DNA of 64,000 nucleotides from NCBI GenBank assembly GCA_028690055.1, contig JAQVBZ010000005.1, positions 379 through 64,378 of the forward strand, read 5' to 3'. This stretch comes from Minisyncoccota bacterium (GTDB lineage Bacteria; Patescibacteriota; Minisyncoccia; JAHIHE01; JAGLIN01). Below, piece after piece: positions 1 through 64,000 of this stretch; within the stretch, counting starts at the first letter, position 1; the number at the start of each line of letters is the position of its first letter. The translations under genes were made by a program, and so were the position numbers. A model generated the notes under the pieces. That model had not been told where the DNA came from, searched no databases, and was given only the letters and a program-made list of their open reading frames with translations.

Positions 1-330
1 ACAAGCATATACCTATGAGCCATTATCAACATAATACAATTCCAACGTTTTCTGTATTTCTCCGATGTCCGATTGTCTTTTTGAATCTCTCGCTCGCGCA
101 GCGTTTAAGAGAGGTCTGAGAGATGCTCGCCAAAATACTCGCAATAACCATCGCAACTAAGAGCGCAATCAATGCAAAACCACTCTGTCCAGAATCCATG
201 AGGACGCAATTTATAAAATAATCTCATCAGAAATACACAGAACATCAAGTTCTATTCTCCATGCTGAATCATAATAACATGTCTATGCTATTTTTTCAAC
301 CCGAAAATTGCTCCGCCGTACCTACCAACC

Positions 331-2524
<2,194 letters not shown>

Positions 2525-2550
2525 GCCGAAATGACACAATTCCGACATTT

Positions 2551-3357
2551 CTAATACACGAGCATCCCCAAATACCAGACCATTATTTCGCTTCCCCAGA
2601 AATAACTTATCACCAATCCCAGTATCAAAAACGGTCCGAAAGGCAAAGCGCTTTTCATTTTTTTCTTGCGCAGTATTATCATCACGAGCCCCACGATTGC
2701 CCCAGACACGAAAGCGATAAATAGCGCAAGGAAAGTCTTCGAGAAGCCCAATGTCATCCCCATCAGGAATCCCAGTTTCACGTCTCCGCCCCCCATACCC
2801 TCTCCCTTAGTGATCCATATCAGAAACAAGAAAAATCCGCTGACGAGCATAGCCGCACCCAAAAAATCAAGAAATATATCAATATCAAGCCCGGTTGTCG
2901 ACAGAGCATTAATAAGGAGAAGCAAGAAAGATACGCCAATTGCAGGAAAAACCACTTCATCGGGAATGATATAGTGCTTCAAATCAAAAACAAAAATCAC
3001 AACAAGGGATAAGAATATGAACAGCAAGAAAATGAAACGCAAGATACTCACCGTGGCAAGATCGCAAGCAGAAAAAATCTGCATAAAAAGCACGGCGGAA
3101 ATGATACCAGCTGTAATCTCCACCAACGGATACTGCCAAGAGATTTTCTTTTTGCAATATCGGCACTTGCCCCGCAAAAATAAAAAGCTCAGCACTGGAA
3201 AGAGATCATACCAGGCCAGCTGATGAGAACAGAAAAGGCATTTTGAACGAGATTTGACGATACTGTCTTTCGTGTGCAAGCGGAATATCACCACATTAAG
3301 AAAGCTACCAAACATCAGCCCAAAGACAAAGACCACCAGCAAAATAAAATAATCCAT
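2551..3357 (-). CDS. pilD: Prepilin peptidase (A24 family, PilD-like)
   Basis: 268 aa polytopic membrane protein. N-terminal CxxC...CxxC tetracysteine (CLFCSHQ...CRYCKKK) typical of PilD. Sits in the pilus cluster. Confidence 0.8.
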   Translation of the reverse strand: MDYFILLVVFVFGLMFGSFLNVVIFRLHTKDSIVKSRSKCLFCSHQLAWYDLFPVLSFLFLRGKCRYCKKKISWQYPLVEITAGIISAVLFMQIFSACDLATVSILRFIFLLFIFLSLVVIFVFDLKHYIIPDEVVFPAIGVSFLLLLINALSTTGLDIDIFLDFLGAAMLVSGFFLFLIWITKGEGMGGGDVKLGFLMGMTLGFSKTFLALFIAFVSGAIVGLVMIILRKKKMKSALPFGPFLILGLVISYFWGSEIMVWYLGMLVY

Positions 3358-3602
3358 ATTAAAAGTTATGATTATAACTATGCTATTGCATATTATTAGG
3401 AATGCAGTTTTTATACCCTAACTTGGCCTCGCTACGCCTTGGCATCGACGTGAACGTATCCGTCTAAAAGCCACACCAAAGACAACCGATACGATTTATA
3501 ATCTATAGCCTGTTAATTATCAAGATCCCCTCTCTACAATATATCACACTTTAACAACAAAAAAACGGGCAAATGCTGTCTGCTTCCTTCACGATTCCGA
3601 TA

Positions 3603-4046
3603 TCAATTAGCGTAGATACACTCATTGTTATTACAAGTAGCCGTTTCCCAACCACCAGTATTGTCTATTCCCGGTGTCAAAACAACTGAAAAAGTTCCTC
3701 CATCGCAATCATCATCAACCACGATTGAGCCAATAGAGGAAGCCGAAGGAAAGTCGCCATAGGAAGTGATATCGGAATAGTCTGAAGCTTTTCGACAAAT
3801 AGAATCTCCCGGCAAAGGCGAAGTATCTGCTGCAACCATTAGAGTAGTATTTACTGACTCGCAACACATTAGCAACGACGACTGTACACTTTTAGTGGTA
3901 GTCTGGAAGGAAACCCTGTTTGCCTTTATTCTAGCACCGGTTATGGAAGACATTACTATTGTCGACAATAGGCCAATGATCGAAATCACGACCAGAATTT
4001 CGATTAGAGAGAAACCCGAAATTTTTCTTCCAACAATCTTTTTCAT
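3603..4046 (-). CDS. Type IV pilin / pseudopilin-like protein
   Basis: N-terminal class III signal: MKKIVGRKISGFSLIEILVVISIIGLLSTIVM (G|FSLIE plus hydrophobic helix). C-terminal Cys-rich DDDCDGGTFS motif shared with the neighbouring pilin. Confidence 0.75.
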   Translation of the reverse strand: MKKIVGRKISGFSLIEILVVISIIGLLSTIVMSSITGARIKANRVSFQTTTKSVQSSLLMCCESVNTTLMVAADTSPLPGDSICRKASDYSDITSYGDFPSASSIGSIVVDDDCDGGTFSVVLTPGIDNTGGWETATCNNNECIYAN

Positions 4047-4169
4047 GTGTCTTATAAATTTATTTATATATTAACTTATGAACTAATAATATCACAAGTT
4101 ATATTTTTATACAATTTTAAAACGGATAGTCAAACTATCCGTTTTAAATTTAAAATTCAGAAAAACATC

Positions 4170-4562
4170 CTAAGAGAAATCGCAACTTGTTTCAGTACAA
4201 ACTGCAGCACTTGTCAGAGTTCCTGCAAAACTAGTAGGAAGATCGATGGTCAATGTAAAGTCCCCAGCGTCACAGTCATCTGTTACTACAACAGCACCGA
4301 TACCTGTAGGATAGTTGGCGCCCCCTGTACATATCGCCGTTCCCGCATCTGCAGCAACCGCATTCAATGCAGGACTAGGTTCGTCGCAACAGAGAATAGC
4401 ACCAGACTGAATACTGGAAACTGACGACTTGTACGATGCATCCGCAGCTTTTCTTCTTGCTCCGTTAAGGGAAGTCATAGCGATGGTCGATAGAATACCG
4501 ATGATAGCGATAACTACCAAGAGCTCTATAAGGGTAAAACCTTTAGTATTATTCATTTTCAC
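4170..4562 (-). CDS. Type IV pilin (major pilin candidate)
   Basis: MKMNNTKGFTLIELLVVIAIIGILSTIAM prepilin leader with N-methylation motif. C-terminal cysteines and DDCDAGDFT motif. RBS GGGAGGTG upstream. Confidence 0.8.
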   Translation of the reverse strand: MKMNNTKGFTLIELLVVIAIIGILSTIAMTSLNGARRKAADASYKSSVSSIQSGAILCCDEPSPALNAVAADAGTAICTGGANYPTGIGAVVVTDDCDAGDFTLTIDLPTSFAGTLTSAAVCTETSCDFS

Positions 4563-4629
4563 TTTTCTTCACCTCCCTTCAATTATTTTTTAGTTTATTA
4601 ATCTATATCTCTTAAACTTTGGAATTCAT

Positions 4630-4665
4630 AATTGCATTATAGCATACGCTATTTTTTTTGCCTAG
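4630..4665 (-). promoter_or_regulatory. Putative promoter with extended -10 (TGCTATAAT) for the pilin gene
   Basis: Minus-strand reading ...tatgctataatgcaatt... lies ~70 nt upstream of the pilin start, followed by a strong SD. Confidence 0.3.
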
Positions 4666-4666
4666 C

Positions 4667-5743
4667 CTATTTCCTAAGAAGCATCTTCAAATCGTTAGAG
4701 TTAGTAGAATAAGTCATCGCATCCTCGATAGAAATCTCTCCGTCCTTTACCATCTTCGCCAACGAGCTATTGAGCGATACCATTCCTTCATCGGCGCTGG
4801 TGTTGATTACCAGATCCAGCTGATGAACTTTATTCTCGCGAATAAGATTCTTGACTGCGGAATTCGCTTTCATAATTTCCACCGCCGGGATTCTCCCTCC
4901 CCCCACGCGCGGGATGAGTCTTTGTGAAATTACCCCCAAAAGATTACCCGCTAGCTGCGCACGAATCTGATTCTGCTGGCTAGCCGGGAAACTGTCAATA
5001 ATACGGTCGATTGTCTGCGCGGCACTGTTGGTGTGCAGCGTGGCGTAAACGAGGTGCCCAGTCTCCGCCGCAGTGATTGCCATACTGATTGTCTCCCAGT
5101 CACGAAGCTCTCCGACCAGAATTACGTCAGCATCCTCACGGAAAATCGCCCGAAGCGCATTAGAAAAAGACTTAGTGTCTGTCCCCACTTCCCGCTGATC
5201 GATCATACAACGATTCTGTGTATACACGTATTCGATAGGATCCTCAACGGTGATGATGTGCTTGAATTTCTCCAAATTGATCCTGTCGATGAGCGCCGCC
5301 AGAGTAGTGGATTTACCATGACCGGAAGGTCCTGTCACCAACACAAAACCTTGCGCCGGCTTGGTAAAATCATAAACGGACGCGGGCATACTTAGCTCTT
5401 CCAATGTTCTGATCCGGGACGAGATGAGACGGAAAGAAGCCCCCACGGAACCTCTCTGAAAGAAAGCATTGACACGAAATCTCATCTTTCCTTCCAATTC
5501 ATAGGACATATCCAACTCCTGATCCGCTAAAAACGCTTCTCTCCTTTCCTTGCTCAAAATAGACGTCACCAGCTCGAACGTATCTTGTGCCGAGAGAATT
5601 TCTTTCTTGTCGAGCGGGACCAATCTCCCGTCGATCCGCACGGTCGGATATCTGCCCACTGAAAGGTGCAGATCAGACCCTCCTTCTTCCGCAGTAATTG
5701 CCAAGAGGCTTTCCATGACTTGTTTAGAATCGATACCTGACAT
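4667..5743 (-). CDS. pilT: Twitching-motility / pilus retraction ATPase PilT
   Basis: 358 aa. Walker A GPSGHGKSTT, Asp/His boxes, and an AIRNLIRE-like motif (SAVKNLIRENK) that is diagnostic of PilT rather than PilB. Confidence 0.85.
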   Translation of the reverse strand: MSGIDSKQVMESLLAITAEEGGSDLHLSVGRYPTVRIDGRLVPLDKKEILSAQDTFELVTSILSKERREAFLADQELDMSYELEGKMRFRVNAFFQRGSVGASFRLISSRIRTLEELSMPASVYDFTKPAQGFVLVTGPSGHGKSTTLAALIDRINLEKFKHIITVEDPIEYVYTQNRCMIDQREVGTDTKSFSNALRAIFREDADVILVGELRDWETISMAITAAETGHLVYATLHTNSAAQTIDRIIDSFPASQQNQIRAQLAGNLLGVISQRLIPRVGGGRIPAVEIMKANSAVKNLIRENKVHQLDLVINTSADEGMVSLNSSLAKMVKDGEISIEDAMTYSTNSNDLKMLLRK

Positions 5744-5753
5744 AGTTTATATC

Positions 5754-6134
5754 TTATTTATTTAAAAATTCTTTTACCTTATCCACAACCTCAAGCGGAG
5801 TGAAGTGAGCCTTGATAATATAATCCACAGCCCCCAGTTTGAGTCCCTTCTCCACGCTGTCTTTTTGTCCCAAGTTGGTCAGCATGATTACCGGAATGCC
5901 CTTAGACACCCCCTCCTTGAGCTTTTGCAAAACAGAAAATCCGTCCATCTTCGGCATCACCACATCCAACAAAATCAGGTCCGGGTGATTTTTATCCACC
6001 ATCTCCAACCCCTGAATTCCATCAGGTGCTATCTCGACGCTGAACCCCTCCGACTCAAATTTAATCCTATACATATCGGAGATGAAAGAGTCATCCTCGA
6101 TGATTAGAATCTTATTCGTTTTTTTACCTGCCAT
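5754..6134 (-). CDS. Stand-alone CheY-like response regulator receiver domain
   Basis: 126 aa. ILIIEDD...ILLDVVMPKMDG phospho-acceptor Asp context. No output domain. Embedded between pilB and pilT. Confidence 0.75.
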   Translation of the reverse strand: MAGKKTNKILIIEDDSFISDMYRIKFESEGFSVEIAPDGIQGLEMVDKNHPDLILLDVVMPKMDGFSVLQKLKEGVSKGIPVIMLTNLGQKDSVEKGLKLGAVDYIIKAHFTPLEVVDKVKEFLNK

Positions 6135-6166
6135 ATTTTTTAATTAACAGATTAAAGCCACTTGGA

Positions 6167-7924
6167 TTATTCTTCGGTCACTCTCAAAATTTCCTCTATC
6201 GTCGTCAATCCTTGTAATGCTTTCACGATACCATCTTGTTTCATAGTTATCATCCCCTGCCGTCTTGCCTCTTTCTCGATTTCGCTGTCGGTAATACTGG
6301 CATGAATAATCTTTTCCATATCAGGAGTCATATTCAGCATTTCATAGATACCGACACGCCCATTCGATCCCGAATTTTTACATTCCTTACATCCCTTCCC
6401 CCGATAAAACTTAAACCCCTTATCCAAATCAATATCCAATCTCTGGTCAAGAGGAATCTTACGTATTTCCGCTTCAACTTCAGCAGTCGTTTCTGCGGAG
6501 ATTTCAATCTCCTCTTTGCAATAGGGGCAAATCCTGCGTACCAGCCGTTGAGCAACGCAAACATTGAGCGCCGAGCCGATCAAGAACGGCTCGATCCCCA
6601 TGTCCACCAGACGCGGAATCACACCCACGGAATTGTTCGTGTGCAGCGTCGAGAGCACCAAATGCCCGGTGAGTGCCGCATGCATCGCGAGCGAGGCCGT
6701 CTCCTTATCGCGAATTTCCCCCACCATTATGATGTCCGGGTCTTGACGCAGAATCGAGCGCAACCCCGACGCAAAATCATATCCTATTTCCGGCTTCACC
6801 TGGCTCTGGTTAACGCCCGCGAGATAATATTCTACGGGATCCTCCAACGTCACAATATTGACTCCTTCCCGATTGAGTATTTTCAAAAGAGCATAAAGCG
6901 TAGTCGATTTTCCCGACCCGGTAGGCCCTGTAATCAGAATGATGCCGAACGGCTTCTCAATATTTTCGTTGAGTATCTCCAAAGCCTTGGGCCTGAGCCC
7001 CAAAGACTCCAAATTACCTATTTCCGACGTAGTGTCCAAAATACGCATCACCACCTTCTCACCATTCACGGTCGGAAACGTGGAAATACGAAGATCTACG
7101 CTCTTGGTAATATGGCCTTTCTCACTCAAATTGAAGCGAAACCTCCCATCCTGAGGCTTCCTTGTCTCGTCTATTTTCAAATTGGAAAGAATTTTGATTC
7201 TGGAGACCACCGCCGGTGCCAATTTTTTCGGCAATACAAGGCTGTCGTGCAAAACCCCGTCCAAGCGATACCGCACGCGCAAATCCTTTTCTGTAGATTC
7301 GATATGGATATCGCTTGCCTTCCCTTCGACCGCATGCGAAACGATGATATCAACCACCTTACTGATTGGAGCCTCTTCGGTAATCCGATCATTCTCAAGT
7401 TGCGAGCTTTCATCATCCTTACTCTGCGCATCCTCAATCCGATCCCCCACGTTCTCCAAAGCGTCTTTGAGTTCATCACCAAGGTTTTTGTGTTGTTTGA
7501 CGATTGTATCAAAACTGCCTTGAGAAATAAGGTACGTCTGGGTATTGATCCCATGTCTGATTGAGATGAATTTTAACGCGTCCAGAGCCTCCAGGTCATT
7601 GGGGTTTACCATACCTACCTTAAGCAAAGTACCGTCAAATTCGAACGGCAATATCTTGTAAAAAACGATAGCTTTGTCCGGAATCGCCGCAAAGACCGTA
7701 TTATCTATCACTCTGTCTTTGAGTGAAATATACGGAATCTTCAGAAAATCCGCTTTTATCTTAGTAATCTCCTCTTCTTTAAAGAATTTTTTATTCAGTA
7801 AGACATCAAAAATATTCGAGGAGTTCCTTTTTGCCTCTTCATAAGCGATACCAAGATTCTCCTTCTTGTCCACAGCGCATGTCAGCAGATACTCATAAGT
7901 TTTGTCTAATTCTTGAATATCCAT
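6167..7924 (-). CDS. pilB: Type IV pilus assembly (extension) ATPase PilB/GspE family
   Basis: 585 aa. N-terminal GSPII_E-type domain, Walker A GPTGSGKSTT, tetracysteine CPYC...CKEC Zn motif typical of PilB/GspE. Confidence 0.85.
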   Translation of the reverse strand: MDIQELDKTYEYLLTCAVDKKENLGIAYEEAKRNSSNIFDVLLNKKFFKEEEITKIKADFLKIPYISLKDRVIDNTVFAAIPDKAIVFYKILPFEFDGTLLKVGMVNPNDLEALDALKFISIRHGINTQTYLISQGSFDTIVKQHKNLGDELKDALENVGDRIEDAQSKDDESSQLENDRITEEAPISKVVDIIVSHAVEGKASDIHIESTEKDLRVRYRLDGVLHDSLVLPKKLAPAVVSRIKILSNLKIDETRKPQDGRFRFNLSEKGHITKSVDLRISTFPTVNGEKVVMRILDTTSEIGNLESLGLRPKALEILNENIEKPFGIILITGPTGSGKSTTLYALLKILNREGVNIVTLEDPVEYYLAGVNQSQVKPEIGYDFASGLRSILRQDPDIIMVGEIRDKETASLAMHAALTGHLVLSTLHTNNSVGVIPRLVDMGIEPFLIGSALNVCVAQRLVRRICPYCKEEIEISAETTAEVEAEIRKIPLDQRLDIDLDKGFKFYRGKGCKECKNSGSNGRVGIYEMLNMTPDMEKIIHASITDSEIEKEARRQGMITMKQDGIVKALQGLTTIEEILRVTEE

Positions 7925-8125
7925 AAAAATTCCTTAGAGAAAAAATGAAATTGAACCTTACTAATGTAAGCATCATGCCTTTGAGTAATGCGTCCTTGCT
8001 AAGCCTATCAGCCCCGAATCCGCGGGAATACGCATCCAATACCCTGCCACAAATACATATCCACGATTTACATAAGACAGAACTTAATTCCTCATGAAGT
8101 TTAGTCCAAGATTCTCTTCAAACGG

Positions 8126-9253
8126 CTATGCTCTCTTTTCAAAATTGTAGAGAGCCAGACCGACCGCCACTGCATAGGAAGAAGAAATCGTCCGCAACTT
8201 TTCCTCCAAGAGACTGTCATAAGAAATGTCCTGAAAAGGATTTCCTATCTCCACCGGCAGATTCATCTCTTCGGACATATATTCCTGCATACCGGGCATT
8301 TGCGATGAACCTCCCGTCAGAATTACGCCAGAAATTTTCTTGCCATTAGTATGAAGATATGCCTGCTCGTTCTTCTTGGCCTCAGAAACGATGATGCCCA
8401 AGATAGGCATAAGAATGTCTGCCAATTTCTTGTCTGAGGGAGAATTCAATCCGGATTCTTTCTTGAGAAGATTTGCCCTTTCTATATTTACCCCGAAGCT
8501 ATTGGCGACGACCTTGGTCAATTCCTCGCCTCCCACCGCAGAGATACTGTGGCTTTCCGTGACTGAACCATCGTCCACAACAGTAATACCTGTCATTTTA
8601 TACCCGATATCGATTATGATATATACACCAGGTCGGTGCCCTACCAGAGAACGAGCTAACGAGAATGATTCTGTTTCAAGCGACACCAAATCCAAGCTGA
8701 AAGCATTTGCGATTGCCAGATACTTCGCTGAAATTTCTTTCGGAATGGCAATCAAGAGTACGCGGGTATTGTCCCCACCACCGAATTGGCTGCCACTATT
8801 CACCGCCGCAGACTCTTTCCCTTTCGCATCCTGCGCATTGCGATCATTGGAAATTATGCTCCAGCCAAAAACAATCTCATCCATCGGAATCGGTATATAT
8901 TTAGGAGCATCATAATTGACTGCGGCCTCAAGCTGCTCTTTAGGCATTCGAGGAAAGGAAACTACGGAAGTGAAAGTTGAAGAAGCCGGCACAGACATCG
9001 CGACTTTATGATGCGCCACGTCCGCCGTGTTCAAAATGGTCTTCATACTCTCGATAGTATCTTTGTCCAAAGATTGGATATCTTTCTTCGCAATCGTTCC
9101 GTCAGGATTGATTCGCTTCCCCGCTTCCAGAGAAACGTAGTTCCGCAGAGCGACCCGCCCGTTATCCCAAGCGAGCTCGACAATCCTTATCCCGGTAGTT
9201 CCCAGATCTATTCCGAAGAACGAGGAAGAATTTTTACTCAAAAATGACAACAT
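8126..9253 (-). CDS. pilM: Pilus assembly protein PilM-like (actin/FtsA-like ATPase fold)
   Basis: 375 aa. N-terminal FFGIDLGTTGIRIVEL phosphate-1 motif of the actin-like fold. Located in the pilus cluster. Confidence 0.7.
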   Translation of the reverse strand: MLSFLSKNSSSFFGIDLGTTGIRIVELAWDNGRVALRNYVSLEAGKRINPDGTIAKKDIQSLDKDTIESMKTILNTADVAHHKVAMSVPASSTFTSVVSFPRMPKEQLEAAVNYDAPKYIPIPMDEIVFGWSIISNDRNAQDAKGKESAAVNSGSQFGGGDNTRVLLIAIPKEISAKYLAIANAFSLDLVSLETESFSLARSLVGHRPGVYIIIDIGYKMTGITVVDDGSVTESHSISAVGGEELTKVVANSFGVNIERANLLKKESGLNSPSDKKLADILMPILGIIVSEAKKNEQAYLHTNGKKISGVILTGGSSQMPGMQEYMSEEMNLPVEIGNPFQDISYDSLLEEKLRTISSSYAVAVGLALYNFEKRA

Positions 9254-9271
9254 TTAGATTTGTTTATTTTA

Positions 9272-9787
9272 TTACTCGCCCCGGACCTGAATCTTGGTCG
9301 CGGAATTCTTTTCTACCTTCGGCATCTTAATGGTAAGGATACCATTCTTCATCGAAGCCTCCACTTTATCAATCATAATATCGCAAGGCAAAATCACCGA
9401 CCTCGAGAAACTACCCCAAAAACATTCCTGATAATAATAGTTTTCCTCCGCCACCTCTTCGGCCTTCTCCCGTGAACCTCGAATAGTAACCATATCGCTG
9501 GTAACCGACAAATCCAAATCTTCCGGTCTGATTCCGCCGACAATCGACCTGATTACTACATAATCGTCGTCCTGGTACACGTCGATAGCGAGCTGCCCTT
9601 CTTCTTCCACCCCTTCCTCGTCGTTACCCCAGTTATTTTCCATCTCCGTCTCTCTGTTTACTTGCTCGTCTTTATCCTGAATAGCGATAGCGTCTTTAAT
9701 CTGTGACTCCGACTGCACCTCGGTATCGGGATAACCCTCTTCCGACCCGACGATCTTGTCCAGGAAGGATTTCTTTTGTTTCATCAT
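9272..9787 (-). CDS. Small heat-shock protein, Hsp20/alpha-crystallin family
   Basis: 171 aa. Alpha-crystallin domain with C-terminal GILTIKMPK signature and an acidic N-terminal region. Confidence 0.8.
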   Translation of the reverse strand: MMKQKKSFLDKIVGSEEGYPDTEVQSESQIKDAIAIQDKDEQVNRETEMENNWGNDEEGVEEEGQLAIDVYQDDDYVVIRSIVGGIRPEDLDLSVTSDMVTIRGSREKAEEVAEENYYYQECFWGSFSRSVILPCDIMIDKVEASMKNGILTIKMPKVEKNSATKIQVRGE

Positions 9788-10234
9788 ATTTTTCTTTTTT
9801 ATTTTATTAAACCTATCTTAAAAAATTGGATACAAAAAATCAAAAACCCGTTTCCAAAAAAATCTTGAAAAAAATTTTAAATCATTTTTCCTCTCTGTAT
9901 TATTTTTCATCGATGACTGCACCGATAAATACAAAACCTAAGATTATTATATCATTTTTAAAAACTACGACAAGGACCTGATATCGCGAATCGCGAATCT
10001 ATCGTATTAAACGTATCAATTATTATCCCGCTTATTATAATAATCATTATTTCTTTGTTACTGCAAGGCAAAACGAGCCGGCCTGATTATCTGTTACGCG
10101 AAAATAGCAGTATCGGTTCGGTGGTGTCATTATTGTTATGATATGCTGCCCCGTACCCCCGCAAGATTTCAACCGATGCGACGCTCTCAATGACGGCTTA
10201 CATGCCATACCACATCCTACCTTTTAGCACCGTA

Positions 10235-10275
10235 CATTGACAATAATAGCTTTATGTACTATTGTCGACTCGTGC
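10235..10275 (+). promoter_or_regulatory. Putative sigma70-like promoter (TTGACA-17-TATTGT) overlapping a GACAATA/TATTGTC palindrome; drives the 10314 gene
   Basis: ttgacaataatagctttatgtactattgtcgac, followed by AGGAGG 6 nt before the ATG at 10314. Confidence 0.3.
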
Positions 10276-10313
10276 TATTTAAAGAACAAACATCGCTTTT
10301 TTAGGAGGAAAGC

Positions 10314-11129
10314 ATGATAGAATCTTTTCCTGATATGCCCACCGTGCCTATCAAAGGTTTAATAGAAGTAATAATCTTATTCTCTCAGCCTTGGGCCTTT
10401 CTTGAAGTTTTCATTGAAGGCGGTATATCATGGGCAGCGCTTGCTCCTTGCCCAAGATATAAAAACACCCATAAGTCTAAGGAGTTAACCGCATATCACG
10501 TGTCTCTAGGTCTTACGTTTTTCATGGCCTTCGAGGCATGTGCTAGAGTTCTTTACGGAGAATGGATACCTTTGGGAAAATTACTCGTTCTTCTTGTGCC
10601 GATGCTAATAGCAATCACACTTGAAGATTATTCGTGGCATATCATAAATCCCTCACAATCATATGGCTGGCGTAAGACTTTCGTCCAAAAACGCTATCCG
10701 GCCTGGAAGGGGTTATTCATATGTTACATTCCCATCGATTATTTCCTCTGGCTAGGAGGATCATTGACGACATTTCTTCTCCTTGGAGGAGATGTATGGT
10801 ATTGGCTGATAGTTGTGTCTTATTGTCTCCTGTTTGCCCTCCTGTTGACAATAACTATGCCCTTCGTTCACTGGATGATTCCTAAGTGGGGCGAATCGGT
10901 TATGGAGCATAGCAAGAAACATGTCGCTTTCATCGGAGAAGGCGTAAAAGCCACAGTAGACGTGTCTTTCTCTGATAGAAGACGGGGTTATACAACTATA
11001 ACAGAAGGCATATCGCCAGCGGGAAGAATAAACCCCGGCTCTGATTGCGTTTTGGAAGAATGGTTTAAATATGAAAAACCCCTTTTCCCCCTTTTGTTTT
11101 TAAAAAGATACCTAAAACGTCCGGCATAA
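10314..11129 (+). CDS. Hypothetical polytopic membrane protein
   Basis: 271 aa with multiple hydrophobic segments and a strong RBS. No recognisable catalytic motif. Confidence 0.5.
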   Translation: MIESFPDMPTVPIKGLIEVIILFSQPWAFLEVFIEGGISWAALAPCPRYKNTHKSKELTAYHVSLGLTFFMAFEACARVLYGEWIPLGKLLVLLVPMLIAITLEDYSWHIINPSQSYGWRKTFVQKRYPAWKGLFICYIPIDYFLWLGGSLTTFLLLGGDVWYWLIVVSYCLLFALLLTITMPFVHWMIPKWGESVMEHSKKHVAFIGEGVKATVDVSFSDRRRGYTTITEGISPAGRINPGSDCVLEEWFKYEKPLFPLLFLKRYLKRPA

Positions 11130-11180
11130 TCGCAAAAAAAATATAAACAGTATTTAAAAAAAGTAATAAAGAATATTGCA

Positions 11181-11225
11181 AAAAAAGGACAGCCCCAGAA
11201 CTGAAAGGGCTGCCCTAATTTTATT
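11181..11225. terminator. Bidirectional rho-independent terminator between the 10314 gene and valS
   Basis: GGACAGCCC-N11-GGGCTGCCC stem flanked by A-run on one side and T-run on the other. Confidence 0.5.
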
Positions 11226-11244
11226 ATATATCGAGTTTCCACGA

Positions 11245-13932
11245 TTACATCGCTCCTAATTTCTCCTCGATCTTCGCCAGTTTCTCCATACTCTCACTCA
11301 ACTTGCCCTTCTCCGCCTCGATAATATTGTCCGGGGCCTTTGAAACAAAAGTCTCATTTCCCAGTTTCTTTTGAAGGTTGCTCACAAAAGCAGTGAGATT
11401 CTGCTTTTCTTTCAAAAGATTCTGCTTTTCTTTCTCCATATCCACCAGCCCCTCGAGAGAAACATAAATTTCCACACCCGACAAGACCGCTACTGCCATT
11501 CCTTCTTTCTTGGCAAAAGTTTCCGCGACTTCCAAATCTTCCACCCGGCCTAAAAATTTTATGATCTCAACTTGAGCCACGATCAGGTCTTTCTTCTCCA
11601 CCGAAACGATTACGACTTTCACTTTTTTCTTAGGCTCGATCTTATATTCCGCGCGGATATTGCGGATGCCGGTTATTATATCTTTAACAATTTCAAAATT
11701 CGCCTTCGTGTCCTCCTTTTGCAAAGCAACCGTTTCCGGCCATTTCTGCACCATCAGTAGCTCCCCTGTTTCAAAGTCTTTCCAGATTTCCTCCGTAACA
11801 TATGGCGCAAAGGGGTGCAGAACAATAAGCAATCTTTCTAGAACATACAATAATATCTCGTCTTTGCTTCCCTCGACTTTGGCAATCTCCAGATACCAAT
11901 CAGCCAACTTGCTCCAAGTGAAATCATAAATCTCTTCGCCTGCGGCAGAGAATCTGAAATTTTCCAGATTATCCTTTACGTCGGAAATCAAATGATCCGT
12001 CTCTCCCAAAATCCACTCATCCGCCAAAGTTTTCGCCTCAGGACGCATCTCAACACGCTGCACATTTTCCACGCTCATCAAGATATAGCGCGACACGTTC
12101 CAGACTTTGTTCACAAAATTTCGATAAGTCTCAATCTTCTCTTCATAGACCTTGAGGTCATTCCCCGGCGTCGAACCGATGATAAGACTGAGCCTGAGCG
12201 CATCCGTACCGTATTTCTCAATCATCTCAAGCGGATCAATCCCGTTTCCCAGCGACTTGCTCATCTTCTTGCCTTCCTTATCGCGGAGCATCCCATGCAA
12301 ATAGACATTCTCAAAAGGAACTTCGCCCAATACATAAGTCGTCATCAAAATCATACGAGCAACCCAAAAAGGAAGAATATCATAACCAGTTTCCAAAACA
12401 CTGGTCGGATGATATTTCAAAAGGTCCGGACTGTTTTCCACCCATTCATCGAAGTTGGCATATTTCGCAAAGTCCTTGTCCATCAGCGTCGAAAAAGTCC
12501 ACGCGCCGGATGAGAACCAAGTATCGAAGGTGTCGGAATCCTGCCGCAAATGAGAGCCCTGACACTTGGAACAACCAGCCGCCTCGTCTTTTTGCAGAAC
12601 CACCCCTCCGCAATCCTCGCAATACGAAACCGGGATCCGATGTCCGAACCAGAGCTGACGGGAAACGCACCAGTCGCGCAGATTCTCCACCCAGCTAAAA
12701 TACGTCTTCTCGAATCTCTCGGGGATAATCTTGATCTCCCCTTCCTGCACGACCCGCAGCATCACCTCCTTGAGAGATTTGTCCTGGAAATATTTATTAC
12801 CGTCCTTGGTAATCTTTTTATTGACATCGATAAACCATTGTAGCGACGGCAAAGGTTCGATGGCAGCATTGCAACGATAGCAGACGCTCAAATTCTGCGG
12901 TACTTCTTCTTCTTTTTCCATCAACCCCTGATCACGAAAATGCTTCGCAATCTTTTCTCTTGCCTCCAGTGTGGTCAGTCCCTCATAATCCTTGCCCGCC
13001 TCCGCTGTCATCTTGCCGTCCTCACCGATAACTTTGATGGTCGGCAGATCATTTTCCGTCGCCATCTGAAAATCCGCCATACTGTGCGCCGGCGTCACGC
13101 CCAAAGCCCCCGTCCCGAAAGCCATATCGACAGTCCAGTCGGCAATAATTCTGATTTCGTGCTCGCCGTTTCCCAGATCGATCTTATAAGTTTTGCCGAT
13201 AAATTCCTTGTAGCGATCGTCTTTAGGATTGACCGCCACCGCCACATCGCCCAGCTTGGTTTCGGGCCTGGTAGTCGCGATGGTAATCGGAAAATCTTTT
13301 TGATATTTGAAATAATAAAATTTGCCTTCTTTCTCTTCATGCTCCACCTCGTCATCAGCAAGCGTTGACTCGCACCGCGGGCACCAGTTCACGATCCGAT
13401 TACCCCGATAGATGAGACCGTCTTCATACATCATCGTAAAAACTTGCCGCACCACTTCCGACAATCCCTCATCCAACGTGTACCGCTCGCGCGACCAATC
13501 GCACGAAGACCCCATCTTACGTACCTGCTCGCGGATGGTATCCCTCGAACCCTCGACATATTCGTGCACACGTTCCAAAAATTTCTCCCGTCCCAAATCA
13601 TATTTAGTCAGTCCTTCCTTAGCGATGTTTTTTTCCACTTTGGTCTGTGTGGCGATGGAAGCATGATCCGTCCCCGGCAACCACATTGTCTGCTTCTGCT
13701 CCAAACGATTGAATCTGACCATCAGATCCTGATAGGCAAGCATCGAAGCATGTCCCAAGTGCAAAATTCCCGTCGCATTTGGTGGCGGCATAGAAATCAC
13801 AAATTTCTCGGGCGTTTTACCCTCCCCCGCACATGGCAAATTATCAGGATTAAAAAATCCGGACTCTTCCCACTCCTTATAAATCTTATCTTCCACTTCC
13901 TGTGGCTGATATGCCTTCGGTATCTCACGCAT
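11245..13932 (-). CDS. valS: Valyl-tRNA synthetase
   Basis: 895 aa. HIGH motif (PPPNATGILHLGHA), KMSKS motif (KMSKSLGN), editing domain, C-terminal coiled-coil. Confidence 0.92.
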   Translation of the reverse strand: MREIPKAYQPQEVEDKIYKEWEESGFFNPDNLPCAGEGKTPEKFVISMPPPNATGILHLGHASMLAYQDLMVRFNRLEQKQTMWLPGTDHASIATQTKVEKNIAKEGLTKYDLGREKFLERVHEYVEGSRDTIREQVRKMGSSCDWSRERYTLDEGLSEVVRQVFTMMYEDGLIYRGNRIVNWCPRCESTLADDEVEHEEKEGKFYYFKYQKDFPITIATTRPETKLGDVAVAVNPKDDRYKEFIGKTYKIDLGNGEHEIRIIADWTVDMAFGTGALGVTPAHSMADFQMATENDLPTIKVIGEDGKMTAEAGKDYEGLTTLEAREKIAKHFRDQGLMEKEEEVPQNLSVCYRCNAAIEPLPSLQWFIDVNKKITKDGNKYFQDKSLKEVMLRVVQEGEIKIIPERFEKTYFSWVENLRDWCVSRQLWFGHRIPVSYCEDCGGVVLQKDEAAGCSKCQGSHLRQDSDTFDTWFSSGAWTFSTLMDKDFAKYANFDEWVENSPDLLKYHPTSVLETGYDILPFWVARMILMTTYVLGEVPFENVYLHGMLRDKEGKKMSKSLGNGIDPLEMIEKYGTDALRLSLIIGSTPGNDLKVYEEKIETYRNFVNKVWNVSRYILMSVENVQRVEMRPEAKTLADEWILGETDHLISDVKDNLENFRFSAAGEEIYDFTWSKLADWYLEIAKVEGSKDEILLYVLERLLIVLHPFAPYVTEEIWKDFETGELLMVQKWPETVALQKEDTKANFEIVKDIITGIRNIRAEYKIEPKKKVKVVIVSVEKKDLIVAQVEIIKFLGRVEDLEVAETFAKKEGMAVAVLSGVEIYVSLEGLVDMEKEKQNLLKEKQNLTAFVSNLQKKLGNETFVSKAPDNIIEAEKGKLSESMEKLAKIEEKLGAM

Positions 13933-14842
13933 AAATGTAATATGATTATATTTTTCTTAAAAGTGCTTCATAAAGCCATATTAACACACGCTCTTGCGTT
14001 AGGAAAGAGGGTTTGCGCAAAAAGAAGGACGGCCCCTACAGAATCGAAAGGACTGTCCTTGCAAAAGTTTCTACGAAAAAATCAGGAACAGCCATAACGT
14101 TACCGGTTGTTTATAAAGAAGATGATACGACTCAAGGACTGATCGGGGACGAGAGAGATGTTGCCTCTCTATCAAGTACGACTTCACTGTTAATTCCATA
14201 TTTTTTAGACAACAAAATACTGTCCTTTTGATTGCCGTCGCCTTTTGAGCGATATTACCCTTTAAGGTAATAGTCTTAGATTCCCCTTTCGACAAAAATA
14301 TTGAAGTATCAAAAATTATCTTATTATCATCGATAGAACCTACCGCAAAAATTTGTTATCCGAATAAAGATAGGCCGTATCCGGATTGATATCTTTTAGA
14401 TACGAAACGGAGCTGGTCATATTAAGGCCTATTAACTTGATAGCGGTTACCGTGCCGAGATTTGAAAGATCGGCTGAAACTTCTTCATTTTCTCGATTTC
14501 AGTAGCAGAGGTCTTTGACATCTCGACATTCAGTGTGTCAGGAATGGACAAAAGGATATCCACGCTCGCATAAGCTTCATTGATGTCTGAATTGATTCCG
14601 ACGGTTTGGAACATAAAAAATAAATCTAAACATAGTAGGCTTAATATTCCGACCCCCGAGGATTTTTTTGTTTTTGATCATTTTTGTTTCTTCCTTTTTT
14701 AGGATTGCGTGACACCTCGTGTTTTTATGTCTTCGTAATAGCATAAATAACGGTATAAATCGACACAGTTCACCCCCTATCGACAAGCACGGCAGTTAAA
14801 TATCCGAATCAAGGTTAAAAAGAGGTGCGAGAATCTATATCC

Positions 14843-14942
14843 GGAGTAGCGGATTTTGGCCTGCCTCCACGATACCATAAGCTAGATCTACAGAGAGCTA
14901 CTCACTCATAGGACAGCCGCTCGAGATAAATTCCGCTGCTCC
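14843..14942. ncRNA. Divergent copy D of the repeated structured element (GGAGUAGCGG ... GAUAAAUUCCGCUGCUCC)
   Basis: 10-bp closing stem with one G.U pair. Shares the GATAAATTCCGC 3' hairpin with copy B. Embedded in a 915-bp non-coding stretch. Confidence 0.3.
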
Positions 14943-15146
14943 CAAAACGTATAATCGATTTTTTTATTTATTAGAATTACGTGACGTCGCTAAAGTATAG
15001 GCTTAAAATAAGAACAGAATCATTCTCCCATGAACACATATCCGAATAAAAAATCTTTTCCCCAAGAAACTACTCTTATGTCTATTTACACCAACAAAAA
15101 AGGCACAAGCTATTGTGCCCCCTGCAAATTCAAAAACAAAGATATT

Positions 15147-15809
15147 TTATTCCACCTCAAACGACTCAAGTATTTTTTTCTCTTCCTCTGTCAGACTCCC
15201 CTTATCCGCGCGGTATGTAAAGCTGATTTCATACAAGCGCCCGTCTTTCTCGATATATTTTCCGTAAGAATCCCCTTCACCGCTCACGATTACCTCCATT
15301 GTTTGCACTCCGTTCAGTCCCGCCTCGGTAATTCGAGTAATGTTTGGATCTTTACCGATAAGTTCTCTCATCGTTGTTGCTCCGTATCCGTTTGCCTTGT
15401 TGATAGATGACTCGGCGACTGTCGGCGCATAATGCACGATGACATCTGCTACAGGTTCTACGGTCTCACCCTCGACAACCCCGGATTCCATACGAGCATT
15501 TTCCATCGTCTCCGGACTGGTCAATTTCACGATAGTATTTCCGTATTCGTCCTTGTCCTCTTTGACAGTCCAGTTTTCGGGATAGTCCAGATTGAATTTT
15601 TCTTCCTTATTATCATAAAGCTGCCAGACGATTCCGCTATCCGCCACCGTTTCTGTCTGCATATTTTCAGCCGCATTTTCATTTTCCCCAACCGCCTTCT
15701 CCCCGCCTTCGCTCGCGCTGTTATCAGTAAAAAAAATTATAAGCAATGTAAGTGCACCCAAGAGGATTATAGAGGCGATATAAATTTTTTTCGTCTTTTT
15801 CATAGACAT
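15147..15809 (-). CDS. Hypothetical membrane-anchored/secreted protein
   Basis: 220 aa. N-terminal TM/signal anchor (IYIASIILLGALTLLIIFF) then an acidic extracellular domain. Confidence 0.5.
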   Translation of the reverse strand: MSMKKTKKIYIASIILLGALTLLIIFFTDNSASEGGEKAVGENENAAENMQTETVADSGIVWQLYDNKEEKFNLDYPENWTVKEDKDEYGNTIVKLTSPETMENARMESGVVEGETVEPVADVIVHYAPTVAESSINKANGYGATTMRELIGKDPNITRITEAGLNGVQTMEVIVSGEGDSYGKYIEKDGRLYEISFTYRADKGSLTEEEKKILESFEVE

Positions 15810-15945
15810 TTCTTTAATTTATCTTATTTATATTTTAGCACAAAAAAACCTCGCGACAAATCGCAAGGTTTATTGTATTGAGCCGACTATATTTATAGCC
15901 GTTAATATTCACAAAACGTCAGATAGAATCCATCAATTCTGCCTT

Positions 15946-18900
15946 TTACTTCAGCTCTCCCCCATTCTGATACCAGTTGAATTCAGTTTCATTTACAGAA
16001 AGAACGTAATTCCAATTGAGCTGGTATTTATTGAAAATCGTAGGGTTAGGGATACGCTTCTTAATATTGTTCTCAACGAGATAGACGTCATTAGATCCTT
16101 CTAGTTTGACAAGGTTGGAAATAGGATAAGCATCTATTTCGTTTTTAGAGACGATCTGGACATCTTCCCATCTGTCATTGTAAGAGTTGAAGATCTCCGC
16201 AGTGGGGATGTGTTTACGAACCCCCTCTGGGTTAATATAGTAGACTTCTTCTTTGCCTGATTCTCTAATGAGATAGACGTCTTGATATTTATTGAAGATC
16301 GAGTCATCTACGTCTTTTACATCATCCCAACTGAAACCATAGTTCAGGAATATATCAGGATTGGGAATGTGACGTTTGGTACCGTTGGTTACCAGATAAA
16401 TTTTGAAGTCATCTATCAGACGGATTAGATTATCTTCAATGTCCTCAAGAGTATTCAACGTTTCTTCGGCAATAGTCTGAACTTCTGTCCATTGATAGCC
16501 CAATTGCTCGAATACTTCCGGGGTGCTAATCCATTTTTTCTCACCACCCACGATGACATATATCTTGGGAGAATCAGGAATCTTGATGAGAGTACCATCA
16601 GGATAATTACCGCCATTACCGTCTTCATTCTTATAGCTGGCAGTAAGGATCACAGGCAGAGAAGGCATCGTCACTGTGGTAGTGGCAGAGTTGATATCGG
16701 AAACAAAAGAAGTATTTCCTGTCCATCTATTGAATATTTTACCGTCAGTAGGCGTGTCAGCGGTAATCGTAATCGTTGTGCCGGGAGCATAAGAGCCTTC
16801 GCCGGAACCGTTATTAACCGTGAGAAGATATTCACCTTGAGGAGACTCCGTATATGTAGCAACGAGAGTTATATCCTCTTCAGGCATCGTAACAGTGGCA
16901 GTCTCTTTGGTTACATCATCGACATGACTTGTGTCACCAACCCATTTGATGAACACCCTGCCGGCATCGATATCTTTGGCAGTGATGTTAATTTTTGTAC
17001 CGGGGAGATAATCATTGCCTCCAAAACCACTTGAAACTGTAAGTTTGAAAGTCTCTCTGTCGGATTTCCTGAAAGTGGCAACAAGAATGATACTATGATC
17101 AGGAATGGTGACCACGGCGGTCGGACTGTAGATATCAGAAATATAAGCGGTGTCTCTGGTCCATTTGTAGAAAGTTAATCCCCTATAAGGTGACTTGGCG
17201 GTAATGGTAACTTTTGTGCCCACAGGATAAGTTCCGTCGCCAGAACCGTAGCCTATCATCAAAAAGCTGGTAGCGGAATTATCAGGAACATCAGAGTCTT
17301 TGTAAGTAGCAGTGAGAGTAATCGCTTTGGCTGGCATCGTGACTGTGGTAGTTAACGATGTTGTACTGTCTATATAAGAAGTGCTGCCTGTCCATTTGTC
17401 GAACACTTTACCTGTAGCGGGATTATCGGCGGTAATCACCACTTCTTCCCCTTGAGCGTATGAGCCATCGCCCGCTCCATTATTGACAGTAAGAGCATAG
17501 GTAGAAACAGCGGCATTTTTATAGGTGGCTACCAGAGTTATAGATGAAGCCGGCATCGTCACCGTAGTGGTTGCGGCTGTCGTACTGACAATAGAAGAAG
17601 TGCTGCCTGTCCATTTGTCGAATACTTTGCCCGTAGCGGGAGTATCAGCCTTGATGGTAACTTGCGTGCCTGCGGCGTAAGAACCGTCTCCTGTTCCATT
17701 GGTAACGACAAGTGAATATTTGGTAGCATCTTTGTAGGTAGCAGTTAAAGTGGTGGCTGCAGCCGGCATCGTCACCGTGGTGGTTGCGGATGTCGTACTG
17801 GCAACAGAAGAAGTGCTGCCTGTCCATTTGTCGAACACTTTACCTGTAGCGGGAGCGTCAGCAGTAATAGTGACTTGCGTGTTTGCAGGATAAGAACCGT
17901 CGCCTGTTCCATTATTAACGGTAAGAGAGTAAGTGGCGGTAGTGCTATTCTTGTAGGTGGCAGTTAAAGTTATAGCTGATCCCGGCATCGTTACTATGGT
18001 TGTGGCGGAAGTGGCGCTAGTGATATATGAAGTGCTGCCTGTCCATTTGTCGAACACTTTACCTGTAGCGGGATTATCGGCGGTAATCACCACTTCTTCC
18101 CCCTCAGAGTACGAACCATCACCGGTACCGTTTGTTACCGTCAAAGTATATGTAGGGGCATCTTTATAGGTAGCGATTAAAGTGATGTCTGCAGCCGGCA
18201 TCGTCACCGTGGTGGTTGCGGATGTCGTACTGGCAACATATGAAGTGCTCCCCGTCCATTTGTCAAATATTTTACCCGCAGCCGGAGCATTGGCTGCGAT
18301 AGTTACTTTTGTGCCGGAAGCGTAGGCTCCATCGCCGGAACCGTTGGTTACGGTGAGAGCATAAGAAGAAGGAGCCGCGGTCTTATAGGTTGCGGTAAAA
18401 GATATATTTGCTGCGGGCATAGTAAACGTATTGGTGTATGAAGCCGCATTATCAAGATACTGAGTACTCCCCGTCCATTTGTCAAACTCTTTTCCGGAAG
18501 CAGGCAGATCGGCGATAATAGTCACCTCATCTCCCGCGGAATAGGTACCGTCACCCAAACCGTTATTTACCGTGACAGTATAAGTAGCGGGATTGGTCAC
18601 TCCTCCGCCACCTGTAGCCCCACTCGTACCTCCCGCTAACCCATCAATACCGATTTTACGTCCGGAAAACGCAGAAGCCAACGAGCCACTGCTGACGGTC
18701 CAATAAGTATTTCCCGCCTTATTAGATCCATATTTCTGAAAGACATACCCCGATGCAGTTTTAATATTATTCGAATCACTGCCTCCACCCACAGCCGTAC
18801 CTGCATTAATCATAATATTATGATGAGACGATGAACTGGAAGGTACGTAATTGATGGCATAAGGTAAATTCACAAACAGATTGTTGTAATATTCGTGCCC

Positions 18901-19845
18901 GCTTCCACTCGGACTCTGTCCCGGATAGCCTATGGCACCATAAGATCCGCTTGCGCCGGAAATATCGTGAAAATAATTGTTATAGATTTTAACATTTGAA
19001 AAACTATTTTGTAGTTCTAAGGCGGATCCACCACCGGAACCGGTATAGAATTCATTATTATACACATAGCAACCGTTGCCACTACCGGCACATCTCACCC
19101 CGGAATTGGTTCGCATAGCGACAATGTTGTTGTGAAACTTCAGATTGTAAATGCCGTATCCTTGGACAGCATCATGCCCTATCATATCAAAAACACTATT
19201 AGAAACTTCCATATCGTCACCTCCCGCCCTGATTCCGTCGTGCATCCCATTGGTAAATTTGACGTTATCAATAGTGACAAAAGTTGCCCAATAGACATCC
19301 ATAAGGTTAAATTCAGAACGCCCTCTATCATCGGCGCTACACGGATAATAGTCTCCGCAACTTCCATCAAGAGTAATGTTGGATATTGTTACGTCAGTGA
19401 CATCTCTCCACACGTTTATGATGCCTGCGTCACCGGCGCCACTATCGGTTCCTCCCCATCCTGTAGTTCCAGGACCCCCGTATGCCTTTGCCGTCAATCC
19501 AGCCGCTATTTTAAGTACCACTCCACTTCGGCTCTGTCCTTTAATGTCTACGTGTGACTTTGCTAAAATATGGCTGGCAACCTCGTAAGGTTTGGACGCG
19601 TTCTCGATATATACTACTCCCGGGTTACTACTCGTTGCTCCTGAAGCCGCCGCATTGATAGCATTGTTAATTACTGCGTAAGCATTGGTTCCGCTGGGAT
19701 TATAATAAAAATAAGTTGAGCTCGCCTTGCTTGCCGTCTGCCCGACTGTAACAGAAGCGGCAGAGGCCCCTGACGTAAAACCGAAGGAAAACAAAACAAA
19801 GAACAAGAACACAAGCAAACGAGATTTGAAACTTCTCATAGTCAA
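15946..19845 (-). CDS. Giant secreted surface protein: signal peptide, right-handed parallel beta-helix (pectate-lyase/NosD-like), ~10 tandem ~80-aa Ig/InlB-B-like repeats, C-terminal ~45-aa repeats
   Basis: 1299 aa. Signal peptide MTMRSFKSRLLVFLFFVLFSFGFTSGASA. Beta-helix region carries NNxxxG repeats. Repeated unit TVTNGTGDGSY..G..VTI.AD.PATGKVFDKWTGSTSY...TSATTTVTMPA..ITLTATYK occurs about 10 times. C-terminal KIY.V.NG.KRHIPNP.IF..YG..W.DV repeats occur 4 times. Confidence 0.7.
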   Translation of the reverse strand: MTMRSFKSRLLVFLFFVLFSFGFTSGASAASVTVGQTASKASSTYFYYNPSGTNAYAVINNAINAAASGATSSNPGVVYIENASKPYEVASHILAKSHVDIKGQSRSGVVLKIAAGLTAKAYGGPGTTGWGGTDSGAGDAGIINVWRDVTDVTISNITLDGSCGDYYPCSADDRGRSEFNLMDVYWATFVTIDNVKFTNGMHDGIRAGGDDMEVSNSVFDMIGHDAVQGYGIYNLKFHNNIVAMRTNSGVRCAGSGNGCYVYNNEFYTGSGGGSALELQNSFSNVKIYNNYFHDISGASGSYGAIGYPGQSPSGSGHEYYNNLFVNLPYAINYVPSSSSSHHNIMINAGTAVGGGSDSNNIKTASGYVFQKYGSNKAGNTYWTVSSGSLASAFSGRKIGIDGLAGGTSGATGGGGVTNPATYTVTVNNGLGDGTYSAGDEVTIIADLPASGKEFDKWTGSTQYLDNAASYTNTFTMPAANISFTATYKTAAPSSYALTVTNGSGDGAYASGTKVTIAANAPAAGKIFDKWTGSTSYVASTTSATTTVTMPAADITLIATYKDAPTYTLTVTNGTGDGSYSEGEEVVITADNPATGKVFDKWTGSTSYITSATSATTIVTMPGSAITLTATYKNSTTATYSLTVNNGTGDGSYPANTQVTITADAPATGKVFDKWTGSTSSVASTTSATTTVTMPAAATTLTATYKDATKYSLVVTNGTGDGSYAAGTQVTIKADTPATGKVFDKWTGSTSSIVSTTAATTTVTMPASSITLVATYKNAAVSTYALTVNNGAGDGSYAQGEEVVITADNPATGKVFDKWTGSTSYIDSTTSLTTTVTMPAKAITLTATYKDSDVPDNSATSFLMIGYGSGDGTYPVGTKVTITAKSPYRGLTFYKWTRDTAYISDIYSPTAVVTIPDHSIILVATFRKSDRETFKLTVSSGFGGNDYLPGTKINITAKDIDAGRVFIKWVGDTSHVDDVTKETATVTMPEEDITLVATYTESPQGEYLLTVNNGSGEGSYAPGTTITITADTPTDGKIFNRWTGNTSFVSDINSATTTVTMPSLPVILTASYKNEDGNGGNYPDGTLIKIPDSPKIYVIVGGEKKWISTPEVFEQLGYQWTEVQTIAEETLNTLEDIEDNLIRLIDDFKIYLVTNGTKRHIPNPDIFLNYGFSWDDVKDVDDSIFNKYQDVYLIRESGKEEVYYINPEGVRKHIPTAEIFNSYNDRWEDVQIVSKNEIDAYPISNLVKLEGSNDVYLVENNIKKRIPNPTIFNKYQLNWNYVLSVNETEFNWYQNGGELK
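16650..18600. repeat. Intragenic near-identical tandem DNA repeats (~240-bp units) encoding the Ig-like repeats of the giant surface protein
   Basis: Long recurring blocks such as ggcatcgtcaccgtggtggttgcggatgtcgtactggcaac...gtgctgcctgtccatttgtcgaacactttacctgtagcggg. Confidence 0.7.
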
Positions 19846-20552
19846 TGAATTATTTTTTTTAATCGAACACTATATAAAAATGTACTTAAATTGGAAAACG
19901 AACTTTTGAATATTTAGAAAAAGACATCCTGCCACTTAAGGACAAAAAGTCTTTTCTAGAAAATTCTGAATATCAGTATGTGATGTCCGGGTCTATTATA
20001 TAATCGAATAATAAAGCACCTTATTTTTTTATATAAACATTTATATTCTAACTTACATCAGTATTATAACATAATTAAATCCCATAACAAGACCGATGCA
20101 AAGCACGCCACAAAATTAAATATTTTATCGAATATCAGCTCCAAAAAAAATTAAGATTTTACCATTTACGAAAAGCTTGTATTGCTATAAGTCGTAAACA
20201 ACGAAAGAAGGTGAAGTGAGAACATCGGATTTGCATACGGACACCCAAAGCTGAGTCTGATACTGATATTTTTCTTAGCCATAATGGGCTGCGCGGCTCT
20301 GATCTATAAATCATTAACCTGAGAAATAACATATTCCCCCAAGTCTTTATTTGCCTATCGGCCGTTTTGGACACCAATAAATTCAAGATAACCCCGTTGA
20401 TTAAATTATTCATATTATAAAAAACTATCAAACCGGACAATTTTACTTATACGACTTTGTTTCCACACAAAAACGCCCTACGGACTACCGCATGGCGTTT
20501 TATCGATCCGGACCCGGTTCGTAAAAAAATTATCGCTCTATTTTGATTCCGA

Positions 20553-21215
20553 TTACATAGAATTCCTATCAACCGTATTGATTCCATATAGACCGGCAAT
20601 ATCGAAAGTCCACTCAGGATTACCATAGCCTTCGAACCCCCCTTTCACTCCCGTGCCACCCTGAGATTCCAGTCTCCGAACCTTATTTTCACCCGCCACG
20701 AAAGCATGATCCGAAGTGACACAAGAATCCTTCACCATGTCATTTACGATCAGGATATTTTCCCACTTGAGATGTCCATAGCTCTTGAAAACCGACGGAC
20801 TCAATATCAAACGTTTGAATCTCTTGTTGTTTTTTGTATTTGGCAATATAGACATCGATACCGACTTCATTACGCATAACCGCCACTGAAAAGCCTGACC
20901 GGATAGTCATAGGCTGCATTGTACTCATGCTTGTACCAATCCCAGTCTTGAATCGACATATCTTTATCGTTCAGCCAATTATAATCCGCCCCATCCTGAG
21001 CTCTTGCCCCTTGAATAAGAGATAGACCCAAGAGCCCTGCCCCTCAAGCCATAATTACCAGAATACTCGACACGGTTTGTTTTTTTATTTTTATTGTTCA
21101 AATATTTTAAAAAGATCCACCAGCTATTTAGATTGGCTATATGATAACGCGAGATAGGAAAAATCAAGAGAACGTGATAACGAAAAGGATGGTCCTTTCG
21201 ATTCTGTAAGGACAA
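20553..21215 (-). pseudogene. Cluster of short frame-disrupted ORF fragments (possible decayed gene)
   Basis: Three co-directional ORFs of 60-105 aa in different frames (20553-20870, 20740-20928, 20979-21215) with no start or RBS context. Confidence 0.2.
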
Positions 21216-21259
21216 TCCTTGCCCCGCATTTTGAAAGATGATTATCTTTATATTGAAAC

Positions 21260-23362
21260 CTATTCCAAATGAACATCTTTCTCGAAAATCCTGATTCGCG
21301 ATAGAAGTTCGGGATATTTCTTGAGATCCGCATCCATTTCCAAGATAACTTTCGCTTCTTCTCGTGTCGCCTGAATGAGCTCAGAATCGGAAAGCGATGC
21401 CATCGCCAAATCGGGCAACCCCGATTGTCGCACTCCGACCAGTTCTCCCGGACCGCGTAATTCCAAATCTTTCTGCGCCAAATCGAATCCGCTCTCACAC
21501 TCGATGAGCGCTTTGAGCCGTCGATGAGCCTTGCCCGAAGTCGAATCGGTAAAAAGGAAGCAACGCGACTGAAACTCTCCCCGCCCGACTCGGCCGCGGA
21601 ATTGGTGCAACTGCGCCAGACCGAATCGGTCCGCACCTTCAATAAGCATTACGGTAGCGTTAGGAATGTCTATTCCCACTTCCACCACAGAGGTCGAAAC
21701 CAGAATATTGATTTTGTTTTTCGAGAACTTTTTCATCACCTCTTCTTTCTCTTTCGGTTTCATCTTCCCGTGCAAAAGCCCGATTGCAAGATCGGGATAA
21801 ATTTCTTTCTCGAGCTTCTCGAATGTTTCCGTTGCCGATTTTACTTCCAGTACATCGGACTCCTCAATCAACGGACAAATGACAAACGCCTGCCGCCCGG
21901 ATTTGATTTCCTTGCGGATAAAATCGTAAGTACTCTCCCGATTGCCTGGCGCCACCAGCTCGGTAATGATTTTCTGACGCCCCTTCGGCATCTCATTCAA
22001 AATAGACAGATCCAAGTCACCATAGACCGTAAGAGCGAGCGTGCGCGGAATCGGCGTTGCCGTCATCGACAAAAGATGCGGCACTGTCGCCACAAACCCG
22101 TCCTCGATATCTGATACTTCACTTTGAGTCTGTGCCCGCTGCTCGATACCGAAACGGTGTTGTTCATCCACGACGGAAAGCGCGAGACTCTTGAAAAAGA
22201 CTTTCTCCTGGATGAGCGCATGCGTGCCGATCACCAAATCCGCCTCACCTTTCTTTATTGCAGATAATATCTTTTCCTTGGTCAAACTCTTTTCGTCCCT
22301 GCCGTCAAAATATCTGCTTTCACTTCCCGTGAGAAGCGCAATCCTGATATTTGTGCCGTGAAATCTTTTCAAACTTTCCGCAAAATGCTGCCTCGCCAAG
22401 ATTTCCGTCGGCGCCATAATGAGTGCTTGATAGCCGGAGCGGACCGCCACCAACACCGCCAAAAGCGCCACCAAAGTTTTTCCGGAACCCACGTCGCCCT
22501 CCAAAAGCCGGTTCATCGGACTGTCTTTTTCCATATCCTTAATGATTTTCCAAACAGCGATTTTTTGCCCATCAGTAAGCTTGAACGGCAGCTTCTCCAA
22601 GAAATATTTTATTTCCGCTTCCAATTCTTTGTCATACCTGATTCCCACCGCTTTCTGCCGTTGCCATTCCTGCCTCTGCCGCTGCATATATAACTGCACC
22701 AGGAATAGTTCATCAAAAGCGAGCCGCCGTTTGGCAAGCTCCGCCGCCACATCATCATCCGGAAAATGTATCTGCCGGATCGCTTCACTCAGACCCAGTA
22801 AATCCTGCCGCTCCAAAACTTCCTCCGGCAAAAACTCCGTCGCCTCGTCCGAGAGAGACAATAGCGGCTTGATATGTACGCGCAACCATTTGGAAGAAAG
22901 TCCCTCCGTTTCGTGATAGACCGGCACCAACCGCCCCGTGTGCAGATTGCTCTTGCCCAACGCCTCCCATGCGGGACCGGAAAGCTGCATTCCTTCCTTG
23001 GCAAAAGTAACCTTACCACTCAAGCTGACATTCGTTCCTGCCTTCAAACTGTTCGTCAAAAACGGCTGATTGAACCAGACCGCCCGTATTACCCCCGAGT
23101 CATCCTCGATCGCCGCTTCGGTAAGTATCATATTCCGCCGCCGCGTCCGCACGTTTTGAATCTCCAAAATCTCTCCTTTTATGCTCACCACCTGCCCCAC
23201 TTCCACATCCTTGATCGCTTTGAAATCCGAAAAGTCATCATAGCGGAAAGGAAAATGAAAAAGCAGGTCCCCGGCAGTTCTGATACCAAGCTTGTGCAGA
23301 TACAAGACATTGCGCGGCCCGACCTGCGGCAATTCTTCGATTGGAGTTTTGAGTGTTATCAT
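21260..23362 (-). CDS. recG: ATP-dependent DNA helicase RecG
   Basis: 700 aa. N-terminal wedge/OB domain, Walker A GDVGSGKT, DEQH box (VVDEQHRFG), helicase C motifs QLHQFRGRVGRG. Confidence 0.9.
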   Translation of the reverse strand: MITLKTPIEELPQVGPRNVLYLHKLGIRTAGDLLFHFPFRYDDFSDFKAIKDVEVGQVVSIKGEILEIQNVRTRRRNMILTEAAIEDDSGVIRAVWFNQPFLTNSLKAGTNVSLSGKVTFAKEGMQLSGPAWEALGKSNLHTGRLVPVYHETEGLSSKWLRVHIKPLLSLSDEATEFLPEEVLERQDLLGLSEAIRQIHFPDDDVAAELAKRRLAFDELFLVQLYMQRQRQEWQRQKAVGIRYDKELEAEIKYFLEKLPFKLTDGQKIAVWKIIKDMEKDSPMNRLLEGDVGSGKTLVALLAVLVAVRSGYQALIMAPTEILARQHFAESLKRFHGTNIRIALLTGSESRYFDGRDEKSLTKEKILSAIKKGEADLVIGTHALIQEKVFFKSLALSVVDEQHRFGIEQRAQTQSEVSDIEDGFVATVPHLLSMTATPIPRTLALTVYGDLDLSILNEMPKGRQKIITELVAPGNRESTYDFIRKEIKSGRQAFVICPLIEESDVLEVKSATETFEKLEKEIYPDLAIGLLHGKMKPKEKEEVMKKFSKNKINILVSTSVVEVGIDIPNATVMLIEGADRFGLAQLHQFRGRVGRGEFQSRCFLFTDSTSGKAHRRLKALIECESGFDLAQKDLELRGPGELVGVRQSGLPDLAMASLSDSELIQATREEAKVILEMDADLKKYPELLSRIRIFEKDVHLE

Positions 23363-23472
23363 ATGAAAAATATTTTACTATCTATATGGATTTTACCAAA
23401 ATTGCCGTAAGACTACAAATAAAAAAGTGCCAATCCTGATGGATTGACAAAAGATTATCAGATCTTCAATTA

Positions 23473-24402
23473 CTAATACAATACCTCTTCTTTAACCGCC
23501 TTTTCTTTCTCAATAGTATAAGAAGTCTTTTTACCTGCTGCTACAGTCGTTGTGACAGCTATTACCGCAGGTAGTTTTTTAGATTTTTTTCCTCCTTTCA
23601 TTCTTCTTCTACTTCGCACCTTTATAAGCGCTTCCAGTCTTTCTCCCCCTAACAGTGTTCGTTGTTCACTATCCAGGACAAGACAGCATTTAGACGACTC
23701 TCCCGCTTCGATACTGATAACTTTACCGCTCACAAGCTGAATTTGCACAGTATCTCTTTTCCCGTTAAGGACTTCATTAAACATTCTGCGAGCTTCCTCC
23801 TGCCAGAGGTCCTGTCTGTTCAGAGGCCTGATATCCTTAAGTTCATATTCGTTAGAAATAGTTCCATCATCCCACCAAACGCGGCGGGACCTTTCCTCTT
23901 GATACCGAGCCTCACTCATACCCAAACATGTTTTTACTTCTCTGATATGCAAAATCGGATCGCTTACCACAAATTTTCTTCCCGGTCTATAAACAGGATC
24001 ATCGCAAAGCCAATTAGGAAACGCATAGTCTTTCCAAAGTGCCTGATTAGCAACGGCGTAAAACCATGGACTGAGCCTGTTACAAACCACAGACCGCATA
24101 CAGCCTAGAGCTTTTGCAATCGAACTAAAATTACTATTCCAGGCCACTAGGGCAGTCTTTATGGAAGTGAACTCATAGAATTTAGAACCGGTTTCTGTGT
24201 CGTATTCATGAATTATTATCCCCCATCTGCCATCAGGAGGATTCTTGATTTCCAGAATTTCAGTAAACCCACCACAGCCTCCGTTTCCGCCACCTATATA
24301 TTTTATCTGTTCGATATCAAACCTGCTCAGATGCCCGTATCCTCCGTGTCCTACCATTACTTCATGCGTAACTGGAAAATCAAGATGTTTTATGTATTTC
24401 AT
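23473..24402 (-). CDS. Hypothetical protein
   Basis: 309 aa. Gly-rich HGGYGH/GGGNGGCGG segment and Lys-rich C-terminus. No motif recognised. Confidence 0.45.
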   Translation of the reverse strand: MKYIKHLDFPVTHEVMVGHGGYGHLSRFDIEQIKYIGGGNGGCGGFTEILEIKNPPDGRWGIIIHEYDTETGSKFYEFTSIKTALVAWNSNFSSIAKALGCMRSVVCNRLSPWFYAVANQALWKDYAFPNWLCDDPVYRPGRKFVVSDPILHIREVKTCLGMSEARYQEERSRRVWWDDGTISNEYELKDIRPLNRQDLWQEEARRMFNEVLNGKRDTVQIQLVSGKVISIEAGESSKCCLVLDSEQRTLLGGERLEALIKVRSRRRMKGGKKSKKLPAVIAVTTTVAAGKKTSYTIEKEKAVKEEVLY

Positions 24403-24715
24403 GGCCTCCTTGATCTCGTTTACTTTGCCCGGTAAACAATAACCGGAAACGATTTGCCCCCTCGGAAGAACAACTTCAAAACCTATAGTAAGCGAATAGT
24501 CTATATCTTCTTTACCATCAAGATCAGATATTCAGACTCCTCCTTCTTTTCTATTTTTTCTAAAACCTGTTTTTGTTTTTCTTTTTACCAGATTAAAGCG
24601 AAAACATGATTTTGTCAAAATAAAACACCCGCCCCAAAGTAGGCAGGCATTTTGCTATTTAATTCCTCACTAAATCGATATTAAAAAGCTTGCGCAAAAA
24701 CAAATCGTACAATAA

Positions 24716-25156
24716 CTATTCGGACTTTTCAGTTACCGGCTCCGACACATCTTCCCCATCTATCACACTCTCTCCGAAATAATCCTGACACACCGAAAAC
24801 AACGACGGCATCACTCCGTTATTTATGCAAATCCCAAAATCGTTTTTAAGCTCGGATAGTTCCACAAAACATAATGACTTCAACTCTGCGATTTCAATCT
24901 TGGCGCAAATAGCCTCATTCTTTCTTACCTTTGCCACTTTCAGATAGCAATCACCCTGCGCCAATTTGTTGTCAGTAATCTTAGCGCACGCCGACTGTGT
25001 GAATACCACCTGATTATTCGGAATCTGCGAATTATTCTCCGCCGAAATCACGAGCATATAATAGGATATCCCCCAAATCGTAATGATTCCGATAAACGAA
25101 CTGGCAACCACGATTACCTTCGCCATCTTAAGAAGAGACGATTCCTTTTTTTGCAT
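24716..25156 (-). CDS. Hypothetical membrane-anchored protein
   Basis: 146 aa. N-terminal TM (MAKVIVVASSFIGIITIWGISYYMLVI) and a Cys-containing extracellular domain. Confidence 0.5.
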   Translation of the reverse strand: MQKKESSLLKMAKVIVVASSFIGIITIWGISYYMLVISAENNSQIPNNQVVFTQSACAKITDNKLAQGDCYLKVAKVRKNEAICAKIEIAELKSLCFVELSELKNDFGICINNGVMPSLFSVCQDYFGESVIDGEDVSEPVTEKSE

Positions 25157-25522
25157 AGTTTTTGTTTATGTTAATATTAACCCTTATCCGATTCAGATTG
25201 TTCTTTTAGTATGAGATTGATTTTATTCTAACACTTTTTCGAAAAAAAAACAAAAAGGCGACTAGCTTATACCGAATTAACTAAATGTTATACAATCTAG
25301 TCATACAGCATTTGAAATTTCTCCCGCTTCGGACGGTATTGCCACGTCATAGCGTAATCGCAGCGACGGGGAGAGAAGTTTCTCCTTCGCCAAAGGCTAC
25401 GGCATAGCTAAGCGGGGTAAGGGGGGAATAAAAGTGAAATCGTTATGTCGCAGATTAAGTTGGTTTGGTTTTGCATACACTACTTCCGCGATTAAAAGAA
25501 CTTCATGCGCCGGAACAGATTT

Positions 25523-25618
25523 CTGTATTTCGGACCACGCCCAGAGACAGTATGTGGTGCGAGATAGAATGTTTTTGTGCGGCATTCACACCATTTCTAG
25601 TGTGGTCCGAAATACAGC
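25523..25618. repeat. Perfect 16-bp inverted repeat (CTGTATTTCGGACCAC ... GTGGTCCGAAATACAG) with 64-nt spacer
   Basis: Read directly from the sequence. Lies in a 530-bp intergenic region full of smaller hairpins (GGAGAGAAGUUUCUCC, GCCAAAGGC). Confidence 0.4.
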
Positions 25619-25688
25619 ATCGCTTCCTTTTTTCGAGTAAATAAAAAAGGAGGATATTTTTTGCTTCTGTACAACCATTCGCCTGAGG

Positions 25689-26345
25689 TTATTCCGCCAC
25701 ACGGATTTCACCAGTTTCAACATTGATGATTCTTTTTTCCGTATTGCCCGTAAGTCCCAAATAAGCCGAGTAAACCACAGCTTTATCATCCGCAGACCAA
25801 ATGAAGCTATCCCCGCCTCCCCCGGTCATGAATCGGAAACTCGTCTGCGTGCCGCCCTCACCGCAATCATCAGCCACGTCGCCAACAGAGTCTGTCTGCA
25901 TGCCATTCAGAGAACAGGTCGCAGCAGAAATTTTATAAATCCCTATCCATGCCTCGGGCAAATCTCCCGGCAAGCAAGAAGATGAAAAAACTATCTCCCG
26001 TTTGTTATAAGATAAAACTGCCGCCGAAAAACATTCTCCCGAATATTTAGCGTTGCCGGTTTGAAAGGTGTCCGGATTATATTCATAGCCGTTGTCTTTC
26101 AAAAATTTCTTGGCCTCGTCAATTGTAAAAATCACTTCACCGGAACTATTGTCAACGACGGATTTAGCATCATCCGACACCCGGATAGAAGATGCAAAAA
26201 TCGCCGGCTCCGGGACAGCCTCCTCCTCGACAGACGGTTTCGATATATAAGACAAAGCCCATACCAACATAACGATGCCAACTATCAAATAAACTATTTT
26301 TTTCAGTTTTGCCGTCTTGGCGGAGTTGATTTCTTCGTTCTGCAT
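25689..26345 (-). CDS. Hypothetical membrane-anchored secreted protein
   Basis: 218 aa. N-terminal TM (IVYLIVGIVMLVWALSYI). Cys-containing extracellular domain. Confidence 0.5.
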   Translation of the reverse strand: MQNEEINSAKTAKLKKIVYLIVGIVMLVWALSYISKPSVEEEAVPEPAIFASSIRVSDDAKSVVDNSSGEVIFTIDEAKKFLKDNGYEYNPDTFQTGNAKYSGECFSAAVLSYNKREIVFSSSCLPGDLPEAWIGIYKISAATCSLNGMQTDSVGDVADDCGEGGTQTSFRFMTGGGGDSFIWSADDKAVVYSAYLGLTGNTEKRIINVETGEIRVAE

Positions 26346-26381
26346 AATTTTTGCAAATTTATAAATAATTATTTTTTCCTG

Positions 26382-26426
26382 AAGTGGTAGATTTTAGTCT
26401 GCGCAGCTATCCTATGCGGTTGATAC
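26382..26426. repeat. Partial (5'-half) copy of the repeated structured element
   Basis: AGATTTTAGTCTGCGCAGCTATCCTAT matches AGACTTCAGTCTGCGCGGTTGTCCTAT of copy C. It lacks the 3' half. Confidence 0.3.
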
Positions 26427-26464
26427 AAACTAATAGGAGGAGTAAACAATTGATATGAGCTAAC

Positions 26465-26574
26465 GAGTGGAGTAGCAGGTTTTAACCTGCGCGGTTGTCC
26501 TATTCAAGTGAAACGTGCTATTACCGAGAATTAAGAGGCTTGGAATAGCCGCGCGGGATAAATTCCGCCACTCC
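26465..26574. ncRNA. Copy B of the repeated structured element
   Basis: GAGTGGAGTAGCAGGTTTTAACCTGCGCGGTTGTCC...GCTTGGAATAGCCGCGCGGGATAAATTCCGCCACTCC. Closing stem GAGUGG/CCACUC. Confidence 0.45.
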
Positions 26575-26633
26575 GAAGTAATAGCCGGTTCGCTATTCTC
26601 TTCGAGTGGTATATCATTAAATCCCATTACAAC

Positions 26634-27458
26634 CTATTCGCCATTTATCACTCGCGGAAAATATTCAAATAGATCACTGGCGAGTAGTGACTCGCCATAT
26701 TTCACGCCAGCCATCTCACCCGCACTTCCATTAATATAACACGCGGCTTCGGCCGCTTCAAGAGGGTCAGTTCCTCTCGCCAATAGCGCGCCACATATCC
26801 CCGCGAGCGTATCACCGAATCCACCCTTGCTCATAAAAGCGTTACCGGTACGATTGAGCAAAGTGCGCTCTCCATCAGAAATCACATCGGTCGCCCCCTT
26901 TAGGATCACAACCGCGCCCAGCTTCTCTGCTGCAACTTTTACTTTTGTCTGTCGCTCTTCGATATCATCTCCGACCTTCTCTCCGGTCAGATATTCGAAC
27001 TCGGGAATATTGGGAGTTAGAACTGCCTGCTTGCCTTTCAATATTTCTTCGTGTCCGGCCACTGCCCTGATCGCCTCCGCATCAAGTACCATCGGCAAAT
27101 CTATTTTCTGGATTAATTTTCGTATCGCCAAGAAAGATTCCTCCGACCGTTTCATGCCACCGCCCATCACCAACGTATCGAATCTCTGAGAAAGTTCCAT
27201 GAGATTCGATACGTCATCCTCTTCGAATTCTCCCTCCAGCGGAAAGGTAATCATATCCGGCCGATAAGCCGCCACGACATCCATCGTCCGCCGATGCCCC
27301 GCCACTGTAACTAGATCCGCCCCACACCGCAGCGCCGACATCGCATTAAAAATCGGAGAACCGGAGTACATCTCGCTCCCCGCCACGATCAGCACATACC
27401 CAAAATCACCTTTGTGAGCATTCGCTTTCCTTGTAGTATAAATCTTTTTTAGATTCAT
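26634..27458 (-). CDS. nnrD: ADP-dependent NAD(P)H-hydrate dehydratase (YjeF C-terminal/carbohydrate kinase-like domain)
   Basis: 274 aa. GDFGYVLIVAGSEMYSGSPIFNAMSALRCGADLV and C-terminal KGGFGDTLAGICGALLARG signatures of the YjeF_C family. Confidence 0.8.
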   Translation of the reverse strand: MNLKKIYTTRKANAHKGDFGYVLIVAGSEMYSGSPIFNAMSALRCGADLVTVAGHRRTMDVVAAYRPDMITFPLEGEFEEDDVSNLMELSQRFDTLVMGGGMKRSEESFLAIRKLIQKIDLPMVLDAEAIRAVAGHEEILKGKQAVLTPNIPEFEYLTGEKVGDDIEERQTKVKVAAEKLGAVVILKGATDVISDGERTLLNRTGNAFMSKGGFGDTLAGICGALLARGTDPLEAAEAACYINGSAGEMAGVKYGESLLASDLFEYFPRVINGE

Positions 27459-27498
27459 GTTTTTTAATAAATATAGAAAAGGTGTGTTCTCTCACTTC

Positions 27499-27594
27499 GA
27501 GTAGCAGACTTCAGTCTGCGCGGTTGTCCTATTAGAAAAAACATATAACGTATTGTTACCTAGGATAACCACACGGGTTGAAACCCGTTACTCC
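27499..27594. ncRNA. Copy C of the repeated structured element
   Basis: GAGTAGCAGACTTCAGTCTGCGCGGTTGTCC...GGATAACCACACGGGTTGAAACCCGTTACTCC. Both hairpins carry compensatory substitutions relative to copies A and B. Confidence 0.45.
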
Positions 27595-27639
27595 CTATGA
27601 CATAACAGCCTCGCCTTACCAAATACACTTCAATACCAA

Positions 27640-28335
27640 TTAACAATTTTTCAACAAATTATCATACACAATCTTCGACCAATTCTCAAAACTCTCATAA
27701 TGCTCCGGCAAATCTTCTTTTGTAATCCACACGCCGGTCATGACTCCGTCTTCCTCCGATTTGATCTTATTGGTATTGACCACGATTTCATAAACCAACC
27801 CCAGATGATCGATATCCACTCCCAAATCGCTTTTGATAATCCCTCGAAGTTCCACGCATTCTATAATCCCCTCATCCAACCCCGCCTCCTCTTTCGCCTC
27901 CCGAAGAAGCGCATTCTGAAAAGTCCTTTCCAAATCCCCTTCCGTGATATCAGTATCATCGACATGTCCGCCGATAAGCCCCTTCTTACCGATAAGCCGC
28001 AGTTCCCCTCCCCCCGACTCGCGCAAGATGAAAAAATATTCGTCTTCGTATCTGATAAGCACATAAGGAATCGGATGACGCCTTGTGGGATGGTATTCCA
28101 AGAGACTCCGCCTTCCAACTCCGAACGGCAAATCGAAAATCTGCGTCTCTTTCGTAAACACACCTGAGATATTTCCCAAATCTTTTTCCTCAAAAAATAT
28201 GATCCTCTCTCGCGTAGACGGTTTGATGCTTTCCAAATAATCCGCTTTTTCAATATTCAACCTCTCCCACTCTTCCGAACCGAATTCCGCCTTATCACGC
28301 TGAGCCAAGAGTTCTTCCAATTTTATATCCGCCAT
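27640..28335 (-). CDS. NUDIX hydrolase family protein
   Basis: 231 aa. Nudix box GGHVDDTD-x12-REAKEEAGL. Confidence 0.7.
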   Translation of the reverse strand: MADIKLEELLAQRDKAEFGSEEWERLNIEKADYLESIKPSTRERIIFFEEKDLGNISGVFTKETQIFDLPFGVGRRSLLEYHPTRRHPIPYVLIRYEDEYFFILRESGGGELRLIGKKGLIGGHVDDTDITEGDLERTFQNALLREAKEEAGLDEGIIECVELRGIIKSDLGVDIDHLGLVYEIVVNTNKIKSEEDGVMTGVWITKEDLPEHYESFENWSKIVYDNLLKNC

Positions 28336-28488
28336 ATTTTTACTTTATGATTACACTTTCATTCTAACAAAAATCAGCCATAAAGAAAAACAATCCGGCC
28401 ACATCAGAAAAATACACCGAACAAAAAAACACCAGACTGATGTTTTTTTATCTTACAAACATAGATTGATGCGAAGACGCGCGAAAAA

Positions 28489-28791
28489 CTATTTTTCATG
28501 TATCGAACTTTCCGATGCATTGGTTTTTAACGCCGTGCTGCCGACACCGGAAGCGAGAGAAAAGGTCAAAGCGTTTATAAGGATAAGGAACATAACTACA
28601 ATACACATGGCCTGCCTTTCTGTCTTGATCAATCCGCCGGAAAGCTTGAAAACCAAACGATAGATAGTGGGGGTTTTCTGCATTTTTAAAATCTTTTCTT
28701 TTGAACGTCGTTTCGCCGTTAATGCTCCGTCTGTCTTATCCAAGACCTGACTCAAATCGACAAAATCGCCTTGACCTTTGTTTTGTTCCAT
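28489..28791 (-). CDS. Hypothetical small membrane protein
   Basis: 100 aa with one TM (CIVVMFLILINALTFSLA). Coding status uncertain. Confidence 0.3.
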   Translation of the reverse strand: MEQNKGQGDFVDLSQVLDKTDGALTAKRRSKEKILKMQKTPTIYRLVFKLSGGLIKTERQAMCIVVMFLILINALTFSLASGVGSTALKTNASESSIHEK

Positions 28792-28927
28792 GGTGATATT
28801 GATGAATTATCTTAAATCGGACAGCTATCGTTTTGACTTAGAAAATCTTAGCTCTTGCGATCAAACCATCCTACCCCTCCTACTTCAAACTACAAACAAA
28901 AACTACTATCTCTCAAAACCTTCAATG

Positions 28928-28999
28928 TGCCCTCGATAGGAATCGAACCTATATCACGGGTTCCGCAAACCCGCGTTCTATCCATTGAACTACGAGGAC
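28928..28999 (-). tRNA. tRNA-Arg (anticodon GCG as read; CCA not encoded)
   Basis: Minus-strand read GTCCTCG-TA-GTTC-AATGGATA-GAAC-G-CGGGT-TTGCGGA-ACCCG-TGAT-ATAGG-TTCGATT-CCTAT-CGAGGGC-A. Cloverleaf with 7-bp acceptor, 4-bp D stem, 5-bp anticodon stem and 5-bp T stem. T-loop TTCGATT. A20 and A73 are consistent with Arg identity. Confidence 0.7.
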
Positions 29000-29077
29000 C
29001 TAAGCCCCATTCCCTCACACCTCCCTTCAAAAAACCTTCCCGGCGAAAGAGCTTGCGCCCCGCCAAATTTCTCATCG

Positions 29078-30112
29078 TCAGTTCTTTCCGTTCAGATACT
29101 CATCAACCTTCTGATCGATAAATTCGTCCTCAGTCATATCCTCCTCGCTCTTCCCACGCTTGCGGAAATTAAAGAGTGCGTCTTCTTGCTTCTCTTTCGG
29201 CAAGAAATATGCCAAAAGCGTCTCAATATACACGACATCTTGTCCCTCTGTAAGATGCAGCTCTCTGGTCGGAAATATCGAATCATGCAGCTGCAGCTTC
29301 ACGATGTCAAAGTCCCCATTCTTGGTAAGCTCGAAGGAATGTATGTTATCGAACCTATACAATTTACCATCTATTAAGATTCCGTCAATGTTTATCTCAT
29401 ATTCAACATCCCGCGGCACATCTTTTAGTTCTATCACAATCATAACCACCAACGCCAAAAAAGTTAAAGCCGTAAGCCAGTTCTGTCCGATTGCAGACCA
29501 TAAGAATGTTATTACAGAAGCGACTAAGCTCACTTCATAAAAGAAAGTCCGTCCCTCCGGCCTCACAAAGTTTTTGCCTGTCCATTTGATGAAAGTTTTC
29601 TCTTCTTCGCCCGCCATATCCGCCAAATCGTCATCTACTTTTTCGCCGGCTATATCTGTCAAATCATCTTTTATTTCTACCTCCTCATTCTCCGCACTCC
29701 TTTCCTTATCTCTTCTGTCCAATTCCTCAATCCCGGTTCTCACTTCTTCATATACAACCCCCTCTCGTATCTCCACTCTTTTTTCAATTTCACTTTTTTT
29801 GCCACCTGTAGATTTCTTTGTGCTGCTTGTCTTATTTTTCTGCGCAGTAACGCCCTTAGCTTTCTTAGTTCCAACCGCCTTCTTTCCAACCACCTTTTTG
29901 ACCTCCTTCCCCGTTTCTTTTTTGATTGCCTTAACAGTTTTCTTCGTCTCCGGTTTTACCGCCTCTTTTTTAACCATCTTTTTCACCTCTTCCTTCGTCT
30001 TCTTTTGCTCCGCCATAAACGGCTCACGCGCAATGGTCACACGTTTCTTTCTCAAAGTTTTAGCGACTTTCTTCAACTCCTCCTTTTTTGTTTTTGTTTT
30101 TACCTCTTTCAT
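29078..30112 (-). CDS. Lysine-rich (histone H1-like N-terminus) membrane protein, hypothetical
   Basis: 344 aa. N-terminal 110 aa of KKxxK/AKK repeats, acidic linker, one TM (FYEVSLVASVITFLWSAIGQNWLTALTFLALVVMIVI), C-terminal globular part. Confidence 0.5.
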   Translation of the reverse strand: MKEVKTKTKKEELKKVAKTLRKKRVTIAREPFMAEQKKTKEEVKKMVKKEAVKPETKKTVKAIKKETGKEVKKVVGKKAVGTKKAKGVTAQKNKTSSTKKSTGGKKSEIEKRVEIREGVVYEEVRTGIEELDRRDKERSAENEEVEIKDDLTDIAGEKVDDDLADMAGEEEKTFIKWTGKNFVRPEGRTFFYEVSLVASVITFLWSAIGQNWLTALTFLALVVMIVIELKDVPRDVEYEINIDGILIDGKLYRFDNIHSFELTKNGDFDIVKLQLHDSIFPTRELHLTEGQDVVYIETLLAYFLPKEKQEDALFNFRKRGKSEEDMTEDEFIDQKVDEYLNGKN

Positions 30113-30339
30113 TATATAGATATTAAATTTGTGTAAGTTCTACTGGTTATATCTTATCATTTTTGAAAGAAAATAACAAATCCACATTCGACATCATGTA
30201 TACAGAATCGGGATAAATCAACATCTCTACCCCCTCATCATTACACATAGTTAATCTCGCCCCCTCTCTTATCGGGAGAGGTTCAGTGCGAGAAGGAATA
30301 ATAGTCAAGACCTTTACCGCGGATAGGCTAGAAATATTA

Positions 30340-31410
30340 TTAATCACCGTTCGCCTCCAACCTTTCCAAAATCTTATCTTTGTCCACTCCATCCGCCAAT
30401 TTCGGCTGAGCGTAGTCAAAAATCTTTACCGGCACGAATCGGATGTCCGATATTTTATTATTCTCAAAAGTAATTTCTGCAATAGCTCCCAGCCGCGTCT
30501 CCTCTGACCACATCTGATCAAAAACAAAATTACCGAGACTGTATATTATATAGCCGTCATTATATTTCTCAAAAGTCTCCACCACGTGCGGATGATGTCC
30601 GATAACCAGCTCCGCCCCGGCATCCACCGCAGCGCGCGCGAAATTCTTCTGCACTGTATTCGGGCTCGTCTGATATTCCTCGCCCATATGCATCGAGATC
30701 ACCACTATATCAGCACTATTCCTGAGCTCGGACACCTGATCTTTCATCTTATCAGTATTCGCATACGCCGTGCCATAGATATTCCCGTCAATGCTATGAG
30801 ACTGCTCTCTGGCATAGGTGTAAGCCAGAAATCCGATTTTTACGCCCTCGACCTCCTTGATGACCGGCGCATATATACTCTTTTCACTGAGCCCCGCACC
30901 AATGTGTCCGATGCCTACGCCATCAAGATTTTGCAGTGTCGCTTCCAAACCGCTGTACCCGAAATTCATTGTGTGATTATTGGCAAGCGACAGAACATCG
31001 AAACCTGCCACCTCCAAGCCCTCCAACGCTTTGGGGTCGGCACGAAAGATAAAAGACATATCGAGAACTCTTGCCCCCGGCAAAATCGTCGTTTCCAAAT
31101 TACCAAAAGTGATATCCGCCCCGCTCGTAATCTCCGCCGTCTCCAAGAACGGATATTTCCAATCCTTCTTCGCAATCATTTTCCGCTCTACAGCGCGCGA
31201 AAGCATGATATCCCCCACTGCCGCCAGGACTATCCTGCTATCATCTTCACCCGCAGGAATGTTTGCACTGCCAATTGCCACCATATTCTCCCTTTGATTA
31301 TACTTACCCTTTATCGTAAAAGATTTGCCCGGAAGATAATAAAAAGCCGGAACAGTCGCCAGGACTGCCCCCACCAGAAATAGTAATGCAATTTTCGCTT
31401 TTCGATCCAT
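30340..31410 (-). CDS. CapA/PgsA-family metallophosphoesterase-like protein (poly-gamma-glutamate capsule synthesis family)
   Basis: 356 aa. N-terminal signal anchor. Motifs LAAVGDIML, ANNH, ISMHMGEEY, GHHPHVV typical of the CapA family. Confidence 0.7.
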   Translation of the reverse strand: MDRKAKIALLFLVGAVLATVPAFYYLPGKSFTIKGKYNQRENMVAIGSANIPAGEDDSRIVLAAVGDIMLSRAVERKMIAKKDWKYPFLETAEITSGADITFGNLETTILPGARVLDMSFIFRADPKALEGLEVAGFDVLSLANNHTMNFGYSGLEATLQNLDGVGIGHIGAGLSEKSIYAPVIKEVEGVKIGFLAYTYAREQSHSIDGNIYGTAYANTDKMKDQVSELRNSADIVVISMHMGEEYQTSPNTVQKNFARAAVDAGAELVIGHHPHVVETFEKYNDGYIIYSLGNFVFDQMWSEETRLGAIAEITFENNKISDIRFVPVKIFDYAQPKLADGVDKDKILERLEANGD

Positions 31411-31655
31411 AGTATTATTTGATATAATTGTATCATAACACCAATCCCTTGTTAAACAAATAAACTTTGAGTCTTAGCCCGAATTACGCCTCAGGCTGCA
31501 TTCCAAACAGTGAAAAGAAGGGAAAATACATATAACGTCCTCCAGATAAAATACTGGAGATATCGGCTAAGCGGACCAGACACCAACTACTTTAATAATA
31601 TTTACGACCGAAATCCACCTGATGTGTGTTTTAATTCGCGATACCCCCTCTTATT

Positions 31656-31774
31656 TGTCATTCCGAAATTTTGATACTCCAAAATATCCGGAATCTTCGT
31701 TATATAGAATCCAAACATTACAATAATCTTTTTGCAAAATATAACGAGGATTCTGAAACAAGTTCAGAATGACA
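31656..31774. mobile_element. MITE-like element copy 1 (8-bp terminal inverted repeats TGTCATTC...GAATGACA)
   Basis: 119 bp, non-coding. Internal blocks TTCGTTATATAG, ACGAGGAT, AAACAAGTTCAG shared with the second copy at 43354-43460. Confidence 0.4.
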
Positions 31775-31923
31775 CGTGCGTAATAAAATTGTTTTTACCC
31801 ATCTACTACACAATTCTTGCATAAACTTCTCATCTCGCCCCCCCCTATTTCCCCAAAAAAACACCGCATTAATATGCGATATTTTATTTGGCGGTGTTTT
31901 TTTTAAATGAGCTTGCGATGATG

Positions 31924-32628
31924 CTATTTTTTCTCTATATCTTCTTTTTTTAGTTTTTTCGTGCAGAAAAACCAATCATAGCAATGCATCTCTTCTTTGC
32001 TTTCCATACGTTCTTTGGCCACTCCGCAAGAACCGGCAGTCGGCACTATCACATCATCGCCCGGTACCCAATCAGCCGGCGTGGCGATGGAAAATTTATC
32101 AGCTGTCTGCATGGCAATCAAAGCACGATACAGTTCGTCAAAATTTCTTCCGAGACTGAGAGGATAATAAATGATCGCCCTTACTATTCCTTTGGGGTCG
32201 ATGAAAAATACCGCCCGCACCGCCTTGGTATTGCTTTCTCCGGGCTGGATCATCCCATATTTTTTCGCCACTTCCATAGTGATGTCTTCGATCAATGGAA
32301 ATTTGACCTCCACGTTTTTCATCCCCTTATACTCGATCTTCTCCTTGATTGTGCGAAGCCAGGCGATATGGCTATAAAGTCCGTCCACCGAAAGACCGAC
32401 CAGTTTGCAATTAGCATCATTAAATTCTTGTTCTCGAGAAGCAAAAGTCATGAATTCAGAAGTACAGACAGGAGTGAAATCAGCAGGATGGCTGAAAAGG
32501 ATCACCCAACTTCCTTTGTATTGCTTTGGAAAATCTATCTCGCCTTGAGTGGTAACGGCCTTGAAAGCGGGGGCTTCTTCCCCGATTCTCGGCATAGACA
32601 CCGTTTCGTCTTGATTTGTTGTTTCCAT
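31924..32628 (-). CDS. Peroxiredoxin (AhpC/TSA family, Prx6-like)
   Basis: 234 aa. Peroxidatic Cys in DFTPVCTSEF motif. Thioredoxin fold. Confidence 0.85.
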   Translation of the reverse strand: METTNQDETVSMPRIGEEAPAFKAVTTQGEIDFPKQYKGSWVILFSHPADFTPVCTSEFMTFASREQEFNDANCKLVGLSVDGLYSHIAWLRTIKEKIEYKGMKNVEVKFPLIEDITMEVAKKYGMIQPGESNTKAVRAVFFIDPKGIVRAIIYYPLSLGRNFDELYRALIAMQTADKFSIATPADWVPGDDVIVPTAGSCGVAKERMESKEEMHCYDWFFCTKKLKKEDIEKK

Positions 32629-32741
32629 ATTTTTAATTTAATGTATTAATAATACAGATTCCTCGTCTCTTTTCTCCACTACATAGTCAAATCATCATTT
32701 GTTTATTTTGCAATGTGCTTTCGAAAAAAAGGAATATTTTT

Positions 32742-33245
32742 TTACATCTTCCTACTATCATACGCCCAATGCAACACGGCTTGCCTTTGCCTTTTTCTGC
32801 AATCCCATTCTCCCGGAAAACAATTATTTTCTATCTGCACGATATGCCTTTTCATCGCTTTCCATCTCCTGATTTGTCTTTTGTCGTCTTCATGCCTTCT
32901 GCCCATAAAATAACGGCAATACCACTGGAACCAGCCCCTCGGATCATCGGGATGAATCCAGCCTTTTTGTCGCCACACAGAAAGAGGTTGGCTGGCATTC
33001 ACTCCGAAAAAATTCAGTTCGGGGTCATGTTTTTCAGAGCACAATTTCGCCTTTCTGAACCAACCTCGAGGAAATTCTTCTCTGCAATCAGTCATATATT
33101 TTCCGCCGAACACGCCAAGCTCCAACATCTCTTTCGGAGTCAGCTCCGGCTTGAAGTCCTGATCAAAATTTTTACCCGGCTTTTCTGAAAGCGCATATAC
33201 ATAGTTTTTCTGCATTTTGTCATTGACTGTAACTGTTTTTTTCAT
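32742..33245 (-). CDS. Hypothetical protein (Trp/Arg-rich)
   Basis: 167 aa. No recognised motif. RBS present. Confidence 0.45.
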   Translation of the reverse strand: MKKTVTVNDKMQKNYVYALSEKPGKNFDQDFKPELTPKEMLELGVFGGKYMTDCREEFPRGWFRKAKLCSEKHDPELNFFGVNASQPLSVWRQKGWIHPDDPRGWFQWYCRYFMGRRHEDDKRQIRRWKAMKRHIVQIENNCFPGEWDCRKRQRQAVLHWAYDSRKM

Positions 33246-33287
33246 ATTTATTTTGATAACGAAAAAAACATCGTGGCTTTTTCACAG

Positions 33288-34049
33288 TTAGTCATCCTTT
33301 TTCTTGATGCTTATAAACCCCACCACCCCAGCAAATACCATCAAACACAAAACGACAGTCCATATGATATTCGGATACTGACCGGCAAAGCCGCTCTGTG
33401 AAAGGTGTTTGGCAAGGATGGCTCCATAAGCCCAAATGAACACGAGCCCATAAGGAACAAGGCGGTCACGCAACATACGCAACGAGCCGATGAGCGCTCC
33501 GACCAAAAGCACCACGACCGTCCAAAAATTATCAGAGATACCGAACCCGTTCCAGCCGAGAGAGACCAGAAAAACAGTAATATTAGCAATCGAGGCAACA
33601 GTAATCCAGCCGAAATATATGCTGAAGGGTAAACATACCAGAAAGCGCTCATTTTTGGTAAGCTCGCCAACACGCACGATATCGGCAATCCGGATAAGCG
33701 TAAGCAATAGTCCGATCATTATGATCACCGAGAGCCAGATATAATCATAGTGCCAAGCAACTATCCACGAGGCATTCAAAAGAGCGTTCACGATAAAGAT
33801 GCGATTTACTCGCTCCACCAATTCATCTTTATCGCGCCGCAACTGATAAATGACATACACCCCGAGAAGCGCATAAATGAGTCCCCAGATGGAAAAAGCA
33901 TAACCGGCTGGAGCAAACAGGTTCGCATAATTGTCCGATATAGCCCCAGTATCTCTCCCGCCAAGCGGAAGCGCCACTGCCAAATAATTGACCGCAATCA
34001 TTACGACATACGCCAATAGCGTTGCTATCTTTATGATTTTTGTGTTCAT
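33288..34049 (-). CDS. Hypothetical polytopic membrane protein (Trp-rich)
   Basis: 253 aa, about 7 hydrophobic segments. A TspO-like call was considered but is unsupported. Confidence 0.5.
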   Translation of the reverse strand: MNTKIIKIATLLAYVVMIAVNYLAVALPLGGRDTGAISDNYANLFAPAGYAFSIWGLIYALLGVYVIYQLRRDKDELVERVNRIFIVNALLNASWIVAWHYDYIWLSVIIMIGLLLTLIRIADIVRVGELTKNERFLVCLPFSIYFGWITVASIANITVFLVSLGWNGFGISDNFWTVVVLLVGALIGSLRMLRDRLVPYGLVFIWAYGAILAKHLSQSGFAGQYPNIIWTVVLCLMVFAGVVGFISIKKKDD

Positions 34050-34239
34050 AATTTTATTTCGCTTAATGATTAAGAATATCTAAACTCCCTGTTTCCTTTC
34101 CTATTGCATCTCATAAAAAAAGAAACAAAAATTTAAGCGGAGCTATTTTTAAAGAACCGTAATCAGATATCGTGCCGCTATTATCATATTTAAGAAATTC
34201 ATAATACCTTCATATCAGATATCCTTTGCCGGTAGTTGC

Positions 34240-36366
34240 CTACTTGCAAAAATTTATAAATTCATCTTTAGTAAGAGTTTTTTCACAACCTGCGACATAC
34301 TGAAAAATCCGCCAGCTATCATCGCGCAAAATCGGCAAGTAGAATATCTGCTCGGTGAGTTTAGACGCTTGCTTATACGCTTTTTTCAATTCTTCCAATT
34401 TCGTTTTATAGATATTGTTATCAAAACCACCAACCATACTGGACGAGATATTGACACTTTTCACTTCAAAAATATGCACCCGATCAAAACTATCTTTCAT
34501 CACAAAATCAGGATAGGAAGAATGCAGTGTTCCAAGATAATACTCAAACTTTATCGGCGAGTTAGCAACATAATTTTTACCCCACAGATATACTTGTTTT
34601 GTTTCTAAAAGTTCTGGCTCTTTTTCACCAAACAAATCAACCGCTCCAGCTTTCGGGTTCTTCTTGCCAACCTCTACTCTTTTACCAACTCGCCCATCGC
34701 CAACTACCACATCATCTTTTGCCAGGTCTTTTAATATCTCCGTCCATTCTCGCTCCGCCTCGCTATCAAAAGAAAATTTATCTTTTCCGTCGTTTCGTTT
34801 CCACACCCAATCGCCGATATTCATATAATTTCCATTGTCTGTATAGTGCGAAGTCGACGCGAAAGATACTTCTAAATCTTGCCCTTTTTCGTCTTTCACT
34901 ACTTCCATGCTTTTTTCATAATCATTCACATATTGACCGCTTTCATTTGCCACCGCCTCAATATTCTCGACAAACTCCCTCCATTTTGTGTAATTTATAG
35001 CATATTTTTCACCCATCTCTCTTACGCTGTTTTCGGCTTTCACAAAGTCTCGCCACAAAGTAAAAATAGAACTCGGAGCAGATACGACAGACTGTTTTTT
35101 CAAGAACGTCGCCAGACTAAAACTAGCTTTTTTAGTCAAAGGTTTTAGCCGTGTTGTTTTAATCTTGATCTCATCGGTGATGATTTCGCTGTCTTGCCAC
35201 AATTTCACGCCAAAACTCTTTCGCAAATCTTCGGGAACAATACCCCAAATCCATGCAGTCATGGCTAACTTTTGTGCGTCTTCTGATAATGATTCAAAAT
35301 CAAGTAGTCGCGGGTTGCGCCTTACTCGACCCATAACTTGCTCATCCAGCTGCTTACTCTTGCTATCCCGCATTTGGAAAAGCATACAAGCGCGAGGAAT
35401 ATCCCACCCTTCGGTGATTACCATTTTGAAAATAATAATATCAATCGTGCTGGAATTTTCTTTGGCATAATCTTTCCACTTGCTCACGGGCAGCTTTTTA
35501 GCCTTAAAAGTGTCGTTCGTATCGCACTGTTTCTCGTCGTTGACAATCAGCATCCATTTCAAATCCGTGTGTTCGGCTTTTGCCAGCTCTTTTTTTATCT
35601 CGGCAATTTCCTCGTCCGCCTTGTCTTTGTTGCTAATCTGGATAATGAGGCATGGGTTTAGGCCAAGCAGGTTGCGATATTCCGTTTTCACTTCTTCAAA
35701 CTTTTCAATCGCGCCAGCCACCTTTATATCTTGATCATCAATGAGTTCAATATCTTTTATCAATTTTGCATTCACTGCGTCATCGTTTTTAATCTCTACA
35801 TCGGGGTGTTGCCCACGCGAGAGTTTTGGTGTGGCGGAAAAATTGTATGTTTTGGTAAAAAACTTTTCTGATAAATTGTCCAGATTGTTGGTGGCAATAT
35901 GGCATTCATCTTTAATGAGGTAAACTTTTTTATCTAACCCGCCGGTGATTTTTCCACCAGTCATATTGTGCAAAAAGCCTTCCATCGCCCCTTGCATGAG
36001 TCGTCCGCCTTTTTTATACAAATCTCTGGGCAAAAGATAGACATTGTAATCAGTCGGCACGAACAACCGTTCTTCGCCCGCAATCTGGCTACTGATTAGA
36101 TACGGCTTTAATTCCAGGAAATTGCCTTTTGCCGAGTACTCTTGAAACTTCTCATAATTTTGTGTGGCTAAATCACCTTTTGAAAGCGTGGACACTAGAA
36201 AAATAACATTTTTGTCCACTGACAAAATGCGATTCATCATCTCCGCCATCATATAGGTTTTACCGCTTCCGGTCGGCGCCTTGAAAGTGATCTCATCTTG
36301 TGTGACAGTGAGTTCAATCAAAGCAGATACGGCATCTTGTTGTAGGTCTATGGCTTCTTGTCTCAT
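34240..36366 (-). CDS. res: Type III restriction enzyme Res subunit (SF2 helicase + endonuclease)
   Basis: 708 aa. Walker A APTGSGKTYMM, DEAH-like IKDECHIAT, helicase motif VI VMGRVRR. Immediately downstream of mod. Confidence 0.8.
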   Translation of the reverse strand: MRQEAIDLQQDAVSALIELTVTQDEITFKAPTGSGKTYMMAEMMNRILSVDKNVIFLVSTLSKGDLATQNYEKFQEYSAKGNFLELKPYLISSQIAGEERLFVPTDYNVYLLPRDLYKKGGRLMQGAMEGFLHNMTGGKITGGLDKKVYLIKDECHIATNNLDNLSEKFFTKTYNFSATPKLSRGQHPDVEIKNDDAVNAKLIKDIELIDDQDIKVAGAIEKFEEVKTEYRNLLGLNPCLIIQISNKDKADEEIAEIKKELAKAEHTDLKWMLIVNDEKQCDTNDTFKAKKLPVSKWKDYAKENSSTIDIIIFKMVITEGWDIPRACMLFQMRDSKSKQLDEQVMGRVRRNPRLLDFESLSEDAQKLAMTAWIWGIVPEDLRKSFGVKLWQDSEIITDEIKIKTTRLKPLTKKASFSLATFLKKQSVVSAPSSIFTLWRDFVKAENSVREMGEKYAINYTKWREFVENIEAVANESGQYVNDYEKSMEVVKDEKGQDLEVSFASTSHYTDNGNYMNIGDWVWKRNDGKDKFSFDSEAEREWTEILKDLAKDDVVVGDGRVGKRVEVGKKNPKAGAVDLFGEKEPELLETKQVYLWGKNYVANSPIKFEYYLGTLHSSYPDFVMKDSFDRVHIFEVKSVNISSSMVGGFDNNIYKTKLEELKKAYKQASKLTEQIFYLPILRDDSWRIFQYVAGCEKTLTKDEFINFCK

Positions 36367-36375
36367 AGTTATTTC

Positions 36376-38028
36376 TTATTTCTTTTCAAGGGTTTTGGTG
36401 GTGCCTTCAAAATTTTCACACACCCATTTTATTTTTTCATTCACTCCAAGCTTTTCCTTGCCATACAATGTTTCGTCAATTACATCAAAAGGAGTTTTAT
36501 CTTTTGTTGCTTCAAAATTTGCAACTGTTGAAATATCATAGACATCAAGATTATCGCCGAGAGGCTTGTTTTTCTCATTCCACTTGAAGTCTTTGGTGCC
36601 GTCATAGCACTCACCGGTCATCACCCGTTTAAGTCGTTTGCTGGTTGCGTCATACGCAATACCTTTTGGTGTGGCACTTGTTTTTTCATTATTTGTTACA
36701 AGAATAAACTGGCGATTTTGATTATCTTTATTCATTTCTAAAACGGCTTGTCCAGTTGTTCCACTTCCGGCAAAAAAGTCCAGCACAACTAAATCGGCTT
36801 CAACATCTTCACTGCTTTCACACAGTTTAATTAATTGTTTGATTAATTCTTTAGGTTTAGGGTAGTCAAAAATGCCTTTTCCCATAATAGCAGACAAGTC
36901 TTTGTTGGCGTTGTCGTTTGAAAATTCGTTATCAACGAGCCTTAATGTTGATACAGGAGCAGTTCTAGCAGATTCAATGACTTGATATTTGCCGCCAATC
37001 TTTACGATTTTCGCATTTTGATAAGTCTTTGTATAAATTCGGTCGCCCTTGACTTCGATAAAGCCTTGTTCTTTACCAAACTCATACAAGTCCTTACTCC
37101 ATCTCCATCCCCAGTCCGCACGCCCGTGCAAACCACTCTGTCTCTTTTCGTAAGCCTTTTTATCGCCACCAGCGTAAAAAACTCGTCCGTCAATTGAAAT
37201 AGGATAGTCAAGTGTTTTAACCCAACCTAAACTATCATAATCTAATGTCTGATTTAGTTTGTATCTTCCACGGGTTGCCACATATTCATCTTCATTTGAG
37301 TAACCTTCATCATCGTGCAGTTGAGCAAAAAGCCCTTTCTTTGCCGTGCAAGTATAAGACAAAACATAATCGTGATTGAGCGCAATGGCAGTTGAAGATT
37401 TACCGCCTTTTTTGGTAACACGAGGGAACGAACAAGCAAAATTACCCTCTTCAAACACTTCATCAAAAAGACCCTTCACATACGCCTGATTTTTGTCGTC
37501 AATACTACAAAATATCACGCCGTTATCACTTAAAAGCTGGCGGGCGAGGACAAGGCGTGGGTAAAGCATAGAAAGCAAATTGTCCCGAGTGATAGCGTTT
37601 TCATAATTCGTCTTGGCAAACTCGCCCATACTATCTTTGCCGTATGGTGGATCAATATAAATCACATCAATCATGCCGCGGTATTGAATCAATAGGTTTT
37701 GAAGCGCATCATAATTGTCGCCGATGATGAGCTTGTGCGTCAGGGCGTTTTTGTCTTGTACAAAACTTAATTTTTCATTTTTCTTAAAATGCTTTATTGT
37801 GTCGGTCATTTTCTCCAGTCGTTTGTCAAAATGAAAGCCGGTGCGTTTATAGGTGGTGCCGAGTTCGGCAATCATTATAGCCTCGTTAATAGTTTCGGCA
37901 TTTGTGATGAGTTTTTTCAAAAGATCGGCATTCGTCTTTTCGATAATTTTGTCGACAATACGCTTGTCAATCTCGGCGATGAGATCGTCTTTAACTTTTT
38001 TTATTTCATTTGTCATAGTCTTTTCCAT
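36376..38028 (-). CDS. mod: Type III R-M Mod subunit (beta-class N6-adenine/N4-cytosine DNA methyltransferase)
   Basis: 550 aa. Motif IV DVIYIDPPYG precedes motif I LDFFAGSGTTGQA (beta permutation). Gene order mod-res with a 9-nt gap. Confidence 0.8.
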   Translation of the reverse strand: MEKTMTNEIKKVKDDLIAEIDKRIVDKIIEKTNADLLKKLITNAETINEAIMIAELGTTYKRTGFHFDKRLEKMTDTIKHFKKNEKLSFVQDKNALTHKLIIGDNYDALQNLLIQYRGMIDVIYIDPPYGKDSMGEFAKTNYENAITRDNLLSMLYPRLVLARQLLSDNGVIFCSIDDKNQAYVKGLFDEVFEEGNFACSFPRVTKKGGKSSTAIALNHDYVLSYTCTAKKGLFAQLHDDEGYSNEDEYVATRGRYKLNQTLDYDSLGWVKTLDYPISIDGRVFYAGGDKKAYEKRQSGLHGRADWGWRWSKDLYEFGKEQGFIEVKGDRIYTKTYQNAKIVKIGGKYQVIESARTAPVSTLRLVDNEFSNDNANKDLSAIMGKGIFDYPKPKELIKQLIKLCESSEDVEADLVVLDFFAGSGTTGQAVLEMNKDNQNRQFILVTNNEKTSATPKGIAYDATSKRLKRVMTGECYDGTKDFKWNEKNKPLGDNLDVYDISTVANFEATKDKTPFDVIDETLYGKEKLGVNEKIKWVCENFEGTTKTLEKK

Positions 38029-38032
38029 AGTA

Positions 38033-38248
38033 TTATTTCATTAATTCATCAAGCGAAACACCGAGAGCGTCCGCAATTTTTTTCGCTGTGTCGATTCTCG
38101 GATCAGAAGTCGAGCCGGATTCGATTTTTGAGATCGTATGAAAAGCCAAATCGCTTTTTTTAGACAAAGTATCTTGCGACAATCCGGCTTTGAGCCGTAG
38201 CTTCTTGATATTTTCACCGATTTTTGATTTTTCCATTATTATAGACAT
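38033..38248 (-). CDS. XRE-family HTH transcriptional regulator (C-protein-like controller of the R-M operon)
   Basis: 71 aa. LRLKAGLSQDTLSKKSDLAFHTISKIESG helix-turn-helix. 4 nt upstream of mod. Confidence 0.65.
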   Translation of the reverse strand: MSIIMEKSKIGENIKKLRLKAGLSQDTLSKKSDLAFHTISKIESGSTSDPRIDTAKKIADALGVSLDELMK

Positions 38249-38380
38249 ATATAAAACCTTACATCTATAACTTTACCAAGACTGGGCTATTTTGTAAACA
38301 AAAACAGAGCTTGAAATCGGCTCTGTTTTTAAATATTTTTCCCGGCTGCAGTAGGTCTTTAAAAACTCTATGCCCCCAGT

Positions 38381-39799
38381 CTAAAGATGATCAACCACGG
38401 AGAGTAAATATTCCCTTTCTCTCCATTCTGTAGTGGCAACTTGTCCGGTGTCATAAAAAGAATATACTGCTGAGTAAAGATATGCATTATCAGTAATCAA
38501 GTCGTAATAGACCCAGGCCGTCTTCCCTTTTTTGGTGGTGACCACATCCGGATCGCCGAACTTATCCGATATATGCTCTTGATAAATGGAATAATGCGGA
38601 CCTGTGGAATAGAGATATTCGTCCCAACTCTTAAACTCGCTAAGGCTTATTTGCCCTTTTTTCTGAGTTGTCGGTTCTTCGGTTACTGTTTCCGTTGTGG
38701 CTTCGATTGCCGTTTCCGTTGTTGCTTCTGCCTCCGCAGGCTCTTCTGCTGTTTTCTCTGCTTGCGAAGAGCTGGTAATCCCTAAGATGTTTTCTACATC
38801 CTCGGTTGTAACGGTGCTGTCGGTGACACCCTGTTCTTTCATCCATCCGTCCACTTCTTCTTTTTCTAGAATTGAAACTTCAGTGGCAGGTTCCGGTTTT
38901 TCTTTCGTGGGAGTGGGAAGTTTGATACCGATCACTGACCCGGATTGGATAGTTCCATTGAGCTGATCGGCTCCGAAGATTACCGCGTTTAGTTTATCGA
39001 CTCCTTTGACCATATTGGTAGGCAAGGTTGATACCATCAGGATAGCTGCTGCCGGCTCTGTTACCTTTCGGACATCTCCCACGACAGAAGATATCTTGTT
39101 TTTATCACCTAAAGCTATCTTAGCGGCATCATCGGTAATTTCCAAAGTTAAGTCAGCGCCACTTACAACTACGGCTGTCTGAGCAAGCGCTCCGGATGAG
39201 GCAAGGGCTGCCGTTCCGCCTGTAGCTACGATTGTCCCGACAAAGACTGTGACCTTACTGGTATTCTTGACGATTGTCGCTCTGGTCTCGCAAGCTTGGA
39301 ATACATCTCCTTCTTCTCCATAGGCTTCTCTGCTCATTTCATCTTGAGATTGATTGAGAACTAGCTGAGCCATTTTGGCATCGACTCCCAGTAAATTCGC
39401 GAGTGTCATGATTTTTTTACCCGTTGGAGCTTTATCGACAACCCTTGTAATCTCTTCTTTGGTGTAAGCCTGAGCTGTTTTGACAGAACCGAGACTGACC
39501 TTTCCTTGTGTCGTTCCTCCCGCTAATTGTTCCAATTCAGCAGCGTTCTTTTCCAATTCGCTCCATCCTTCGATGATAGCCGACATTTCAGTATCCCAAC
39601 TGTCATAATCCCCATATTCTTTAGCATTAACCAAAACATTGTCAGTCCTGTAGCGAAGAGCGCCATACTGCTTGGACATGCTCAAAGTCTTTTCCAAAAG
39701 GACTTGTTCTTGATCCGTTTCTTGAGGTTGCCTGAGGAGTAAAAACGCCCCTAGTGTCAAAGCGAGAACCCCGACTGAGATAATGAGGATTTTTTTCAT
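38381..39799 (-). CDS. Hypothetical secreted protein
   Basis: 472 aa. Signal peptide MKKILIISVGVLALTLGAFLLL. Thr/Glu-rich C-terminal low-complexity segment. Confidence 0.5.
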   Translation of the reverse strand: MKKILIISVGVLALTLGAFLLLRQPQETDQEQVLLEKTLSMSKQYGALRYRTDNVLVNAKEYGDYDSWDTEMSAIIEGWSELEKNAAELEQLAGGTTQGKVSLGSVKTAQAYTKEEITRVVDKAPTGKKIMTLANLLGVDAKMAQLVLNQSQDEMSREAYGEEGDVFQACETRATIVKNTSKVTVFVGTIVATGGTAALASSGALAQTAVVVSGADLTLEITDDAAKIALGDKNKISSVVGDVRKVTEPAAAILMVSTLPTNMVKGVDKLNAVIFGADQLNGTIQSGSVIGIKLPTPTKEKPEPATEVSILEKEEVDGWMKEQGVTDSTVTTEDVENILGITSSSQAEKTAEEPAEAEATTETAIEATTETVTEEPTTQKKGQISLSEFKSWDEYLYSTGPHYSIYQEHISDKFGDPDVVTTKKGKTAWVYYDLITDNAYLYSAVYSFYDTGQVATTEWREREYLLSVVDHL

Positions 39800-39809
39800 G
39801 ATTTAGTTA

Positions 39810-39834
39810 GAATGATTATTGTAATCATTCTAGC
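39810..39834. promoter_or_regulatory. Perfect 11-bp-arm palindrome TAGAATGATTA-ttg-TAATCATTCTA upstream of the secreted-protein gene
   Basis: Read directly. Lies 11-35 nt upstream of the ATG at 39799 and could be an operator or a 5'-UTR hairpin. Confidence 0.3.
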
Positions 39835-40235
39835 ATTATTAGATTGATAGAGAAAGGGTGGTATGATTTTACTATCAGAAGCCCGAGAATCTGCCGATAT
39901 GGCGGAATTAAAGAATAATTAACTTTTTAACATATTTATGATATTGTTTTAGTGGGTGAAACAAATGGAAAGTGTCCATATAAAAATACAAGAACAAGTA
40001 ACAAAAATATTAGCTTGCAGTGTATCGCTATTCCTTATAGTTTTCTTTGTCTCAGAATTCCTGAGGATAGGAATGCCGGAAAGAGAAGTCCTATTTTGCT
40101 CATTAATATCTTCTTTCCTGTTTATACGTCATTCGGATAGAAAAAAAGCTAATAAAAACGATTAGGTAATTAACAAAAGTTTTTTGCCTGCCTTTTTCCA
40201 AGCCCACAAATCATTTGCGGATTTAGAAATAAAAA

Positions 40236-40266
40236 TAACGGATTTAAGTCCGTTATTTTTTTGTTG
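40236..40266. terminator. Rho-independent terminator (ATAACGGA-tttaag-TCCGTTAT + T7), bidirectional
   Basis: 8-bp stem with U-runs on both strands. Downstream of the dsbD-like gene stop at 40344. Confidence 0.5.
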
Positions 40267-40343
40267 GATTTGATTTATTGCGATGCGACAATGACTACTT
40301 TTCTTCCCCCGCGAAATATCAAGAAGATGGAGTATAGAATGCT

Positions 40344-41597
40344 CTAACCGAACATCAGCCATTCCGGCTTGAATATCAGCATCAATCCGATAGCAAGCAT
40401 CGTCACGCCTCCTATCAGTCGGGAAGTTCTGGCATACTTGGTTGTCACTCCGGTCATCTGCAAGGTGACCATCGCAATGAAGAAGATAAGCAGATCGTCG
40501 AGCATAAAAAAGAAAATATACAGTAAGATATACAGATAATAATTCCAGCCGGTCATTTCATTCAAGGCCAAAACCTGGGTATAGACCGCCGGTAATCCCG
40601 CCGAGCAGATCAGCTCTACCAGATTGACGGCAAAAGCCAAAACGATTATTCCCCCCAATGCCAATGGCAGGCTGTTTTGCTGGACGGCAAGTTTCAATTT
40701 TTCGAATACTTTCCGTTTCTTCTCGCTGTTGGTAACTTTGCAGCCACTTTCTTTATTAAATATGAATTCCTTCAGGCTATAACTGCCTCCCAGTAACGCT
40801 AAAACTCCGATCAAAATCCTGACCCAAACTACGAACCCTAAAAATAATATCAAGTTAAGCCAAGCGGCCATAAACATAAAATAAACAGAAGCGGAAGCGA
40901 CGATAAAAGTGGCGCCCAGAATCCACATCCTTTTTCGGTCCTTCATTCCCAGAAGAAGACTGATAAGGAATAAAAGGGTCCACATAGCACAAGGATTAAA
41001 TCCATCCAAAATCCCCATCACTATAGTCAGAACGGGAAGAGAAAAATTGAGGGCATTCACTTCTCCTATGAATGGTAATGTGATTATCTTTTGGTTCTCA
41101 TCAGGAGCACATTCTTGTGTAGCAGTAGATTCCACTTGAGCCACATCAATACCCTCTCCCCCTCGTTCAGATGATATATTCTCTCGGTTTGCACCCAAGA
41201 TATCAACCAAAGAGTCGGGACAAAGAACCAGAGAACATTTTTTGACCGTTTCTTTAATTTCTTCCGATGTCAGTCCCTCGACATAGCCGATAAAAGGTTG
41301 ATCACCGATAATCAAAAAAGGTACTCCATCAACTTTCGCTCCCAGCTTGTCGGCTGCTTCCCGAAGCAATGAAATATTATCTCGATCGTTGTAGATTTCA
41401 TATTCATAAATTTCCAAGCCGGGATATTCGCTTTTCAGTACGTCATTAAGATACCGTCTTTCCTGAGCACAATGCGGACAACTGTCGCCGTAGAAAAGAT
41501 AAGCATTGATCGGCAAGACCTCGGCTGACACCGATCGGGACTGGAGTGATAATGCAAAAAGGAAAATTATCAGTATTCGCTTATAGAAAATCTTCAT
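40344..41597 (-). CDS. Thiol:disulfide interchange membrane protein (thioredoxin-like domain fused to DsbD/CcdA-like transmembrane domain)
   Basis: 417 aa. Signal peptide, CPHC thioredoxin motif, polytopic C-terminal half with FNPCAMW and LICSAGLP cysteines. Confidence 0.7.
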   Translation of the reverse strand: MKIFYKRILIIFLFALSLQSRSVSAEVLPINAYLFYGDSCPHCAQERRYLNDVLKSEYPGLEIYEYEIYNDRDNISLLREAADKLGAKVDGVPFLIIGDQPFIGYVEGLTSEEIKETVKKCSLVLCPDSLVDILGANRENISSERGGEGIDVAQVESTATQECAPDENQKIITLPFIGEVNALNFSLPVLTIVMGILDGFNPCAMWTLLFLISLLLGMKDRKRMWILGATFIVASASVYFMFMAAWLNLILFLGFVVWVRILIGVLALLGGSYSLKEFIFNKESGCKVTNSEKKRKVFEKLKLAVQQNSLPLALGGIIVLAFAVNLVELICSAGLPAVYTQVLALNEMTGWNYYLYILLYIFFFMLDDLLIFFIAMVTLQMTGVTTKYARTSRLIGGVTMLAIGLMLIFKPEWLMFG

Positions 41598-41599
41598 AA

Positions 41600-41869
41600 T
41601 TATCTATCCTTATTCTTAATAATAGTATCTATCAAATCTTTTTTAGAAACCTCGCCGTTCAAGCGCAAAAACTCTTGCCCCGCCTGATCCAAAAAGATAA
41701 AGACCGGCAAGACATCATTGATGCCGTATTTTTCTACCGCTTCCTTGTCTTCATCAAAGTCATAATATTCCGTTTGTAGCCAAGGATTCGCTTCTTCTAT
41801 CTCTTTCCACCTCGGCTTCATAACCAGACAGCCGGAACACCAAACCGCACCGAATTTTAGAACTTTCAT
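41600..41869 (-). CDS. Thioredoxin-family small protein
   Basis: 89 aa. WCSGC active-site-like motif. Confidence 0.6.
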   Translation of the reverse strand: MKVLKFGAVWCSGCLVMKPRWKEIEEANPWLQTEYYDFDEDKEAVEKYGINDVLPVFIFLDQAGQEFLRLNGEVSKKDLIDTIIKNKDR

Positions 41870-41870
41870 A

Positions 41871-42632
41871 TTATTTATCTTTAATAATTATATCGGCTAA
41901 AGACAAGAATATCTTAGCCGTTGATGAATCATTATCTTTTACTATGGGGTGCCCGCTATCACCGGAAATAACGACTTTCGGATCGATAGGAATAGCGCCC
42001 AAGAATGGAATCCCGTATTTTTGGGCGATTTTTTCGCCACCGCCACTCTTGAATAAATCGACTATCTTCCCGCAATGAGGACATTTATAACCGCTCATAT
42101 TTTCGATCAGCCCGACTATTTCCAATTTCAATTTCTTGGCAAAGTTTATCGCTTTCATCGAATCGAGCAAAGAAACGTCTTGCGGCGTGGTTATTACGAC
42201 AGCCTTAGCGCCAGGCAGCAACTGAGCGATTGATAAAGGCTCATCTCCGGTTCCCGGTGGCGCATCGACTATCAGATAATCCAAATCACCCCAGTCGATT
42301 TGATTGACGAATTTCTCAATCAATTTCATTTTCGCCGGACCTCGCCATATGATCGGCGTGTCTGTCTCGGGAATCAGATAAGAAACCGAAATCAAAAATA
42401 AATTTTCATTCACCTCGATGGGCATTATCAGGTCTTCTCCATAAGACAGCGTCTCTTTGTCCTGAACGCCCAACATCAGCGCCAGATTCGGTCCGTGGAT
42501 ATCGGCATCAAGAAGTCCGACCCTTAATCCTTTCTGCGATAAGGCTACCGCCAAATTAGTGGCCACTGTCGATTTGCCAACACCGCCCTTTCCGGAAAAT
42601 ACGAGCAATACATTTTTTATTTCGTTCGGCAT
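41871..42632 (-). CDS. Mrp/NBP35/ApbC-family Fe-S cluster carrier ATPase
   Basis: 253 aa. Deviant Walker A GKGGVGKST. C-terminal CPHCG motif. Confidence 0.85.
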   Translation of the reverse strand: MPNEIKNVLLVFSGKGGVGKSTVATNLAVALSQKGLRVGLLDADIHGPNLALMLGVQDKETLSYGEDLIMPIEVNENLFLISVSYLIPETDTPIIWRGPAKMKLIEKFVNQIDWGDLDYLIVDAPPGTGDEPLSIAQLLPGAKAVVITTPQDVSLLDSMKAINFAKKLKLEIVGLIENMSGYKCPHCGKIVDLFKSGGGEKIAQKYGIPFLGAIPIDPKVVISGDSGHPIVKDNDSSTAKIFLSLADIIIKDK

Positions 42633-42754
42633 ATCTGAAAATTAATTGATATTGATGAACATATTGATAATATTTTCGGAAAAAATCAAAATTATCCGAT
42701 TTTTGAGAATACTATGACAAGAAACCGGCAATGACACACAAAAAAGCTGGCGCA

Positions 42755-43084
42755 TCACTGGTGCCTGATTATTTTGATGGCCTTACCCACAGTCAAAGCC
42801 TCCGCGATCTTCTTGTAAGCGGAATATAGGATACGTTGATATGTGCTTGTCGAAGTATGCATCTTTTCGGCTGCCTGCTGCTGGTCGAGATCCTCCATAT
42901 ACCTGAGGCGATAGGCCTCAATTTCCTCCAGCGAAAGCTCTATGGTCTGCAAATCTTTCATAGGTATGCCCTGTGGCTTGAAATAGACAACGTCCGGATT
43001 AAATTTAATCATCTTGCAAAAGCAATTATGCGGTCTCGACATAATATCTGAAATTATCTGTAATTTATTAATTAATGGTCGCAA
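42755..43084 (-). CDS. DUF134/UPF0251-family predicted DNA-binding protein
   Basis: 109 aa. Sigma-70 region-4-like HTH pattern (LSLEEIEAYRLRYMEDLDQQQAAEKMHTSTSTYQRIL). Confidence 0.55.
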   Translation of the reverse strand: MRPLINKLQIISDIMSRPHNCFCKMIKFNPDVVYFKPQGIPMKDLQTIELSLEEIEAYRLRYMEDLDQQQAAEKMHTSTSTYQRILYSAYKKIAEALTVGKAIKIIRHQ

Positions 43085-43353
43085 GAAAAGATTCTTAGGT
43101 TTTGTCTTGTCAGAAGAAACCGGTCCTCCGTTCTTGATATATTTCTTATTAAAAAATATTTATTTTTTATCGTCTTTAATATGAGTATATGCCCATAATA
43201 AAATCGCGTCAAATAGAAAAATAGATAAACTCAAAGATTCTTCTCAGTTCGTTCCTGATATGATCCGATTCTAACATCTTGCCATAATACTTCCGTGTCT
43301 TGATACTTGTATAACTTCATATTCGCTATTGACGATATATTATTTTCATCGTC

Positions 43354-43460
43354 TGTCATTCCGGGTTTGACCCGGTTTTTTCGTTATATATAGTTAATGT
43401 TGTACGATATACCGTTTATACATAATATGACGAGAATGCTTAAACAAGTTCAGTATGACA
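43354..43460. mobile_element. MITE-like element copy 2 (TGTCATTC...GTATGACA terminal inverted repeats)
   Basis: 107 bp. Shares termini and internal blocks (TTCGTTATATATAG, ACGAGAAT, AAACAAGTTCAG) with copy 1. Internal CCGGGTTTGACCCGG palindrome. Confidence 0.4.
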
Positions 43461-43860
43461 CGGTTCTGAAATCATATTGATGTAAAAAAAGGACAATCAA
43501 GCGATTATAACATTGTCTTTATCCAAGAGCTGTCGCTCTAAACACACACCGGCAGAACCGGTAGTTTTTTATTAGCCACCTTCGCGAACTTACTAGCGAA
43601 CTATGTCACGCCGTAGATGCGCTACTGCGTACCGAAGGCGGAGAGGGCGAAACGACATTAGAACTATGGATTAAGAAGGGTTAGCTAAGGAATCGAACGT
43701 TAAACAGCTAAAAAAATCTATCCAGATGAGATTGTGCCGGGGCGAGCGACTAGAAATTTTTTGCATCTGTGTTGCGGAACAATACGATTAGACAATTTAA
43801 ATTTACTCAATGAAAAGAAGCAAGATTTCTCTTGCTTCGCTATAAAATTTCTTACACTAA

Positions 43861-44100
43861 CTATTTTTTTATTTCATAATATTCTCCGTTTTTCGGATCA
43901 TACTGGAAACCACTGGCAAAAAATAGTGTTCCCGTACGACTTAGATCAGGTTCCCCATCTTTAGTTCTACCCACGAAAGATAGAACTATATCATTTTCGG
44001 ATGGATCCGCACCTATCAACGTCCACTTTTCCCATCCTCCACGGACACGGGTATTGAATACATCCCCAATTTTTATTTTACCATTGGTCATTTTGGTCAT
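43861..44100 (-). CDS. Hypothetical small protein
   Basis: 79 aa. Start region has a tandem ATGACCAAA duplication. Confidence 0.3.
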   Translation of the reverse strand: MTKMTNGKIKIGDVFNTRVRGGWEKWTLIGADPSENDIVLSFVGRTKDGEPDLSRTGTLFFASGFQYDPKNGEYYEIKK

Positions 44101-44559
44101 TTTGGTCTTCCTCTTCTGGATTTTTTATGAAGTGTTTATTTATTCTTATGTTTCATGTCGCGAGTATAGAGCTTGCGATATTCAACTGTGCATTTTATCA
44201 TACTTTTACCATATGTCAAGATTATCTTAGACAAAAGATCAAATCCTATTGAGTCTGCATAAAGTAATAGCTTAAACAAGCAATCATTTTTTTTGGAGAG
44301 GGCGGGATTTACCCCTCCGGGGCATAAACTTCTCATCCCGTTATCCTATCACACCAAACAAAAAACCATATAAAAATATGGTCTTTTATTTGGCGGGCAT
44401 CCTCGGGCTGGAACCGTGATCTTTGCAATCCTAGTAAGGCTTTTTAGTAGTTTTTTGGGGTCTTAGAAAATAAGATCCTCGTGCGCTTGTCTTTTCTAAA
44501 AAGTGACAAATGTGACATGATTCTAGGAGTAAATGTTACATTAATATGTAACATTCCTT

Positions 44560-46179
44560 TTAAATTTTTCCTAAAATAGTTTCAAATTTATTTAAAATTT
44601 TAATAAACTCATCATTATAATTAGCTTGTAATATTTTACTATCAGCAAAATTGCTATAATCTATTACGTTTATTTTTTCATCCGCTTTATATTTTTTTGC
44701 TTGATATTCTTCATCTTTAAGAGTTGCGGTTAATAAAACTTGTTTATTTAAACTTTTGTAAATGTCCAGCATTTTTTCCTCTTTCGATGAAGCGATTTCA
44801 CCATCTCTAAAAGAATCAACAATAATTGGAAAGTCGTGATTCATTTCTTTGTTAAGAGAAACTATTTTAGTAAAATAAAACTCTTGGTTTTCACTACCCG
44901 AATATGTTTCCGTACCTTTTGTAAATATATCACTAAAAACTAAAACGCCGTTTTCATCAATTTCATTATAAATACTATTCATACTAGCAATGACATTTCG
45001 CATAAAACTTTTCTGTTGTTCAGCCTTTTCTACGTGCTCTTCATTTTTCTTTTTTAATTCCTCCAATATTCCTTCAAGTTTTTTATTGGCTTCCCAAATT
45101 TCTTGTTCTATTTGCTTGTCGTTAATGATCTCCTCTCCAAAAATCATGTAGTCTCTATAATCAGGAGGAGTTTCCACAATCTCTTTGTTAAGCTGCTCCT
45201 GCTCGGAATTGATCTTACAAGCTAGCTCTTCAATAATTTCTTCTTTAATCTTAATATCTTCTTTTATTGATTCTATAATCCTTTTCTTTACGTGCATATT
45301 GCTGATTTCAAAATTATATTCAGAGTTAGCACTAGCAAATATTATCTTATCGCTTCCGCAATTTGCGCATTTAATTTTTCCTGTATCTATAAATCTATTC
45401 AATGAATTAAGTTCAAATAACAAACTCTCCAATTTTATCTTTCGATTATTTTCTCTTGTCTGTTCAGTTCTGTATTTTGCAATATCGCTATTTATTGATT
45501 CCATAATCCCTTTCTTTTTTTCATATTCCTCCCTGTTTATATTCTTTGATGAATACTCTGCGATTTTAGGATTAGCTTTTATGGTTTGTAGCTTCTTTTT
45601 TAAAGATCTTATCTTGCTCTCTATTTCAATTTTCTCTTCTTTTAAGTTTCGTTCTTTAAATTTATCTAAAACAACATTATCTATATCCATCATGGAATAT
45701 AGCATATTTTTGAAATCATCTTTATCATACTGAGCTGCGGATATTAATTTTGATGTATTTCTTTTGTCTTGACCAAGGAAAAATAATTCATAAAGCAATG
45801 AAGGGGCAACGATCCCTTCGTTACCGTCTTTAGAAATCCTTGGAAGCTGATAAATTTCTTTATCAAAGAAATGCTTAAATTCACTAATGCTGTTGCATAT
45901 TTGATATGCATTCTCACTCTTTACAATAATAGAATTCTTCTTTCTTAAAAATTCGTACTCTTTCCCGCTTATTTCAATCTTTGTATAAAAATAATATTCT
46001 CTGTAATTAAAACTTTCAGGAAATATTGGATCTTTCCCAATTGCGTACATAGCGCCCTGCATTAATAATGTCTTGCCCTTATTATTATCATTACTAAATA
46101 TTATATTCACCCCATCCTTTAATCTATCCTCAATGAATGCTTCCCTTAAATTACCTATAGCGATCTTTTTAATTCGCAT
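44560..46179 (-). CDS. SMC/Rad50-like ATPase with central coiled-coil and CxxC zinc-hook (Lamassu LmuB-like candidate)
   Basis: 539 aa. N-terminal SMC_N-type head with Walker A FSNDNNKGKT. Long coiled-coil with KIKCANCGSDK at mid-length. C-terminal signature-like TYSGSENQ and Walker B PIIVDSF. Very AT-rich gene. Confidence 0.6.
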   Translation of the reverse strand: MRIKKIAIGNLREAFIEDRLKDGVNIIFSNDNNKGKTLLMQGAMYAIGKDPIFPESFNYREYYFYTKIEISGKEYEFLRKKNSIIVKSENAYQICNSISEFKHFFDKEIYQLPRISKDGNEGIVAPSLLYELFFLGQDKRNTSKLISAAQYDKDDFKNMLYSMMDIDNVVLDKFKERNLKEEKIEIESKIRSLKKKLQTIKANPKIAEYSSKNINREEYEKKKGIMESINSDIAKYRTEQTRENNRKIKLESLLFELNSLNRFIDTGKIKCANCGSDKIIFASANSEYNFEISNMHVKKRIIESIKEDIKIKEEIIEELACKINSEQEQLNKEIVETPPDYRDYMIFGEEIINDKQIEQEIWEANKKLEGILEELKKKNEEHVEKAEQQKSFMRNVIASMNSIYNEIDENGVLVFSDIFTKGTETYSGSENQEFYFTKIVSLNKEMNHDFPIIVDSFRDGEIASSKEEKMLDIYKSLNKQVLLTATLKDEEYQAKKYKADEKINVIDYSNFADSKILQANYNDEFIKILNKFETILGKI

Positions 46180-47194
46180 ATATGTTGTCTTTAATTATTG
46201 AAATTATAAATAATAAACTTTTTCGATCAAGATGTTTTGATTTGATGTTAATGCTACTTTCCAAGCCGCTGTATACCCTATAAATATCAGCTTTGGGATT
46301 AATATCAAATTGATTAATGGTGAATTCAAGAACTTTCCAAAATTCTGGATTTGAATTCTTATTAAAAAAAGCTCTTGCCAGATTTGCTTTGCAATCCTGT
46401 ATCAAGTCTTTTGTTGCTTCTGTATCCAAGTTATCCGTTTCATTTTTGAAAGATATGGGAATTGATTTGTATTCGAAAATATCACATCCAAGTACTCTAT
46501 TAATAATTAAGGTGTAAATTTCTTTTTTGAATAAATGTCTATTAAACTTTAAAACATCTTCAATTTTTTCAATTTGTTCATTCTCTATACAACTGTTTTT
46601 CTTAGCTGATTGAACATCTCTAATCTCTTCAAAAATATTTTGATAAAAATCATTATTTCTAATTTTTCTGTCTTTAAATTTGGTTATTCTTTTTATATAG
46701 TCGCTTATATCTTTACTATCTTGGACAAAAATAATTTTATTAAAAAAAGATTCGGCATCTTCTTCATTGTTTTTTCCGGTATTGTTTTTAAGCTTATCAA
46801 TGAGGCCATTTTTTATTCTTGATCTTGTATCTTCCTGGAAATTATCCATTCCGAATTCGTCCAGATTTTCTTTAATCAAATATTCTTTGTTCAGTTTAGA
46901 GACAAATAATATAAGGCAGCAAAAATTCAATCCTGATATATGGTTTTTGTACAAAGTAAACAAAAATTCTCCAATTTGTTTTGGATAAAATTTTGAATAA
47001 TTCTTAGATTGGATATCCCATAGCTCGCTATAGCTTTTATCTATGCCTGTAACATCGTTAAAACAATCAATTGTAAATAAATCGACCTGATCACGATCTT
47101 TTCTAAAGCCGACGAGATATAATAACGACTTCGTCTCGAATTCGGTTGCCTTTTTATTATTTCTCTCGGTATTGGTGAAAGTATATATACTCAT
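46169..47194 (-). CDS. Hypothetical protein co-operonic with the SMC-like ATPase (candidate effector)
   Basis: 341 aa. Overlaps the downstream ATPase gene by 11 nt. N-terminal D...D...(D/E)xK-like residues (FTIDCFNDV...WDIQSK) give a weak, unverified nuclease-like hint. Confidence 0.45.
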   Translation of the reverse strand: MSIYTFTNTERNNKKATEFETKSLLYLVGFRKDRDQVDLFTIDCFNDVTGIDKSYSELWDIQSKNYSKFYPKQIGEFLFTLYKNHISGLNFCCLILFVSKLNKEYLIKENLDEFGMDNFQEDTRSRIKNGLIDKLKNNTGKNNEEDAESFFNKIIFVQDSKDISDYIKRITKFKDRKIRNNDFYQNIFEEIRDVQSAKKNSCIENEQIEKIEDVLKFNRHLFKKEIYTLIINRVLGCDIFEYKSIPISFKNETDNLDTEATKDLIQDCKANLARAFFNKNSNPEFWKVLEFTINQFDINPKADIYRVYSGLESSINIKSKHLDRKSLLFIISIIKDNIYAN

Positions 47195-47482
47195 TAGATA
47201 AATCTATAAAAAATACGGTTTAAACTTAGCATATTTTAGCTAAAAATAACTGTTCTTGGCAATTAATAGGCGATAATATTATTTTATTTATATTCGAAAG
47301 TTGCTTTTATTGTTCTTTGGTTAAAATTAATAGATTAACCGTGTAGGGCAGTTCATTATTAACTTTGTTTATAACTTTACCAAGATCTAACTGTTTTGTA
47401 AACAAAAACAGAGCTAAAATAAGCTCTGTTTTTAATTCTCTCTGTGTTGACACGATGTTGCAGTGTTAAGTGAGGATATCTT

Positions 47483-48442
47483 TTATATCCTTCCCTCTGT
47501 AACCAATCGCCAATAGTGATAACCTAATGCAGTTAATTTACAAGATTTCGAATTTTGTGCTGCAAAATACATATACTCTTCACCGACGGGTCTTACTAGA
47601 TTTACACCTTGAAATTTTTGCAAATTTTTAAATATTGCAACATTTTCCGGCTTAGCAATATCAACATTGGTATCTTCAAAAGAAGGATCTAACAAATATT
47701 CAGCCTCAGGAGTAGGAAAATATTCTACAATTTTTCTTAATATATCAGGAGATACTGGAGGCGTGACAGTGCGTAAAGATGTGAAATTAGTAACATTTGT
47801 TTTGAAAACAGGTCTCTGGTCCCATGGACCGAGTGCCTGGTCAATGTAAGCATATATGCCGCCGGGCGTTATGCGTCCCATTAAATCAGCCGCTCCACCT
47901 TGTATGGCATCTAGCAATAAACCTGTAAATACTCCATGTCCGTCAATTTCGGCAGCTGTTTCAGTACTTAGACTTGCTGTTAAAACAACAATCCCTTCAC
48001 TTATTTGAGAAACATGTCCGCCAGATACTTCCGGCGAACCAAAAGACCCGGAATGGCAACAATCCAGAATGATAATTTTATTTTTTATCTTTGATTTATT
48101 GGCTAGGGTCAATATTTCTTCCATAGAAACGCCCTCATCATGTTTTTCATAATCTGGAGTTACTATATATCCACCAGTGATATCTAAATAGCCATGTCCA
48201 GAAAAATATAGCAAGGCTACATCGCCTTCTCCATCGAATAGTTCAACAATTTCGCCTTTTAATTCTGACTTTTTAGGAATATTATTTTTTAATCTCACAG
48301 AAAAGTTTGGAGAACCATCGCCATTCTTTTCGATAACACCAGATAATATTGAAGCGTCGTTTACGCAACCAGTGAGTGGTAAACCGGGGTAGTCATCTAT
48401 TCCAATTAATAATGCTTTTCTCATATTTTTATCTATCTCCAT
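47483..48442 (-). CDS. Caspase-like peptidase (C14 family) with C-terminal domain of unknown function
   Basis: 319 aa. Catalytic His in LYFSGHGY and catalytic Cys in IILDCCHSGSFG, with classic caspase/metacaspase spacing. Confidence 0.75.
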   Translation of the reverse strand: MEIDKNMRKALLIGIDDYPGLPLTGCVNDASILSGVIEKNGDGSPNFSVRLKNNIPKKSELKGEIVELFDGEGDVALLYFSGHGYLDITGGYIVTPDYEKHDEGVSMEEILTLANKSKIKNKIIILDCCHSGSFGSPEVSGGHVSQISEGIVVLTASLSTETAAEIDGHGVFTGLLLDAIQGGAADLMGRITPGGIYAYIDQALGPWDQRPVFKTNVTNFTSLRTVTPPVSPDILRKIVEYFPTPEAEYLLDPSFEDTNVDIAKPENVAIFKNLQKFQGVNLVRPVGEEYMYFAAQNSKSCKLTALGYHYWRLVTEGRI

Positions 48443-48812
48443 TTACTAGAGCTTTTATGTTATCCCATGTCCAACTATAATAACCTTCTAAACCATTTGG
48501 ACTGGGACAAATCTTGTCTTTATAACCTCGGACGCCCACAACAGGGACTCCTGCCTCTTTTGCCATTTCGATCTCCGCTTTAACTCCGCTGCACTGACTA
48601 GTTTTTGTGCCCACCATAACAATAACCAAGTCAGTTTTTTTGATTTTTGTTAAACATTTCTCTTTCCAAGTTCTTTCATCCCAAGGCTCTTTAACAGACC
48701 AATCTTCGATTTCGAAAGGAGAGTCTGGATTTTTTGATTGACCGACAAGCGAGTTTCTTAGAAATTCATCGTTATCAAAATCAAAACTAATAAAAACTTT
48801 CTTTTTAATCAT
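48429..48812 (-). CDS. TIR-like domain protein (DUF1863/TIR_2-type)
   Basis: 127 aa. KVFISFDFDND start. Later SQCSGVKAEIEMAKEAGVPVVGV motif typical of small bacterial TIR-like domains. Overlaps the caspase-like gene by 14 nt. Confidence 0.55.
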   Translation of the reverse strand: MIKKKVFISFDFDNDEFLRNSLVGQSKNPDSPFEIEDWSVKEPWDERTWKEKCLTKIKKTDLVIVMVGTKTSQCSGVKAEIEMAKEAGVPVVGVRGYKDKICPSPNGLEGYYSWTWDNIKALVNGDR

Positions 48813-48822
48813 ATATTTGTAG

Positions 48823-49035
48823 TTATTTAGATTTTCGGTTATAAGGTGACTGGTTCGTCGGTTTTAAGCTGACACCCAGATTGGATGCTTTTTTCTGCAC
48901 TCCGCTAACAGGCCTGCCTAACTTCAAGCTTATTACCCTGGTAGGCATGTTTTCTTTTGCCATTTCTTTCAATTGCTTAACTTCTGCTGGTGTCCATTGT
49001 TTACCGGCATTTTGAATGTACTTGGGGTTTGTCAT
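48823..49035 (-). CDS. GcrA-like small DNA-binding protein
   Basis: 70 aa. WTPAEVKQLKEMAKENMPTRVISLKLGRPVSGVQKKASNLGV resembles the GcrA N-terminal DNA-binding domain. Confidence 0.4.
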   Translation of the reverse strand: MTNPKYIQNAGKQWTPAEVKQLKEMAKENMPTRVISLKLGRPVSGVQKKASNLGVSLKPTNQSPYNRKSK

Positions 49036-49043
49036 ATATTTAA

Positions 49044-49700
49044 TTAGTTCTTAATAACATCTACCACTTTACCATTTATAATGAACTCGTCATCCTCACT
49101 AATATAAATTGGCATATATTCATGATCTGACCGGGCTCGCAAAACAATCCTATTATTTTTTATATCACGGTTATATTCTTTTATGGTAGCCAATCCGTCA
49201 ATAACTGCCAGTACTATATCGCCATTGTTGTAACTCTTTATTTCACGGTCTACCAGTACATAATCACCGCTTTCAATTTTATTGCCATTAACTTCGGCTT
49301 GGTTCATGGAATCTCCGTCAGTTTTAATGGCAAATAACCTGTTTTTATTTCTTGGTAAAAGGCTGGATGATACTTTAAGATATCTTTCAACCTTTTGTTC
49401 GGCATATATAGCCGCTGGTCCACAATTTGCAGCTCCTACTATCGGAATGGAGAATAAAGGACTTTTGCTGACATGGTTATAACCTTTCTTAACGACTTTC
49501 AGTATTCCTTGCTCTAGATTCATCTGTATCAGCCCAGCTTTTTCTAATTGCTGAAGATGGTGTTTAGCAATCTGGGGTTTACCTTGGGCTCCTATAAGCT
49601 CGGCGATTTTTCTTAAGCTCAACGACCCTATGTCTGGGGTGTTGGCGATAAGATTTAATAATTGTTGTTGTGTTATATTCATATGCAATAAATATAGCAC
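49044..49700 (-). CDS. LexA/CI-like repressor (wHTH + S24 peptidase domain)
   Basis: 218 aa. N-terminal winged helix. C-terminal S24 domain with GDSMNQ catalytic Ser motif and conserved Lys. Divergent to the phage-like genes. Confidence 0.75.
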   Translation of the reverse strand: MLYLLHMNITQQQLLNLIANTPDIGSLSLRKIAELIGAQGKPQIAKHHLQQLEKAGLIQMNLEQGILKVVKKGYNHVSKSPLFSIPIVGAANCGPAAIYAEQKVERYLKVSSSLLPRNKNRLFAIKTDGDSMNQAEVNGNKIESGDYVLVDREIKSYNNGDIVLAVIDGLATIKEYNRDIKNNRIVLRARSDHEYMPIYISEDDEFIINGKVVDVIKN

Positions 49701-49797
49701 ACCCCGGGGGATTTCGCAAGTACTTTTGTAAAAGTATTTGACATTTTACACCTAGTAGGTATGATGAAGTTATAAATTAATTCATAAATTTATTTTT

Positions 49798-50208
49798 ATG
49801 GAAAACTACGAGTTGCAATTGAAGCCTTTTGAAAGGAAGGACGGTTATAAGTATAAGGTAATTCGGCTTACCGATGTTACTCTCCATACTTCAAATAAGC
49901 GACCTACTAAGGCTATGGGCAAAAAGATTAAACAAGCGTTCGAACAAAACAAGCCCGGCAGGTTTTATGGAATAAAACCCCATGAAGTAATGGAAGGTGG
50001 TGATTTGCCCACGCTTATCAACAATCTTGTTAAGAATGATCCGAATTTCTTGAAAATGATCCAAGAAGAAGAGAAGAAGGGTTATAAGGTATTGCTCGAG
50101 TTGCCCGAGGAAGGCATTCCTGCTATATTTGGGCCAGATACGGTAGAATTTTTAAATAGCAAGAATGGACAGAGAATAATGAGAGATATTCATAAGCAAG
50201 AAATATAG
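49798..50208 (+). CDS. Hypothetical phage-associated protein
   Basis: 136 aa. First gene of the rightward operon. Confidence 0.4.
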   Translation: MENYELQLKPFERKDGYKYKVIRLTDVTLHTSNKRPTKAMGKKIKQAFEQNKPGRFYGIKPHEVMEGGDLPTLINNLVKNDPNFLKMIQEEEKKGYKVLLELPEEGIPAIFGPDTVEFLNSKNGQRIMRDIHKQEI

Positions 50209-50374
50209 CACTTTTTCACAATCGAATTAATGCGTAGTAAAAAGTAGAATAGCGTATCGCCTAAAAAACCATGCCTATTCCGCGCAAGAAACAAGTCTTA
50301 GACTTAAATGTCGGAGGCCTGTTTCATGTGTGGGATAGGTTTTTTTATATTTAAATTACTAACCATATGAAATT

Positions 50375-51649
50375 ATGGAAAAGTTAAAATGGCACACTGT
50401 GCAAAAAAGGATTAATGATCTGATTCCTCAGGAAGCTAATCCTCGAAAAATTACCGATAAGCAAATGTCGGATTTGAAGAAAAGTTTGTCTAAATTCAAT
50501 CTGGTAGAAATCCCGGCTGTCGATTTAGACGGCAGGATACTAGCAGGGCATCAAAGAATCAAGGCGCTTCAGCTCCTAGGGCGAGGCGAAGAATTGATTG
50601 ATATCAGGATTCCTAATCGTCAGTTAACCGAGGATGAGGCCAAAAGATATCTCCTTGCCAGTAATGCCTTGGGTGGTGACTGGGATTTCGACAAATTAAA
50701 AACCTTTGACTTGGATTTGCTCATTGACATTGGTTTTGATCAGATTGATTTGTCTCATTTCTGGGATAATGAACTCGAAATAAAAGAGGAGGATTTTGAT
50801 GTCGAAGAAGAACTGAAAAAAATAAAAACGCCAATAACGAAACCCGGTGATCTGATACATCTAGGCTGTCATCGTCTGTTATGCGGCGATTCTACTAATC
50901 CGGATAATCTAAAAAAGTTGTTTGGAGGAGAAAAGGCCTCGATGATATTCAGTGATCCGGTTTATAATATAAAACTCGATTATTCAAAGGGCATTGGCGG
51001 CAAAAATGAATATGGCGGTGCGGTTAATGATAATCGAAGCTATGATGAATACAAACAGTTTATCAAAAATTCCCTATTAGCCGCTTTGCCTAATACAAAT
51101 TCGGATTGTCATGTCTTTTATTGGTGTGACCAGACCTATATCGGCCTGATACAAGAATTGTATCGTGAATTAGGCATAATCAATAAACGAGTTTGTTTAT
51201 GGATTAAAAACTCACAAAACCCTACTCCAATGATTGCGTTCAACAAATGCTATGAGCCCGCAGTCTATGGTGTAAAAGGCAAACCATTCATAAACCCAGA
51301 CATAAGGAACTACAATGAGATATTAAACAAGGAACTAGGCACCGGGAACGAGTTATTTGAGGATATACATGATTCCTTGGATATCTGGCTCACCAAAAGG
51401 ATATCAGGTAAAGATTATGAGCATGCAACTAGCAAGCCATCAAAGTTATACGAAAAAGCTATTCGAAGATGCACTAAGCCGGGCGATATCATTCTTGATT
51501 CATTCTCTGGATCGGCCAGCACTATTATGGCTGGAGAACAACTAAAGAGAAAAGTATATGCCATGGAGCTGGAGCCAATCTTCTGTGATTTGGCGATAAG
51601 AAGATATAGAAAATTAACTGGCAGAAAGGAGGTAGTAAAGCATGTCTAA
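50375..51649 (+). CDS. ParB-like nuclease domain fused to DNA methyltransferase (phage-type orphan N6A/N4C MTase)
   Basis: 424 aa. N-terminal ParB/Srx pattern (EIPAVDLDGRILAGHQRIKAL), motif IV-like FSDPVYN, motif I-like DSFSGSASTIMAGE. Confidence 0.8.
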   Translation: MEKLKWHTVQKRINDLIPQEANPRKITDKQMSDLKKSLSKFNLVEIPAVDLDGRILAGHQRIKALQLLGRGEELIDIRIPNRQLTEDEAKRYLLASNALGGDWDFDKLKTFDLDLLIDIGFDQIDLSHFWDNELEIKEEDFDVEEELKKIKTPITKPGDLIHLGCHRLLCGDSTNPDNLKKLFGGEKASMIFSDPVYNIKLDYSKGIGGKNEYGGAVNDNRSYDEYKQFIKNSLLAALPNTNSDCHVFYWCDQTYIGLIQELYRELGIINKRVCLWIKNSQNPTPMIAFNKCYEPAVYGVKGKPFINPDIRNYNEILNKELGTGNELFEDIHDSLDIWLTKRISGKDYEHATSKPSKLYEKAIRRCTKPGDIILDSFSGSASTIMAGEQLKRKVYAMELEPIFCDLAIRRYRKLTGRKEVVKHV

Positions 51650-52064
51650 GAAAAACAGATTACAGCAAGCATTCTTTGAAGAACTAAAGAAAGTTCCTAT
51701 CGTGCTAGTGGCTTGTGAAAAATCCGGCATCTCCCGCAATAGCGTTTATCGTTGGAAACGGGAAGATAAGGAATTTTCCAGGGCGATGGATGAAGCTTTG
51801 GCTGAGGGCGAAGCTCTGGTAAACGATATGAGCGAAAGCCAGCTTCTGACTTTGATCAAAGAAAAGAATTGGTCAGCTATCAGTTTCTGGCTTCGTCATC
51901 GCAATCCAAAATTTAAGGATAAGATAGAGGTGACTTCGAGGAATGAAAACGTTGACGAATTAACGCCATCACAGGCGGAAACTGTACGCCAGGCTTTGAA
52001 ATTGGCCAATATCCTGCCTCAAGATGAACAAGTAACTGATAAGCCTAATAATCCAACTCTATGA
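51642..52064 (+). CDS. Phage terminase small subunit
   Basis: 140 aa. HTH pattern GISRNSVYRWKREDKEF. Overlaps neighbours by ATGTCTAA/ATGA (translational coupling). Directly upstream of the large subunit. Confidence 0.6.
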   Translation: MSKKNRLQQAFFEELKKVPIVLVACEKSGISRNSVYRWKREDKEFSRAMDEALAEGEALVNDMSESQLLTLIKEKNWSAISFWLRHRNPKFKDKIEVTSRNENVDELTPSQAETVRQALKLANILPQDEQVTDKPNNPTL

Positions 52065-53527
52065 AACCGAACAACATGATACCTCAGGCCTTGGTGGAAC
52101 AAATGACTAAGGACAGGAAGATAAGAACAGCAATAACTAAGGAAAGCTTCTCTTATTTCTTTCACTTTTATTATGCTCATTATGTTAAATATGCGACCGC
52201 CGATTTTCAAAAAGAAATCATAAGCTTGGTTGAAAAGAGCGACAAGGAAAATCTCTTTGTCGTGGCCTTCAGAGGTTCGGGTAAGTCTACCGTTATTACT
52301 GCCGCCTATCCGATCTGGGCAATCCTTGGCAAACAAGAAAAGAAATTTGTCGTCATTTTCTGCCAAACTCAAGCTCAGGCCAAGCAGCACATGATGAACT
52401 TGCGACGTGAATTAGAAGATAATGACTTATTAAAAAAAGACCTTGGCCCCTTCAGGGAAAATAGCGATGAGTGGGGCGCGCAATCAATCGTGTTTTCCAA
52501 TACGGATGCTCGTATTACCGTTGCTTCAGTGGATCAAAGTATTCGTGGCATAAGGCACTATCAACATCGACCGGATTTGATTATCTGTGACGATGTCGAG
52601 GATATAAGTTCCACTAAAACTAGGGAGGGAAGAAATAAAACCTATCAATGGCTAAAGAGCGAAGTGATACCAGCTGGTGATAGAGATACCAGATTGATAA
52701 TAGTCGGTAATTTATTACACGAGGATTCCCTGCTTATGAGGTTAAAGGAAGAAAGAGAAAAAGAGGTTATTGATGGCAACTTTCTGTTTTATCCGTTAAT
52801 TGACAAGAAGGGTGATTGTCTATGGCCGGGCAAATACCCAACCGATGAAGATATTGAAAATGAGCGCAGAAAGGTCGGTAATGAGATTACCTGGCAACAA
52901 GAATACCTACTTAATATCGTTCCGTCCGAAGATCAAGCTATATTTCAAGAATGGATAAACTATTACGATGAGATACCGGCACCTCTAAAACTATATGGCG
53001 GTTATAGTTCGTATATGGAAATAAGAATTGGAATTGACCCAGCTATTTCTAAAAGTGATGTCGCTGATTATACTGCTATGGTTCCTGGTATGTTATATGA
53101 AACTACGTCTAACTATAAGCTTTATATTCTCCCTAAAATAATAAATAAGCGTTTAAGCTTCCCTGAAACAGTTGATGCTTGTAAAACATTATATCAGAGC
53201 TACAAAAGAGATTCTGTTTATCCAAAATTCATCATAGAAGATGTGGCTTATCAAAAAGCCTTGCCTCAACAACTGCAAGTCGAGGGTATTTATAATGTAA
53301 TGACAACCAGGCCAGGAAATCAGGATAAAAGAAGTAGACTTATCGTACTAGCTAACCTAATTAAAACTGGACAAATATTGTTCCCAAAGGAAGGAGCGGA
53401 GGAACTAATACAACAGATAGTCCATTTTGGGGTTGAAAAACATGATGACTTAGCTGATGCCTTTGCCAATTTAGCTCACAGCATGATTGAAAAACCGCCG
53501 AGATCGTGCAGAGTCTATTGGGTATAG
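52061..53527 (+). CDS. Phage terminase large subunit
   Basis: 488 aa. Walker A AFRGSGKST, Walker B LIICDDVED, C-terminal RNaseH-like nuclease acidic residues. Confidence 0.8.
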   Translation: MKPNNMIPQALVEQMTKDRKIRTAITKESFSYFFHFYYAHYVKYATADFQKEIISLVEKSDKENLFVVAFRGSGKSTVITAAYPIWAILGKQEKKFVVIFCQTQAQAKQHMMNLRRELEDNDLLKKDLGPFRENSDEWGAQSIVFSNTDARITVASVDQSIRGIRHYQHRPDLIICDDVEDISSTKTREGRNKTYQWLKSEVIPAGDRDTRLIIVGNLLHEDSLLMRLKEEREKEVIDGNFLFYPLIDKKGDCLWPGKYPTDEDIENERRKVGNEITWQQEYLLNIVPSEDQAIFQEWINYYDEIPAPLKLYGGYSSYMEIRIGIDPAISKSDVADYTAMVPGMLYETTSNYKLYILPKIINKRLSFPETVDACKTLYQSYKRDSVYPKFIIEDVAYQKALPQQLQVEGIYNVMTTRPGNQDKRSRLIVLANLIKTGQILFPKEGAEELIQQIVHFGVEKHDDLADAFANLAHSMIEKPPRSCRVYWV

Positions 53528-53672
53528 CTAGAAAAGTTATCGGTAAGGCTATATATTCGAATATAAAGTAAAAACTTTGCAGACTGCATAAAATTGTCGA
53601 CTTTTCATTTACTTTTAGCGGAAAAAGAGGTAAAGTAATGGTAATTTGATAATAAAAAAACTATAAAATCAT

Positions 53673-53864
53673 ATGATAAAACCAGTAAACGTTACGTCCT
53701 TAAACGCATCTGATGAGTTATCTTGTGAATGTAATAAATGCGGTTGGGTAGGCAAGCTCAAATTGAATGGATATATTGTTAATACAGACAATGACGGTAA
53801 TCCATTAGGAAATATCGACGAGAACTGTCCTGAGTGCGGGGCTAGTTTAAATGAAAATATATAG
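53673..53864 (+). CDS. Small zinc-ribbon protein
   Basis: 63 aa. CECNKCGW...CPECG. Confidence 0.35.
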   Translation: MIKPVNVTSLNASDELSCECNKCGWVGKLKLNGYIVNTDNDGNPLGNIDENCPECGASLNENI

Positions 53865-53916
53865 GAGGTGTGCCAAATAAAAATGTCTATAATAAATAAC
53901 ATAAACTACTAAAAAC

Positions 53917-54390
53917 ATGGATAACCTAATATTTGCCAGAAATTTAGTTAAAGGTAAAATCGCAGAAACCATATTTGCCCAGATGCTCAGAGAAACAAAA
54001 GATTTCACAGTCTTAGAATTTGGCTATGAGAAAATCATTCCTGAATTAGTACAACAGGGATATGATGAAAATAATTTGATGCTTGAAACTTTGAGAACAG
54101 CACCAGATTTTGCAGTTATTAATCAAAAAACGAGAGAGGTTAGACTTATCGAGGTAAAATATCAGCGTACTATAAATTATGACTATGTTTTAAAATATGC
54201 AGAAAAGATGAGCCAGTCATGGAATCCGTCTTATCTTTTTGTTGCTACTCTGGATGGCTTTTATTTTGATGAAATTAATAATGTTATTAATGATAAAGGC
54301 AGGATTTCTCCTTTAAAACATCCCCAGATAAGCAATGATTTACAAGATAAATATCTAAAGATATTAACGGATTTCGAGAAAAACAATTAA
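53917..54390 (+). CDS. PD-(D/E)xK nuclease-fold protein (YraN/UPF0102-like)
   Basis: 157 aa. E (KIAETIFAQ) ... APDFAVIN ... VRLIEVKYQ gives a canonical E-PD-ExK arrangement. Confidence 0.5.
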   Translation: MDNLIFARNLVKGKIAETIFAQMLRETKDFTVLEFGYEKIIPELVQQGYDENNLMLETLRTAPDFAVINQKTREVRLIEVKYQRTINYDYVLKYAEKMSQSWNPSYLFVATLDGFYFDEINNVINDKGRISPLKHPQISNDLQDKYLKILTDFEKNN

Positions 54391-54406
54391 GAAATATTTA
54401 AAAAAT

Positions 54407-55696
54407 ATGCCTGAAAAGAAAAATAGACGAGAGGAATATTTAGAAAGTACAAACGAGGACAAAGAAATATATTTTTTTATTGATGAATTTCAAAAAATAA
54501 ATATTAAATCTCGGGAAGTGTATATCAAAACCAATAAAGTTATTCATCATCCATTTAATAAATCTGGAAACTTTAAATATAAAAAAATAACAGAAATTAT
54601 ATATGAAGGATTGCCAGATCCACTGCCTAGAGGTTTTATCAAAGATTGGAGGCTTGGGTATGGTTTTACGAAAGTATTGAATCCAATACTTTATTTGATT
54701 GAAACAAAATTTGATGTGTCGAAAGTTGTCGTGAAGCCAAAAGGAAAATTCATGATAAAAAATAGAACGGTATACCTTAGTTATGAAGATTTGAATAAGT
54801 TCTATCCGAAAATGGACACTCTTATGAAAGTTCAGAGTAGTCAAAAAGAAGCGTTAGTCTCAAAATATCTTAGTCAGTATCTACCTACAGAATTTAAAGA
54901 TAGTAAACAAAAATATATAAAAGGATCAATTTATTCGATTGTCACAGACCAAATTGGTAAGGATGGATCAATTTCAAAGGATGATTATGATGCTATGCTT
55001 GAGCTAGTTGTATCGAAGTCAAGCGAGCAAACGATTGAATCGAAAAAAATAGTTTTAGCCACAAAGGAAAAAATCGAAAAAATATTCTTAGAAGATGGGG
55101 TTAAAGATTTTAAAAAAATATTAATTTTAAAATCTGTTTCTGGAGGATTTGAGAAAAAATGGGAACAGTTTTTCAAGGAGAATACATGGATTATCTCCAA
55201 TCTGTTCTCTCTCCCTGCATTGCTGTTTGCTAATCAGGCTTATGTGGGCGGAAAGGAAATCTTCAATACTAATGGAAAAGTGACGGATTTTTTATTTAGG
55301 AACAAATTGACCGATAATTTGGCAATTATTGAACTCAAAACTCATAAAACTGAGCTATTGTCCAAGAAGCCTTACAGAGGAGATGATGTATACTCATTAT
55401 CCGAAGAACTATCTGGCGCCGTTAATCAAGTATTAGACCAAAGGCAAAATTTACTAAATGATTTTTATGCCTTAAGATGCAAAACTGGCAATACGAATCA
55501 ATTTGAATCATATAATTCTAGATGTCTTATAATCGCTGGTAAAATCGAAGATCTTCCTAAAAATGGTAAAAGAAGTTTTGAAATTTTCCGAAATAATCTA
55601 CATGGCGTTGAAATTGTTACATTTGATGAGGTGCTGGAGAAAATGGAAACTTTTGTTTCTTTAATTAAGACGGATGCTAAAAAAAGAAAGAGATAG
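54407..55696 (+). CDS. Large PD-(D/E)xK nuclease-domain protein (Shedu/DUF4263-like candidate)
   Basis: 429 aa. C-terminal half carries D...DNLAIIELK (hydrophobic strand + ExK) and ends ...GVEIVTFDEVLEKME. The family assignment is tentative. Confidence 0.35.
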   Translation: MPEKKNRREEYLESTNEDKEIYFFIDEFQKINIKSREVYIKTNKVIHHPFNKSGNFKYKKITEIIYEGLPDPLPRGFIKDWRLGYGFTKVLNPILYLIETKFDVSKVVVKPKGKFMIKNRTVYLSYEDLNKFYPKMDTLMKVQSSQKEALVSKYLSQYLPTEFKDSKQKYIKGSIYSIVTDQIGKDGSISKDDYDAMLELVVSKSSEQTIESKKIVLATKEKIEKIFLEDGVKDFKKILILKSVSGGFEKKWEQFFKENTWIISNLFSLPALLFANQAYVGGKEIFNTNGKVTDFLFRNKLTDNLAIIELKTHKTELLSKKPYRGDDVYSLSEELSGAVNQVLDQRQNLLNDFYALRCKTGNTNQFESYNSRCLIIAGKIEDLPKNGKRSFEIFRNNLHGVEIVTFDEVLEKMETFVSLIKTDAKKRKR

Positions 55697-55764
55697 TTAG
55701 GTATTCGTAAAAAGATTTTTACGACTTTATTTATATAGGTGATAACAAATTTAATATAAACGCG

Positions 55765-56193
55765 ATGTTTTCTATAGGCAATATCTGTTCAATAATTTCC
55801 GTTCCATTTGCTTCATCCGCATCTTCTTTCTTATGGCAGATTATTCTCTTGCTATGGCCGTGGTACTGGCTGGGCATATTTCTCTTTCTTATTACATGGA
55901 TAATCTGGGAAATAATAACTCGTAACGGTACGGCACATTATAATTCTAAAAATGGCTTTTCTCCTTCTTTTAATCGTTTTGTCGGTAGTGGTACTTATGC
56001 AGGTTTGCAGGCATTAGTCTATTTATTTTTTGAAAAGTTTTTTGGCGATTCTGTATATTGCATGGTATGGCCATACGAAATTCATCTCGTTGTATTTCTT
56101 TCATCGGGATTGTTGCTACATCTGTCTGGATTTTGGCCTTATCTTTGGGAACCAAGCGGACAACGATACCACAAAAAGAGACATTATCGTTAG
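55765..56193 (+). CDS. Hypothetical membrane protein
   Basis: 142 aa, about 4 hydrophobic segments. Confidence 0.4.
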   Translation: MFSIGNICSIISVPFASSASSFLWQIILLLWPWYWLGIFLFLITWIIWEIITRNGTAHYNSKNGFSPSFNRFVGSGTYAGLQALVYLFFEKFFGDSVYCMVWPYEIHLVVFLSSGLLLHLSGFWPYLWEPSGQRYHKKRHYR

Positions 56194-56318
56194 ATTATAA
56201 TACTCCAAACAGTTATAATAACCACTTACAAGTGGTTATTATTGTTAACATAGCTAGTCATCCTAGCCAATATCAGCTAAAATAATAGGTTCGTATAATA
56301 ACATATTAATATAATTCT

Positions 56319-57422
56319 ATGAACGATAAACCATATAATCACTTAAAGGATCGCATATATTACAGTGAACTTTACGATAAGCTTACTATCGAAAAATGTC
56401 AGTGGTGGGAGAAGCGCCAATATTCTAAAGACATTTCTAAACTAAAAGGCAAAGAAAAGGAAATCGAAGAAGCTAAAGAAAGATGGTTTCATAATGCGGT
56501 TATACCTATAGCCCTGTATTTTATTAAAGCAGATCGCGCTTCTAAGAAGTCTGAAACAATCCAAGGGTGGATGAAACGAGATAAAGAGAAAGACGAGAAA
56601 GTTATTAATGCCAAAAAACCGCAAGGCGTTCGGTGCTTAGGCTGTAGCTCACCCTTGGAAAACTGCATATCACGTGATCTTATGAATAATCATAAGGGAA
56701 AAGAAGAAGTGCTTTTTATGTTTGAATGCTCTAAATGCGGAAAACGCCGAGTTTATTGGGAAGATGGAACAGAATGGGAGCATAAGCCAACTTGTATAAA
56801 ATGTAATTTTGAAGTGCAGGCAGAGAGTAAAAGAGAGAAAGATATTATTATCCATATATGTTCTTGTTCACACTGCGGTCATGTGGAGACTGACGTATGG
56901 GATTTAAATGAAAGAAAGGAGGAAAAGATAGATCCAGACTTTGAAGCCAATCGAAAGAAATATTGCATTTCCGAACAAGAAGGATATGAAATTATAAGCC
57001 GAGCAGAACAGATGGGAAAATTAGTTGAAAAATTTAAAGATAAAGAAGAAAATAAAGATATTTATGATGCGGTTAGTAAAATTAAAAAGCTAAATATCGC
57101 AGAGTTACAAGATCTTCTTAATTCTGTGATGGAAAATAATGGCTATATTAAACTTGAATTTGAAAAGCCTGAATTTCAGAAAGATGTTATCTTGGGTTTT
57201 AGCCTTCAAGACAACAAGCCCGGTCGGGAAAAATATGACAGCGTTCACAATCTTCAAAAGCTTATAAAAGAGACTCTTACACCTACAAACTGGAGATTGA
57301 TGAGCGATGGAATCATATATCGTTTAGGGTTCCTGCAAGGCAGACTTAAAGGTATTGAAGGCGAAGAAAATCTCTTGAAACTAGTCGAAAACGACCTTAA
57401 GAAAAAGGCTAAAAGTAGGTAG
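56319..57422 (+). CDS. Multi-zinc-ribbon protein, hypothetical
   Basis: 367 aa with four CxxC pairs (CLGC, CSKCGK, CIKC, CSCSHCGH) and a Lys/Glu-rich C-terminus. Confidence 0.45.
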   Translation: MNDKPYNHLKDRIYYSELYDKLTIEKCQWWEKRQYSKDISKLKGKEKEIEEAKERWFHNAVIPIALYFIKADRASKKSETIQGWMKRDKEKDEKVINAKKPQGVRCLGCSSPLENCISRDLMNNHKGKEEVLFMFECSKCGKRRVYWEDGTEWEHKPTCIKCNFEVQAESKREKDIIIHICSCSHCGHVETDVWDLNERKEEKIDPDFEANRKKYCISEQEGYEIISRAEQMGKLVEKFKDKEENKDIYDAVSKIKKLNIAELQDLLNSVMENNGYIKLEFEKPEFQKDVILGFSLQDNKPGREKYDSVHNLQKLIKETLTPTNWRLMSDGIIYRLGFLQGRLKGIEGEENLLKLVENDLKKKAKSR

Positions 57423-57511
57423 ATAAACTGTTGGTAACTAGCTCTTAGCAAAAAATAATATTTATGATATTATTGCTGGACATCTAGATGTTTTTAGTTT
57501 AAAATGGTAAT

Positions 57512-57716
57512 TGACAATTGATGGCTGAAAGGCCAGGCTACCTAAACTCAGACTTCATGTCTGGGCATGGTGCTTCAAGACCCAACCAAGACACTGACCT
57601 CCACGTTCAGCGACTCTTGGTTGGGCTATGTCTGGAAACGGACATAGGGCCGCAAGGCCTAGCTGGCGTGGAGACTTTTGGATCTCTACGACCAGCTACT
57701 GCATAGCTGGTTTTTA
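57512..57716 (+). ncRNA. Candidate structured small RNA (GC-rich, >=6 hairpins incl. GAAA and GCAA tetraloops) ending in an intrinsic terminator
   Basis: Hairpins CAGAC-UUCAU-GUCUG, CCCAACCAAGA/UCUUGGUUGGG (11 bp), CUAUGUC-UGGAAACG-GACAUAG, GGCC-GCAA-GGCC, GUGGAGA/UCUCUAC. Long-range GCCAGGCUA/UAGC-UGGC pairing. Terminator CCAGCUA-CUGCA-UAGCUGG+U5. GC about 55% versus about 33% in the flanks. Confidence 0.4.
57692..57716 (+). terminator. Rho-independent terminator (CCAGCTA-ctgca-TAGCTGG-TTTTT)
   Basis: Perfect 7-bp stem plus T-run. This is the 3' end of the structured RNA candidate. Confidence 0.55.
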
Positions 57717-57740
57717 TTAATTAAATAAAACATTAAAACC

Positions 57741-58385
57741 ATGAACGAGGAAACAACGAAGTGTCCTAAGTGCAAAGAAGAAGTTTTAAAAGGTGCGAAA
57801 AAGTGCAAGCATTGTGGTGCGGATCTTAGAAATTGGTTTATGCGTCACAAAATCATCTCTGTATTTTTAGTTCTTATGTTTATCGGCATCATAAGTGGAG
57901 GAAGTAATCCAAATAACTCAAACAATGGGCAAAATTCCAATGGCATTCAAAACGATACTAAAGCGGAACAAAAGACTGGCAAAATAAATGAAACTATTTC
58001 TGTCGGAAATTTTAGCTACAGAGTGCAGAAAGCGGAACAGGCTCAGTCGGTTGGTAACCAATATATTAACCATGATGCCTCTGGAGTTTATGAAATCGTA
58101 TCTTTAACACTCAGAAATAATGACAAAGAATCACGTTATGCAGACAGCAATATGTTTAAACTGATGGATAATCAAGGCAGATCATTTGTCGTTTCTACGG
58201 AAGCTACTAGTGCTTATTCTATAGCCAACGATAATCAGTACGATCTGTTCTTAAAACAAGCCAATCCCGGTCTTGAAATAAACGGAGTGCTTATCTTTGA
58301 TATTCCCCAAGATGCCAGTGGTCTTAAACTTGAAGTAAGCGGCGGATTTGGTAGTCCGGAAAAAGCCTACATAGAACTTAACTAA
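57741..58385 (+). CDS. Zinc-ribbon / TM / extracellular-domain protein (DUF4352-like architecture)
   Basis: 214 aa. CPKC...CKHCG ribbon, one TM (IISVFLVLMFIGIISGG), Asn/Gln-rich linker, C-terminal beta-rich domain. Confidence 0.5.
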   Translation: MNEETTKCPKCKEEVLKGAKKCKHCGADLRNWFMRHKIISVFLVLMFIGIISGGSNPNNSNNGQNSNGIQNDTKAEQKTGKINETISVGNFSYRVQKAEQAQSVGNQYINHDASGVYEIVSLTLRNNDKESRYADSNMFKLMDNQGRSFVVSTEATSAYSIANDNQYDLFLKQANPGLEINGVLIFDIPQDASGLKLEVSGGFGSPEKAYIELN

Positions 58386-58569
58386 ATCTATATTTAGACG
58401 TTTAAAGAATACCCTCTGTATCTTCTTAGATCAGAGGGTATTTTTATTTGTTATGCCAACCAAACTCAATTCTTCGATAAGATAACCTGTATCTGTTCGC
58501 TCTTAGCAAAAGCTTAAAAGTGTGTCATTAATGGAGGCGTAGATTTAACTAAATAATCAACTAAATCAT

Positions 58570-59853
58570 ATGCTTCCATTAGAAACTAAGCTGAAATACT
58601 GCTTATATGCTAGAAAAAGCACTGAATCAGATGAGCGACAAGCCTTATCAATTGATTCTCAAGTTAAAGAAATGCTTCAAATAGCCGAACGAGAAAACTT
58701 AGAAATCGTTGATATCAGGAGAGAATCAAAATCAGCCAAAGACTCAGGTAACCGTCCTATCTTCAAAGAGTTAATCAAAGATATAACGGAAGAAAAGTTC
58801 AACGCTATCATTACCTGGGCTCCCGATAGACTTTCTAGAAACGCTGGCGATTTAGGATCGCTAGTTGATTTAATGGATGAGAAAAAATTAATGAGCATTC
58901 GTACTTTTGGCCAAACTTTTAGTAATTCTCCAAATGAAAAGTTTCTGCTCATGATTTTATGTTCTCAGGCCAAACTAGAAAATGATAATCGAGGGATAAA
59001 CGTAAAAAGAGGTTTAAGGGCAAGATGCGAGATGGGCTTATGGCCGACCTGTCCGCCAACGGGATACTTTAAAGAAAAGCGAGTTGATCATAAAGGACAA
59101 TGCTTAGTTGATCCTGATAGAGGTCCGGTAATAAAGCAAATGTTTGAGAAGGTTGCTTATGAGAAATGGTCCGGCCGAAAGCTTTATAACTGGCTTAGAT
59201 TCGATTTAAACTTTAGGACAGCTTTAGGTAAAAAACACTTAAGTCTCGGTAATATTTATCGACTTCTAGAAAATACCTTCTATTATGGCCCTTTTGAATA
59301 TCCTCGTGGTAGTGGTAACTGGTATCAGGGAAAACATGAACCGATAATCACCAAAGAAGTATTCGATTTAGTCCAAGAACAGATGAAGAATTCCCAACTA
59401 GTCAGACGAGAGAATATTGAGTTTGCCTTTACTAAAGTAATGAAGTGCGGTTTATGCGGTTCGGGAATTTCAGCCACGGAAAAATTTAAGAAGTTAAAAG
59501 ATGGCGGCTATAATCGCCATGTCTACTACGGATGTACCAAAGCAAAAGACAATAATTGTAAATCAGGCTATATTAGCGAAGAAGACCTGATTAAACAATT
59601 ACAAAAACAAATCGATAAATTGGATTTTAAAAAAGTTTCTATTCAAGATAAAATTCAGGGAGAAATCAAAAGATTCAAAAAGTTTCAAATCATGGCAACT
59701 GGCAAAAATGACAATATCGACGTAAGCGACGTCGATATTAAAAATTACATCAAATTCTTGTTAAAAGAAGGAGACGATCAAGAGAAACGAGAACTACTCA
59801 CATGCTTAAATGGGGAGATATTGTTGAAGAATAAGGTGATTGTGATTAAATAA
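58570..59853 (+). CDS. Large serine recombinase (phage-type integrase)
   Basis: 427 aa. Resolvase catalytic domain with YARKSTESDERQ (nucleophile Ser), recombinase domain, zinc-ribbon CGLCGSG...YYGCTK. Confidence 0.85.
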   Translation: MLPLETKLKYCLYARKSTESDERQALSIDSQVKEMLQIAERENLEIVDIRRESKSAKDSGNRPIFKELIKDITEEKFNAIITWAPDRLSRNAGDLGSLVDLMDEKKLMSIRTFGQTFSNSPNEKFLLMILCSQAKLENDNRGINVKRGLRARCEMGLWPTCPPTGYFKEKRVDHKGQCLVDPDRGPVIKQMFEKVAYEKWSGRKLYNWLRFDLNFRTALGKKHLSLGNIYRLLENTFYYGPFEYPRGSGNWYQGKHEPIITKEVFDLVQEQMKNSQLVRRENIEFAFTKVMKCGLCGSGISATEKFKKLKDGGYNRHVYYGCTKAKDNNCKSGYISEEDLIKQLQKQIDKLDFKKVSIQDKIQGEIKRFKKFQIMATGKNDNIDVSDVDIKNYIKFLLKEGDDQEKRELLTCLNGEILLKNKVIVIK

Positions 59854-59881
59854 CTTCAAAAATTAATTAAAAAAATAGCAC

Positions 59882-60619
59882 CTATTTAATCACATTCCAA
59901 TTATCGAGAAAATATCCCATTTCGTGATCCATATTACCGAGATAAATCTTCTCATCTCTAAATTTGATATTTACGCGGTAGCGTTTGCCGTGCCCGACTT
60001 CCAAAATTGCTTTTTCGTGGACTTTCTTCTCAACTTCGTGAAATGGCAAAATTAGAAAGTGATTTTTCTTTTCTCCGTGCAGGACGAAAATATAAAAAAC
60101 ATTGCCGTTACTATGTCGCTCAAAAGAAACTTTGCGGATATCAAAAACATAGGTATTAAATCGATTAATATTTGAAGTTTTAACCTGTATGCCAAATAAC
60201 TGATTATCTCTGACAGCCACAATGTCTATTCCGACATCTACGCTCATTATGCTGGCATTGAAACCACGAAAAAGGAGTTCCGAGCAAACAAGATGTTCAC
60301 CGCCTTTGCCGGTAAATCCACCTTCAATTACAATCTTTTCCTCCTCAGCCTTTTCCACCTCTCGGATTCTTGGTGTTTCTCTGATTTCTTTTTTGTTTGG
60401 GTTAAGGGCATAAGTTCCGGGGGCAATTCTTACAAAATCTGATCCTTCGCCTTTGGTTTTGATATCCACCACAATCTGCGCCTTCATAGTCGCTTCCGGC
60501 GTTGCGCCTTCGGTTTCCAGAAGGCCGGACTCCAAGGCTAAACGAGTGATTTCGGTATAGTGCAGAGGCTTTTTAGTTTTTTGCAATATTTCAATAGCGG
60601 ATTGTTTGAAGGTGTTCAT
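59882..60619 (-). CDS. HARE-HTH domain protein with C-terminal restriction-endonuclease-like (PD-(D/E)xK, Mrr-cat-like) domain
   Basis: 245 aa. N-terminal SAIEILQKTKKPLHYTEITRLALESGLLETEGATPEATMKAQI (HARE-HTH pattern). C-terminal E (GGEHLV) ... VDVGIDIVAV ... GIQVKTS. Confidence 0.55.
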   Translation of the reverse strand: MNTFKQSAIEILQKTKKPLHYTEITRLALESGLLETEGATPEATMKAQIVVDIKTKGEGSDFVRIAPGTYALNPNKKEIRETPRIREVEKAEEEKIVIEGGFTGKGGEHLVCSELLFRGFNASIMSVDVGIDIVAVRDNQLFGIQVKTSNINRFNTYVFDIRKVSFERHSNGNVFYIFVLHGEKKNHFLILPFHEVEKKVHEKAILEVGHGKRYRVNIKFRDEKIYLGNMDHEMGYFLDNWNVIK

Positions 60620-60625
60620 ATTGTA

Positions 60626-61516
60626 TTAACTAACGATGTTGTGTTTTTTAAATATATCTAGAAAAGTTGGAGTTGCAAACCCGAAAGAATAGTTAGCATT
60701 TAAGGTTTCAATAAAAGCTTTCTCCTTGTAGACTTTCAATTGTTTTGCATTCTCTTCAGAAATCATATTCTCTCGTTCATTGATTCTTATTGACCTGAAT
60801 CCCTTGACGATAGAAATAACTTTTCCCGTTTTTACATCAAAAATTGGGCCACCGCTATTTCCCGGGTTAAATGCAAGTGTAAATTCATATAAATAATTTG
60901 TTGTAGAAGTCTGGTATCGACAATTAACAACGCCTCGATCTGTTCGAAGTAAAATATTGCCGATCAGTGGCTTATTTATATCTCTTTCTTGAAATCCAAG
61001 TTCACAAAGTGGGTATCCGAGCACGCCAACCTCAGAGCCGATTGGTAAAAATTCTTTCGATATTCTTATAAAATCATTTCTATCGGCGAATATTCGATCA
61101 TTAACTTGATAAAATTCATCATCCAAATAAATAACAGCGAGATCAATATCAGGATAGATAAATATTTCTTTATCTAATTTTGGTTCAAAAATTCTACAGT
61201 GCCAATTATTATCATCATCGTGCCTCAAAAGATAATATTTATCGCCGTTTTGATGTTGGGCTAGTTCATCCTTCTCCGGATCATTTATAACATGTGCAGC
61301 CGTAACATATCGGTTTGGAGCAGCGATAAAGCCTGAACCCAAAGTAATCCAATTGATACTTTCTTGTTTGTCGATCTTAATTTTTCTGCCACGAACAATA
61401 ATATAAACAGATTTTTTTAACCATTTAACACATTCGGGAAACGAGTGAAAATTTTCCGGTCTTTTTGGAAGTTTTGGCCCTTGATATTTTTTATCTCTTT
61501 TATTCTTTTTAGGCAT
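60626..61516 (-). CDS. Trypsin-like (S1 family) serine peptidase
   Basis: 296 aa. His motif VTAAHVI, Asp in IDLAVIYLDDE, Ser motif GNSGGPIFD. Confidence 0.7.
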   Translation of the reverse strand: MPKKNKRDKKYQGPKLPKRPENFHSFPECVKWLKKSVYIIVRGRKIKIDKQESINWITLGSGFIAAPNRYVTAAHVINDPEKDELAQHQNGDKYYLLRHDDDNNWHCRIFEPKLDKEIFIYPDIDLAVIYLDDEFYQVNDRIFADRNDFIRISKEFLPIGSEVGVLGYPLCELGFQERDINKPLIGNILLRTDRGVVNCRYQTSTTNYLYEFTLAFNPGNSGGPIFDVKTGKVISIVKGFRSIRINERENMISEENAKQLKVYKEKAFIETLNANYSFGFATPTFLDIFKKHNIVS

Positions 61517-61536
61517 AAATCAAAATTTCTATAATA

Positions 61537-62073
61537 TTAAAATTGAAATGCTTTTTCTTTATATTGATTTATTTTTTCTGATAAACTATCAATCTCTTTA
61601 ATTTTTTGACGAATAGTTTTAGGCGTCATCGACACTTTCTTAAATTTCACAAATCCTTCATCTGTATCCACAACAATTTTCGCTCTAACATATCCATCTT
61701 TACTAAGCGATTGCCAATTTGCGTGAACAATACTATTCCTAAATGTATTTAACTCATTAAGTCGATTTCGTAGTTTATCCAAAATTGCTTTGTGTTTTTT
61801 GTTATTAAACGATTCTAAACGAACATACATCTTATAAAAAAGATCGATTTTATTGCTTGTCGTTAGTTTTTCAATAATTACGAATCCAGTTTCGTGGCTA
61901 TCATCATGCAAAAAATCTGCGATTGCGATGTTTAACTCTTGTTCTAAAATACTGAAACTAACTAGAAATTTTCCAATTAACAAGAAATATTTATCAGCTA
62001 CTTTTTCCAGATATTCTCCGTCTGAAAAATCATACTGTTCCATCTCATCATAAATTACTTGATTCGTATTCAT
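61537..62073 (-). CDS. HEPN-like (Abi_2/AbiD-AbiF-type) abortive-infection-like protein
   Basis: 178 aa. Conserved R-N-x-x-x-H (FRNSIVHANW) near the C-terminus of a helical domain, as in Abi_2 HEPN proteins. Confidence 0.45.
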   Translation of the reverse strand: MNTNQVIYDEMEQYDFSDGEYLEKVADKYFLLIGKFLVSFSILEQELNIAIADFLHDDSHETGFVIIEKLTTSNKIDLFYKMYVRLESFNNKKHKAILDKLRNRLNELNTFRNSIVHANWQSLSKDGYVRAKIVVDTDEGFVKFKKVSMTPKTIRQKIKEIDSLSEKINQYKEKAFQF

Positions 62074-62131
62074 AGTTCGCTGTTAGATGTTTTTGCTGAA
62101 ACAGAAGGAATAAATTCACGTTTTTAGCACA

Positions 62132-63295
62132 TTACCGATTTCCTTTTGCTCGATTGTGTGTCTTACACAACATCTCGCAGTTTTTAATATCACTCTTACC
62201 ACCCTTACTCCATGCCGAAACATGATCGGCGTCCATATCCGCAATACTCCAAATCTTGTCTTTGTTTGCATCGTGTCCAATCGCACAGTGAGAGCAGTTT
62301 GAAACACCCTTTTTCTTTGCGATAGCGGTTTGAGCTTCGTAAACTGAACGTTTAGTTGAATCCTCAAATACTCGTACTTCAAGAAGTTTTGTTTCAACTC
62401 CTCCACCTAAAACATACTCAAAAATGCCTTTTCGACTTTTTACGAAACCATCAGCATAGAGTTTTTTAACCAGGGCAGAGACGGTAGTTGGATTGAATTT
62501 TTTCTTGTGATAAGTTTCGTAAAGCCTGTTCCACTCCAAGCCTTTCATCTCACTTTCAACTTCAGTAAATGTACTTGAGACCCAATCAATAACAGTGTCG
62601 AAATGTTTTTTTAGTTCGGTAATATTTTTGTCATTGCGGTGCTTACTCATGTAACTATCGATACCACCACCAGAAACCCAATCTAAAGCCCGTTCCAAAT
62701 ATGCTTGGCGCTTTATATCACCTGCAATGTACGCGCCCCATTTAAGCACATTGGCATTTTGACTATTGCTAAATTCTTCGCGGCCACGAGTGACAAAAGG
62801 CCCAGAATATACTGCGTTAAGAATCTCTTGTTCGGTTAATGGTACGCCAGCGATGTTGATAGTCTTAAACCAATCCTTAATCTCAGGCTCGTCGCCTTTA
62901 CATATATACACCAACAATTTAGTGTTCATTATTTGCTCGCGCTGACTGGTGGCCATACCGCTGTAATACTGTTCGTGACCATTCTTGTCTTTAACAGCAA
63001 ACTTGCCTTTCACAAACCGACCAATGCTAGTGATACGTTGCTGTCCATCGAGCACTTCAAATTTATCATTGTCAACTTGGTTGAAATAAATTAAACCTAT
63101 TGGATAACCTTTCAAGATCGAGTCAATTACAGCAACATCACGTTTGCCGTCAGCGTAAATGTAATTACGCTGATACTCTGGTTGAATAGTCAGTTTACCA
63201 GAGAGGCCAAACAAACCCTTTCCTTCGAATTCGTTATATTCGAACCCGTCACAAACTTCTTTAATGGTGATATCATTCTTTAAGGTTGTTTTCAT
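62132..63295 (-). CDS. GmrSD-like DUF262 (ParB/NTPase-like, DGQQR) + DUF1524/HNH endonuclease protein (type IV restriction-like)
   Basis: 387 aa. N-terminal [10 protein letters not shown]...[11 protein letters not shown]-terminal HNH: HCAIGH...[32 protein letters not shown]. Confidence 0.8.
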
Positions 63296-63296
63296 A

Positions 63297-64000
63297 TTAT
63301 TTTTTCTTGTGCTTAATAAAAATTCGCTTGTAAGCCATTTTTGCTATGCCATCTTCATAAAAACCAGCAGTAGGATTGCCTTCTTTGTAAGCACCAGTGC
63401 CACCAGCTTTGTAATAGTCTTCTACAAATTGTTTTTTTAAACCAGGAGAGGTCTTATACTTATCATCTACGAGGCCGTTATCGCTTGTCCCTAAAATATC
63501 AAATTGTCCGGGTGAATATTTATCTAAAAAACTGATTGGTACGCCCATAACGCCGTTGTAGTCTTTCGGAATATTTTTTACTAAAGCAATTTCAATCGCA
63601 TCATAATTGTCATAGTGTACGAATGGCTTGTTTGTACTGAACTTTATAACATCGGCGTGAGTCATTAAGGGAATCGGTTGGTGTAGTCGTCCGTGATCAA
63701 GATTTGTAAACCAACGCACCCCTTGGACTCTTGTTATATAAGTCTTTTTACCTTTTTCGTCAGTCTTAATTTCACGCACTTGGTCTAAGTTTGCAACAGC
63801 TTCTGGAATCTCGTAGAACATTGCACCACCGTTAACTCTTGCATTGTTTCCGAGCCATACCTTATTCTCTTTGATCATTGGAAAAATTTCCTTATAGGTT
63901 ATTGCATTGAGATTACCAATGATTAGAAATTGCTTTTTATGCTCGAAAAGTTGCGTAATATATTCCCGAAATAAACTAAATGGAGGATTGGTGACTACGA
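63297..64000 (-). CDS. Adenine-specific DNA methyltransferase, C-terminal part (partial; N-terminus beyond window)
   Basis: The reading frame stays open upstream of the annotated Met to the window edge and encodes ...[47 protein letters not shown].... NPPF is motif IV of gamma-type/EcoRI-like N6A MTases. The stop lies 1 nt before the GmrSD-like gene start. Confidence 0.6.

Follow-up and report, generated by a model that had tools for sequence, protein, structure and literature searches.

The minus-strand gene at 15946–19845 of the window (the whole 64,000 nt stretch of DNA that was analyzed) codes, on balance probably, for a CPR cell-surface protein of head-stalk-anchor type, InlB-like in its logic and assembled from other parts. 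This reading is built on the composition and order of the domains, the fold of the C-terminal module and its likeness to EccB, and the near-universal C-terminal position of that module in the proteins that carry it. The gene is intact, and its host is an uncultured, ultra-small Candidatus Paceibacterota (CPR/Patescibacteria) bacterium. Much of bacterial diversity lies within the Patescibacteria, which live attached to other cells and whose way of displaying proteins at the surface is poorly known. The gene itself is ordinary, as head-stalk-anchor proteins with Flg_new-type stalks are common; the interesting part is the tail module, which is unannotated and closes thousands of other surface proteins. 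The features of the gene are as follows.

15946–19845, minus strand: whole ORF, 1299 aa from TTG; stop codon at 15946–15948
19759–19839, minus strand: predicted Sec signal peptide MRSFKSRLLVFLFFVLFSFGFTSGASA, cleavage predicted after ASA, read from the sequence
18586–19758, minus strand: N-terminal head, aa 30–420, right-handed parallel beta-helix, remote homologue of PL1 pectate lyases
18832–19278, minus strand: Pfam Beta_helix match (PF13229) within the head, aa 190–338
16627–18585, minus strand: stalk, nine units of Flg_new_2 (divergent InlB B-repeat), from Pfam, TRF and our own profile
18379–18585, minus strand: stalk unit 1
18160–18366, minus strand: stalk unit 2
17947–18153, minus strand: stalk unit 3
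17728–17934, minus strand: stalk unit 4
17515–17721, minus strand: stalk unit 5
17296–17502, minus strand: stalk unit 6
17065–17271, minus strand: stalk unit 7
16846–17052, minus strand: stalk unit 8
16627–16833, minus strand: stalk unit 9
15949–16599, minus strand: C-terminal module, aa 1083–1299, four ~52-aa repeats, each beta-beta-beta-alpha-beta-alpha
16438–16599, minus strand: module repeat 1
16282–16437, minus strand: module repeat 2
16123–16281, minus strand: module repeat 3
15949–16122, minus strand: module repeat 4

The reading frame is uninterrupted over its full length, and the 1299 aa product of the initial annotation stands if TTG is the start. An ATG at 19839, two codons downstream, is the start in an independent public gene call (P0027), and it is probably the true start, giving a product of 1297 aa. 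The first residues, MRSFKSRLLVFLFFVLFSFGFTSGASA, are predicted to be a classical Sec signal peptide, with a basic n-region, a hydrophobic core and an A-x-A site (read by eye) that is followed by AS. Together with the Pfam domains described below, this agrees with the earlier description of a secreted, modular protein. An NCBIfam scan of the whole protein returned nothing meaningful.

The flanking sequence and neighboring genes contain the following features.

15846–15871, minus strand: terminator-like hairpin with a stem of 11 bp and a T run after it (consensus scan)
20063–20090, minus strand: best promoter-like site, upstream, TTGTTA-16-TG-TATAAT, 10/12 matches (consensus scan)
19869–19897, minus strand: weaker promoter-like site (consensus scan)
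19849–19878, minus strand: weaker promoter-like site (consensus scan)
20559–21088, minus strand: upstream pseudogene, a fusion of 5' remnants of 'gene A' and 3' remnants of 'gene B'
15147–15809, minus strand: downstream neighbor, a membrane-anchored PsbP_2-like protein, syntenic in L001, L011 and L012

The hairpin sits 75 nt past the stop codon, ahead of the next gene, and the number of promoter-like sites in the scan does not clearly exceed what shuffled sequence would give. The gene neighborhood includes RecG, PsbP_2 and ValRS. At the orthologous locus, L012, the first 68 codons of 'gene A' match the 5' part of the pseudogene (69% identity, with an in-frame stop), and the last ~110 codons of 'gene B' match its 3' part (76% identity, with a frameshift). 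The pseudogene keeps one diverged copy of the C-terminal repeat of the module, and at the orthologous locus two neighboring genes end in the same C-terminal repeats.

No model in Pfam or NCBIfam matches the C-terminal module, and sequence searches of Pfam and the PDB with this region gave nothing significant. Its four copies of a KRHIPNP..F..YG..W.DV motif had been noticed in the initial annotation, and the count and motif were correct, the repeat length being ~52 aa and not ~45 aa. Structure prediction, which had been suggested there, gave a model (pLDDT 92, pTM 0.83) with four strands and two helices per repeat. The ten best Foldseek matches to the PDB are all EccB, with a probability of about 1 and E-values of 2.5e-6 to 2e-4, and their global TM-scores are 0.22–0.24. 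At the level of sequence, the Pfam EccB model (PF05108) matched below threshold (E 0.16, 11 bits against a cut-off of 27) and did not recur among 60 relatives, and a profile of 50 single repeats found no EccB among the PDB sequences. The sole match of that profile, a designed Kelch consensus protein with six sub-significant stretches, was judged spurious. Because neither the single-repeat profile nor the 60 relatives gave a sequence link, the modeled repeats are described as resembling the mycobacterial EccB repeat domains at the level of fold only.

The family to which the module belongs is large. A profile of 13 sequences retrieved 5,946 representative clusters when the E-value limit was 1e-3 and 629 when it was 1e-30, and the members follow the pattern L-I-K..(5-7)..V-Y-x-I..G-x-K-R-x-I..(4)..F...G..W..V..V....(L/E)..Y. 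In 147 of the 157 members examined, no more than 10 aa separate the end of the module from the C-terminus, and individual MAGs encode several such genes. All of the domains found with it are of extracellular types (Kre9_KNH, fn3, Laminin_G_3, Big, PKD, CARDB, Cohesin, CAP and Beta_helix). It is acidic here (pI 4.6; family median 6.1). The named matches are all from CPR, except for one short contig, a range based on few labeled records; a search with an alignment of 21 modules gave at least 40 matches, few of them with organism names. Searches of the literature, which was incompletely covered, for EccB in Patescibacteria, PlyCB- or EccB-like repeats and CPR surface proteins found nothing relevant, and the module is probably a new domain family, undescribed before.

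That one module closes such varied extracellular proteins is what would be expected of an anchor they have in common. Other anchors were sought in this protein with Pfam and a motif check, and no LPXTG, TM, SLH, GW, LysM or CW_binding element was found; the sole LPxxG string is LPASG, located at aa 447 within the first B-repeat and not at the C-terminus. Anchoring through an S-layer (SLH) or a sortase was rejected on the lack of SLH or other S-layer domains and of an LPXTG signal in the protein, and with it the S-layer association proposed earlier; a surface or attachment role, also proposed earlier, is the most plausible reading. From the domain order we infer a ligand for the module, an activity and substrate for the head, and a biological role. 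The Sec signal peptide would be cleaved off on export, the beta-helix head would bind an extracellular polysaccharide and possibly cleave it, and the nine beta-grasp-like B-repeats would form a rod of ~650 residues that sets the head at a distance from the cell. Attachment to the cell's own envelope, by way of peptidoglycan or an associated polymer, would be non-covalent and fall to the four-repeat module, and the role may be, for example, attachment to, or erosion of, the surface glycan of a host or partner cell. Against an anchor on the own envelope it can be said that peptidoglycan binding by EccB repeats is only a hypothesis (PMC4769845), that the likeness to EccB is one of fold, and that the module here is acidic where GW modules are basic. 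In two members (P0004 and P0007) the module is not needed for retention, because they have an N-terminal TM anchor as well. The broader proposal, that the module is a general non-covalent envelope anchor of CPR/Patescibacteria and an undescribed family, widespread among them, that is structurally related to EccB/PlyCB-type repeats, is advanced tentatively.

The head was described in the initial annotation as a pectate-lyase-like beta-helix, and this is accurate as a statement of remote homology. The Pfam Beta_helix model matches it with E 8e-9 (35.7 bits against a cut-off of 25.9), and an AF2 model (pLDDT 79, pTM 0.82) consists of stacked short strands. With this model, Foldseek returned 88 PDB matches at E ≤ 1e-3, which are beta-helix proteins and include polysaccharide enzymes, phage tailspikes and the adhesin PfbA. 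A profile of the head finds the PL1 pectate lyases 3zsc_A (E 2.3e-7), 4hwv_A (2.2e-5) and 1vbl_A (0.018), the similarity spanning ~150 residues and covering the WIDH..DG and HHN..R..R regions. Pfam Pec_lyase_C gives no match even at E ≤ 10, only the generic Beta_helix model matching, and by these profile comparisons the head is a remote homologue of the PL1 lyases and not a member of that family. The nearest relatives form an uncharacterized family of stand-alone proteins of ~470 aa; one homologue is a Methanosarcina protein, and many polar residues are invariant among homologues of 43–69% identity. In PL1 enzymes, 'DG..D' is a calcium motif, and activity involves a calcium-binding Asp/Glu triad and a catalytic Arg. 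HMMER aligns the invariant DG of the head with the 'DG..D' region of PL1 and both Arg of its 'MRTNSGVR' with the 'R.P..R' region, where the first Arg is off by one in register. Lyase activity is uncertain because the second Asp of the calcium motif is not conserved in the head, which may be purely adhesive, as in PfbA.

The relationship to PL1 lyases and the CAZyme-type beta-helix would also suit a polysaccharide lyase or hydrolase released into the surroundings, in which the B-repeats and module serve as a CBM or spacer that targets an environmental polymer instead of the producer's envelope. The lack of a covalent anchor is in keeping with this, as are the CAZyme-associated domains among the partners of the module (Laminin_G_3, Glucodextran_B, Rha78A Ig and Disaggregatase). 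However, a stalk of 650 residues is hard to explain on a soluble enzyme, CPR metabolism being minimal, and the module also closes proteins without an enzymatic domain (TM, linker and module, or Cys-rich and CAP heads). A substrate-specific CBM would be a poorer match than an anchor to the C-terminal position of the module in nearly all members, and a free enzyme is considered unlikely.

A surface protein of opposite polarity is less likely again. The module would bind the wall of the host or partner, in the manner of a phage lysin domain, and the rest of the protein would be held on the CPR cell by other means, such as the head on the cell's own glycan or S-layer. CPR bacteria are typically epibionts, and in the members with an N-terminal TM anchor the module lies at the distal end of the linker. 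The repeat fold is also common to uncharacterized actinophage proteins (rmsd 1.3–1.4 Å per repeat), and further Foldseek matches include phage lysin, amidase and CHAP proteins and the endolysin LysIME-EF1 (6ist_C). These lysin matches are weak, however (probability 0.5–0.75), and a direct phage origin of the module is not supported because tblastn found no match to it among 50,697 phage genomes. The cleavable A-x-A signal peptide, with no other retention element found by the Pfam and motif checks, also speaks against this polarity, and varied heads on one constant module suggest that specificity sits in the heads.

The stalk repeats are far beyond chance: the domain search for InlB B-repeats proposed in the initial annotation was positive, with nine stretches matching Pfam Flg_new_2 (PF18998; E 1.5e-107, 352 bits against a cut-off of 23.6). 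The repeat motif quoted earlier is present, and its FDKWTG anchors lie at aa 454, 527, 598, 671, 742, 815, 892, 965 and 1038; a profile made from the nine units recovers these nine and none further. There are thus exactly nine units and not 'at least 10', and their period is 71–77 aa or 213–231 bp (TRF periods 213, 219 and 432) rather than ~80 aa or ~240 bp. Nor are they nearly identical in DNA, as had been stated: pairwise identity is 54–80% (mean 64%), and TRF, whose matches range over 72–75%, counts only 4.6 copies at 72%. The label 'Ig-repeat' fails because the B-repeat fold is beta-grasp-like, as seen in the InlB crystal structure (PMC8900821). Units 2–6 are in-paralogs that have exact words of up to 74 bp in common, the longest between any two units, while units 7–9 have exact words of at most 14 bp in common with any other unit.

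Copy number was compared among strains and orthologues. The window and L011, an independent MEGAHIT contig of a near-identical strain, align without gaps over 9,894 bp at 99.485% identity, and both have nine units, a comparison resting on two full-length strains. The copy number is not an artefact, because two independent assemblies carry the same nine units without indels, and assembly collapse, a concern raised in the initial annotation, is rejected. A third, short-read assembly breaks within unit 9, exactly where the strain SNPs start and not at an exact repeat. The density of SNPs between the strains is ~5–10 times higher inside the array. They form a contiguous tract of ~1 kb, mostly third-position transitions, which also covers units 7–9. 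In unit 5, six of the eight L011 alleles match unit 6, and in unit 6, seven of the eight window alleles match units 2 and 4; no single donor unit accounts for the variants, and gene conversion between units agrees with them only in part. An imported allelic tract would fit better than slippage or conversion, because the tract runs through units 7–9, which have no close paralogous donor. Between species, stalk length has changed through old internal duplications: the syntenic orthologue has four units, and the numbers among orthologues are nine, four, at least three and one. The array is therefore evolutionarily plastic (four versus nine units) but not a fast contingency locus, and the predicted length variability holds between species and not between the two near-identical strains.

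The reading given in the initial annotation, a 'periscope'-type adhesin in which near-identical DNA repeats recombine and vary rapidly in length among strains or within a population, is largely refuted and very doubtful: the differing copy numbers of orthologues, the in-paralogous units 2–6, the SNP-rich array and the one broken assembly could all be cited for it, but its premise of rapid variation fails because the units are 20–46% diverged, the two strains are of equal length in independent assemblies, and the SNP tract is better explained by import. The alarm over collapse-prone repeats was unfounded, and the repeats are ordinary and stable.

If the head-stalk-anchor reading extends to the whole family and the module is a general anchor, it would be the counterpart in role of the SLH, GW, CWB2 and LysM modules of Gram-positive bacteria. 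A single profile would then be enough to list many of the proteins that these uncultured episymbionts show at their surface, candidates for host attachment among them, and there would be experimental support for the long-standing idea that EccB-type repeats bind the cell wall. The module could serve to predict surface proteomes, to choose candidates for host recognition and to test the ligand of EccB-like repeats. The head, a conserved and uncharacterized relative of PL1 lyases found in CPR, in Methanosarcina and in what look like GC-rich, lipoprotein-encoding bacteria, is a tractable target for enzymology.

Parts of this architecture are familiar from other systems. The head has the same right-handed beta-helix fold as PL1 lyases, AlgE epimerases, GH28 enzymes, phage tailspikes and the adhesin PfbA, and differs from PL1 lyases in lacking a Pec_lyase_C match and a complete calcium-ligand motif. 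The order of head, stalk and anchor recalls fibrillar adhesins and 'periscope' proteins, in which Flg_new-type domains are treated as stalk domains (10.1101/2021.12.07.471604), and in both cases stalk length differs among relatives. Periscope proteins, however, have highly identical tandem repeats and vary in length at strain level, unlike the diverged units and equal strains seen here, and the anchor of this protein is not LPXTG. The repeat domains of EccB1 have the same size and composition as those of the module (four tandem repeats of ~52 aa, each a four-stranded sheet with two helices), and have been likened to the cell-wall-binding PlyCB (PMC4769845); PlyCB itself is not among the best 50 Foldseek matches of the module. 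EccB also has a central core domain and an N-terminal TM helix and lies in an ESX gene context, all of which are missing here, and there is no detectable sequence similarity. Global superposition is poor (TM ~0.23) because the repeats are contiguous in this protein, whereas those of EccB are split around the core. In logic the protein parallels InlB of Listeria monocytogenes, where a head for binding is followed by a B-repeat and then, at the C-terminus, by GW repeats that bind wall polymers (PMC8900821). The head of InlB is of the LRR/internalin type and not a beta-helix, it has one B-repeat rather than nine, its GW modules are SH3-like and basic where the repeats here are beta3-alpha-beta-alpha and acidic, and the organism in the present case is a CPR bacterium. 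Both proteins are nevertheless secreted, with an N-terminal head for ligand binding, B-repeats in the middle, a homology borne out here by PF18998, and tandem C-terminal repeats that in InlB provide, and in this protein are proposed to provide, non-covalent attachment to the cell's own wall (PMC8900821).

The gene under study is an uninterrupted ORF at 15946-19845 on the minus strand, encoding 1299 aa when counted from a TTG codon. Two codons further on is an ATG (19839), where an independent public gene call also begins, giving a product of 1297 aa. From this ATG the protein starts MRSFKSRLLVFLFFVLFSFGFTSGASA/AS, and the features of a Sec signal peptide can be read off the sequence (basic n-region, hydrophobic core and A-x-A site). 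Promoter-like sites upstream of the gene and a terminator-like hairpin 75 nt past the stop codon were each found by consensus scan only. On either side of a repetitive stalk lie two further parts:

aa 30-420, head, matched by the generic Beta_helix model and a right-handed beta-helix in the predicted structure
aa 1083-1299, tail, four repeats of ~52 aa each

The best-supported reading, which we put forward with moderate confidence, is an InlB-like layout of signal peptide, head, nine-unit stalk and non-covalent C-terminal envelope anchor. The signal peptide would be cleaved off, the beta-helix head would bind or cleave glycan, the nine B-repeat units would form the stalk, and the tail would anchor the protein non-covalently to the envelope. 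Observed features on which this draws are the composition of the protein, the order of its parts, the absence of an alternative anchor and the placement of the tail at the C-terminus throughout its family. We infer a ligand for the tail, an activity for the head and a role in host attachment.

The head was modelled as a right-handed beta-helix (pLDDT 79, pTM 0.82), and Foldseek returned 88 PDB matches at E<=1e-3. All among the matches listed are beta-helix proteins, including alginate epimerase/lyase, AlgE4, AlgE6, polygalacturonases, pectin methylesterase, the RbmB lyase, phage tailspikes and the adhesin PfbA, with TM-scores of 0.3-0.55 that denote likeness at the fold level only. A profile built from the head and eight homologues matched pectate lyases of family PL1 among PDB sequences (3zsc_A, E 2.3e-7; 4hwv_A, 2.2e-5; 1vbl_A, 0.018), and the alignment spans the PL1 'WIDH..DG' and 'HHN..R.P..R' regions. 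Judged by this profile the head appears to be a remote PL1 relative, which bears out the pectate-lyase-like character first proposed for it. The same protein could be read as a freely secreted enzyme carrying binding modules, an alternative we consider unlikely. Catalysis by the head is putative, since the second Asp of 'DG..D' is absent and the Pfam model Pec_lyase_C gave no match to it. The closest family of the head consists of uncharacterised proteins, several of them stand-alone and ~470 aa long, some with lipoprotein-like low-complexity N-termini, and one comes from Methanosarcina sp. T3. Polar residues are invariant across these homologues in GHD, AMRTN.G.R, NEF.TG.GG..EL, NYFHDI and GH.YY.N, and the occurrence of stand-alone members in distant lineages points to a conserved, uncharacterised PL1-related family. 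The stand-alone homologues among six located outside the window (P0016-P0021) are about 380-520 aa long, and one has an EGF-like insert.

The tail belongs to a large family. Its profile, searched against 1.84 billion representative proteins, retrieved 5,946 clusters at E<=1e-3, 2,689 at E<=1e-10 and 629 at E<=1e-30, and among the 157 best-scoring carriers the module ends no more than 10 residues from the C-terminus in 147, while a few have longer module arrays. Searches of Pfam, NCBIfam and PDB sequences gave no match for the tail itself, and no Pfam model covered the module in the 60 members scanned. The N-terminal partners in these 60 are all of extracellular types (Kre9_KNH, fn3, Laminin_G_3, Big, PKD, CARDB, Cohesin, CAP, Disaggregatase-related, Beta_helix and Flg_new_2), and some family members are made up of nothing but the module behind a TM helix and a low-complexity linker. 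Named records, every one annotated as hypothetical, come from Candidatus Paceibacterota, candidate division WWE3 and MAGs labelled Saccharibacteria, along with one 4.7-kb contig binned as Bacteroidota; two MAGs have two module loci each. This distribution is as expected for a shared surface-retention module. A still less probable account turns the polarity round and has the tail bind a foreign wall. In comparisons with viral models, a single repeat superposed on uncharacterised phage proteins at 1.3-1.4 A, and matches to viral lysin, amidase and CHAP proteins were weak.

The initial annotation identified the gene, its motifs and its likely domains well, and its interpretation is partly supported overall, but its description of the array as at least 10 near-identical units of ~240 bp does not agree with measurement, which gives nine units of ~216 bp that are moderately to strongly diverged. 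An F.KW(T/V)G anchor motif occurs nine times between aa 454 and 1038 at a spacing of 71-77 aa, and a profile made from the stalk units recovers these nine and none further. Tandem Repeats Finder, run on the gene, reported periods of 213, 219 and 432 bp with 3.5-4.6 copies and 72-75% matches. Pairwise identity between units is 54-80% for DNA (mean 64%) and 36-83% for protein; the longest exact word common to two units is 74 bp, and units 7-9 have exact words of at most 14 bp in common with any other unit. The four C-terminal repeats are present as described, although their size differs from that given. The stalk units had been taken for Ig-repeats; the Pfam model Flg_new_2 ('divergent InlB B-repeat') takes in all nine (352 bits, E 1.5e-107), and the InlB B-repeat fold is beta-grasp-like, not Ig (PMC8900821). 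In fibrillar adhesins, Flg_new-type domains are regarded as stalk domains (10.1101/2021.12.07.471604).

A 25-kb ENA MEGAHIT contig (L011) aligns to window positions 12946-22839 at 99.485% identity, with 51 mismatches and 0 gaps, and encodes a 1297-aa protein with five substitutions. Since it has the same nine units without a gap, the copy number is reproducible and equal in two strains. The rapidly length-variable adhesin originally envisaged is thus largely refuted by unit identity and strain data, and we regard it as very improbable. A JGI contig (L001, 3300014206) is 99.78% identical to the window and stops at 16785, within unit 9, and an NCBI Paceibacterota MAG deposits the same partial protein. 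Unit 9 shares no long exact words with its paralogues, and the contig ends one base short of an L011 variant at 16786; the likeliest cause of the break is strain microdiversity in the assembly graph and not the repeat collapse that had been suspected. Of the 51 window-L011 differences 34 lie in the array, 33 of these at 16631-17664 in a cluster contiguous across units 5-9, where there are ~30 differences/kb, nearly all synonymous transitions, versus 0-4/kb in the flanks. Over the gene there are 41 nucleotide differences (36 transitions) and 5 amino-acid differences. Testing for donor units gave partial matches at most, and a putative imported allelic tract of ~1 kb fits the cluster better than intragenic conversion.

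Over longer timescales array length does vary. At a syntenic locus (L012; RecG, two genes, orthologue, PsbP_2, ValRS) the orthologue shares the head (70% identity) and the tail, and its stalk is made of four B-repeats. In other relatives the count is three or only one, and the single-unit form bears a C-terminal TM/pilin-like segment instead of the module. Units 2-6 are 67-83% identical in amino acids among themselves versus 67% at most to any orthologue unit, while unit 1 groups with orthologue units 1-2. From these comparisons, units 7-9 are old, and internal duplications lengthened the array in this lineage at a date early enough for the copies to have diverged by 20-30% in DNA.

RecG lies on one side of the gene, and on the other come a PsbP_2-like membrane protein and then ValRS. 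Type IV pilus genes (PilM, PilB/PilT-type ATPases) are located at a distance of 6-11 kb, and the 1.4-kb gap between RecG and the gene contains a pseudogene:

4667-5743, minus strand, T2SSE-family ATPase
6167-7924, minus strand, T2SSE-family ATPase
8126-9253, minus strand, PilM
9272-9787, HSP20 gene, after PilM
20559-21088, minus strand, pseudogene

The 5' part of the pseudogene corresponds to the first 68 codons of one L012 neighbour (gene A; 69% identity, in-frame stop) and its 3' part to the last ~110 codons of the other (gene B; 76% identity, frameshift). L012 has intact copies of the two genes (2403-3458 and 3507-4592), and their products are secreted, each ending in two diverged copies of the tail repeat. 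Together, the pseudogene and these repeats indicate that the locus is a small group of surface-protein genes whose make-up is prone to change. Elsewhere in the window, ~34000-56000 has a GC content of 0.31-0.40 versus about 0.44, carries defence-type genes and is probably a defence island; several of its ORFs, of 340-540 aa, have no Pfam match:

34240-36366, ResIII/DEAD helicase
36376-38028, N6/N4 DNA methylase
47483-48442, Peptidase_C14, caspase-like
54407-55696, Shedu SduA_C protein

A LOOT RNA (Rfam RF03000) is matched at full length at 57539-57660 on the plus strand (73.9 bits versus a gathering threshold of 46.4, E 5e-12).

What stands out is the unannotated module of the tail, which resembles the repeats of EccB and is seemingly a common currency among the surface proteins of Patescibacteria (CPR). 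Modelled from a 13-sequence alignment (pLDDT 92, pTM 0.83), each tail repeat is predicted to fold as beta-beta-beta-alpha-beta-alpha, and the best ten Foldseek matches in the PDB are all mycobacterial EccB periplasmic domains (probability ~1, E 2.5e-6 to 2e-4). No link between EccB and the tail was found at the sequence level, and the likeness is therefore one of structure only. The global TM-score is just 0.22-0.24 because the four repeats of EccB, which have the same fold as those of the tail, are divided by a core domain.

Follow-up and report, generated by a model that had tools for sequence, protein, structure and literature searches.

Two intergenic elements in a Patescibacteria genome as probable head-to-head pairs of Ssn-type hairpin repeats

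RESULTS

Two related non-coding elements in AT-rich intergenic DNA

The window analyzed here, a 64-kb stretch of DNA from a Patescibacteria genome, contains two non-coding elements, copies A and B, in identical orientation (Table 1). Both elements are present where the original prediction had placed them, and their likeness is far above chance. A global alignment of A and B gives 83 identical columns out of 122 (68%) and a score of 118.5, compared with 48 ± 5.8 for shuffled sequences. The window contains two occurrences of the 19-mer AAACAAGTTCAGWATGACA, against 0.02 expected, and two of the composite pattern, against 0.00 expected. All of the internal blocks that had been described as shared (TTCGTTATATA, ACGAG(G/A)AT and AAACAAGTTCAG) are found in both copies, and the 8-bp inverted ends are present as well, matching at 8/8 positions in A and 7/8 positions in B (TGTCATTC versus TGTCATAC) and reaching ~17 nt imperfectly. 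The proposed AT-rich intergenic setting is confirmed by a GC content of ~36% around A and B, versus a window average of 40.6%. The location of copy B 'exactly' at a junction between core-like and accessory DNA holds only approximately, given that the GC content falls from 0.44 to ~0.30 within 1-3 kb on the right side of B. A third copy was found neither within the 64-kb window nor, as the A/B composite, in the available sequence data beyond it.

Table 1. Features of the two elements and of the DNA between them
Feature	Position	Strand	Description
Copy A	31656-31774		119 nt, non-coding; starts TGTCATTCCG, finishes CAGAATGACA
Copy A left unit	31656-31696	+	T-GTC, arm ATTCCG, 23-nt loop, arm CGGAAT, C-T
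Copy A spacer	31697-31747	.	51 nt; inner palindrome TCGTTATAT (31697-31705) / ATATAACGA (31739-31747)
Copy A right unit	31748-31774	-	T-GTC ATTCTGAA CTTGT TTCAGAAT C-C, minus-strand reading
Type III restriction-modification system	34240-38028		Between A and B
Copy B	43354-43460		107 nt, non-coding; starts TGTCATTCCG, finishes CAGTATGACA
Copy B left unit	43354-43379	+	T-GTC ATTCCGGG TTTGA CCCGGttt T
Copy B spacer	43380-43433	.	54 nt; inner palindrome TCGTTATAT (43381-43389) / ATATGACGA (43425-43433)
Copy B right unit	43434-43460	-	T-GTC ATaCTGAA CTTGT TTaAGCAT t-C, minus-strand reading

Each element consists of two inverted hairpin units

What is the building block of these elements? The unit spans ~27 nt and consists of T-GTC, an 8-nt arm (A-Y-N-C-Y-G-A-A), a 5-nt loop (CTTGT, TTTAT, CTTGA or CTCGT), the complementary arm and C-T. 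Each element is composed of two such units in inverted arrangement, and all four units in the window start with T-GTC-A. Because the left and right units read on opposite strands (plus and minus, respectively), their GTCAT heads mimic terminal inverted repeats. When the right unit is viewed in reverse, its loop and 3' arm appear as the shared block AAACAAGTTCAG. Between the two units of an element lies a lineage-specific inner palindrome (TCGTTATAT / ATATRACGA) that connects them, and the tail YTCGTYATAT follows each of the four units.

Both units of copy A are intact and retain the C directly 3' of the palindrome. The 23-nt loop of the left unit is a small hairpin in its own right, and the unit, which also keeps the second critical flank (5' GTC), folds as single-stranded DNA at -6.7 kcal/mol (z -2.5 relative to shuffles). 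The right unit is a perfect canonical unit with a stem of 7-8 bp, identical in form to units of other phyla, and its folding energy of -5.3 kcal/mol as single-stranded DNA was equaled by 0 of 200 shuffles.

Copy B is partly decayed, with the 3' C replaced by T in both units and the fold lost from one. In the left unit, the inner 5-6 bp still pair and the outer arm has been lost to T together with the 3' C (AATC to TTTT). This unit folds at -6.5 kcal/mol as single-stranded DNA, which is better than shuffles, and now resembles an intrinsic terminator, as reflected by a terminator-like match. The right unit carries two arm mismatches in addition to the C-to-T change, and its predicted energy is -0.4 kcal/mol as single-stranded DNA, with 132 of 200 shuffles equally good.

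The unit belongs to an extragenic repeat family found across phyla

The 3' block AAACAAGTTCAGNATGACA occurs in >120 genome contigs among the matches listed and in 34 viral contigs, compared with ~17 chance matches for an 18-mer of uniform composition in the genome collection (our own estimate rather than the output of a tool). The genomes belong to Bacteroidota, Patescibacteria, Nitrospirota, Spirochaetota, Alpha- and Gammaproteobacteria and other taxa, including one Nanoarchaeota metagenome-assembled genome. Complete, perfect hairpins of GTC followed by an 8/5/8 arrangement account for 157 of the 167 matches listed, and GTC anchors 273 perfect hairpins, whereas the median among other trinucleotides is 5. 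Flank statistics were drawn from the 115 units that lie outside the selection of the search pattern: C stands 3' of the palindrome in 113 of them and GTC has a T before it in 87. The arms vary at positions 2, 3 and 5, and seven arm variants recur, including ACCCTGAA, ATTCCGAA, ATCCCGAA and ATGCTGAA.

Head-to-head doublets make up 59 of the 167 matches listed, with spacers of 3-63 nt, and units are also found singly and in tandem in other genomes. The arms of the left unit differ from those of the right unit in many doublets, so each unit pairs with itself and the ends do not pair with each other. The units lie mainly outside coding sequence, given that 17% of matches fall inside long open reading frames (ORFs), versus 78% of random positions. 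In other genomes, several matches sit at the end of a contig, where multi-copy repeats are often found. The family may well spread via an enzyme acting in trans.

Small GIY-YIG genes recur beside the units

The neighborhood of the units was surveyed by unbiased clustering of 2356 ORFs within ±4 kb of 154 loci among the matches listed. The sole recurrent non-housekeeping family at these loci comprises single-domain GIY-YIG proteins of 91-110 amino acids that contain PF01541 only; the other recurrent clusters are ABC ATPases and housekeeping genes. The GIY-YIG gene has units on both sides at loci L066, L075, L076, L094, L120 and L169, is immediately followed by a unit cluster at L154, and lies 90 nt downstream of one unit on the 461-nt contig of L052. 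The catalytic residues of these proteins are spaced Y-11-Y-47-E (alignment A3), equivalent to Y6/Y17/E64 of SsnA, and the protein lengths are similar. A PDB sequence search with the neighboring GIY-YIG proteins returned no Ssn entry. A GIY-YIG or Ssn gene was found neither in the 64-kb window nor in ~30 kb more from the species and its relatives (L155-L168).

DISCUSSION

Copies A and B as Ssn-type repeats

Ssn-related motifs (SRMs), which include the Neisseria NTS/dRS3 repeats, are the targets of small GIY-YIG single-stranded DNA nucleases (Ssn) (Chenal et al., Nat Commun 2025; PMC11893778). An SRM is a palindrome of 20-50 nt that forms a hairpin when single-stranded, and the NTS sequence is CGTCATTCCCGCGMAVGCGGGAATCYRG (PMC11893778). 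Mutagenesis indicated that SsnA cleavage is governed by the three nucleotides GTC 5' of the palindrome and that the base most critical for SsnA binding is the C directly 3' of it; the published system has the gene order NTS-ssnA-NTS, and in Neisseria it restricts incoming single-stranded DNA that bears the repeat (PMC11893778). The present unit family matches this system because its sole recurrent neighbor is a GIY-YIG gene that is often flanked by units and because its GTC and C flanks agree with those of the SRM. Thus, each element is probably a head-to-head doublet of SRM/NTS-like hairpin repeats, which would make A and B an unremarkable, partially decayed case of a repeat class that is already known.

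The degenerate SRM search pattern HGTCWYN(0-2)YYVSBRHN(0-5)WNVSBRGN(0-2)RNCYNB, derived from 29 genomes with GC-rich stems (PMC11893778), has 0 matches in the window. This pattern matches NTS and fails on the canonical units GTCATCCTGAACTTGTTTCAGGATC and GTCATTCCGGGCTTGACCCGGAATC of the CTGAA-CTTGT-TTCAG class; it is an operational search tool and not a biological definition. Bacteroidota, candidate-phyla-radiation bacteria, several further phyla and viral contigs commonly carry the AT-rich variant GTC-AYNCYGAA-loop-TTCRGNRT-C. Since this variant escapes the published pattern, the Ssn/SRM system probably extends further than is currently estimated.

How would such doublets arise and act? By analogy with the Neisseria system, the units would become hairpins when the DNA is single-stranded, during replication or during uptake by transformation (inferred from PMC11893778). 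A small Ssn-family nuclease with a single GIY-YIG domain would then bind the hairpin via the C adjacent to the palindrome on its 3' side and nick the DNA a few nucleotides 5' of the hairpin in a GTC-dependent manner. Copy A of this Patescibacteria genome may be a substrate of such an enzyme, and copy B would be an inactive relic. The left unit type, the right unit type and the inner palindrome are common to A and B and point to a single copying of the whole doublet, possibly in the manner of REPINs or BIMEs, with decay of copy B afterwards. The arrangement unit-ssn-unit suggests that the spread of the repeat had a selfish, IS200-like origin, although this is unproven.

Alternative readings

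A bolder extension of the SRM doublet interpretation, which we regard as speculative and rather unlikely, is that the whole doublet is a REPIN-like mobile unit copied by a GIY-YIG Ssn through a single-stranded intermediate. If true, Ssn and its repeats would represent a second, independently evolved system of a domesticated nuclease plus a miniature element, and Ssn-copied doublets would be at work in reduced Patescibacteria genomes, phages and possibly DPANN archaea.

It is improbable that the doublet is a REPIN of the RAYT type, for which the mobilizing enzyme would be a domesticated IS200/IS605-like Y1 (HUH) transposase and not a GIY-YIG nuclease. A palindrome preceded by the conserved 5' tetranucleotide GTCA, as well as the frequent inverted doublets in extragenic DNA without target duplication, would fit such an origin, and the same analogy was drawn by Chenal et al. 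(PMC11893778). However, a Y1-transposase-like family does not recur by the units at the 154 listed loci, where the recurrent unit-flanked family is GIY-YIG, and the conserved flanks agree with the recognition positions of SsnA.

A structured small RNA gene on the plus strand is an equally improbable source of the conservation. Such an RNA would form a multi-stem junction in which the two ends pair as the closing stem P1, and P2 (variable), P3 (long) and P4 (small) are hairpins. The plus-strand RNA of copy A folds at -33.3 kcal/mol (z -5.9), P2 pairs in both copies despite a wholly different sequence, the four non-Watson-Crick positions of the long stem are G-U on the plus strand and A-C on the minus strand, and terminator-like hairpins, rather than a plus-strand gene, come after both A and B. 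However, two DNA hairpin units and a common tail explain all of the conserved sequence. The seemingly compensatory P2 is the loop of the left unit, which was enlarged in A by an insertion, and the placement of 4/4 wobbles on one strand is not significant (p ~0.06, one-sided, by our own estimate). Moreover, the fold of copy B is unremarkable (z -1.6 as RNA and -1.2 as DNA). A search of A and B with the Rfam covariance models returned none at the gathering score and nothing relevant at E values up to 10.

We consider it very unlikely that A and B are classical MITEs, that is, deletion derivatives of a DDE-transposase insertion sequence (IS) with TGTCATTC terminal inverted repeats that are moved in trans by cut-and-paste. 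The inverted ends (8/8 in A and 7/8 in B), the small, non-coding and AT-rich nature of the two copies and the contig-end matches typical of multi-copy repeats all favor this explanation. However, a target-site duplication is absent, with no direct repeat between the flanks of copy A (...CTCTTATT / CGTGCGTA...) or those of copy B (...CATCGTC / CGGTTCTG...). A transposase family does not recur within ±4 kb of the motif at the 154 loci among the matches listed, and a non-exhaustive search of these loci, which bear the end sequence, yielded no autonomous IS with matching ends. The apparent terminal inverted repeat belongs to a self-contained hairpin unit that also exists singly and in tandem, and the unequal left and right arms of many doublets show that pairing occurs within the unit rather than end to end. 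The classical MITE reading therefore fails as far as it can be tested: the proposed search for further copies and a matching IS produced neither in the data reached, and the supposed terminal inverted repeats are the T-GTC-A heads of inverted hairpin units. What stands of the original prediction is a palindromic, extragenic element with ends from a multi-copy family; what does not stand is an IS-derived MITE bounded by terminal inverted repeats.

The reading of A and B as att-like direct repeats around an 11.8-kb integrated island with type III restriction-modification genes, to which the common orientation of the copies, the enclosed restriction-modification system and the GC drop right of B could be attributed, is extremely unlikely and is contradicted by strain comparison, since seven same-species contigs (98.4-99.1% identical) lose synteny at ~34164-34244, 2.4 kb inside the bracket, and copy A is unchanged in all seven. 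This synteny break is the sole one that could be mapped at the strain level, and it lies away from both copies. In addition, A and B are only 68% identical, and there is no integrase between them.

Implications and comparison with known systems

For annotation, A and B are best labeled as inverted pairs of Ssn-type single-stranded DNA hairpin repeats, neither MITEs nor small RNA genes. For this genome, the meaning is modest: one intact and one decayed doublet, with no partner gene in the window. The GIY-YIG genes flanked by the AT-rich unit variant are candidate enzyme-substrate pairs that may offer a new specificity for single-stranded DNA tools.

Among known elements, the Correia elements of Neisseria and other MITEs resemble A and B in being intergenic and non-coding, ~100-150 nt long and bounded by inverted ends. 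However, true terminal inverted repeats, target-site duplications and an IS relative characterize those elements and were not found for A and B. The likeness to REP, REPIN and BIME elements extends to a conserved tetranucleotide 5' of a short palindrome, an extragenic location, no target duplication and inverted doublets that act as the duplication unit. The enzyme differs, being HUH/Y1 for those elements and GIY-YIG beside the present units. REPs are usually species- or genus-specific, whereas the sequence of the present unit is conserved across phyla. REP-type elements were likened to SRMs by Chenal et al. themselves (PMC11893778). Unlike the published SRM, the present unit combines a 5-nt loop with arms that are AT-rich and 8 bp long (AYNCYGAA), and it falls outside the published pattern. 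The units of the window are confined to two composite doublets, which additionally contain an inner palindrome and of which one is decayed; four units are present in 64 kb here, compared with hundreds in SRM-rich genomes. Nonetheless, the unit family shares with SRM/NTS repeats an oriented hairpin with GTC directly 5' of a palindrome that starts with A-T and C directly 3' of it (replaced by T in copy B), a length of 20-50 nt, an extragenic, multi-copy and cross-phylum distribution, and small single-domain GIY-YIG genes bordered by the repeat.

Two related elements and their setting

The two elements under study, copies A and B, are probably inverted doublets of Ssn-type hairpin repeats, with copy A intact and copy B decayed (Ssn is a small GIY-YIG nuclease of single-stranded DNA). 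The original prediction described them correctly as a pair: both start with TGTCATTCCG, A ends with CAGAATGACA and B with CAGTATGACA, and they share the blocks TTCGTTATATA, ACGAGRAT and AAACAAGTTCAG. In a global alignment, A and B are identical in 83 of 122 columns, with a score ~12 standard deviations above that of shuffled sequences, and the 3'-end 19-mer occurs twice in the window versus 0.02 expected occurrences. As predicted, both copies occupy AT-rich intergenic DNA (local GC ~36%), copy B being located 270 nt upstream of a DUF134, Mrp-like and thioredoxin gene set. The proposed junction between a core-like and an accessory region at copy B holds roughly and on composition only, with GC dropping from 0.44 to ~0.30 to the right of the copy. 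No further copy or single unit is found within the 64-kb window.

Positions of the elements, their hairpin units and other features in the window
Feature	Position	Strand	Description
Copy A	31656-31774		119 nt; same orientation as copy B
A-left unit	31656-31696	+	T-GTC, arm ATTCCG, 23-nt loop, arm CGGAAT, C; intact
A-right unit	31748-31774	-	perfect canonical unit
Copy B	43354-43460		107 nt; same orientation as copy A
B-left unit	43354-43379	+	CCGGG/CCCGG retained; outer arm and 3' C now TTTT
Decayed B-left stretch	43361-43385	+	CCGGGTTTGACCCGG then TTTTTT
B-right unit	43434-43460	-	two arm mismatches; 3' C to T; fold lost
CapA-like gene	30340-31410	-	promoter region on one side of copy A
Peroxiredoxin gene	31924-32628	-	terminator on other side of copy A
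Strain-variable genes	34240-38028		type III restriction (ResIII) and methylase (N6_N4_Mtase)
GC-richer patch	43560-43700
tRNA-fragment att candidate (rejected)	43689-43699
Long-hairpin repeat	2420-2531, 26469-26580, 27498-27595		~110 nt; partial copy at 26380-26415
Terminator-like repeat	38266-38330, 47370-47435		~65 nt
Tandem repeat	16631-18587		~7 copies of ~216 nt (213 and 219 nt alternating)
Low-GC block	44000-48442		GC 0.27-0.32
Two large ORFs	44560-46179, 46169-47194	-	no Pfam match; in low-GC block
Caspase-like gene	47483-48442	-	Peptidase_C14; in low-GC block
LOOT RNA	57539-57660	+	RF03000

A hairpin unit spread across phyla

A scan of public collections with AAACAAGTTCAGNATGACA matched more than 120 genome contigs among the matches listed, together with 34 viral contigs, where chance would give ~17 matches in the genome collection by a rough estimate not computed by a tool. 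The matched taxa include Bacteroidota, many Patescibacteria lineages, Nitrospirota, Treponema, Ignavibacteria, Elusimicrobia, Alpha- and Gammaproteobacteria, one Nanoarchaeota MAG and others. At these sites the block proves to be a compact hairpin, TGTCAT-SCTGAA-CTTGT-TTCAGS-ATCT, read in reverse, and 157 of the 167 listed matches are complete perfect hairpins. Therefore, the predicted terminal inverted repeat and the predicted internal block AAACAAGTTCAG belong to one unit, and a second, oppositely oriented unit forms the left end of each window element.

The anatomy of the unit was derived from 115 units in the retrieved loci, none of them chosen by the search pattern. The consensus reads T-GTC-A-Y-N-C-Y-G-A-A, a 5-nt loop, T-T-C-R-G-N-R-T and C-T, with variable arm positions 2, 3 and 5 and seven recurrent arm variants (ACCCTGAA, ATTCCGAA, ATCCCGAA, ATGCTGAA, ATCCTGAA, ATTCTGAA and ATGCCGAA). 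A C directly 3' of the palindrome, which the scan did not demand, is present in 113 of the 115 units. Perfect 8/5/8 hairpins anchored by GTC number 273, compared with a median of 5 when another trinucleotide serves as the anchor. Among the listed matches, units are biased toward extragenic DNA (17% within long ORFs versus 78% of random positions), and 59 of 167 form head-to-head doublets with spacers of 3-63 nt. A literature search found no report of the exact unit sequence.

Two further observations concern individual loci. In three viral contigs (L126, L146 and L152), a larger hairpin, GGGATAATATA ... TATTATCCC, carries a reverse unit in its loop (for example, L146 7236-7290), as though the unit had entered a stem-loop that was already present. 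In L077, one 19-mer match inspected by eye is inside the coding sequence of a RarA-like ATPase (MgsA_C and AAA domains), where the peptide ...ILKQVQDD... would be its translation; L115 and L120 carry homologues of this RarA/MgsA gene in the same ORF cluster, the motif having been inspected in L077 only.

Probable duplication and decay of the doublet

All four window units are followed by the tail YTCGTYATAT, which forms an inner palindrome, and the loop of A-left is enlarged and self-pairing. The unit types are equal in A and B, CCGG on the left and CTGAA on the right; thus, the whole doublet was probably duplicated, and copy B decayed after this duplication. Separately, the decayed B-left stretch matches an intrinsic-terminator pattern, with no plus-strand gene upstream.

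A small GIY-YIG gene recurs near the unit

The 154 listed loci contain 2356 ORFs of 90 aa or more, and clustering them yielded a sole recurrent non-housekeeping family, which consists of 91-110-aa proteins (nine genes in eight loci) with the GIY-YIG catalytic domain PF01541 as their only domain. The clusters that follow comprise ABC ATPases, a response regulator, FabG, ribosomal protein L20, RarA and comparable genes. Units lie on both sides of the GIY-YIG gene, tens to ~230 nt away, in L066, L075, L076, L094 and L120, a unit cluster lies directly downstream of it in L154, and one unit is found 90 nt upstream in L052, a contig of 461 nt; in L026, by contrast, the gene has no unit closer than 600 nt. 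A search of viral contigs for GIY-YIG relatives gave at least two confirmed loci, and in one viral contig, L169, a GC-rich unit variant that retains the CTTGT loop lies on both sides of the gene. The catalytic residues in the alignment are spaced Y-11-Y-47-E, equal to Y6/Y17/E64 of SsnA (PMC11893778). A PDB sequence search for an Ssn structure returned spurious WD40 matches only. Neither the window nor ~30 kb of additional sequence from the species and its relatives contains a GIY-YIG gene.

In a Berkelbacteria MAG (L059 5190-5408), a GIY-YIG-like ORF ends after 53 aa, and 15 nt past its stop there is a forward unit followed by the beginning of a reverse one, at the contig end; this gene may be interrupted by a doublet.

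Alternative readings of copies A and B

The original prediction took A and B for MITE-like elements derived from an insertion sequence. The observation was correct and the interpretation a near miss: the ends are inverted hairpin units, and no target-site duplication is present at either copy. A scan with the composite pattern TCGTTATA-N(27-57)-ACGAG-N7-AAACAAGTTCAG recovered A and B from the window and copy A from seven contigs of the same species; the one remaining match, a metagenome record, is the present contig itself, and nothing further matched in the data searched. Copy A is identical in these seven contigs (98.4-99.1% identical overall), and copy B is identical in one other sample; the species is represented in JGI 3300028602 and ENA ERZ27250894 and occurs in landfill and groundwater samples. 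A comparison of filled and empty sites found no orthologous empty site, the same-species contigs being identical over A and over B. CapA homologues place the organism in the Patescibacteria (CPR). In relatives with 65-70% CapA identity, synteny is gone on the peroxiredoxin side, and one such relative has a canonical unit at another site.

Related viral contigs were also compared. L137 (3182-3449) contains an extra block of ~268-270 nt, absent from L134 (2463-2468), that comprises three or four clustered units and a duplicated flank, and L152 differs from L146 by a 367-nt indel ~20 nt from a unit. Neither pair qualifies as a clean single-unit insertion, and places where units cluster seem to be hot spots for indels.

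A riboswitch or sRNA was our first hypothesis, based on the plus-strand fold and a seemingly compensatory P2. In both copies, the two ends form a closing stem that encloses a small variable, a long and a short 3' hairpin, and the variable hairpin, wholly different in sequence between A and B yet formed in both, at first suggested the covariation expected of a structured RNA. This reading was dropped because the conserved blocks are a cross-phylum DNA hairpin unit; moreover, the elements have no match in Rfam.

An island bounded by A and B is ruled out because synteny with the seven same-species contigs, in which copy A is identical, breaks at ~34164-34244, where the present strain has a type III restriction-modification system and other strains have AAA and Peptidase_S8 or Flavodoxin_5 genes.

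Other features of the window

The att candidate beside copy B is an 11-nt T-loop consensus only, with 1.4 matches expected by chance, and the surrounding GC-richer patch has no significant fold on either strand. The low-GC block is possibly a defence island. The intergenic long-hairpin family, GGAGTAGCAGGTTTTAACCTGCGCGGTTGTCC ... GGATAGCCGCGCGGGATGAATCCCGCTACTCC, is unrelated to A and B; its consensus fold is predicted to comprise 31 pairs, including several G-U pairs on the plus strand, and the family has no Rfam match at gathering score. The ~65-nt repeat (87% identity across a 46-nt core) includes a terminator-like hairpin, AAAAACAGAGC...GCTCTGTTTTT, and lies between minus-strand genes in the restriction-modification and low-GC regions. 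The LOOT match is full length (73.9 bits versus a gathering score of 46.4), and the tandem repeat probably encodes a protein domain of 72 aa that is itself repeated.

Comparison with the Ssn system

Ssn-related motifs (SRMs), which include the Neisseria repeat NTS, CGTCATTCCCGCGMAVGCGGGAATCYRG, are hairpin repeats that border genes encoding small single-domain GIY-YIG proteins (Chenal et al. 2025, PMC11893778). SsnA (94 aa, CDD cd10448) binds its repeat only as single-stranded DNA and in one orientation, with the C directly 3' of the palindrome as the most critical base, cuts a few nucleotides upstream of the repeat, and reduces transformation of N. meningitidis by NTS-bearing DNA (PMC11893778). 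By analogy, an Ssn protein would bind and nick the folded single strand in this genome, and the duplication of the doublet is likewise inferred. The present unit has the same architecture and both critical flanks, with GTC on the 5' side of the palindrome and C on its 3' side, and, like the SRM, is linked to small GIY-YIG genes; however, this AT-rich variant is not matched by the published degenerate SRM pattern. The kind of repeat has been known since 2025, and the variant and the doublet form described here are new members of it.

Follow-up and report, generated by a model that had tools for sequence, protein, structure and literature searches.

The question raised by this locus is whether two overlapping genes, located on a mobile island of low GC content in a Candidatus Pacebacteria genome, together constitute an anti-phage defence system and, if so, whether that system is a new one. 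An initial annotation had proposed a Lamassu-like module in which an SMC-like ATPase is paired with a possibly new type of effector. We consider it probable that the gene pair is a self-contained, horizontally mobile defence operon, a divergent type I (two-gene, LmuC-less) Lamassu that is already listed as the candidate system PDC-M22. Its role in defence is suggested by its likeness to Lamassu.

Gene structure and genomic setting

The cassette lies within a window of 64,000 nucleotides, the whole stretch of DNA that was analysed, and consists of two minus-strand genes that both begin with ATG and encode proteins of 341 and 539 amino acids (Table 1). The genes overlap by 11 nt (ATGCGAATTAA), and the GC content of the cassette is 0.29 compared to 0.43 in positions 1-43000 of the window; both the overlap and the AT-rich composition had been recorded in the initial annotation. 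Both genes are real. Full-length homologues with 45-55% identity are abundant (more than 300 database clusters for the 341-aa protein and more than 700 for the 539-aa protein) and genes called independently on a Logan contig give the same two products, which excludes a chance origin. An antisense ORF of 182 aa (45185-45733) opposite the 539-aa gene was rejected as an AT-rich artefact. The host belongs to the CPR and is uncultured.

The sigma-70-like promoter candidate upstream of the lmuA-like gene is proposed solely on its match to the consensus, and falls inside a 2.9-kb block common to the window and a second Patescibacteria metagenome-assembled genome (MAG). The strong hairpin beyond the lmuB-like stop codon is probably the operon terminator; it was overlooked by a consensus scan because its stem is AT-rich. 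A further hairpin on the promoter side of the cassette probably ends the neighbouring caspase/TIR operon and would insulate the cassette from it.

The surrounding island encodes a serine recombinase and terminase genes and resembles a degraded prophage or a satellite-like element. The neighbouring genes, which had been flagged as another defence-like pair, encode a caspase C14 and a ThsB-like TIR protein. A Shedu module is also present on the island. The block shared with the second MAG extends from the promoter region to just short of the terminator hairpin, such that an intact cassette with 94% identity is present in another genome. No terminal repeats were found along its edges, where the search returned AT-rich noise only.

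Table 1. Positions of the cassette genes, their motifs and domains, and the flanking elements within the window
Feature	Position	Strand	Description
lmuA-like gene (PDC-M22A)	46169..47194	-	341 aa; predicted Cap4/DUF4297-type PD-(D/E)xK nuclease effector with C-terminal helical domain
N-terminal nuclease domain	46670..47194	-	aa 1 to ~175, boundary approximate; alpha-beta-beta-beta-alpha-beta core
DIQSK (D60-K64)	47003..47017	-	putative (D/E/Q)xK catalytic strand; invariant in 39 sequences
C-terminal all-helical domain	46172..46657	-	aa ~180-341; eight helices (181-339)
lmuB-like gene (PDC-M22B)	44560..46179	-	539 aa; short Rad50/SMC-like ABC ATPase, folded coiled coil, one zinc hook (predicted)
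Walker A / P-loop SNDNNKGKT (aa 29-37)	46069..46095	-	G35, K36 and T37 invariant; aligns with BcLmuB GNTKGKS
Q-loop LGQDK	aa 135-139 of the 539-aa protein	-	from translation
CxxC zinc-hook motif C271-A-N-C274	45358..45369	-	both Cys invariant in 32 sequences; aligns with BcLmuB CQYC
ABC signature SGSENQ (aa 427-432)	44884..44901	-	S427, G428, S429 and Q432 invariant
Deviant Walker B FPIIVDS (aa 450-456)	44812..44832	-	Ser in place of catalytic Glu; D455 and S456 invariant
Promoter candidate, sigma-70-like	47233..47262	-	TTGCCA-18-TAAAAT, 39 nt 5' of lmuA-like start; 10/12 consensus matches
Hairpin with U-run	47404..47433	-	directly 3' of upstream caspase gene; -16.8 kcal/mol; terminator-like
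Strong hairpin followed by U-run	44350..44392	-	~170 nt past lmuB-like stop; RNAfold -25.5 kcal/mol
Cassette-sized block	44393..47320		only stretch common to L001, a second Patescibacteria MAG; 2932 bp, 94% identity (blastn)

A short LmuB-like ATPase

The 539-aa protein has no significant match in Pfam or NCBIfam, the sole match being TrlF_fam_ATP at 5.5e-4, far below the cut-off. The LmuB model PDLC00254, on the other hand, matches it over nearly its full length (6.7e-23, residues 18-532, model positions 22-558 of 563). A single-sequence search of the PDB returned no match, whereas the family profile, searched against 177,635 PDB sequences, has one significant match, to the type I protein BcLmuB (E 2.5e-8), and does not reach the type II LmuB in the PDB at E <= 10. 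The best structural match is likewise a type I LmuB, and SbcC and Rad50 rank below LmuB in both the sequence and the structure searches. The initial assignment of the pair as Lamassu-like is therefore well founded.

BcLmuB belongs to BcLmuAB, a type I Lamassu from Bacillus cellulasensis (PDB 9ux7/9ux8), and its zinc hook reads CQYC while its Walker B motif is deviant (bioRxiv 10.1101/2025.06.23.660979). The profile alignment pairs the Walker A, Q-loop, CxxC and 'DS' Walker B motifs of the two proteins, BcLmuB aligning as FCMDSF at the latter. They are also similar in size (562 versus 539 aa), and both have a single CxxC in mid-chain, a kinked coiled coil and a D-S Walker B, although sequence identity is only ~18%. 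In accordance with the definition of LmuB, the 539-aa protein is an ABC ATPase of the SMC/Rad50 kind whose head halves are separated by an inserted coiled coil; in the AF2 model, helices 173-259 and 294-407 form an antiparallel coiled coil that connects the N- and C-terminal halves of the head. The Walker A, CxxC, signature and Walker B motifs were confirmed in the translation where they had originally been placed. The CxxC resides in the sequence KIKCANCGSDK (C271/C274), at 50% of the protein length and at the tip of the modelled coiled coil. Short LmuB proteins carry a Walker B of the form hhhhD[Q/S/T/E] and 0-2 CxxC motifs, and LmuC has been lost in clade S (PMC12663957). The PIIVD-S sequence fits this Walker B pattern, GKT and SGS are invariant, and the single CxxC falls within the range of the short clade, so that sequence and model together predict a zinc hook. 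VcLmuB, a type II protein, has no such hook. A conserved H-loop histidine is absent from the family alignment, as is the Walker B glutamate, and the ATPase cycle may differ from that of the systems studied so far.

The loss of these two residues could also be read as a sign of decay, which would make the cassette a non-functional remnant. The degraded prophage or satellite-like island would be a fitting location for one, and four related loci give tblastn matches interrupted by in-frame stops. Nevertheless, both ORFs of the cassette are intact, full-length and carry every family-invariant residue, an intact copy with 94% identity exists elsewhere, and the deviant Walker B is family-wide and typical of functional Lamassu too. 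We attach next to no weight to decay.

Equally, there is hardly any room for a housekeeping role in DNA repair, as a complex of the SbcCD, Mre11-Rad50 or RecN type, which the evidence effectively refutes. SbcCD and Mre11-Rad50 are core housekeeping genes with far longer arms (SbcC ~1000 aa), a canonical Walker B and a head-bound phosphoesterase nuclease; the cassette ATPase has 539 aa, short arms and a deviant Walker B, and its partner is a predicted PD-(D/E)xK nuclease and not a calcineurin-like phosphoesterase. The ranking of LmuB above SbcC and Rad50 and the low GC content relative to the host backbone also argue against such a role. A phosphoesterase partner, or homologues that are universally core-genome and syntenic, had been named at the outset as findings that would speak against defence. 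Neither applies, as the homologues are sporadic across unrelated phyla (at least 55 loci among the genomes of 185,579 species), have no conserved neighbours and are not syntenic with core genes.

The predicted nuclease partner

The partner had been described as having no recognised domain beyond weak PD-(D/E)xK-like residues, and sequence searches agree that none is recognised. The 341-aa protein has no significant match in Pfam or NCBIfam; a Pfam scan of 39 family members, in which DUF4297/Cap4 was included, gave no match; the PADLOC LmuA models do not match at E <= 1; and the family profile finds nothing among the PDB sequences. By PADLOC, Pfam and PDB profile the protein thus falls outside the recognised LmuA, DUF4297 and Cap4_nuclease models. 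An exhaustive profile search with the family yields only 328 cluster representatives, and the family is accordingly isolated. Two of its members are labelled 'Cap4-like DNA endonuclease domain-containing' in UniProt.

The predicted fold, by contrast with the suggestion of a new effector type, is that of a Cap4/DUF4297-type PD-(D/E)xK nuclease, and its best match is a type I LmuA. Nucleases of this type are the commonest Lamassu effectors. Some 180-200 residues align with the nuclease domains of Cap4, HamA, Avs3 and LmuA, and residues E20, D43, D47, D60, Q62 and K64 of the N-terminal domain are invariant in 39 sequences. K64 is likely the counterpart, by analogy, of the catalytic lysine that has been mutated in published LmuA proteins (K57 of VcLmuA, K68 of SalEnt LmuA, and also in BcLmuA). 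The C-terminal domain presumably serves in docking to LmuB and in oligomerisation, like the LmuA C-terminal domain (CTD). BcLmuA (304 versus 341 aa) shares this arrangement of an N-terminal Cap4-like PD-(D/E)xK nuclease and a C-terminal helical domain, though at ~11% identity and with a putative equivalence of the C-terminal domains. Foldseek alignments of the 341-aa protein with full-length LmuA chains extend over 382-392 columns (probability 1.0); the global TM-scores are low (0.36-0.41), which counts against a type I Lamassu. The Cap4/DUF4297 fold is also found in CBASS Cap4, Hachiman HamA, HerA-DUF4297 and Avs3, but there the nuclease is paired with a sensor of another kind (a SAVED domain, the HamB helicase, the HerA ATPase and a STAND NTPase, respectively), with no SMC-like ATPase among them.

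Linkage, classification and proposed mechanism

A pattern scan of one genome from each of 185,579 species gave 55 confirmed loci, which is a lower bound. PDC-M22 is rare and patchily distributed over unrelated phyla. WP_058020437.1 and WP_242936766.1 are among its RefSeq members, and culturable hosts of homologues include Pectobacterium brasiliense, Shewanella algae, Aeromonas salmonicida and Paenibacillus larvae, the last carrying it on plasmid NZ_CP019656.1 (77846-80481). The lmuB-like gene lies immediately downstream of the lmuA-like gene in 52 of the 55 loci and in many phyla; two of the three exceptions are at contig ends and the third has a fragment of the lmuA-like gene. Of 48 loci, 25 have a start/stop overlap of 11 nt and 18 one of 4 nt, so that a middle gene could not fit in 43 of them. 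The two proteins have co-evolved: their pairwise identities correlate with r 0.92, and none of 999 Mantel permutations reached as high a value. An all-against-all comparison of the ORFs within 4 kb of 52 loci turned up no third gene that is conserved, and hence no LmuC; tyrosine integrases, present at 6 loci, make up the largest family among the neighbours. In type II Lamassu, also known as DdmABC or ABC-3C (V. cholerae, Salmonella enterica), lmuC is required between lmuA and lmuB (PMC12663957, bioRxiv 10.1101/2025.03.14.643221). The original comparison to the three-gene DdmABC was therefore imprecise. With two genes and no LmuC, the cassette has the composition that defines type I, and it agrees with BcLmuAB in gene order (lmuA followed by lmuB), overlap and zinc-hook motif.

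Flanking genes differ from locus to locus; among them are integrases, subunits of type I restriction systems, defence reverse transcriptases and AbiEi. Such contexts, mobile and in part rich in defence genes, raise the alternative that the cassette chiefly serves mobile-element competition or maintenance, by eliminating plasmids or rivals or as an island addiction module, with phage defence secondary at most. Two copies on plasmids, the copies beside integrases, the recombinase and terminase genes of the present island, the exchange of a cassette-sized block between two Patescibacteria genomes and the anti-plasmid activity of known Lamassu systems (DdmABC, SalEnt) are in keeping with this. However, many copies are chromosomal and adjoin housekeeping genes, and neither an antitoxin-like third component nor a conserved regulator was found among the locus neighbours. 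As one and the same Lamassu mechanism acts against plasmids and phages alike, a mobile-element role is not truly a separate explanation, and as the chief function of the cassette it seems to us very unlikely. DNA and protein searches of a phage collection gave no match to the cassette, so that nothing points to carriage of the family by phages.

The family is already catalogued. The adjacent genes match the PADLOC models PDC-M22A (9.1e-131, model positions 2-336 of 340) and PDC-M22B (7e-201, model positions 1-532 of 535), and the cassette consequently extends a known candidate system rather than providing a new effector. PDC-M22 is one of 145 candidates from 'guilt by embedding' and has no assigned mechanism (Payne et al. 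2024, bioRxiv 10.1101/2024.01.29.577857). A literature search for PDC-M22 by name found no paper, and one for Patescibacteria and Lamassu found nothing relevant; the member accessions have no match in the part of the PNAS/bioRxiv paper's supplement that opens with the genome list. The link between PDC-M22 and type I Lamassu is drawn here and is absent from the main text of bioRxiv 10.1101/2024.01.29.577857.

PADLOC keeps PDC-M22 apart from Lamassu, and it could be a separate SMC-nuclease defence system that merely resembles it, in which a Cap4-like nuclease joined independently to a LmuB-like ATPase via an unrelated C-terminal adaptor. In that case the nuclease would be sequestered, triggered or activated differently from that of BcLmuAB, for example without a tetramer switch or with activity while bound. 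That the curators left the two unmerged, that the 341-aa family has no detectable sequence link to LmuA, and that its N-terminal domain is also found joined to other C-termini (P0365, P0370, P0374) all favour separation. Against it, the ATPase is closest to type I LmuB specifically, by sequence profile and by structure; the operon order, overlap, single hook, 'DS' Walker B and lack of LmuC are type I traits; and the Foldseek alignments span full-length LmuA chains. Furthermore, Lamassu is modular in LmuA by definition, so that a system with a swapped adaptor would usually still be classed as Lamassu. LmuA is an N-terminal effector domain encoded 5' of lmuB in the same operon, and by predicted fold, invariant residues and gene order the 341-aa protein answers to this description. 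We judge a separate system to be distinctly improbable.

A bolder proposal, which we hold to be doubtful, is that PDC-M22 represents an independent third Lamassu-like lineage, with a nuclease CTD that is non-homologous to LmuA CTDs and a different interface or oligomeric switch for sequestration and release. If true, this would be the first described SMC-based abortive defence in the ultra-small CPR/Patescibacteria, riding on a satellite-like island with caspase-TIR and Shedu modules.

For the favoured type I Lamassu, BcLmuAB and the type II systems suggest a mechanism by analogy. [quoted passage not shown] In the cassette, translation of both genes would be coupled, and two ATPases would dimerise via the zinc hook and the folded coiled coils, holding one nuclease as an inactive monomer by its C-terminal helical domain near the hook. 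On a phage or plasmid, the heads may engage exposed DNA ends or intermediates of replication; they would bind ATP, but with the deviant Walker B its hydrolysis would be slow. The nuclease would then be let go and oligomerise via its C-terminal domain, pairing the N-terminal PD-(D/E)xK domains (E20, D43/D47, D60/Q62/K64) into an active site that would cut DNA indiscriminately and thereby abort the infection.

By linking both proteins to a structurally solved type I Lamassu, the PDC-M22 candidate gains a concrete mechanism that can be tested, although the cassette reveals neither a new effector nor a new principle. The sequence range of LmuA and LmuB is widened, with current LmuA models missing the PDC-M22 branch, and exchange of cassette-sized blocks takes the Lamassu type into Patescibacteria and a few MAGs of archaea. 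For annotation we suggest merging PDC-M22 into Lamassu type I. In the source record, NCBI annotates the nuclease at 236 aa, which is a truncated call.

The gene pair and its likely transcription unit

The source genome is a Candidatus Pacebacteria (Patescibacteria/CPR) MAG, in which the lmuA-like gene A and the lmuB-like ATPase gene B form a compact cassette. Both ORFs lie where the initial annotation had placed them, with the 11-nt overlap it described between the A stop codon and the B start codon (ATGCGAATTAA), and the composition is AT-rich as stated, with a GC content of 0.29 in the cassette versus 0.43 across the first 43 kb of the window. A and B are real genes; full-length homologues at 45-55% identity occur in several hundred database clusters, and genes called independently on a Logan contig encode the identical two products (341 and 539 aa). 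At NCBI, the source contig carries A as a protein of 236 aa only (P0002, 69% of the length). The 341-aa product, which includes the whole nuclease active site, is supported by the Logan gene call and by homologues in many phyla that align starting at residue 1.

With hairpins on either side and a promoter-like site preceding A, the pair looks like a transcription unit of its own. The window and L001, a locus in a second Patescibacteria MAG (positions 123-3054), have only 44393-47320 in common (2932 bp, 94% identity), a block spanning the promoter region to just short of the terminator hairpin; this confinement suggests a recent exchange of the cassette alone, as a unit, between the two genomes. 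No terminal or flanking repeats were found at the edges of the 2.9-kb shared block.

Features of the cassette, of protein B and of the surrounding region
Feature	Position	Strand	Remarks
A	46169-47194	-	341-aa ORF
B	44560-46179	-	539-aa ORF
Probable hairpin terminator after upstream caspase gene	47433-47404	-	
Promoter-like site preceding A	47262-47233	-	
Strong hairpin with U-run after B	44392-44350	-	-25.5 kcal/mol
Walker A SNDNNKGKT	B aa 29-37		translation
Q-loop LGQDK	B		translation
KIKCANCGSDK with C271 and C274	midpoint of B chain		translation
Signature SGSENQ	B aa 427-432		translation
Walker B FPIIVDS	B aa 450-456		translation
Caspase and ThsB-like TIR pair	47483-49700	-	Peptidase_C14 7.6e-19; TIR 3.6e-10
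ParB-N6/N4 DNA methyltransferase	within 50375-59853		
Shedu SduA homologue	54407-55696		SduA_C 7e-25
DUF4352 protein	within 50375-59853		
Large serine recombinase	58570-59853		

Proteins A and B

Translation confirmed all the motifs previously quoted for B, namely Walker A, the mid-chain CxxC hook, signature and Walker B. B has no significant match in Pfam or NCBIfam; PADLOC, which had been proposed as a check, matches it end to end with the PDC-M22B model (7e-201), and an LmuB model likewise covers the full length of B (6.7e-23). Searched against all PDB chains, a profile built from 32 family members had as its sole significant match the LmuB of BcLmuAB, the type I Lamassu of Bacillus cellulasensis (9ux7/9ux8; E 2.5e-8), with Walker A, Q-loop, CxxC and Walker B (IIIDSF vs FCMDSF) all in register. 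In the AF2 model (pLDDT 81) the ABC head is split, and helices 173-259 and 294-407 pair as an antiparallel coiled coil that is interrupted near residues 203-215 and 337-353; its apex, where the CxxC loop sits, is of low confidence, which is to be expected of a monomer model lacking zinc. Invariant in the family alignment are G35/K36/T37, Q137, C271, C274, S427-S429 and D455/S456, and the H-loop position (LLTATLK; aa 478-495 region) holds no conserved histidine. The family carries D-S in place of the Walker B glutamate (region aa 450-462), and an invariant E461 is found five residues past the Walker B Asp. In short LmuB proteins Walker B follows the pattern hhhhD[Q/S/T/E] and the number of CxxC motifs ranges from zero to two (PMC12663957); BcLmuB carries a single hook (CQYC), and its coiled coil is kinked (bioRxiv 10.1101/2025.06.23.660979). 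With its CxxC hook, a Walker B ending in D-S and breaks in the coiled coil, B resembles type I BcLmuB and fits these published features in Walker B form, CxxC number, hook and kinked coiled coil.

A had been described as a partner with no recognised domain beyond weak PD-(D/E)xK-like residues, and no Pfam family was matched by any of 39 family members; the family profile matched no PDB sequence, and PADLOC returned PDC-M22A only (9e-131). An exhaustive HMMER profile search gave only 328 hits among 1.84 billion cluster representatives, which marks the family as small and isolated, and A is, judged by sequence, an orphan. Its AF2 model is confident (pLDDT 91.9, pTM 0.89) and consists of an N-terminal alpha/beta domain (~1-175), whose elements follow the alpha-beta-beta-beta-alpha-beta order known from PD-(D/E)xK nucleases, and a C-terminal domain made up entirely of helices (~180-341). 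The invariant residues E20, D43, D47, D60, Q62 and K64 map to the first helix and strands 2-3; K64 probably corresponds to the catalytic lysines that were mutated in published systems. In three proteins (P0365, P0370 and P0374; 340-478 aa) the match to the A profile is confined to its first 110-150 residues, and the A-type nuclease domain thus occurs with other C-terminal regions too.

Distribution and relation to Lamassu

At least 55 loci came out of a pattern scan in which each GTDB species was represented by one genome; they lie in Gammaproteobacteria, Bacteroidota, Bacillota, Gastranaerophilales, Cloacimonadota, Patescibacteria and others. In 52 of the 55, A is directly followed by B on the same strand, the exceptions being two loci at contig ends and one A fragment. 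The conserved overlap (-11 nt in 25/48 loci, -4 nt in 18/48) points to translational coupling, and the correlation of pairwise identities (r 0.92, reached by 0/999 Mantel permutations) indicates that A and B are inherited together. Neighbours are mixed: tyrosine integrases are the largest family (six loci), and the nearest genes include integrases, type I restriction subunits, defence-type reverse transcriptases, AbiEi and dGTPase as well as MetH, PheT and Lgt. Two copies are plasmid-borne, one adjoining an IS200 transposase and an integrase; none was found in a phage collection. Four genomes (L022, L027, L031 and L046) give tblastn matches to A or B that are interrupted by in-frame stops; these may be pseudogenised copies or assembly errors.

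A pattern of this kind marks a mobile accessory cassette. It rules out a housekeeping, SbcCD-like role, which the initial annotation had named as the contrary outcome, as it had core, syntenic homologues. No conserved third gene occurs within 4 kb, which excludes the LmuC-containing architecture of type II Lamassu and with it the proposed comparison to DdmABC. The Lamassu-like assignment itself was right: B is LmuB-like by profile and PADLOC, and the A-B family belongs with type I Lamassu by its architecture and by what both proteins match best in sequence and structure. A, modelled as a PD-(D/E)xK nuclease whose best matches are with type I, is not the new effector type envisaged. The family is already catalogued as PDC-M22, one of 145 'guilt-by-embedding' candidates in PADLOC (bioRxiv 10.1101/2024.01.29.577857); our literature search found no paper naming it.

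In studied Lamassu systems a single LmuA is kept as an inactive monomer, bound through its C-terminal domain by two LmuB protomers that are linked to each other at the hook and along their folded coiled coils; the LmuB heads bind DNA ends, modulated by ATP binding and slow hydrolysis (deviant Walker B). Released LmuA forms a tetramer via its C-terminal domain, in which two nuclease domains make one active site and degrade DNA, resulting in abortive infection or plasmid loss. For the A-B pair, of which components, motifs and linkage are observed, complex formation, trigger, oligomerisation and phenotype are drawn by analogy. A B dimer, joined at hook and folded coiled coils, would hold one inactive A through the A C-terminal domain; its heads would bind DNA ends, with ATP binding and slow hydrolysis as modulators; and released A would tetramerise via the same domain, pair its nuclease domains and degrade DNA, the result being abortive infection or plasmid loss. 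We consider it probable that the pair is a divergent type I Lamassu working in this manner. Existing LmuA/DUF4297 sequence models, one criterion of Lamassu membership, fail to recognise A, and most of the remaining probability falls to a Lamassu look-alike differing in adaptor domain and activation. As a divergent type I Lamassu, the pair would exemplify Lamassu-type immunity in a CPR bacterium and give PDC-M22 a mechanism-level annotation.

The surrounding island

The cassette lies at the left edge of a lower-GC region (~43-60 kb of the window) and adjoins the caspase and ThsB-like TIR genes, in agreement with its earlier placement at the edge of an accessory region beside a defence-like pair. 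The caspase matches the NCBIfam model 'caspase, EACC1-associated type' (8e-29, below that model's cut-off), and its gene overlaps that of the 127-aa TIR protein by 14 nt; upstream lie a 70-aa HTH-like ORF and a LexA/S24-type repressor. Caspase, TIR and 70-aa ORF also adjoin the cassette on an independent Logan contig (L057), and the TIR-caspase pair may itself constitute a defence module. The interval 50375-59853 contains small and large terminase genes and no structural (capsid, tail) genes, and the whole region resembles a phage satellite or a degraded prophage, an island carrying several defence genes in a CPR bacterium. Outside it, 36376-38248 (-) holds a 550-aa ORF that by its sequence resembles a DNA methyltransferase, followed by a small ORF resembling an HTH regulator, and 59882-60619 (-), just beyond the recombinase, encodes a HARE-HTH and PD-(D/E)xK_5 protein; these are putative further restriction or defence-like genes flanking the island.

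What the first reader, a model, noticed from the sequence alone, without database searches (positions are those of the whole stretch)
48823..59853. Integrative phage-like element lacking virion genes (prophage remnant or phage satellite) flanked by defense cargo
A LexA/CI-like S24 repressor faces a rightward operon: a 136-aa protein, the ParB-MTase fusion, TerS and TerL (coupled by ATGA overlaps), a Zn-ribbon protein, two PD-(D/E)xK nucleases, membrane and Zn-ribbon proteins, a structured RNA, a secreted protein and a large serine recombinase. No portal, capsid, tail or lysis genes are visible in ~11 kb. The element is therefore a degraded prophage or a satellite-like island that hijacks helper structural proteins. 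Defense-like genes sit at both ends, the TIR-caspase and SMC module to the left and the Abi/GmrSD island to the right, consistent with defense hotspots of mobile elements.
Basis: partly seen in the sequence, partly recalled or inferred. Interest (0 to 1): 0.55.

Follow-up and report, generated by a model that had tools for sequence, protein, structure and literature searches.

The report
Terminase-carrying capsid-less island of CPR bacteria
This is not a decayed prophage but one copy of a compact, conserved mobile island found in hundreds of ultra-small (CPR/Patescibacteria) bacterial species; it carries its own DNA-packaging enzymes, a repressor and a serine recombinase but no virus-shell genes, and it ferries anti-phage defence genes.

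Summary
The gene calls hold. S24/LexA-like repressor, ParB-methyltransferase, TerS, TerL and large serine recombinase (LSR) all pass HMM checks. No virion gene lies in the region, and the source contig ends 866 bp past the window.

"Degraded prophage" is rejected. The order MTase-TerS-TerL-(cargo)-LSR recurs in 459 GTDB species representatives, all loci read being CPR-type MAGs, and in 116 loci I read. TerL is 60-88% identical and catalytic residues are invariant. No portal or capsid family occurs within ±10 kb. As a control, TerL relatives at 37-38% identity do sit beside portal, head and tail genes.

The element is larger than reported, about 44391-59853 (15.5 kb). A conserved 165-bp non-coding left module marks the left end, so PDC-M22 and TIR-caspase are internal cargo. 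Homology stops exactly at the LSR stop codon. A discrete slot between TerL and LSR (53531-58501) holds Shedu and a LOOT RNA-DUF4352 cassette.

The best reading is a helper-dependent, satellite-like defence island. This is inferred: no helper, att site, circular form or replication gene was found. No description turned up in the literature library.

The parts
44293..44345 (+). Short GC-rich remnant (GGAGAGGGCGGGATTTACC...CTTCTCATCCC). It resembles the two ends of an unannotated structured-RNA-like gene that lies immediately left of the left module in many related loci. It may be the insertion target or its remnant.
   Evidence: Alignment of left flanks and nhmmer hits in L018, L019, L058, L146, L164, L193 and L181. 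Rfam and ARAGORN do not recognise it.
44360..44389 (.). Bidirectional terminator-like hairpin (A6-CCATAT-AAAA-ATATGG-T-run) abutting the left module. Its position is conserved across loci but its sequence is not.
   Evidence: Sequence; equivalent hairpins in most loci.
44391..44556 (+). Left module (LM), a conserved non-coding block and the proposed left end of the element. It contains two co-varying direct repeats (ATCCTCGGGC at 44399 and ATCCTCGTGC at 44475). These are followed by AAAAGTGACAAATGTGACA and the palindrome GTTACA-N6-TGTAAC.
   Evidence: blastn. nhmmer finds it in about 45 related loci, always in + orientation and left of the core. Alignment. No RNA consensus structure on either strand. 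Its exact 25-mer occurs in 72 metagenome contigs.
44560..47194 (-). Left cargo: PDC-M22B (LmuB-like ATPase, 44560-46179) and PDC-M22A (46169-47194).
   Evidence: PADLOC 7e-201 and 9.1e-131.
47483..48812 (-). Left cargo: caspase-like C14 peptidase (47483-48442) and ThsB-like TIR protein (48429-48812). The two genes overlap.
   Evidence: Pfam 7.6e-19 and 3.6e-10; PADLOC. The same pair sits next to p70/S24 in L005 and L180.
48823..49035 (-). p70, a small protein co-transcribed with the repressor (possible regulator).
   Evidence: phrog_323 7.4e-12; present in 7 loci.
49044..49700 (-). S24 / LexA-CI-like autocleavable repressor.
   Evidence: Pfam 1e-22; phrog_4 1.6e-25; NCBIfam LexA 3.2e-25, below cutoff. 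Other regulator families replace it in other loci.
49719..49765 (+). Operator-like palindrome AGTACTTTTGTAAAAGTAT next to the best sigma-70-like promoter of the region (TTGACA-16-TATGAT), in the divergent intergenic region.
49798..50208 (+). p136, first gene of the rightward operon. It is specific to the core, and its function and fold are unknown.
   Evidence: 25 homologues, all unannotated. AF2 model has pLDDT 72, with no PDB fold match.
50313..50344 (+). Terminator-like hairpin between p136 and the packaging operon.
50375..51649 (+). ParB-N domain fused to an N6/N4 DNA methyltransferase.
   Evidence: conserved in 75 of 83 loci.
51642..52064 (+). Small terminase subunit (TerS).
   Evidence: PHROG terS families; invariant position in 81 of 83 loci.
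52061..53527 (+). Large terminase subunit (TerL). Walker A, Walker B and nuclease acidic residues are invariant across the family.
   Evidence: alignment invariants; more than 4188 homologues.
53531..58501 (+). Right cargo slot, which is only about 50-130 bp in compact relatives. It holds a 63-aa Zn-ribbon ORF (53673-53864), p157 (53917-54390), Shedu SduA (54407-55696), p142 (55765-56193) and p367 (56319-57422). It also holds a partial copy of the LSR-proximal site (57427-57455), LOOT RNA (57539-57660, terminator 57690-57712) and a Zn-ribbon-DUF4352 protein (57741-58385).
   Evidence: Homology breakpoints at 53530 and 58502; spacer comparison; gap distribution; PADLOC, Pfam and Rfam; CTTAGCAAAA copies at 57444 and 58502.
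58502..58569 (+). Conserved LSR-proximal non-coding sequence (CTTAGCAAAAGCTTAAAAGTGTGTCATTAATGGAGG...). It is the right half of the imperfectly palindromic TerL-LSR spacer of compact relatives and a candidate recombination site or promoter.
58570..59853 (+). Large serine recombinase. Conservation among loci ends exactly at its stop codon, which is the proposed right end.
   Evidence: Pfam; 90-94% identity in about 20 loci; right-end alignment.

Best explanation
Window 44391-59853 is one 15.5-kb member of a widespread family of 6-17-kb chromosomal islands of CPR/Patescibacteria.

Shown:
- The family has a fixed backbone. It comprises a non-coding left module, an exchangeable repressor module (here S24/LexA-like plus p70), p136, ParB-MTase, TerS, TerL and a large serine recombinase at the right end.
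- There are two variable cargo slots, one from the left module to the repressor and one from TerL to the LSR. They are filled mostly with anti-phage genes.
- The backbone carries no virion and no recognisable replication genes.
- The TerL clade is separate from true phage TerLs, which sit next to portals.

Inferred mechanism:
- The element sits repressed. DNA damage or phage infection inactivates the S24 repressor, and the rightward operon is expressed from the promoter at 49738.
- ParB-MTase methylates the DNA.
- TerS recognises a site on the element. The near-invariant GTGACA repeats of the left module are the candidate.
- TerL docks on procapsids supplied by an infecting or co-resident helper phage. 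It packages rightwards from the left module through the cargo and the LSR gene.
- In the new cell the LSR inserts the element.
- Packaging competition together with the cargo (Shedu, TIR-caspase, PDC-M22) would protect the host population. In function this is a phage satellite that brings a complete terminase but no capsid.
For: 1. The enzymes are real and under selection. TerL scores phrog_38 3e-88 and resembles T7 gp19. Walker A (G72, K75, S76, T77), Walker B (D177, D178, E180) and nuclease acidic residues (D326, E393, D462, D463) are invariant in 23 diverse homologues.
2. The architecture recurs. 459 GTDB species representatives carry a relative. MTase-TerS-TerL is invariant, and the LSR lies downstream in 58 of 83 loci at 0.1-10 kb. 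The same holds in IMG/VR loci down to about 40% TerL identity.
3. No conserved portal or capsid family lies within ±10 kb, and none appears among the families shared by cargo proteins from 25 loci. The positive control works: TerL relatives at 37-38% identity (L118, L119) are followed by portal (1e-99), protease, major head, adaptor and tail genes.
4. The boundaries are defined. The left module is present in about 45 loci, always in the same orientation and always left of the core. Conservation stops at the LSR stop codon and the downstream flanks are unrelated. Element sizes are 6.0-16.7 kb.
5. Several features indicate mobility:
   - Genomic contexts are unrelated.
   - One MAG carries two copies (L075 and L077).
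   - The structure is mosaic. For example, the cargo next to the left module is 97% identical between L009 and L019, whose cores do not reach the 88% identity threshold of that search. L005 is closest to the window on the left, while L002 and L004 are closest in the LSR.
   - About 20 of the 72 metagenome contigs end within about 135 nt of the left module.
6. A regulatory switch is present: a divergent repressor, a palindromic operator and a strong promoter.
7. The cargo is defence-rich here and elsewhere. Examples are Shedu, TIR-caspase, PDC-M22, type III RM, DRT-type reverse transcriptases and Sie-like proteins.
Against: - No helper phage is identified.
- No excised circle or circular contig was found.
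- No att sites, target duplication or empty site was found.
- No replication initiator, primase or origin was demonstrated in the core.
- No capsid-size or morphogenesis-interference gene was found.
- Known satellites without capsid genes carry at most TerS, not TerL, so a TerL-bearing capsid-less satellite has no experimental precedent that I know of.
- The left module also occurs in islands that lack the MTase-TerS-TerL core within 8-10 kb (L148, L165, L170, L184, L189, L204). It is therefore not strictly a terminase-linked site, which weakens the left-module-as-pac idea.
- All genomes are MAGs, and taxon labels in the record titles are often unreliable.
Confidence: 0.55

Rival explanations
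1. An LSR-mobilised defence island in which the MTase-TerS-TerL module is itself an anti-phage device rather than the element's transfer machinery. The module might compete with or sabotage the packaging of invading phage DNA, or act as a methylation-guarded nuclease. Transfer would occur by other routes, for example natural transformation of the excised circle.
For: The element sits in and carries dense defence content. Left-module...LSR islands exist without any terminase (L165), so the recombinase and left module may be the mobility unit and the terminase a module carried on it. An S24 repressor would give infection- or damage-triggered expression. No replication or capsid functions were found.
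Against: The MTase-TerS-TerL-LSR linkage is far more conserved than any cargo. TerL is 60-88% identical and present in every locus fetched, since the loci were retrieved through TerL, whereas cargo families each occur in a dozen loci or fewer. No PADLOC defence system is built on a terminase, and only the MTase of the core matched PADLOC models. The full TerS plus TerL pair, with both ATPase and nuclease sites conserved, is what packaging needs.
Confidence: 0.2
2. A domesticated, host-beneficial packaging module (gene-transfer-agent-like) whose capsid and tail genes lie elsewhere in the genome. The LSR would act as a regulatory or excision switch.
For: Sequence conservation is very high for phage-type genes. 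No structural genes are linked. Some GTAs have scattered loci (general knowledge).
Against: Genomic context is variable, the structure is mosaic and one MAG carries two copies. Only 459 of the 185,579 species representatives in the collection (bacteria and archaea together) carry it, so the distribution is patchy rather than universal. Regulator modules are exchangeable as in temperate elements. The remaining 43 kb of this window shows no obvious phage cluster, although I did not scan it systematically against HMM libraries.
Confidence: 0.13
3. An ordinary prophage remnant left by deletion of the structural and lysis genes.
For: All backbone genes are phage-type. The TerL clade branches from TerLs of real phages with a portal next door.
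Against: The identical 'deletion' would have to recur in hundreds of species with intact, conserved ORFs and invariant catalytic residues. In compact members the LSR follows TerL by about 125 bp with a conserved spacer. No pseudogenised structural fragments were seen.
Confidence: 0.05

Closest known systems
PICIs / SaPIs (phage-inducible chromosomal islands)
   Same: Size of about 10-15 kb. Integrated and repressed, with divergent regulatory promoters. Carry their own TerS to redirect packaging into helper capsids. Carry defence and accessory cargo. Mosaic.
   Different: PICIs use tyrosine integrases, a helper-antirepressor-controlled Stl rather than an S24 autocleavable repressor, and a pri-rep/ori module. 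They do not encode TerL. Here there is an LSR, TerL is present and no replication module was recognised. This comparison rests on general knowledge and de Sousa et al. 2023 (PMC10085698, listed, not read in detail).
Capsid-forming PICIs (cf-PICIs)
   Same: Satellites that carry their own packaging machinery.
   Different: The abstract listed (bioRxiv 10.1101/2022.09.08.507074) says cf-PICIs encode all the proteins needed to make their own capsids, and the title says they steal only phage tails. That their packaging genes include TerS and TerL is my recollection, not read. The CPR element has no capsid, portal or protease genes.
PLE of Vibrio cholerae
   Same: A phage satellite that integrates with a large serine recombinase and restricts its helper. 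This is taken from the title and abstract of PMC9638900 plus general knowledge.
   Different: PLE encodes its own replication initiator and no terminase subunits of this type. It is gammaproteobacterial and has a different gene set. No sequence relationship was tested here.
LSR-mobilised islands and transposons (SCCmec ccr, Tn4451 TnpX, Tn5397 TndX; skin/SPbeta-type excision elements)
   Same: A large serine recombinase at or near one end of a cargo-bearing chromosomal element.
   Different: None of these carries a TerS/TerL/ParB-MTase backbone. Their att sites are known, whereas here they are not.
Integrons (functional analogy only)
   Same: A discrete slot adjacent to the recombinase gene where cassettes accumulate. 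In L011 two 59-bp copies of the recombinase-proximal site flank a 4.7-kb cassette. In the window, two CTTAGCAAAA copies flank the LOOT-DUF4352 cassette.
   Different: The recombinase is serine-type, not an IntI tyrosine recombinase. There are no attC hairpins. Repeated sites were detectable in only 2 loci, so capture by site-specific recombination is a lead, not a finding.

Membership tests
Intact or defective Caudoviricetes prophage | Virion module (portal, major capsid, tail) and lysis genes contiguous with the terminase | tested here: not met
   No such PHROG or Pfam hits in the window region. No conserved family downstream of TerL in 81 loci. The contig ends 866 bp after the window. The control loci L118 and L119 show that these genes are detectable when present.
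Intact or defective Caudoviricetes prophage | Terminase small and large subunits | tested here: met
   phrog_4044 1.4e-12 and phrog_38 3.1e-88; NCBIfam; PDB T7 gp19.
PICI / SaPI | Tyrosine integrase at one end | tested here: not met
   The only recombinase is a large serine recombinase.
PICI / SaPI | Primase-replicase (pri-rep) and origin | tested here: not met
   No primase, helicase or initiator family in the core. p136 has no fold match. An SF1 helicase (f24) occurs in the left cargo of only about 5 loci.
PICI / SaPI | Own TerS, with helper TerL used | tested here: inconclusive
   TerS is present, but the element also encodes TerL. Helper dependence is untestable here.
cf-PICI | Own capsid, portal, protease and head-tail connectors | tested here: not met
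P4-like satellite | psu/sid/delta capsid-size genes and alpha primase | tested here: not met
   The PHROG scan of the core proteins gave no such annotation.
Phage satellite (generic, functional definition) | Transfer inside particles made by a helper phage | not testable with these tools
   Needs virion-fraction sequencing or culture. No helper was identified.
Integrative element moved by a large serine recombinase | LSR with resolvase, recombinase and zinc-ribbon domains | tested here: met
   Pfam 1.4e-21, 3.5e-12 and 6.7e-8.
Integrative element moved by a large serine recombinase | Defined attL/attR and an empty attB in relatives | tested here: inconclusive
   The ends are defined by conservation. 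No shared core repeat, empty site or circle junction was found. Candidate sites are the palindrome ATCCTCGTGC-TA-GCACGAGGAT abutting the left module in 10 contigs and the TerL-LSR spacer.
Gene transfer agent | Structural gene cluster in the host genome, with packaging of random host DNA | not tested
No structural genes lie within ±10 kb.
Shedu (cargo) | SduA with a DUF4263 nuclease domain | tested here: met
   PADLOC 1.4e-84; Pfam SduA_C 7.1e-25.
LOOT RNA (Rfam RF03000) | Score above the family gathering threshold over the full model | tested here: met
   73.9 bits against 46.4, covering model positions 1-121.

The most novel reading that the evidence does not exclude
This would be a previously unrecognised, CPR-wide class of mobile element. 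It is a capsid-less, replication-gene-less island that brings a complete terminase (TerS plus TerL), a ParB-methyltransferase and a large serine recombinase. It is bounded by a conserved protein-binding left module and spreads by commandeering procapsids of CPR phages. The slot next to the recombinase gene would act as a serine-recombinase-based cassette-capture site for defence genes. If so, it would be the first satellite-type element described for Patescibacteria and a new satellite strategy: steal the shell, bring the motor.
Probability: 0.4. Interest if true: 0.8.

Novelty: new variant of a known kind. Interest (0 to 1): 0.66.

Why it matters
CPR/Patescibacteria are a large share of bacterial diversity. 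They are almost uncultured, mostly lack CRISPR, and their mobile elements and phages are barely known.

A conserved, easily recognised element present in hundreds of species would give three things:
- A marker for horizontal transfer and phage-host-satellite interactions in CPR.
- An explanation of how defence islands move between these reduced genomes.
- A natural toolkit for genetics in organisms that currently have none: a compact LSR with nearby candidate sites, plus a terminase with a candidate packaging signal.

It also widens the satellite concept, because a capsid-less element that encodes TerL has not been characterised. Finally, it places the orphan LOOT RNA in a defined genetic context.

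Tried and rejected
- Nucleotide search of the 11-kb region against 50,697 phage genomes found no match. The best phage TerL by tblastn is about 25-28% identical, so no close cultured relative exists.
- Circular or free forms: none of 35 whole-contig loci has terminal overlaps.
- Direct repeats or att cores shared by the two ends: the longest common strings are 5-8 nt and inconsistent across 25 loci.
- Empty-site or alternative-context look-ups with window flank proteins gave nothing usable.
- Left module as an RNA: RNAalifold finds no consensus structure on either strand, and there is no Rfam hit. I treat it as a DNA-level array of protein-binding sites.
- Integron-like repeated sites: a systematic self-search found a duplicated LSR-proximal site only in L011 (L075 has a second LSR gene). 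This was downgraded to a lead.
- Helper via shared iterons: the exact 18-mer AAAGTGACAAAAGTGACA occurs in dense arrays inside the replication modules of two 55-kb viral contigs, L129 and L139. Their proteins resemble phages of Actinobacteria, Firmicutes and Bacteroidota. There is no link to CPR and a chance match of a 9-mer iteron is plausible, so I did not adopt this.
- Genetic-code test in the 'Gracilibacteria' locus L025 was uninformative, because the whole locus reads in code 11.
- Literature searches for a prior description found none in the library. Terms covered Patescibacteria, Parcubacteria or CPR combined with terminase, serine recombinase, prophage or satellite. This does not prove absence.

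Full report
**Checking the observation**

- The repressor (49044-49700, -) has a Peptidase_S24 domain (1e-22). It aligns over its whole length to LexA, but below the curated cutoff.
- 50375-51649 is a ParB-N/N6-N4 methyltransferase fusion.
- 51642-52064 matches four PHROG small-terminase families.
- 52061-53527 is a large terminase. It scores phrog_38 3e-88. It has a T7-type N-terminus and a psiM2_ORF9 C-terminal nuclease domain above cutoff. It also matches T7 gp19 in the PDB.
- 58570-59853 is a three-domain large serine recombinase (LSR).
- The 'structured RNA' is Rfam LOOT (RF03000), 73.9 bits against a gathering score of 46.4. It has its own promoter-like site and terminator.
- One cargo gene is a clear Shedu SduA (PADLOC 1.4e-84).

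Minor corrections apply. Only TerS/TerL overlap by ATGA; MTase/TerS overlap by 8 nt. A second PD-(D/E)xK nuclease could not be verified. The 'SMC module' is PADLOC candidate system PDC-M22.

No virion or lysis family is hit. TerL is 100% identical to a protein on a 64,866-bp contig of a 'Candidatus Pacebacteria' MAG.

**What the comparison with other genomes shows**

The TerL has no close relative among 50,697 phage genomes; the best is about 25-28% identical. It does have more than 4,188 homologues in metagenomic proteins. The top 120 are 65-88% identical, and those that carry a name come from Patescibacteria-group MAGs, often on contigs of 0.1-0.9 Mb.

A scan of one genome per GTDB species found relatives in 459 species. 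In 83 loci with ±10 kb of flank:
- The order ParB-MTase, TerS, TerL is invariant.
- An LSR on the same strand follows TerL in 58 of 83 loci.
- An S24 repressor and p136 lie upstream in about 30.

Thirty-six IMG/VR contigs show the same cassette down to about 40% TerL identity. Some have a second MTase or a tandem TerL paralogue.

All-against-all clustering of 1,415 ORFs found no other family that is both frequent and positionally fixed. In particular, nothing portal- or capsid-like lies downstream of TerL. A PHROG scan of 116 cargo proteins from 25 loci returned helicases, reverse transcriptases, methyltransferases, Sie-like proteins and transposases. No head or tail family appeared among those shared by at least two proteins.

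The control is decisive. The two most distant relatives (L118 and L119, 37-38% identity) are ordinary phage fragments. In them TerL is followed by portal (1e-99), protease or scaffold, major head protein, adaptor, neck, tail and endolysin-like genes. The portal-less cassette is thus a distinct clade derived from a phage terminase lineage, not the product of repeated decay. Walker A, Walker B and the nuclease acidic residues are invariant in 23 diverse members.

**Boundaries and anatomy**

On the right, a 22-locus alignment shows that conservation stops exactly at the LSR stop codon. The downstream sequences are unrelated.

A profile of it hits about 45 loci. It is always in the same orientation and always left of the core, at 0.9-6.4 kb from the MTase. 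It contains:
- two direct repeats (ATCCTCGGGC and ATCCTCGTGC) whose sequence co-varies between loci;
- the nearly invariant AAAAGTGACAAAAGTGACA;
- a GTTACA-N6-TGTAAC palindrome.

It has no consensus RNA structure on either strand. A terminator-like hairpin of variable sequence abuts it on the left.

Taking these ends, family members measure 6.0-16.7 kb, and the window copy is 15,464 bp. PDC-M22 A/B and the TIR-caspase pair therefore lie inside the element, in a leftward cargo slot. The HARE-HTH nuclease, trypsin-like protein and GmrSD-HNH/EcoRI-like RM genes to the right lie outside the conserved unit.

A second slot lies between TerL and the LSR. In 29 loci the two genes are under 130 bp apart. 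In 25 loci they are separated by 0.6-8.2 kb. In the window, homology to compact relatives ends at 53530 and resumes at 58502. The closest relative (L005) shares p157, p142 and p367 but has a 1,001-aa gene where the window has Shedu, and it lacks the LOOT-DUF4352 unit.

The compact spacer is an imperfect palindrome...AAGTTATCGAC AAGTTGCCAAC AGC-TA-GCTG CTTAGCAAAAGC.... In the window its two halves flank the cargo, and a partial extra copy at 57427-57455 separates two cassettes. In L011 two 59-bp copies flank a 4.7-kb cassette. This suggests site-specific capture, but the pattern was detectable in only two loci.

**Evidence for mobility**

- Flanking genes differ among loci.
- One MAG has two copies (L075 and L077).
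- Identity is mosaic. L005 is nearest on the left (TerS 96%, p70 97%), while L002 and L004 are nearest in the LSR (94%).
- L009 and L019 share left-module-adjacent cargo at 97% identity, while their cores do not reach the 88% threshold of that search.
- The exact left-module 25-mer occurs in 72 metagenome contigs. About 20 of them end within about 135 nt of it, as expected if the left flank differs among co-occurring genomes.
- Regulator modules are swapped between members (S24, f12, f9, f19, f36), as in temperate-phage immunity regions.

What is missing: no circular contig, no shared end repeat, no empty site, and no replication gene in the backbone. The left module also occurs in islands without the terminase core within 8-10 kb. 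One example is L165, which has the left module, a helicase, an RM system and a distant LSR. The left module and LSR may therefore be the basic mobility pair, and the packaging module a very common but separable component.

**Most likely mechanism (inferred)**

The element is held silent by the S24 repressor. A palindromic operator sits next to the best promoter of the region (TTGACA-16-TATGAT, 49738-49765).

Damage or infection would derepress p136 and then the translationally coupled MTase-TerS-TerL operon, which lies past a terminator-like hairpin at 50313. TerS/TerL would cut and package element DNA into procapsids of a helper phage, and the methyltransferase would pre-protect the DNA. Restriction-modification genes are frequent in and around these islands. 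The LSR would integrate the element in the recipient.

The invariance of the GTGACA repeats across sub-families contrasts with the variable repressor and p136. This makes TerS or the ParB domain the likeliest binders. The co-varying ATCCTCGKGC repeats appear as a perfect palindrome with a central TA abutting the left module in 10 contigs. They are the best candidates for recombinase half-sites.

I put this satellite-like reading at 0.55. The main rivals are:
- the terminase module is itself a defence device on an LSR island (0.2);
- a GTA-like domesticated module with capsid genes elsewhere (0.13);
- a plain prophage remnant (0.05).

**Comparison with known systems**

Functionally it is nearest to PICIs/SaPIs. 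These are similar in size, repressed, carry their own TerS and carry defence cargo. It fails their membership tests, however. It has a serine rather than a tyrosine integrase, no pri-rep module, and it encodes TerL.
- cf-PICIs encode their own capsids, whereas this element has no capsid genes.
- PLE shares the use of an LSR but nothing else that I could test.
- Integrons are only a functional analogy for the cargo slot.

Searches of the paper library for CPR, Patescibacteria or Parcubacteria with terminase, recombinase, prophage or satellite terms found no description of this cassette. I therefore rate it a new variant of a known kind (phage-satellite-like or LSR island). Mobility and helper dependence remain to be shown.

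**Verdict**

The coordinates need extending to 44391. 'Degraded prophage' is wrong. 'Satellite-like island' is the best available explanation but is unproven. Interest is 0.66.

Noticed in passing
window 57477-58385; also L011 12447-12614(-), L028 19495-19637(-), L046 6194-6345(-), L076 13003-13134(+), L089, L031, L043, L038: LOOT RNA (Rfam RF03000, an orphan sRNA motif) recurs in at least 10 related loci. It usually lies directly upstream of a Zn-ribbon/DUF4352 membrane protein gene, and the pair occurs in either orientation in or near the TerL-LSR cargo slot. In the window it has its own promoter-like site and terminator. This gives LOOT a genetic context: CPR islands, paired with DUF4352.
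   Followed up: partly
L018 3406-3540, L164 541-676, L193 3978-4112, L146 67-201, L058 6021-6157, L019 222-366; short remnant at window 44293-44345: A GC-rich, roughly 140-nt RNA-like gene starting GCGGAGAGGnAGGGATTCGGTC and ending ...CCGGCTTTCGAATCTC. It has hairpins showing compensatory changes and its own terminator, and it sits immediately left of the left module in many loci. Its 5' end recalls the tRNA-like domain of tmRNA, but ARAGORN and Rfam call nothing. It could be an unannotated CPR RNA that serves as the insertion target.
   Followed up: partly
L143, L189, L182, L156, L170, L196, L185, L179, L165, L172 (directly left of the left module): A perfect palindrome, (GG)ATCCTCGTGC-TA-GCACGAGGAT, abuts the left module. 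Its half-site equals the co-varying repeat found twice inside the left module. This looks like a full recombinase site next to half-sites.
   Followed up: no
L129 4181-4450; L139 11385-11712: Two 55-kb IMG/VR viral contigs carry dense bidirectional arrays of the same 9-mer (AAAGTGACA) that is duplicated in the left module. The arrays lie inside replication modules (primase-helicase, exonuclease, DNA polymerase), so they look like iteron origins. This may be chance or a clue that the left module mimics a phage origin. No CPR link was shown.
   Followed up: partly
L173 8451-9437, L198 10071-10934, L185 1019-2011, L076 3722-4924, L077 119-1099; L075 1110-2384 and L163 3033-4394: A second, distant serine recombinase (33-37% identical to the window LSR) often lies 0.5-1.5 kb left of the left module on the same strand. 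In L075 and L163 a same-family LSR occupies that position, which may mean tandem elements.
   Followed up: no
window 47483-48812 (also L005 293-1622, L180): Overlapping TIR (ThsB-like) and caspase-like C14 peptidase genes are conserved as a pair next to p70/S24. From memory this resembles the recently described TIR-caspase ('type IV Thoeris') defence. This was not tested here.
   Followed up: no
window 63297-63878 (-): The EcoRI-like adenine methyltransferase ORF matches only the C-terminal half of the Pfam model (positions 182-345 of 345). The gene may be split or truncated, or its 5' half may lie in another frame near the window end. Its partner is a GmrSD_N-HNH type II REase at 62132-63295.
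   Followed up: no
L095, L098, L099, L100, L101 (IMG/VR); L062: Some distant family members carry two tandem TerL paralogues (45-48% identical to the window TerL) before the LSR. Many carry a second methyltransferase after the ParB-MTase.
   Followed up: no
L002 3511-3774, L017 4807-5070, L179: An 87-aa gene (family f83) is inserted inside the left module, exactly between the ATCCTCGTGCGC repeat and the GTGACA repeats. That repeat may therefore be an insertion or recombination point.
   Followed up: no
window 43000-64000: G+C drops from 0.42-0.47 to 0.28-0.39 from about 43 kb to the end of the window. The low-GC zone therefore extends beyond both ends of the conserved element. Host genes are almost all on the minus strand, whereas the element's packaging operon is on the plus strand.
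   Followed up: partly
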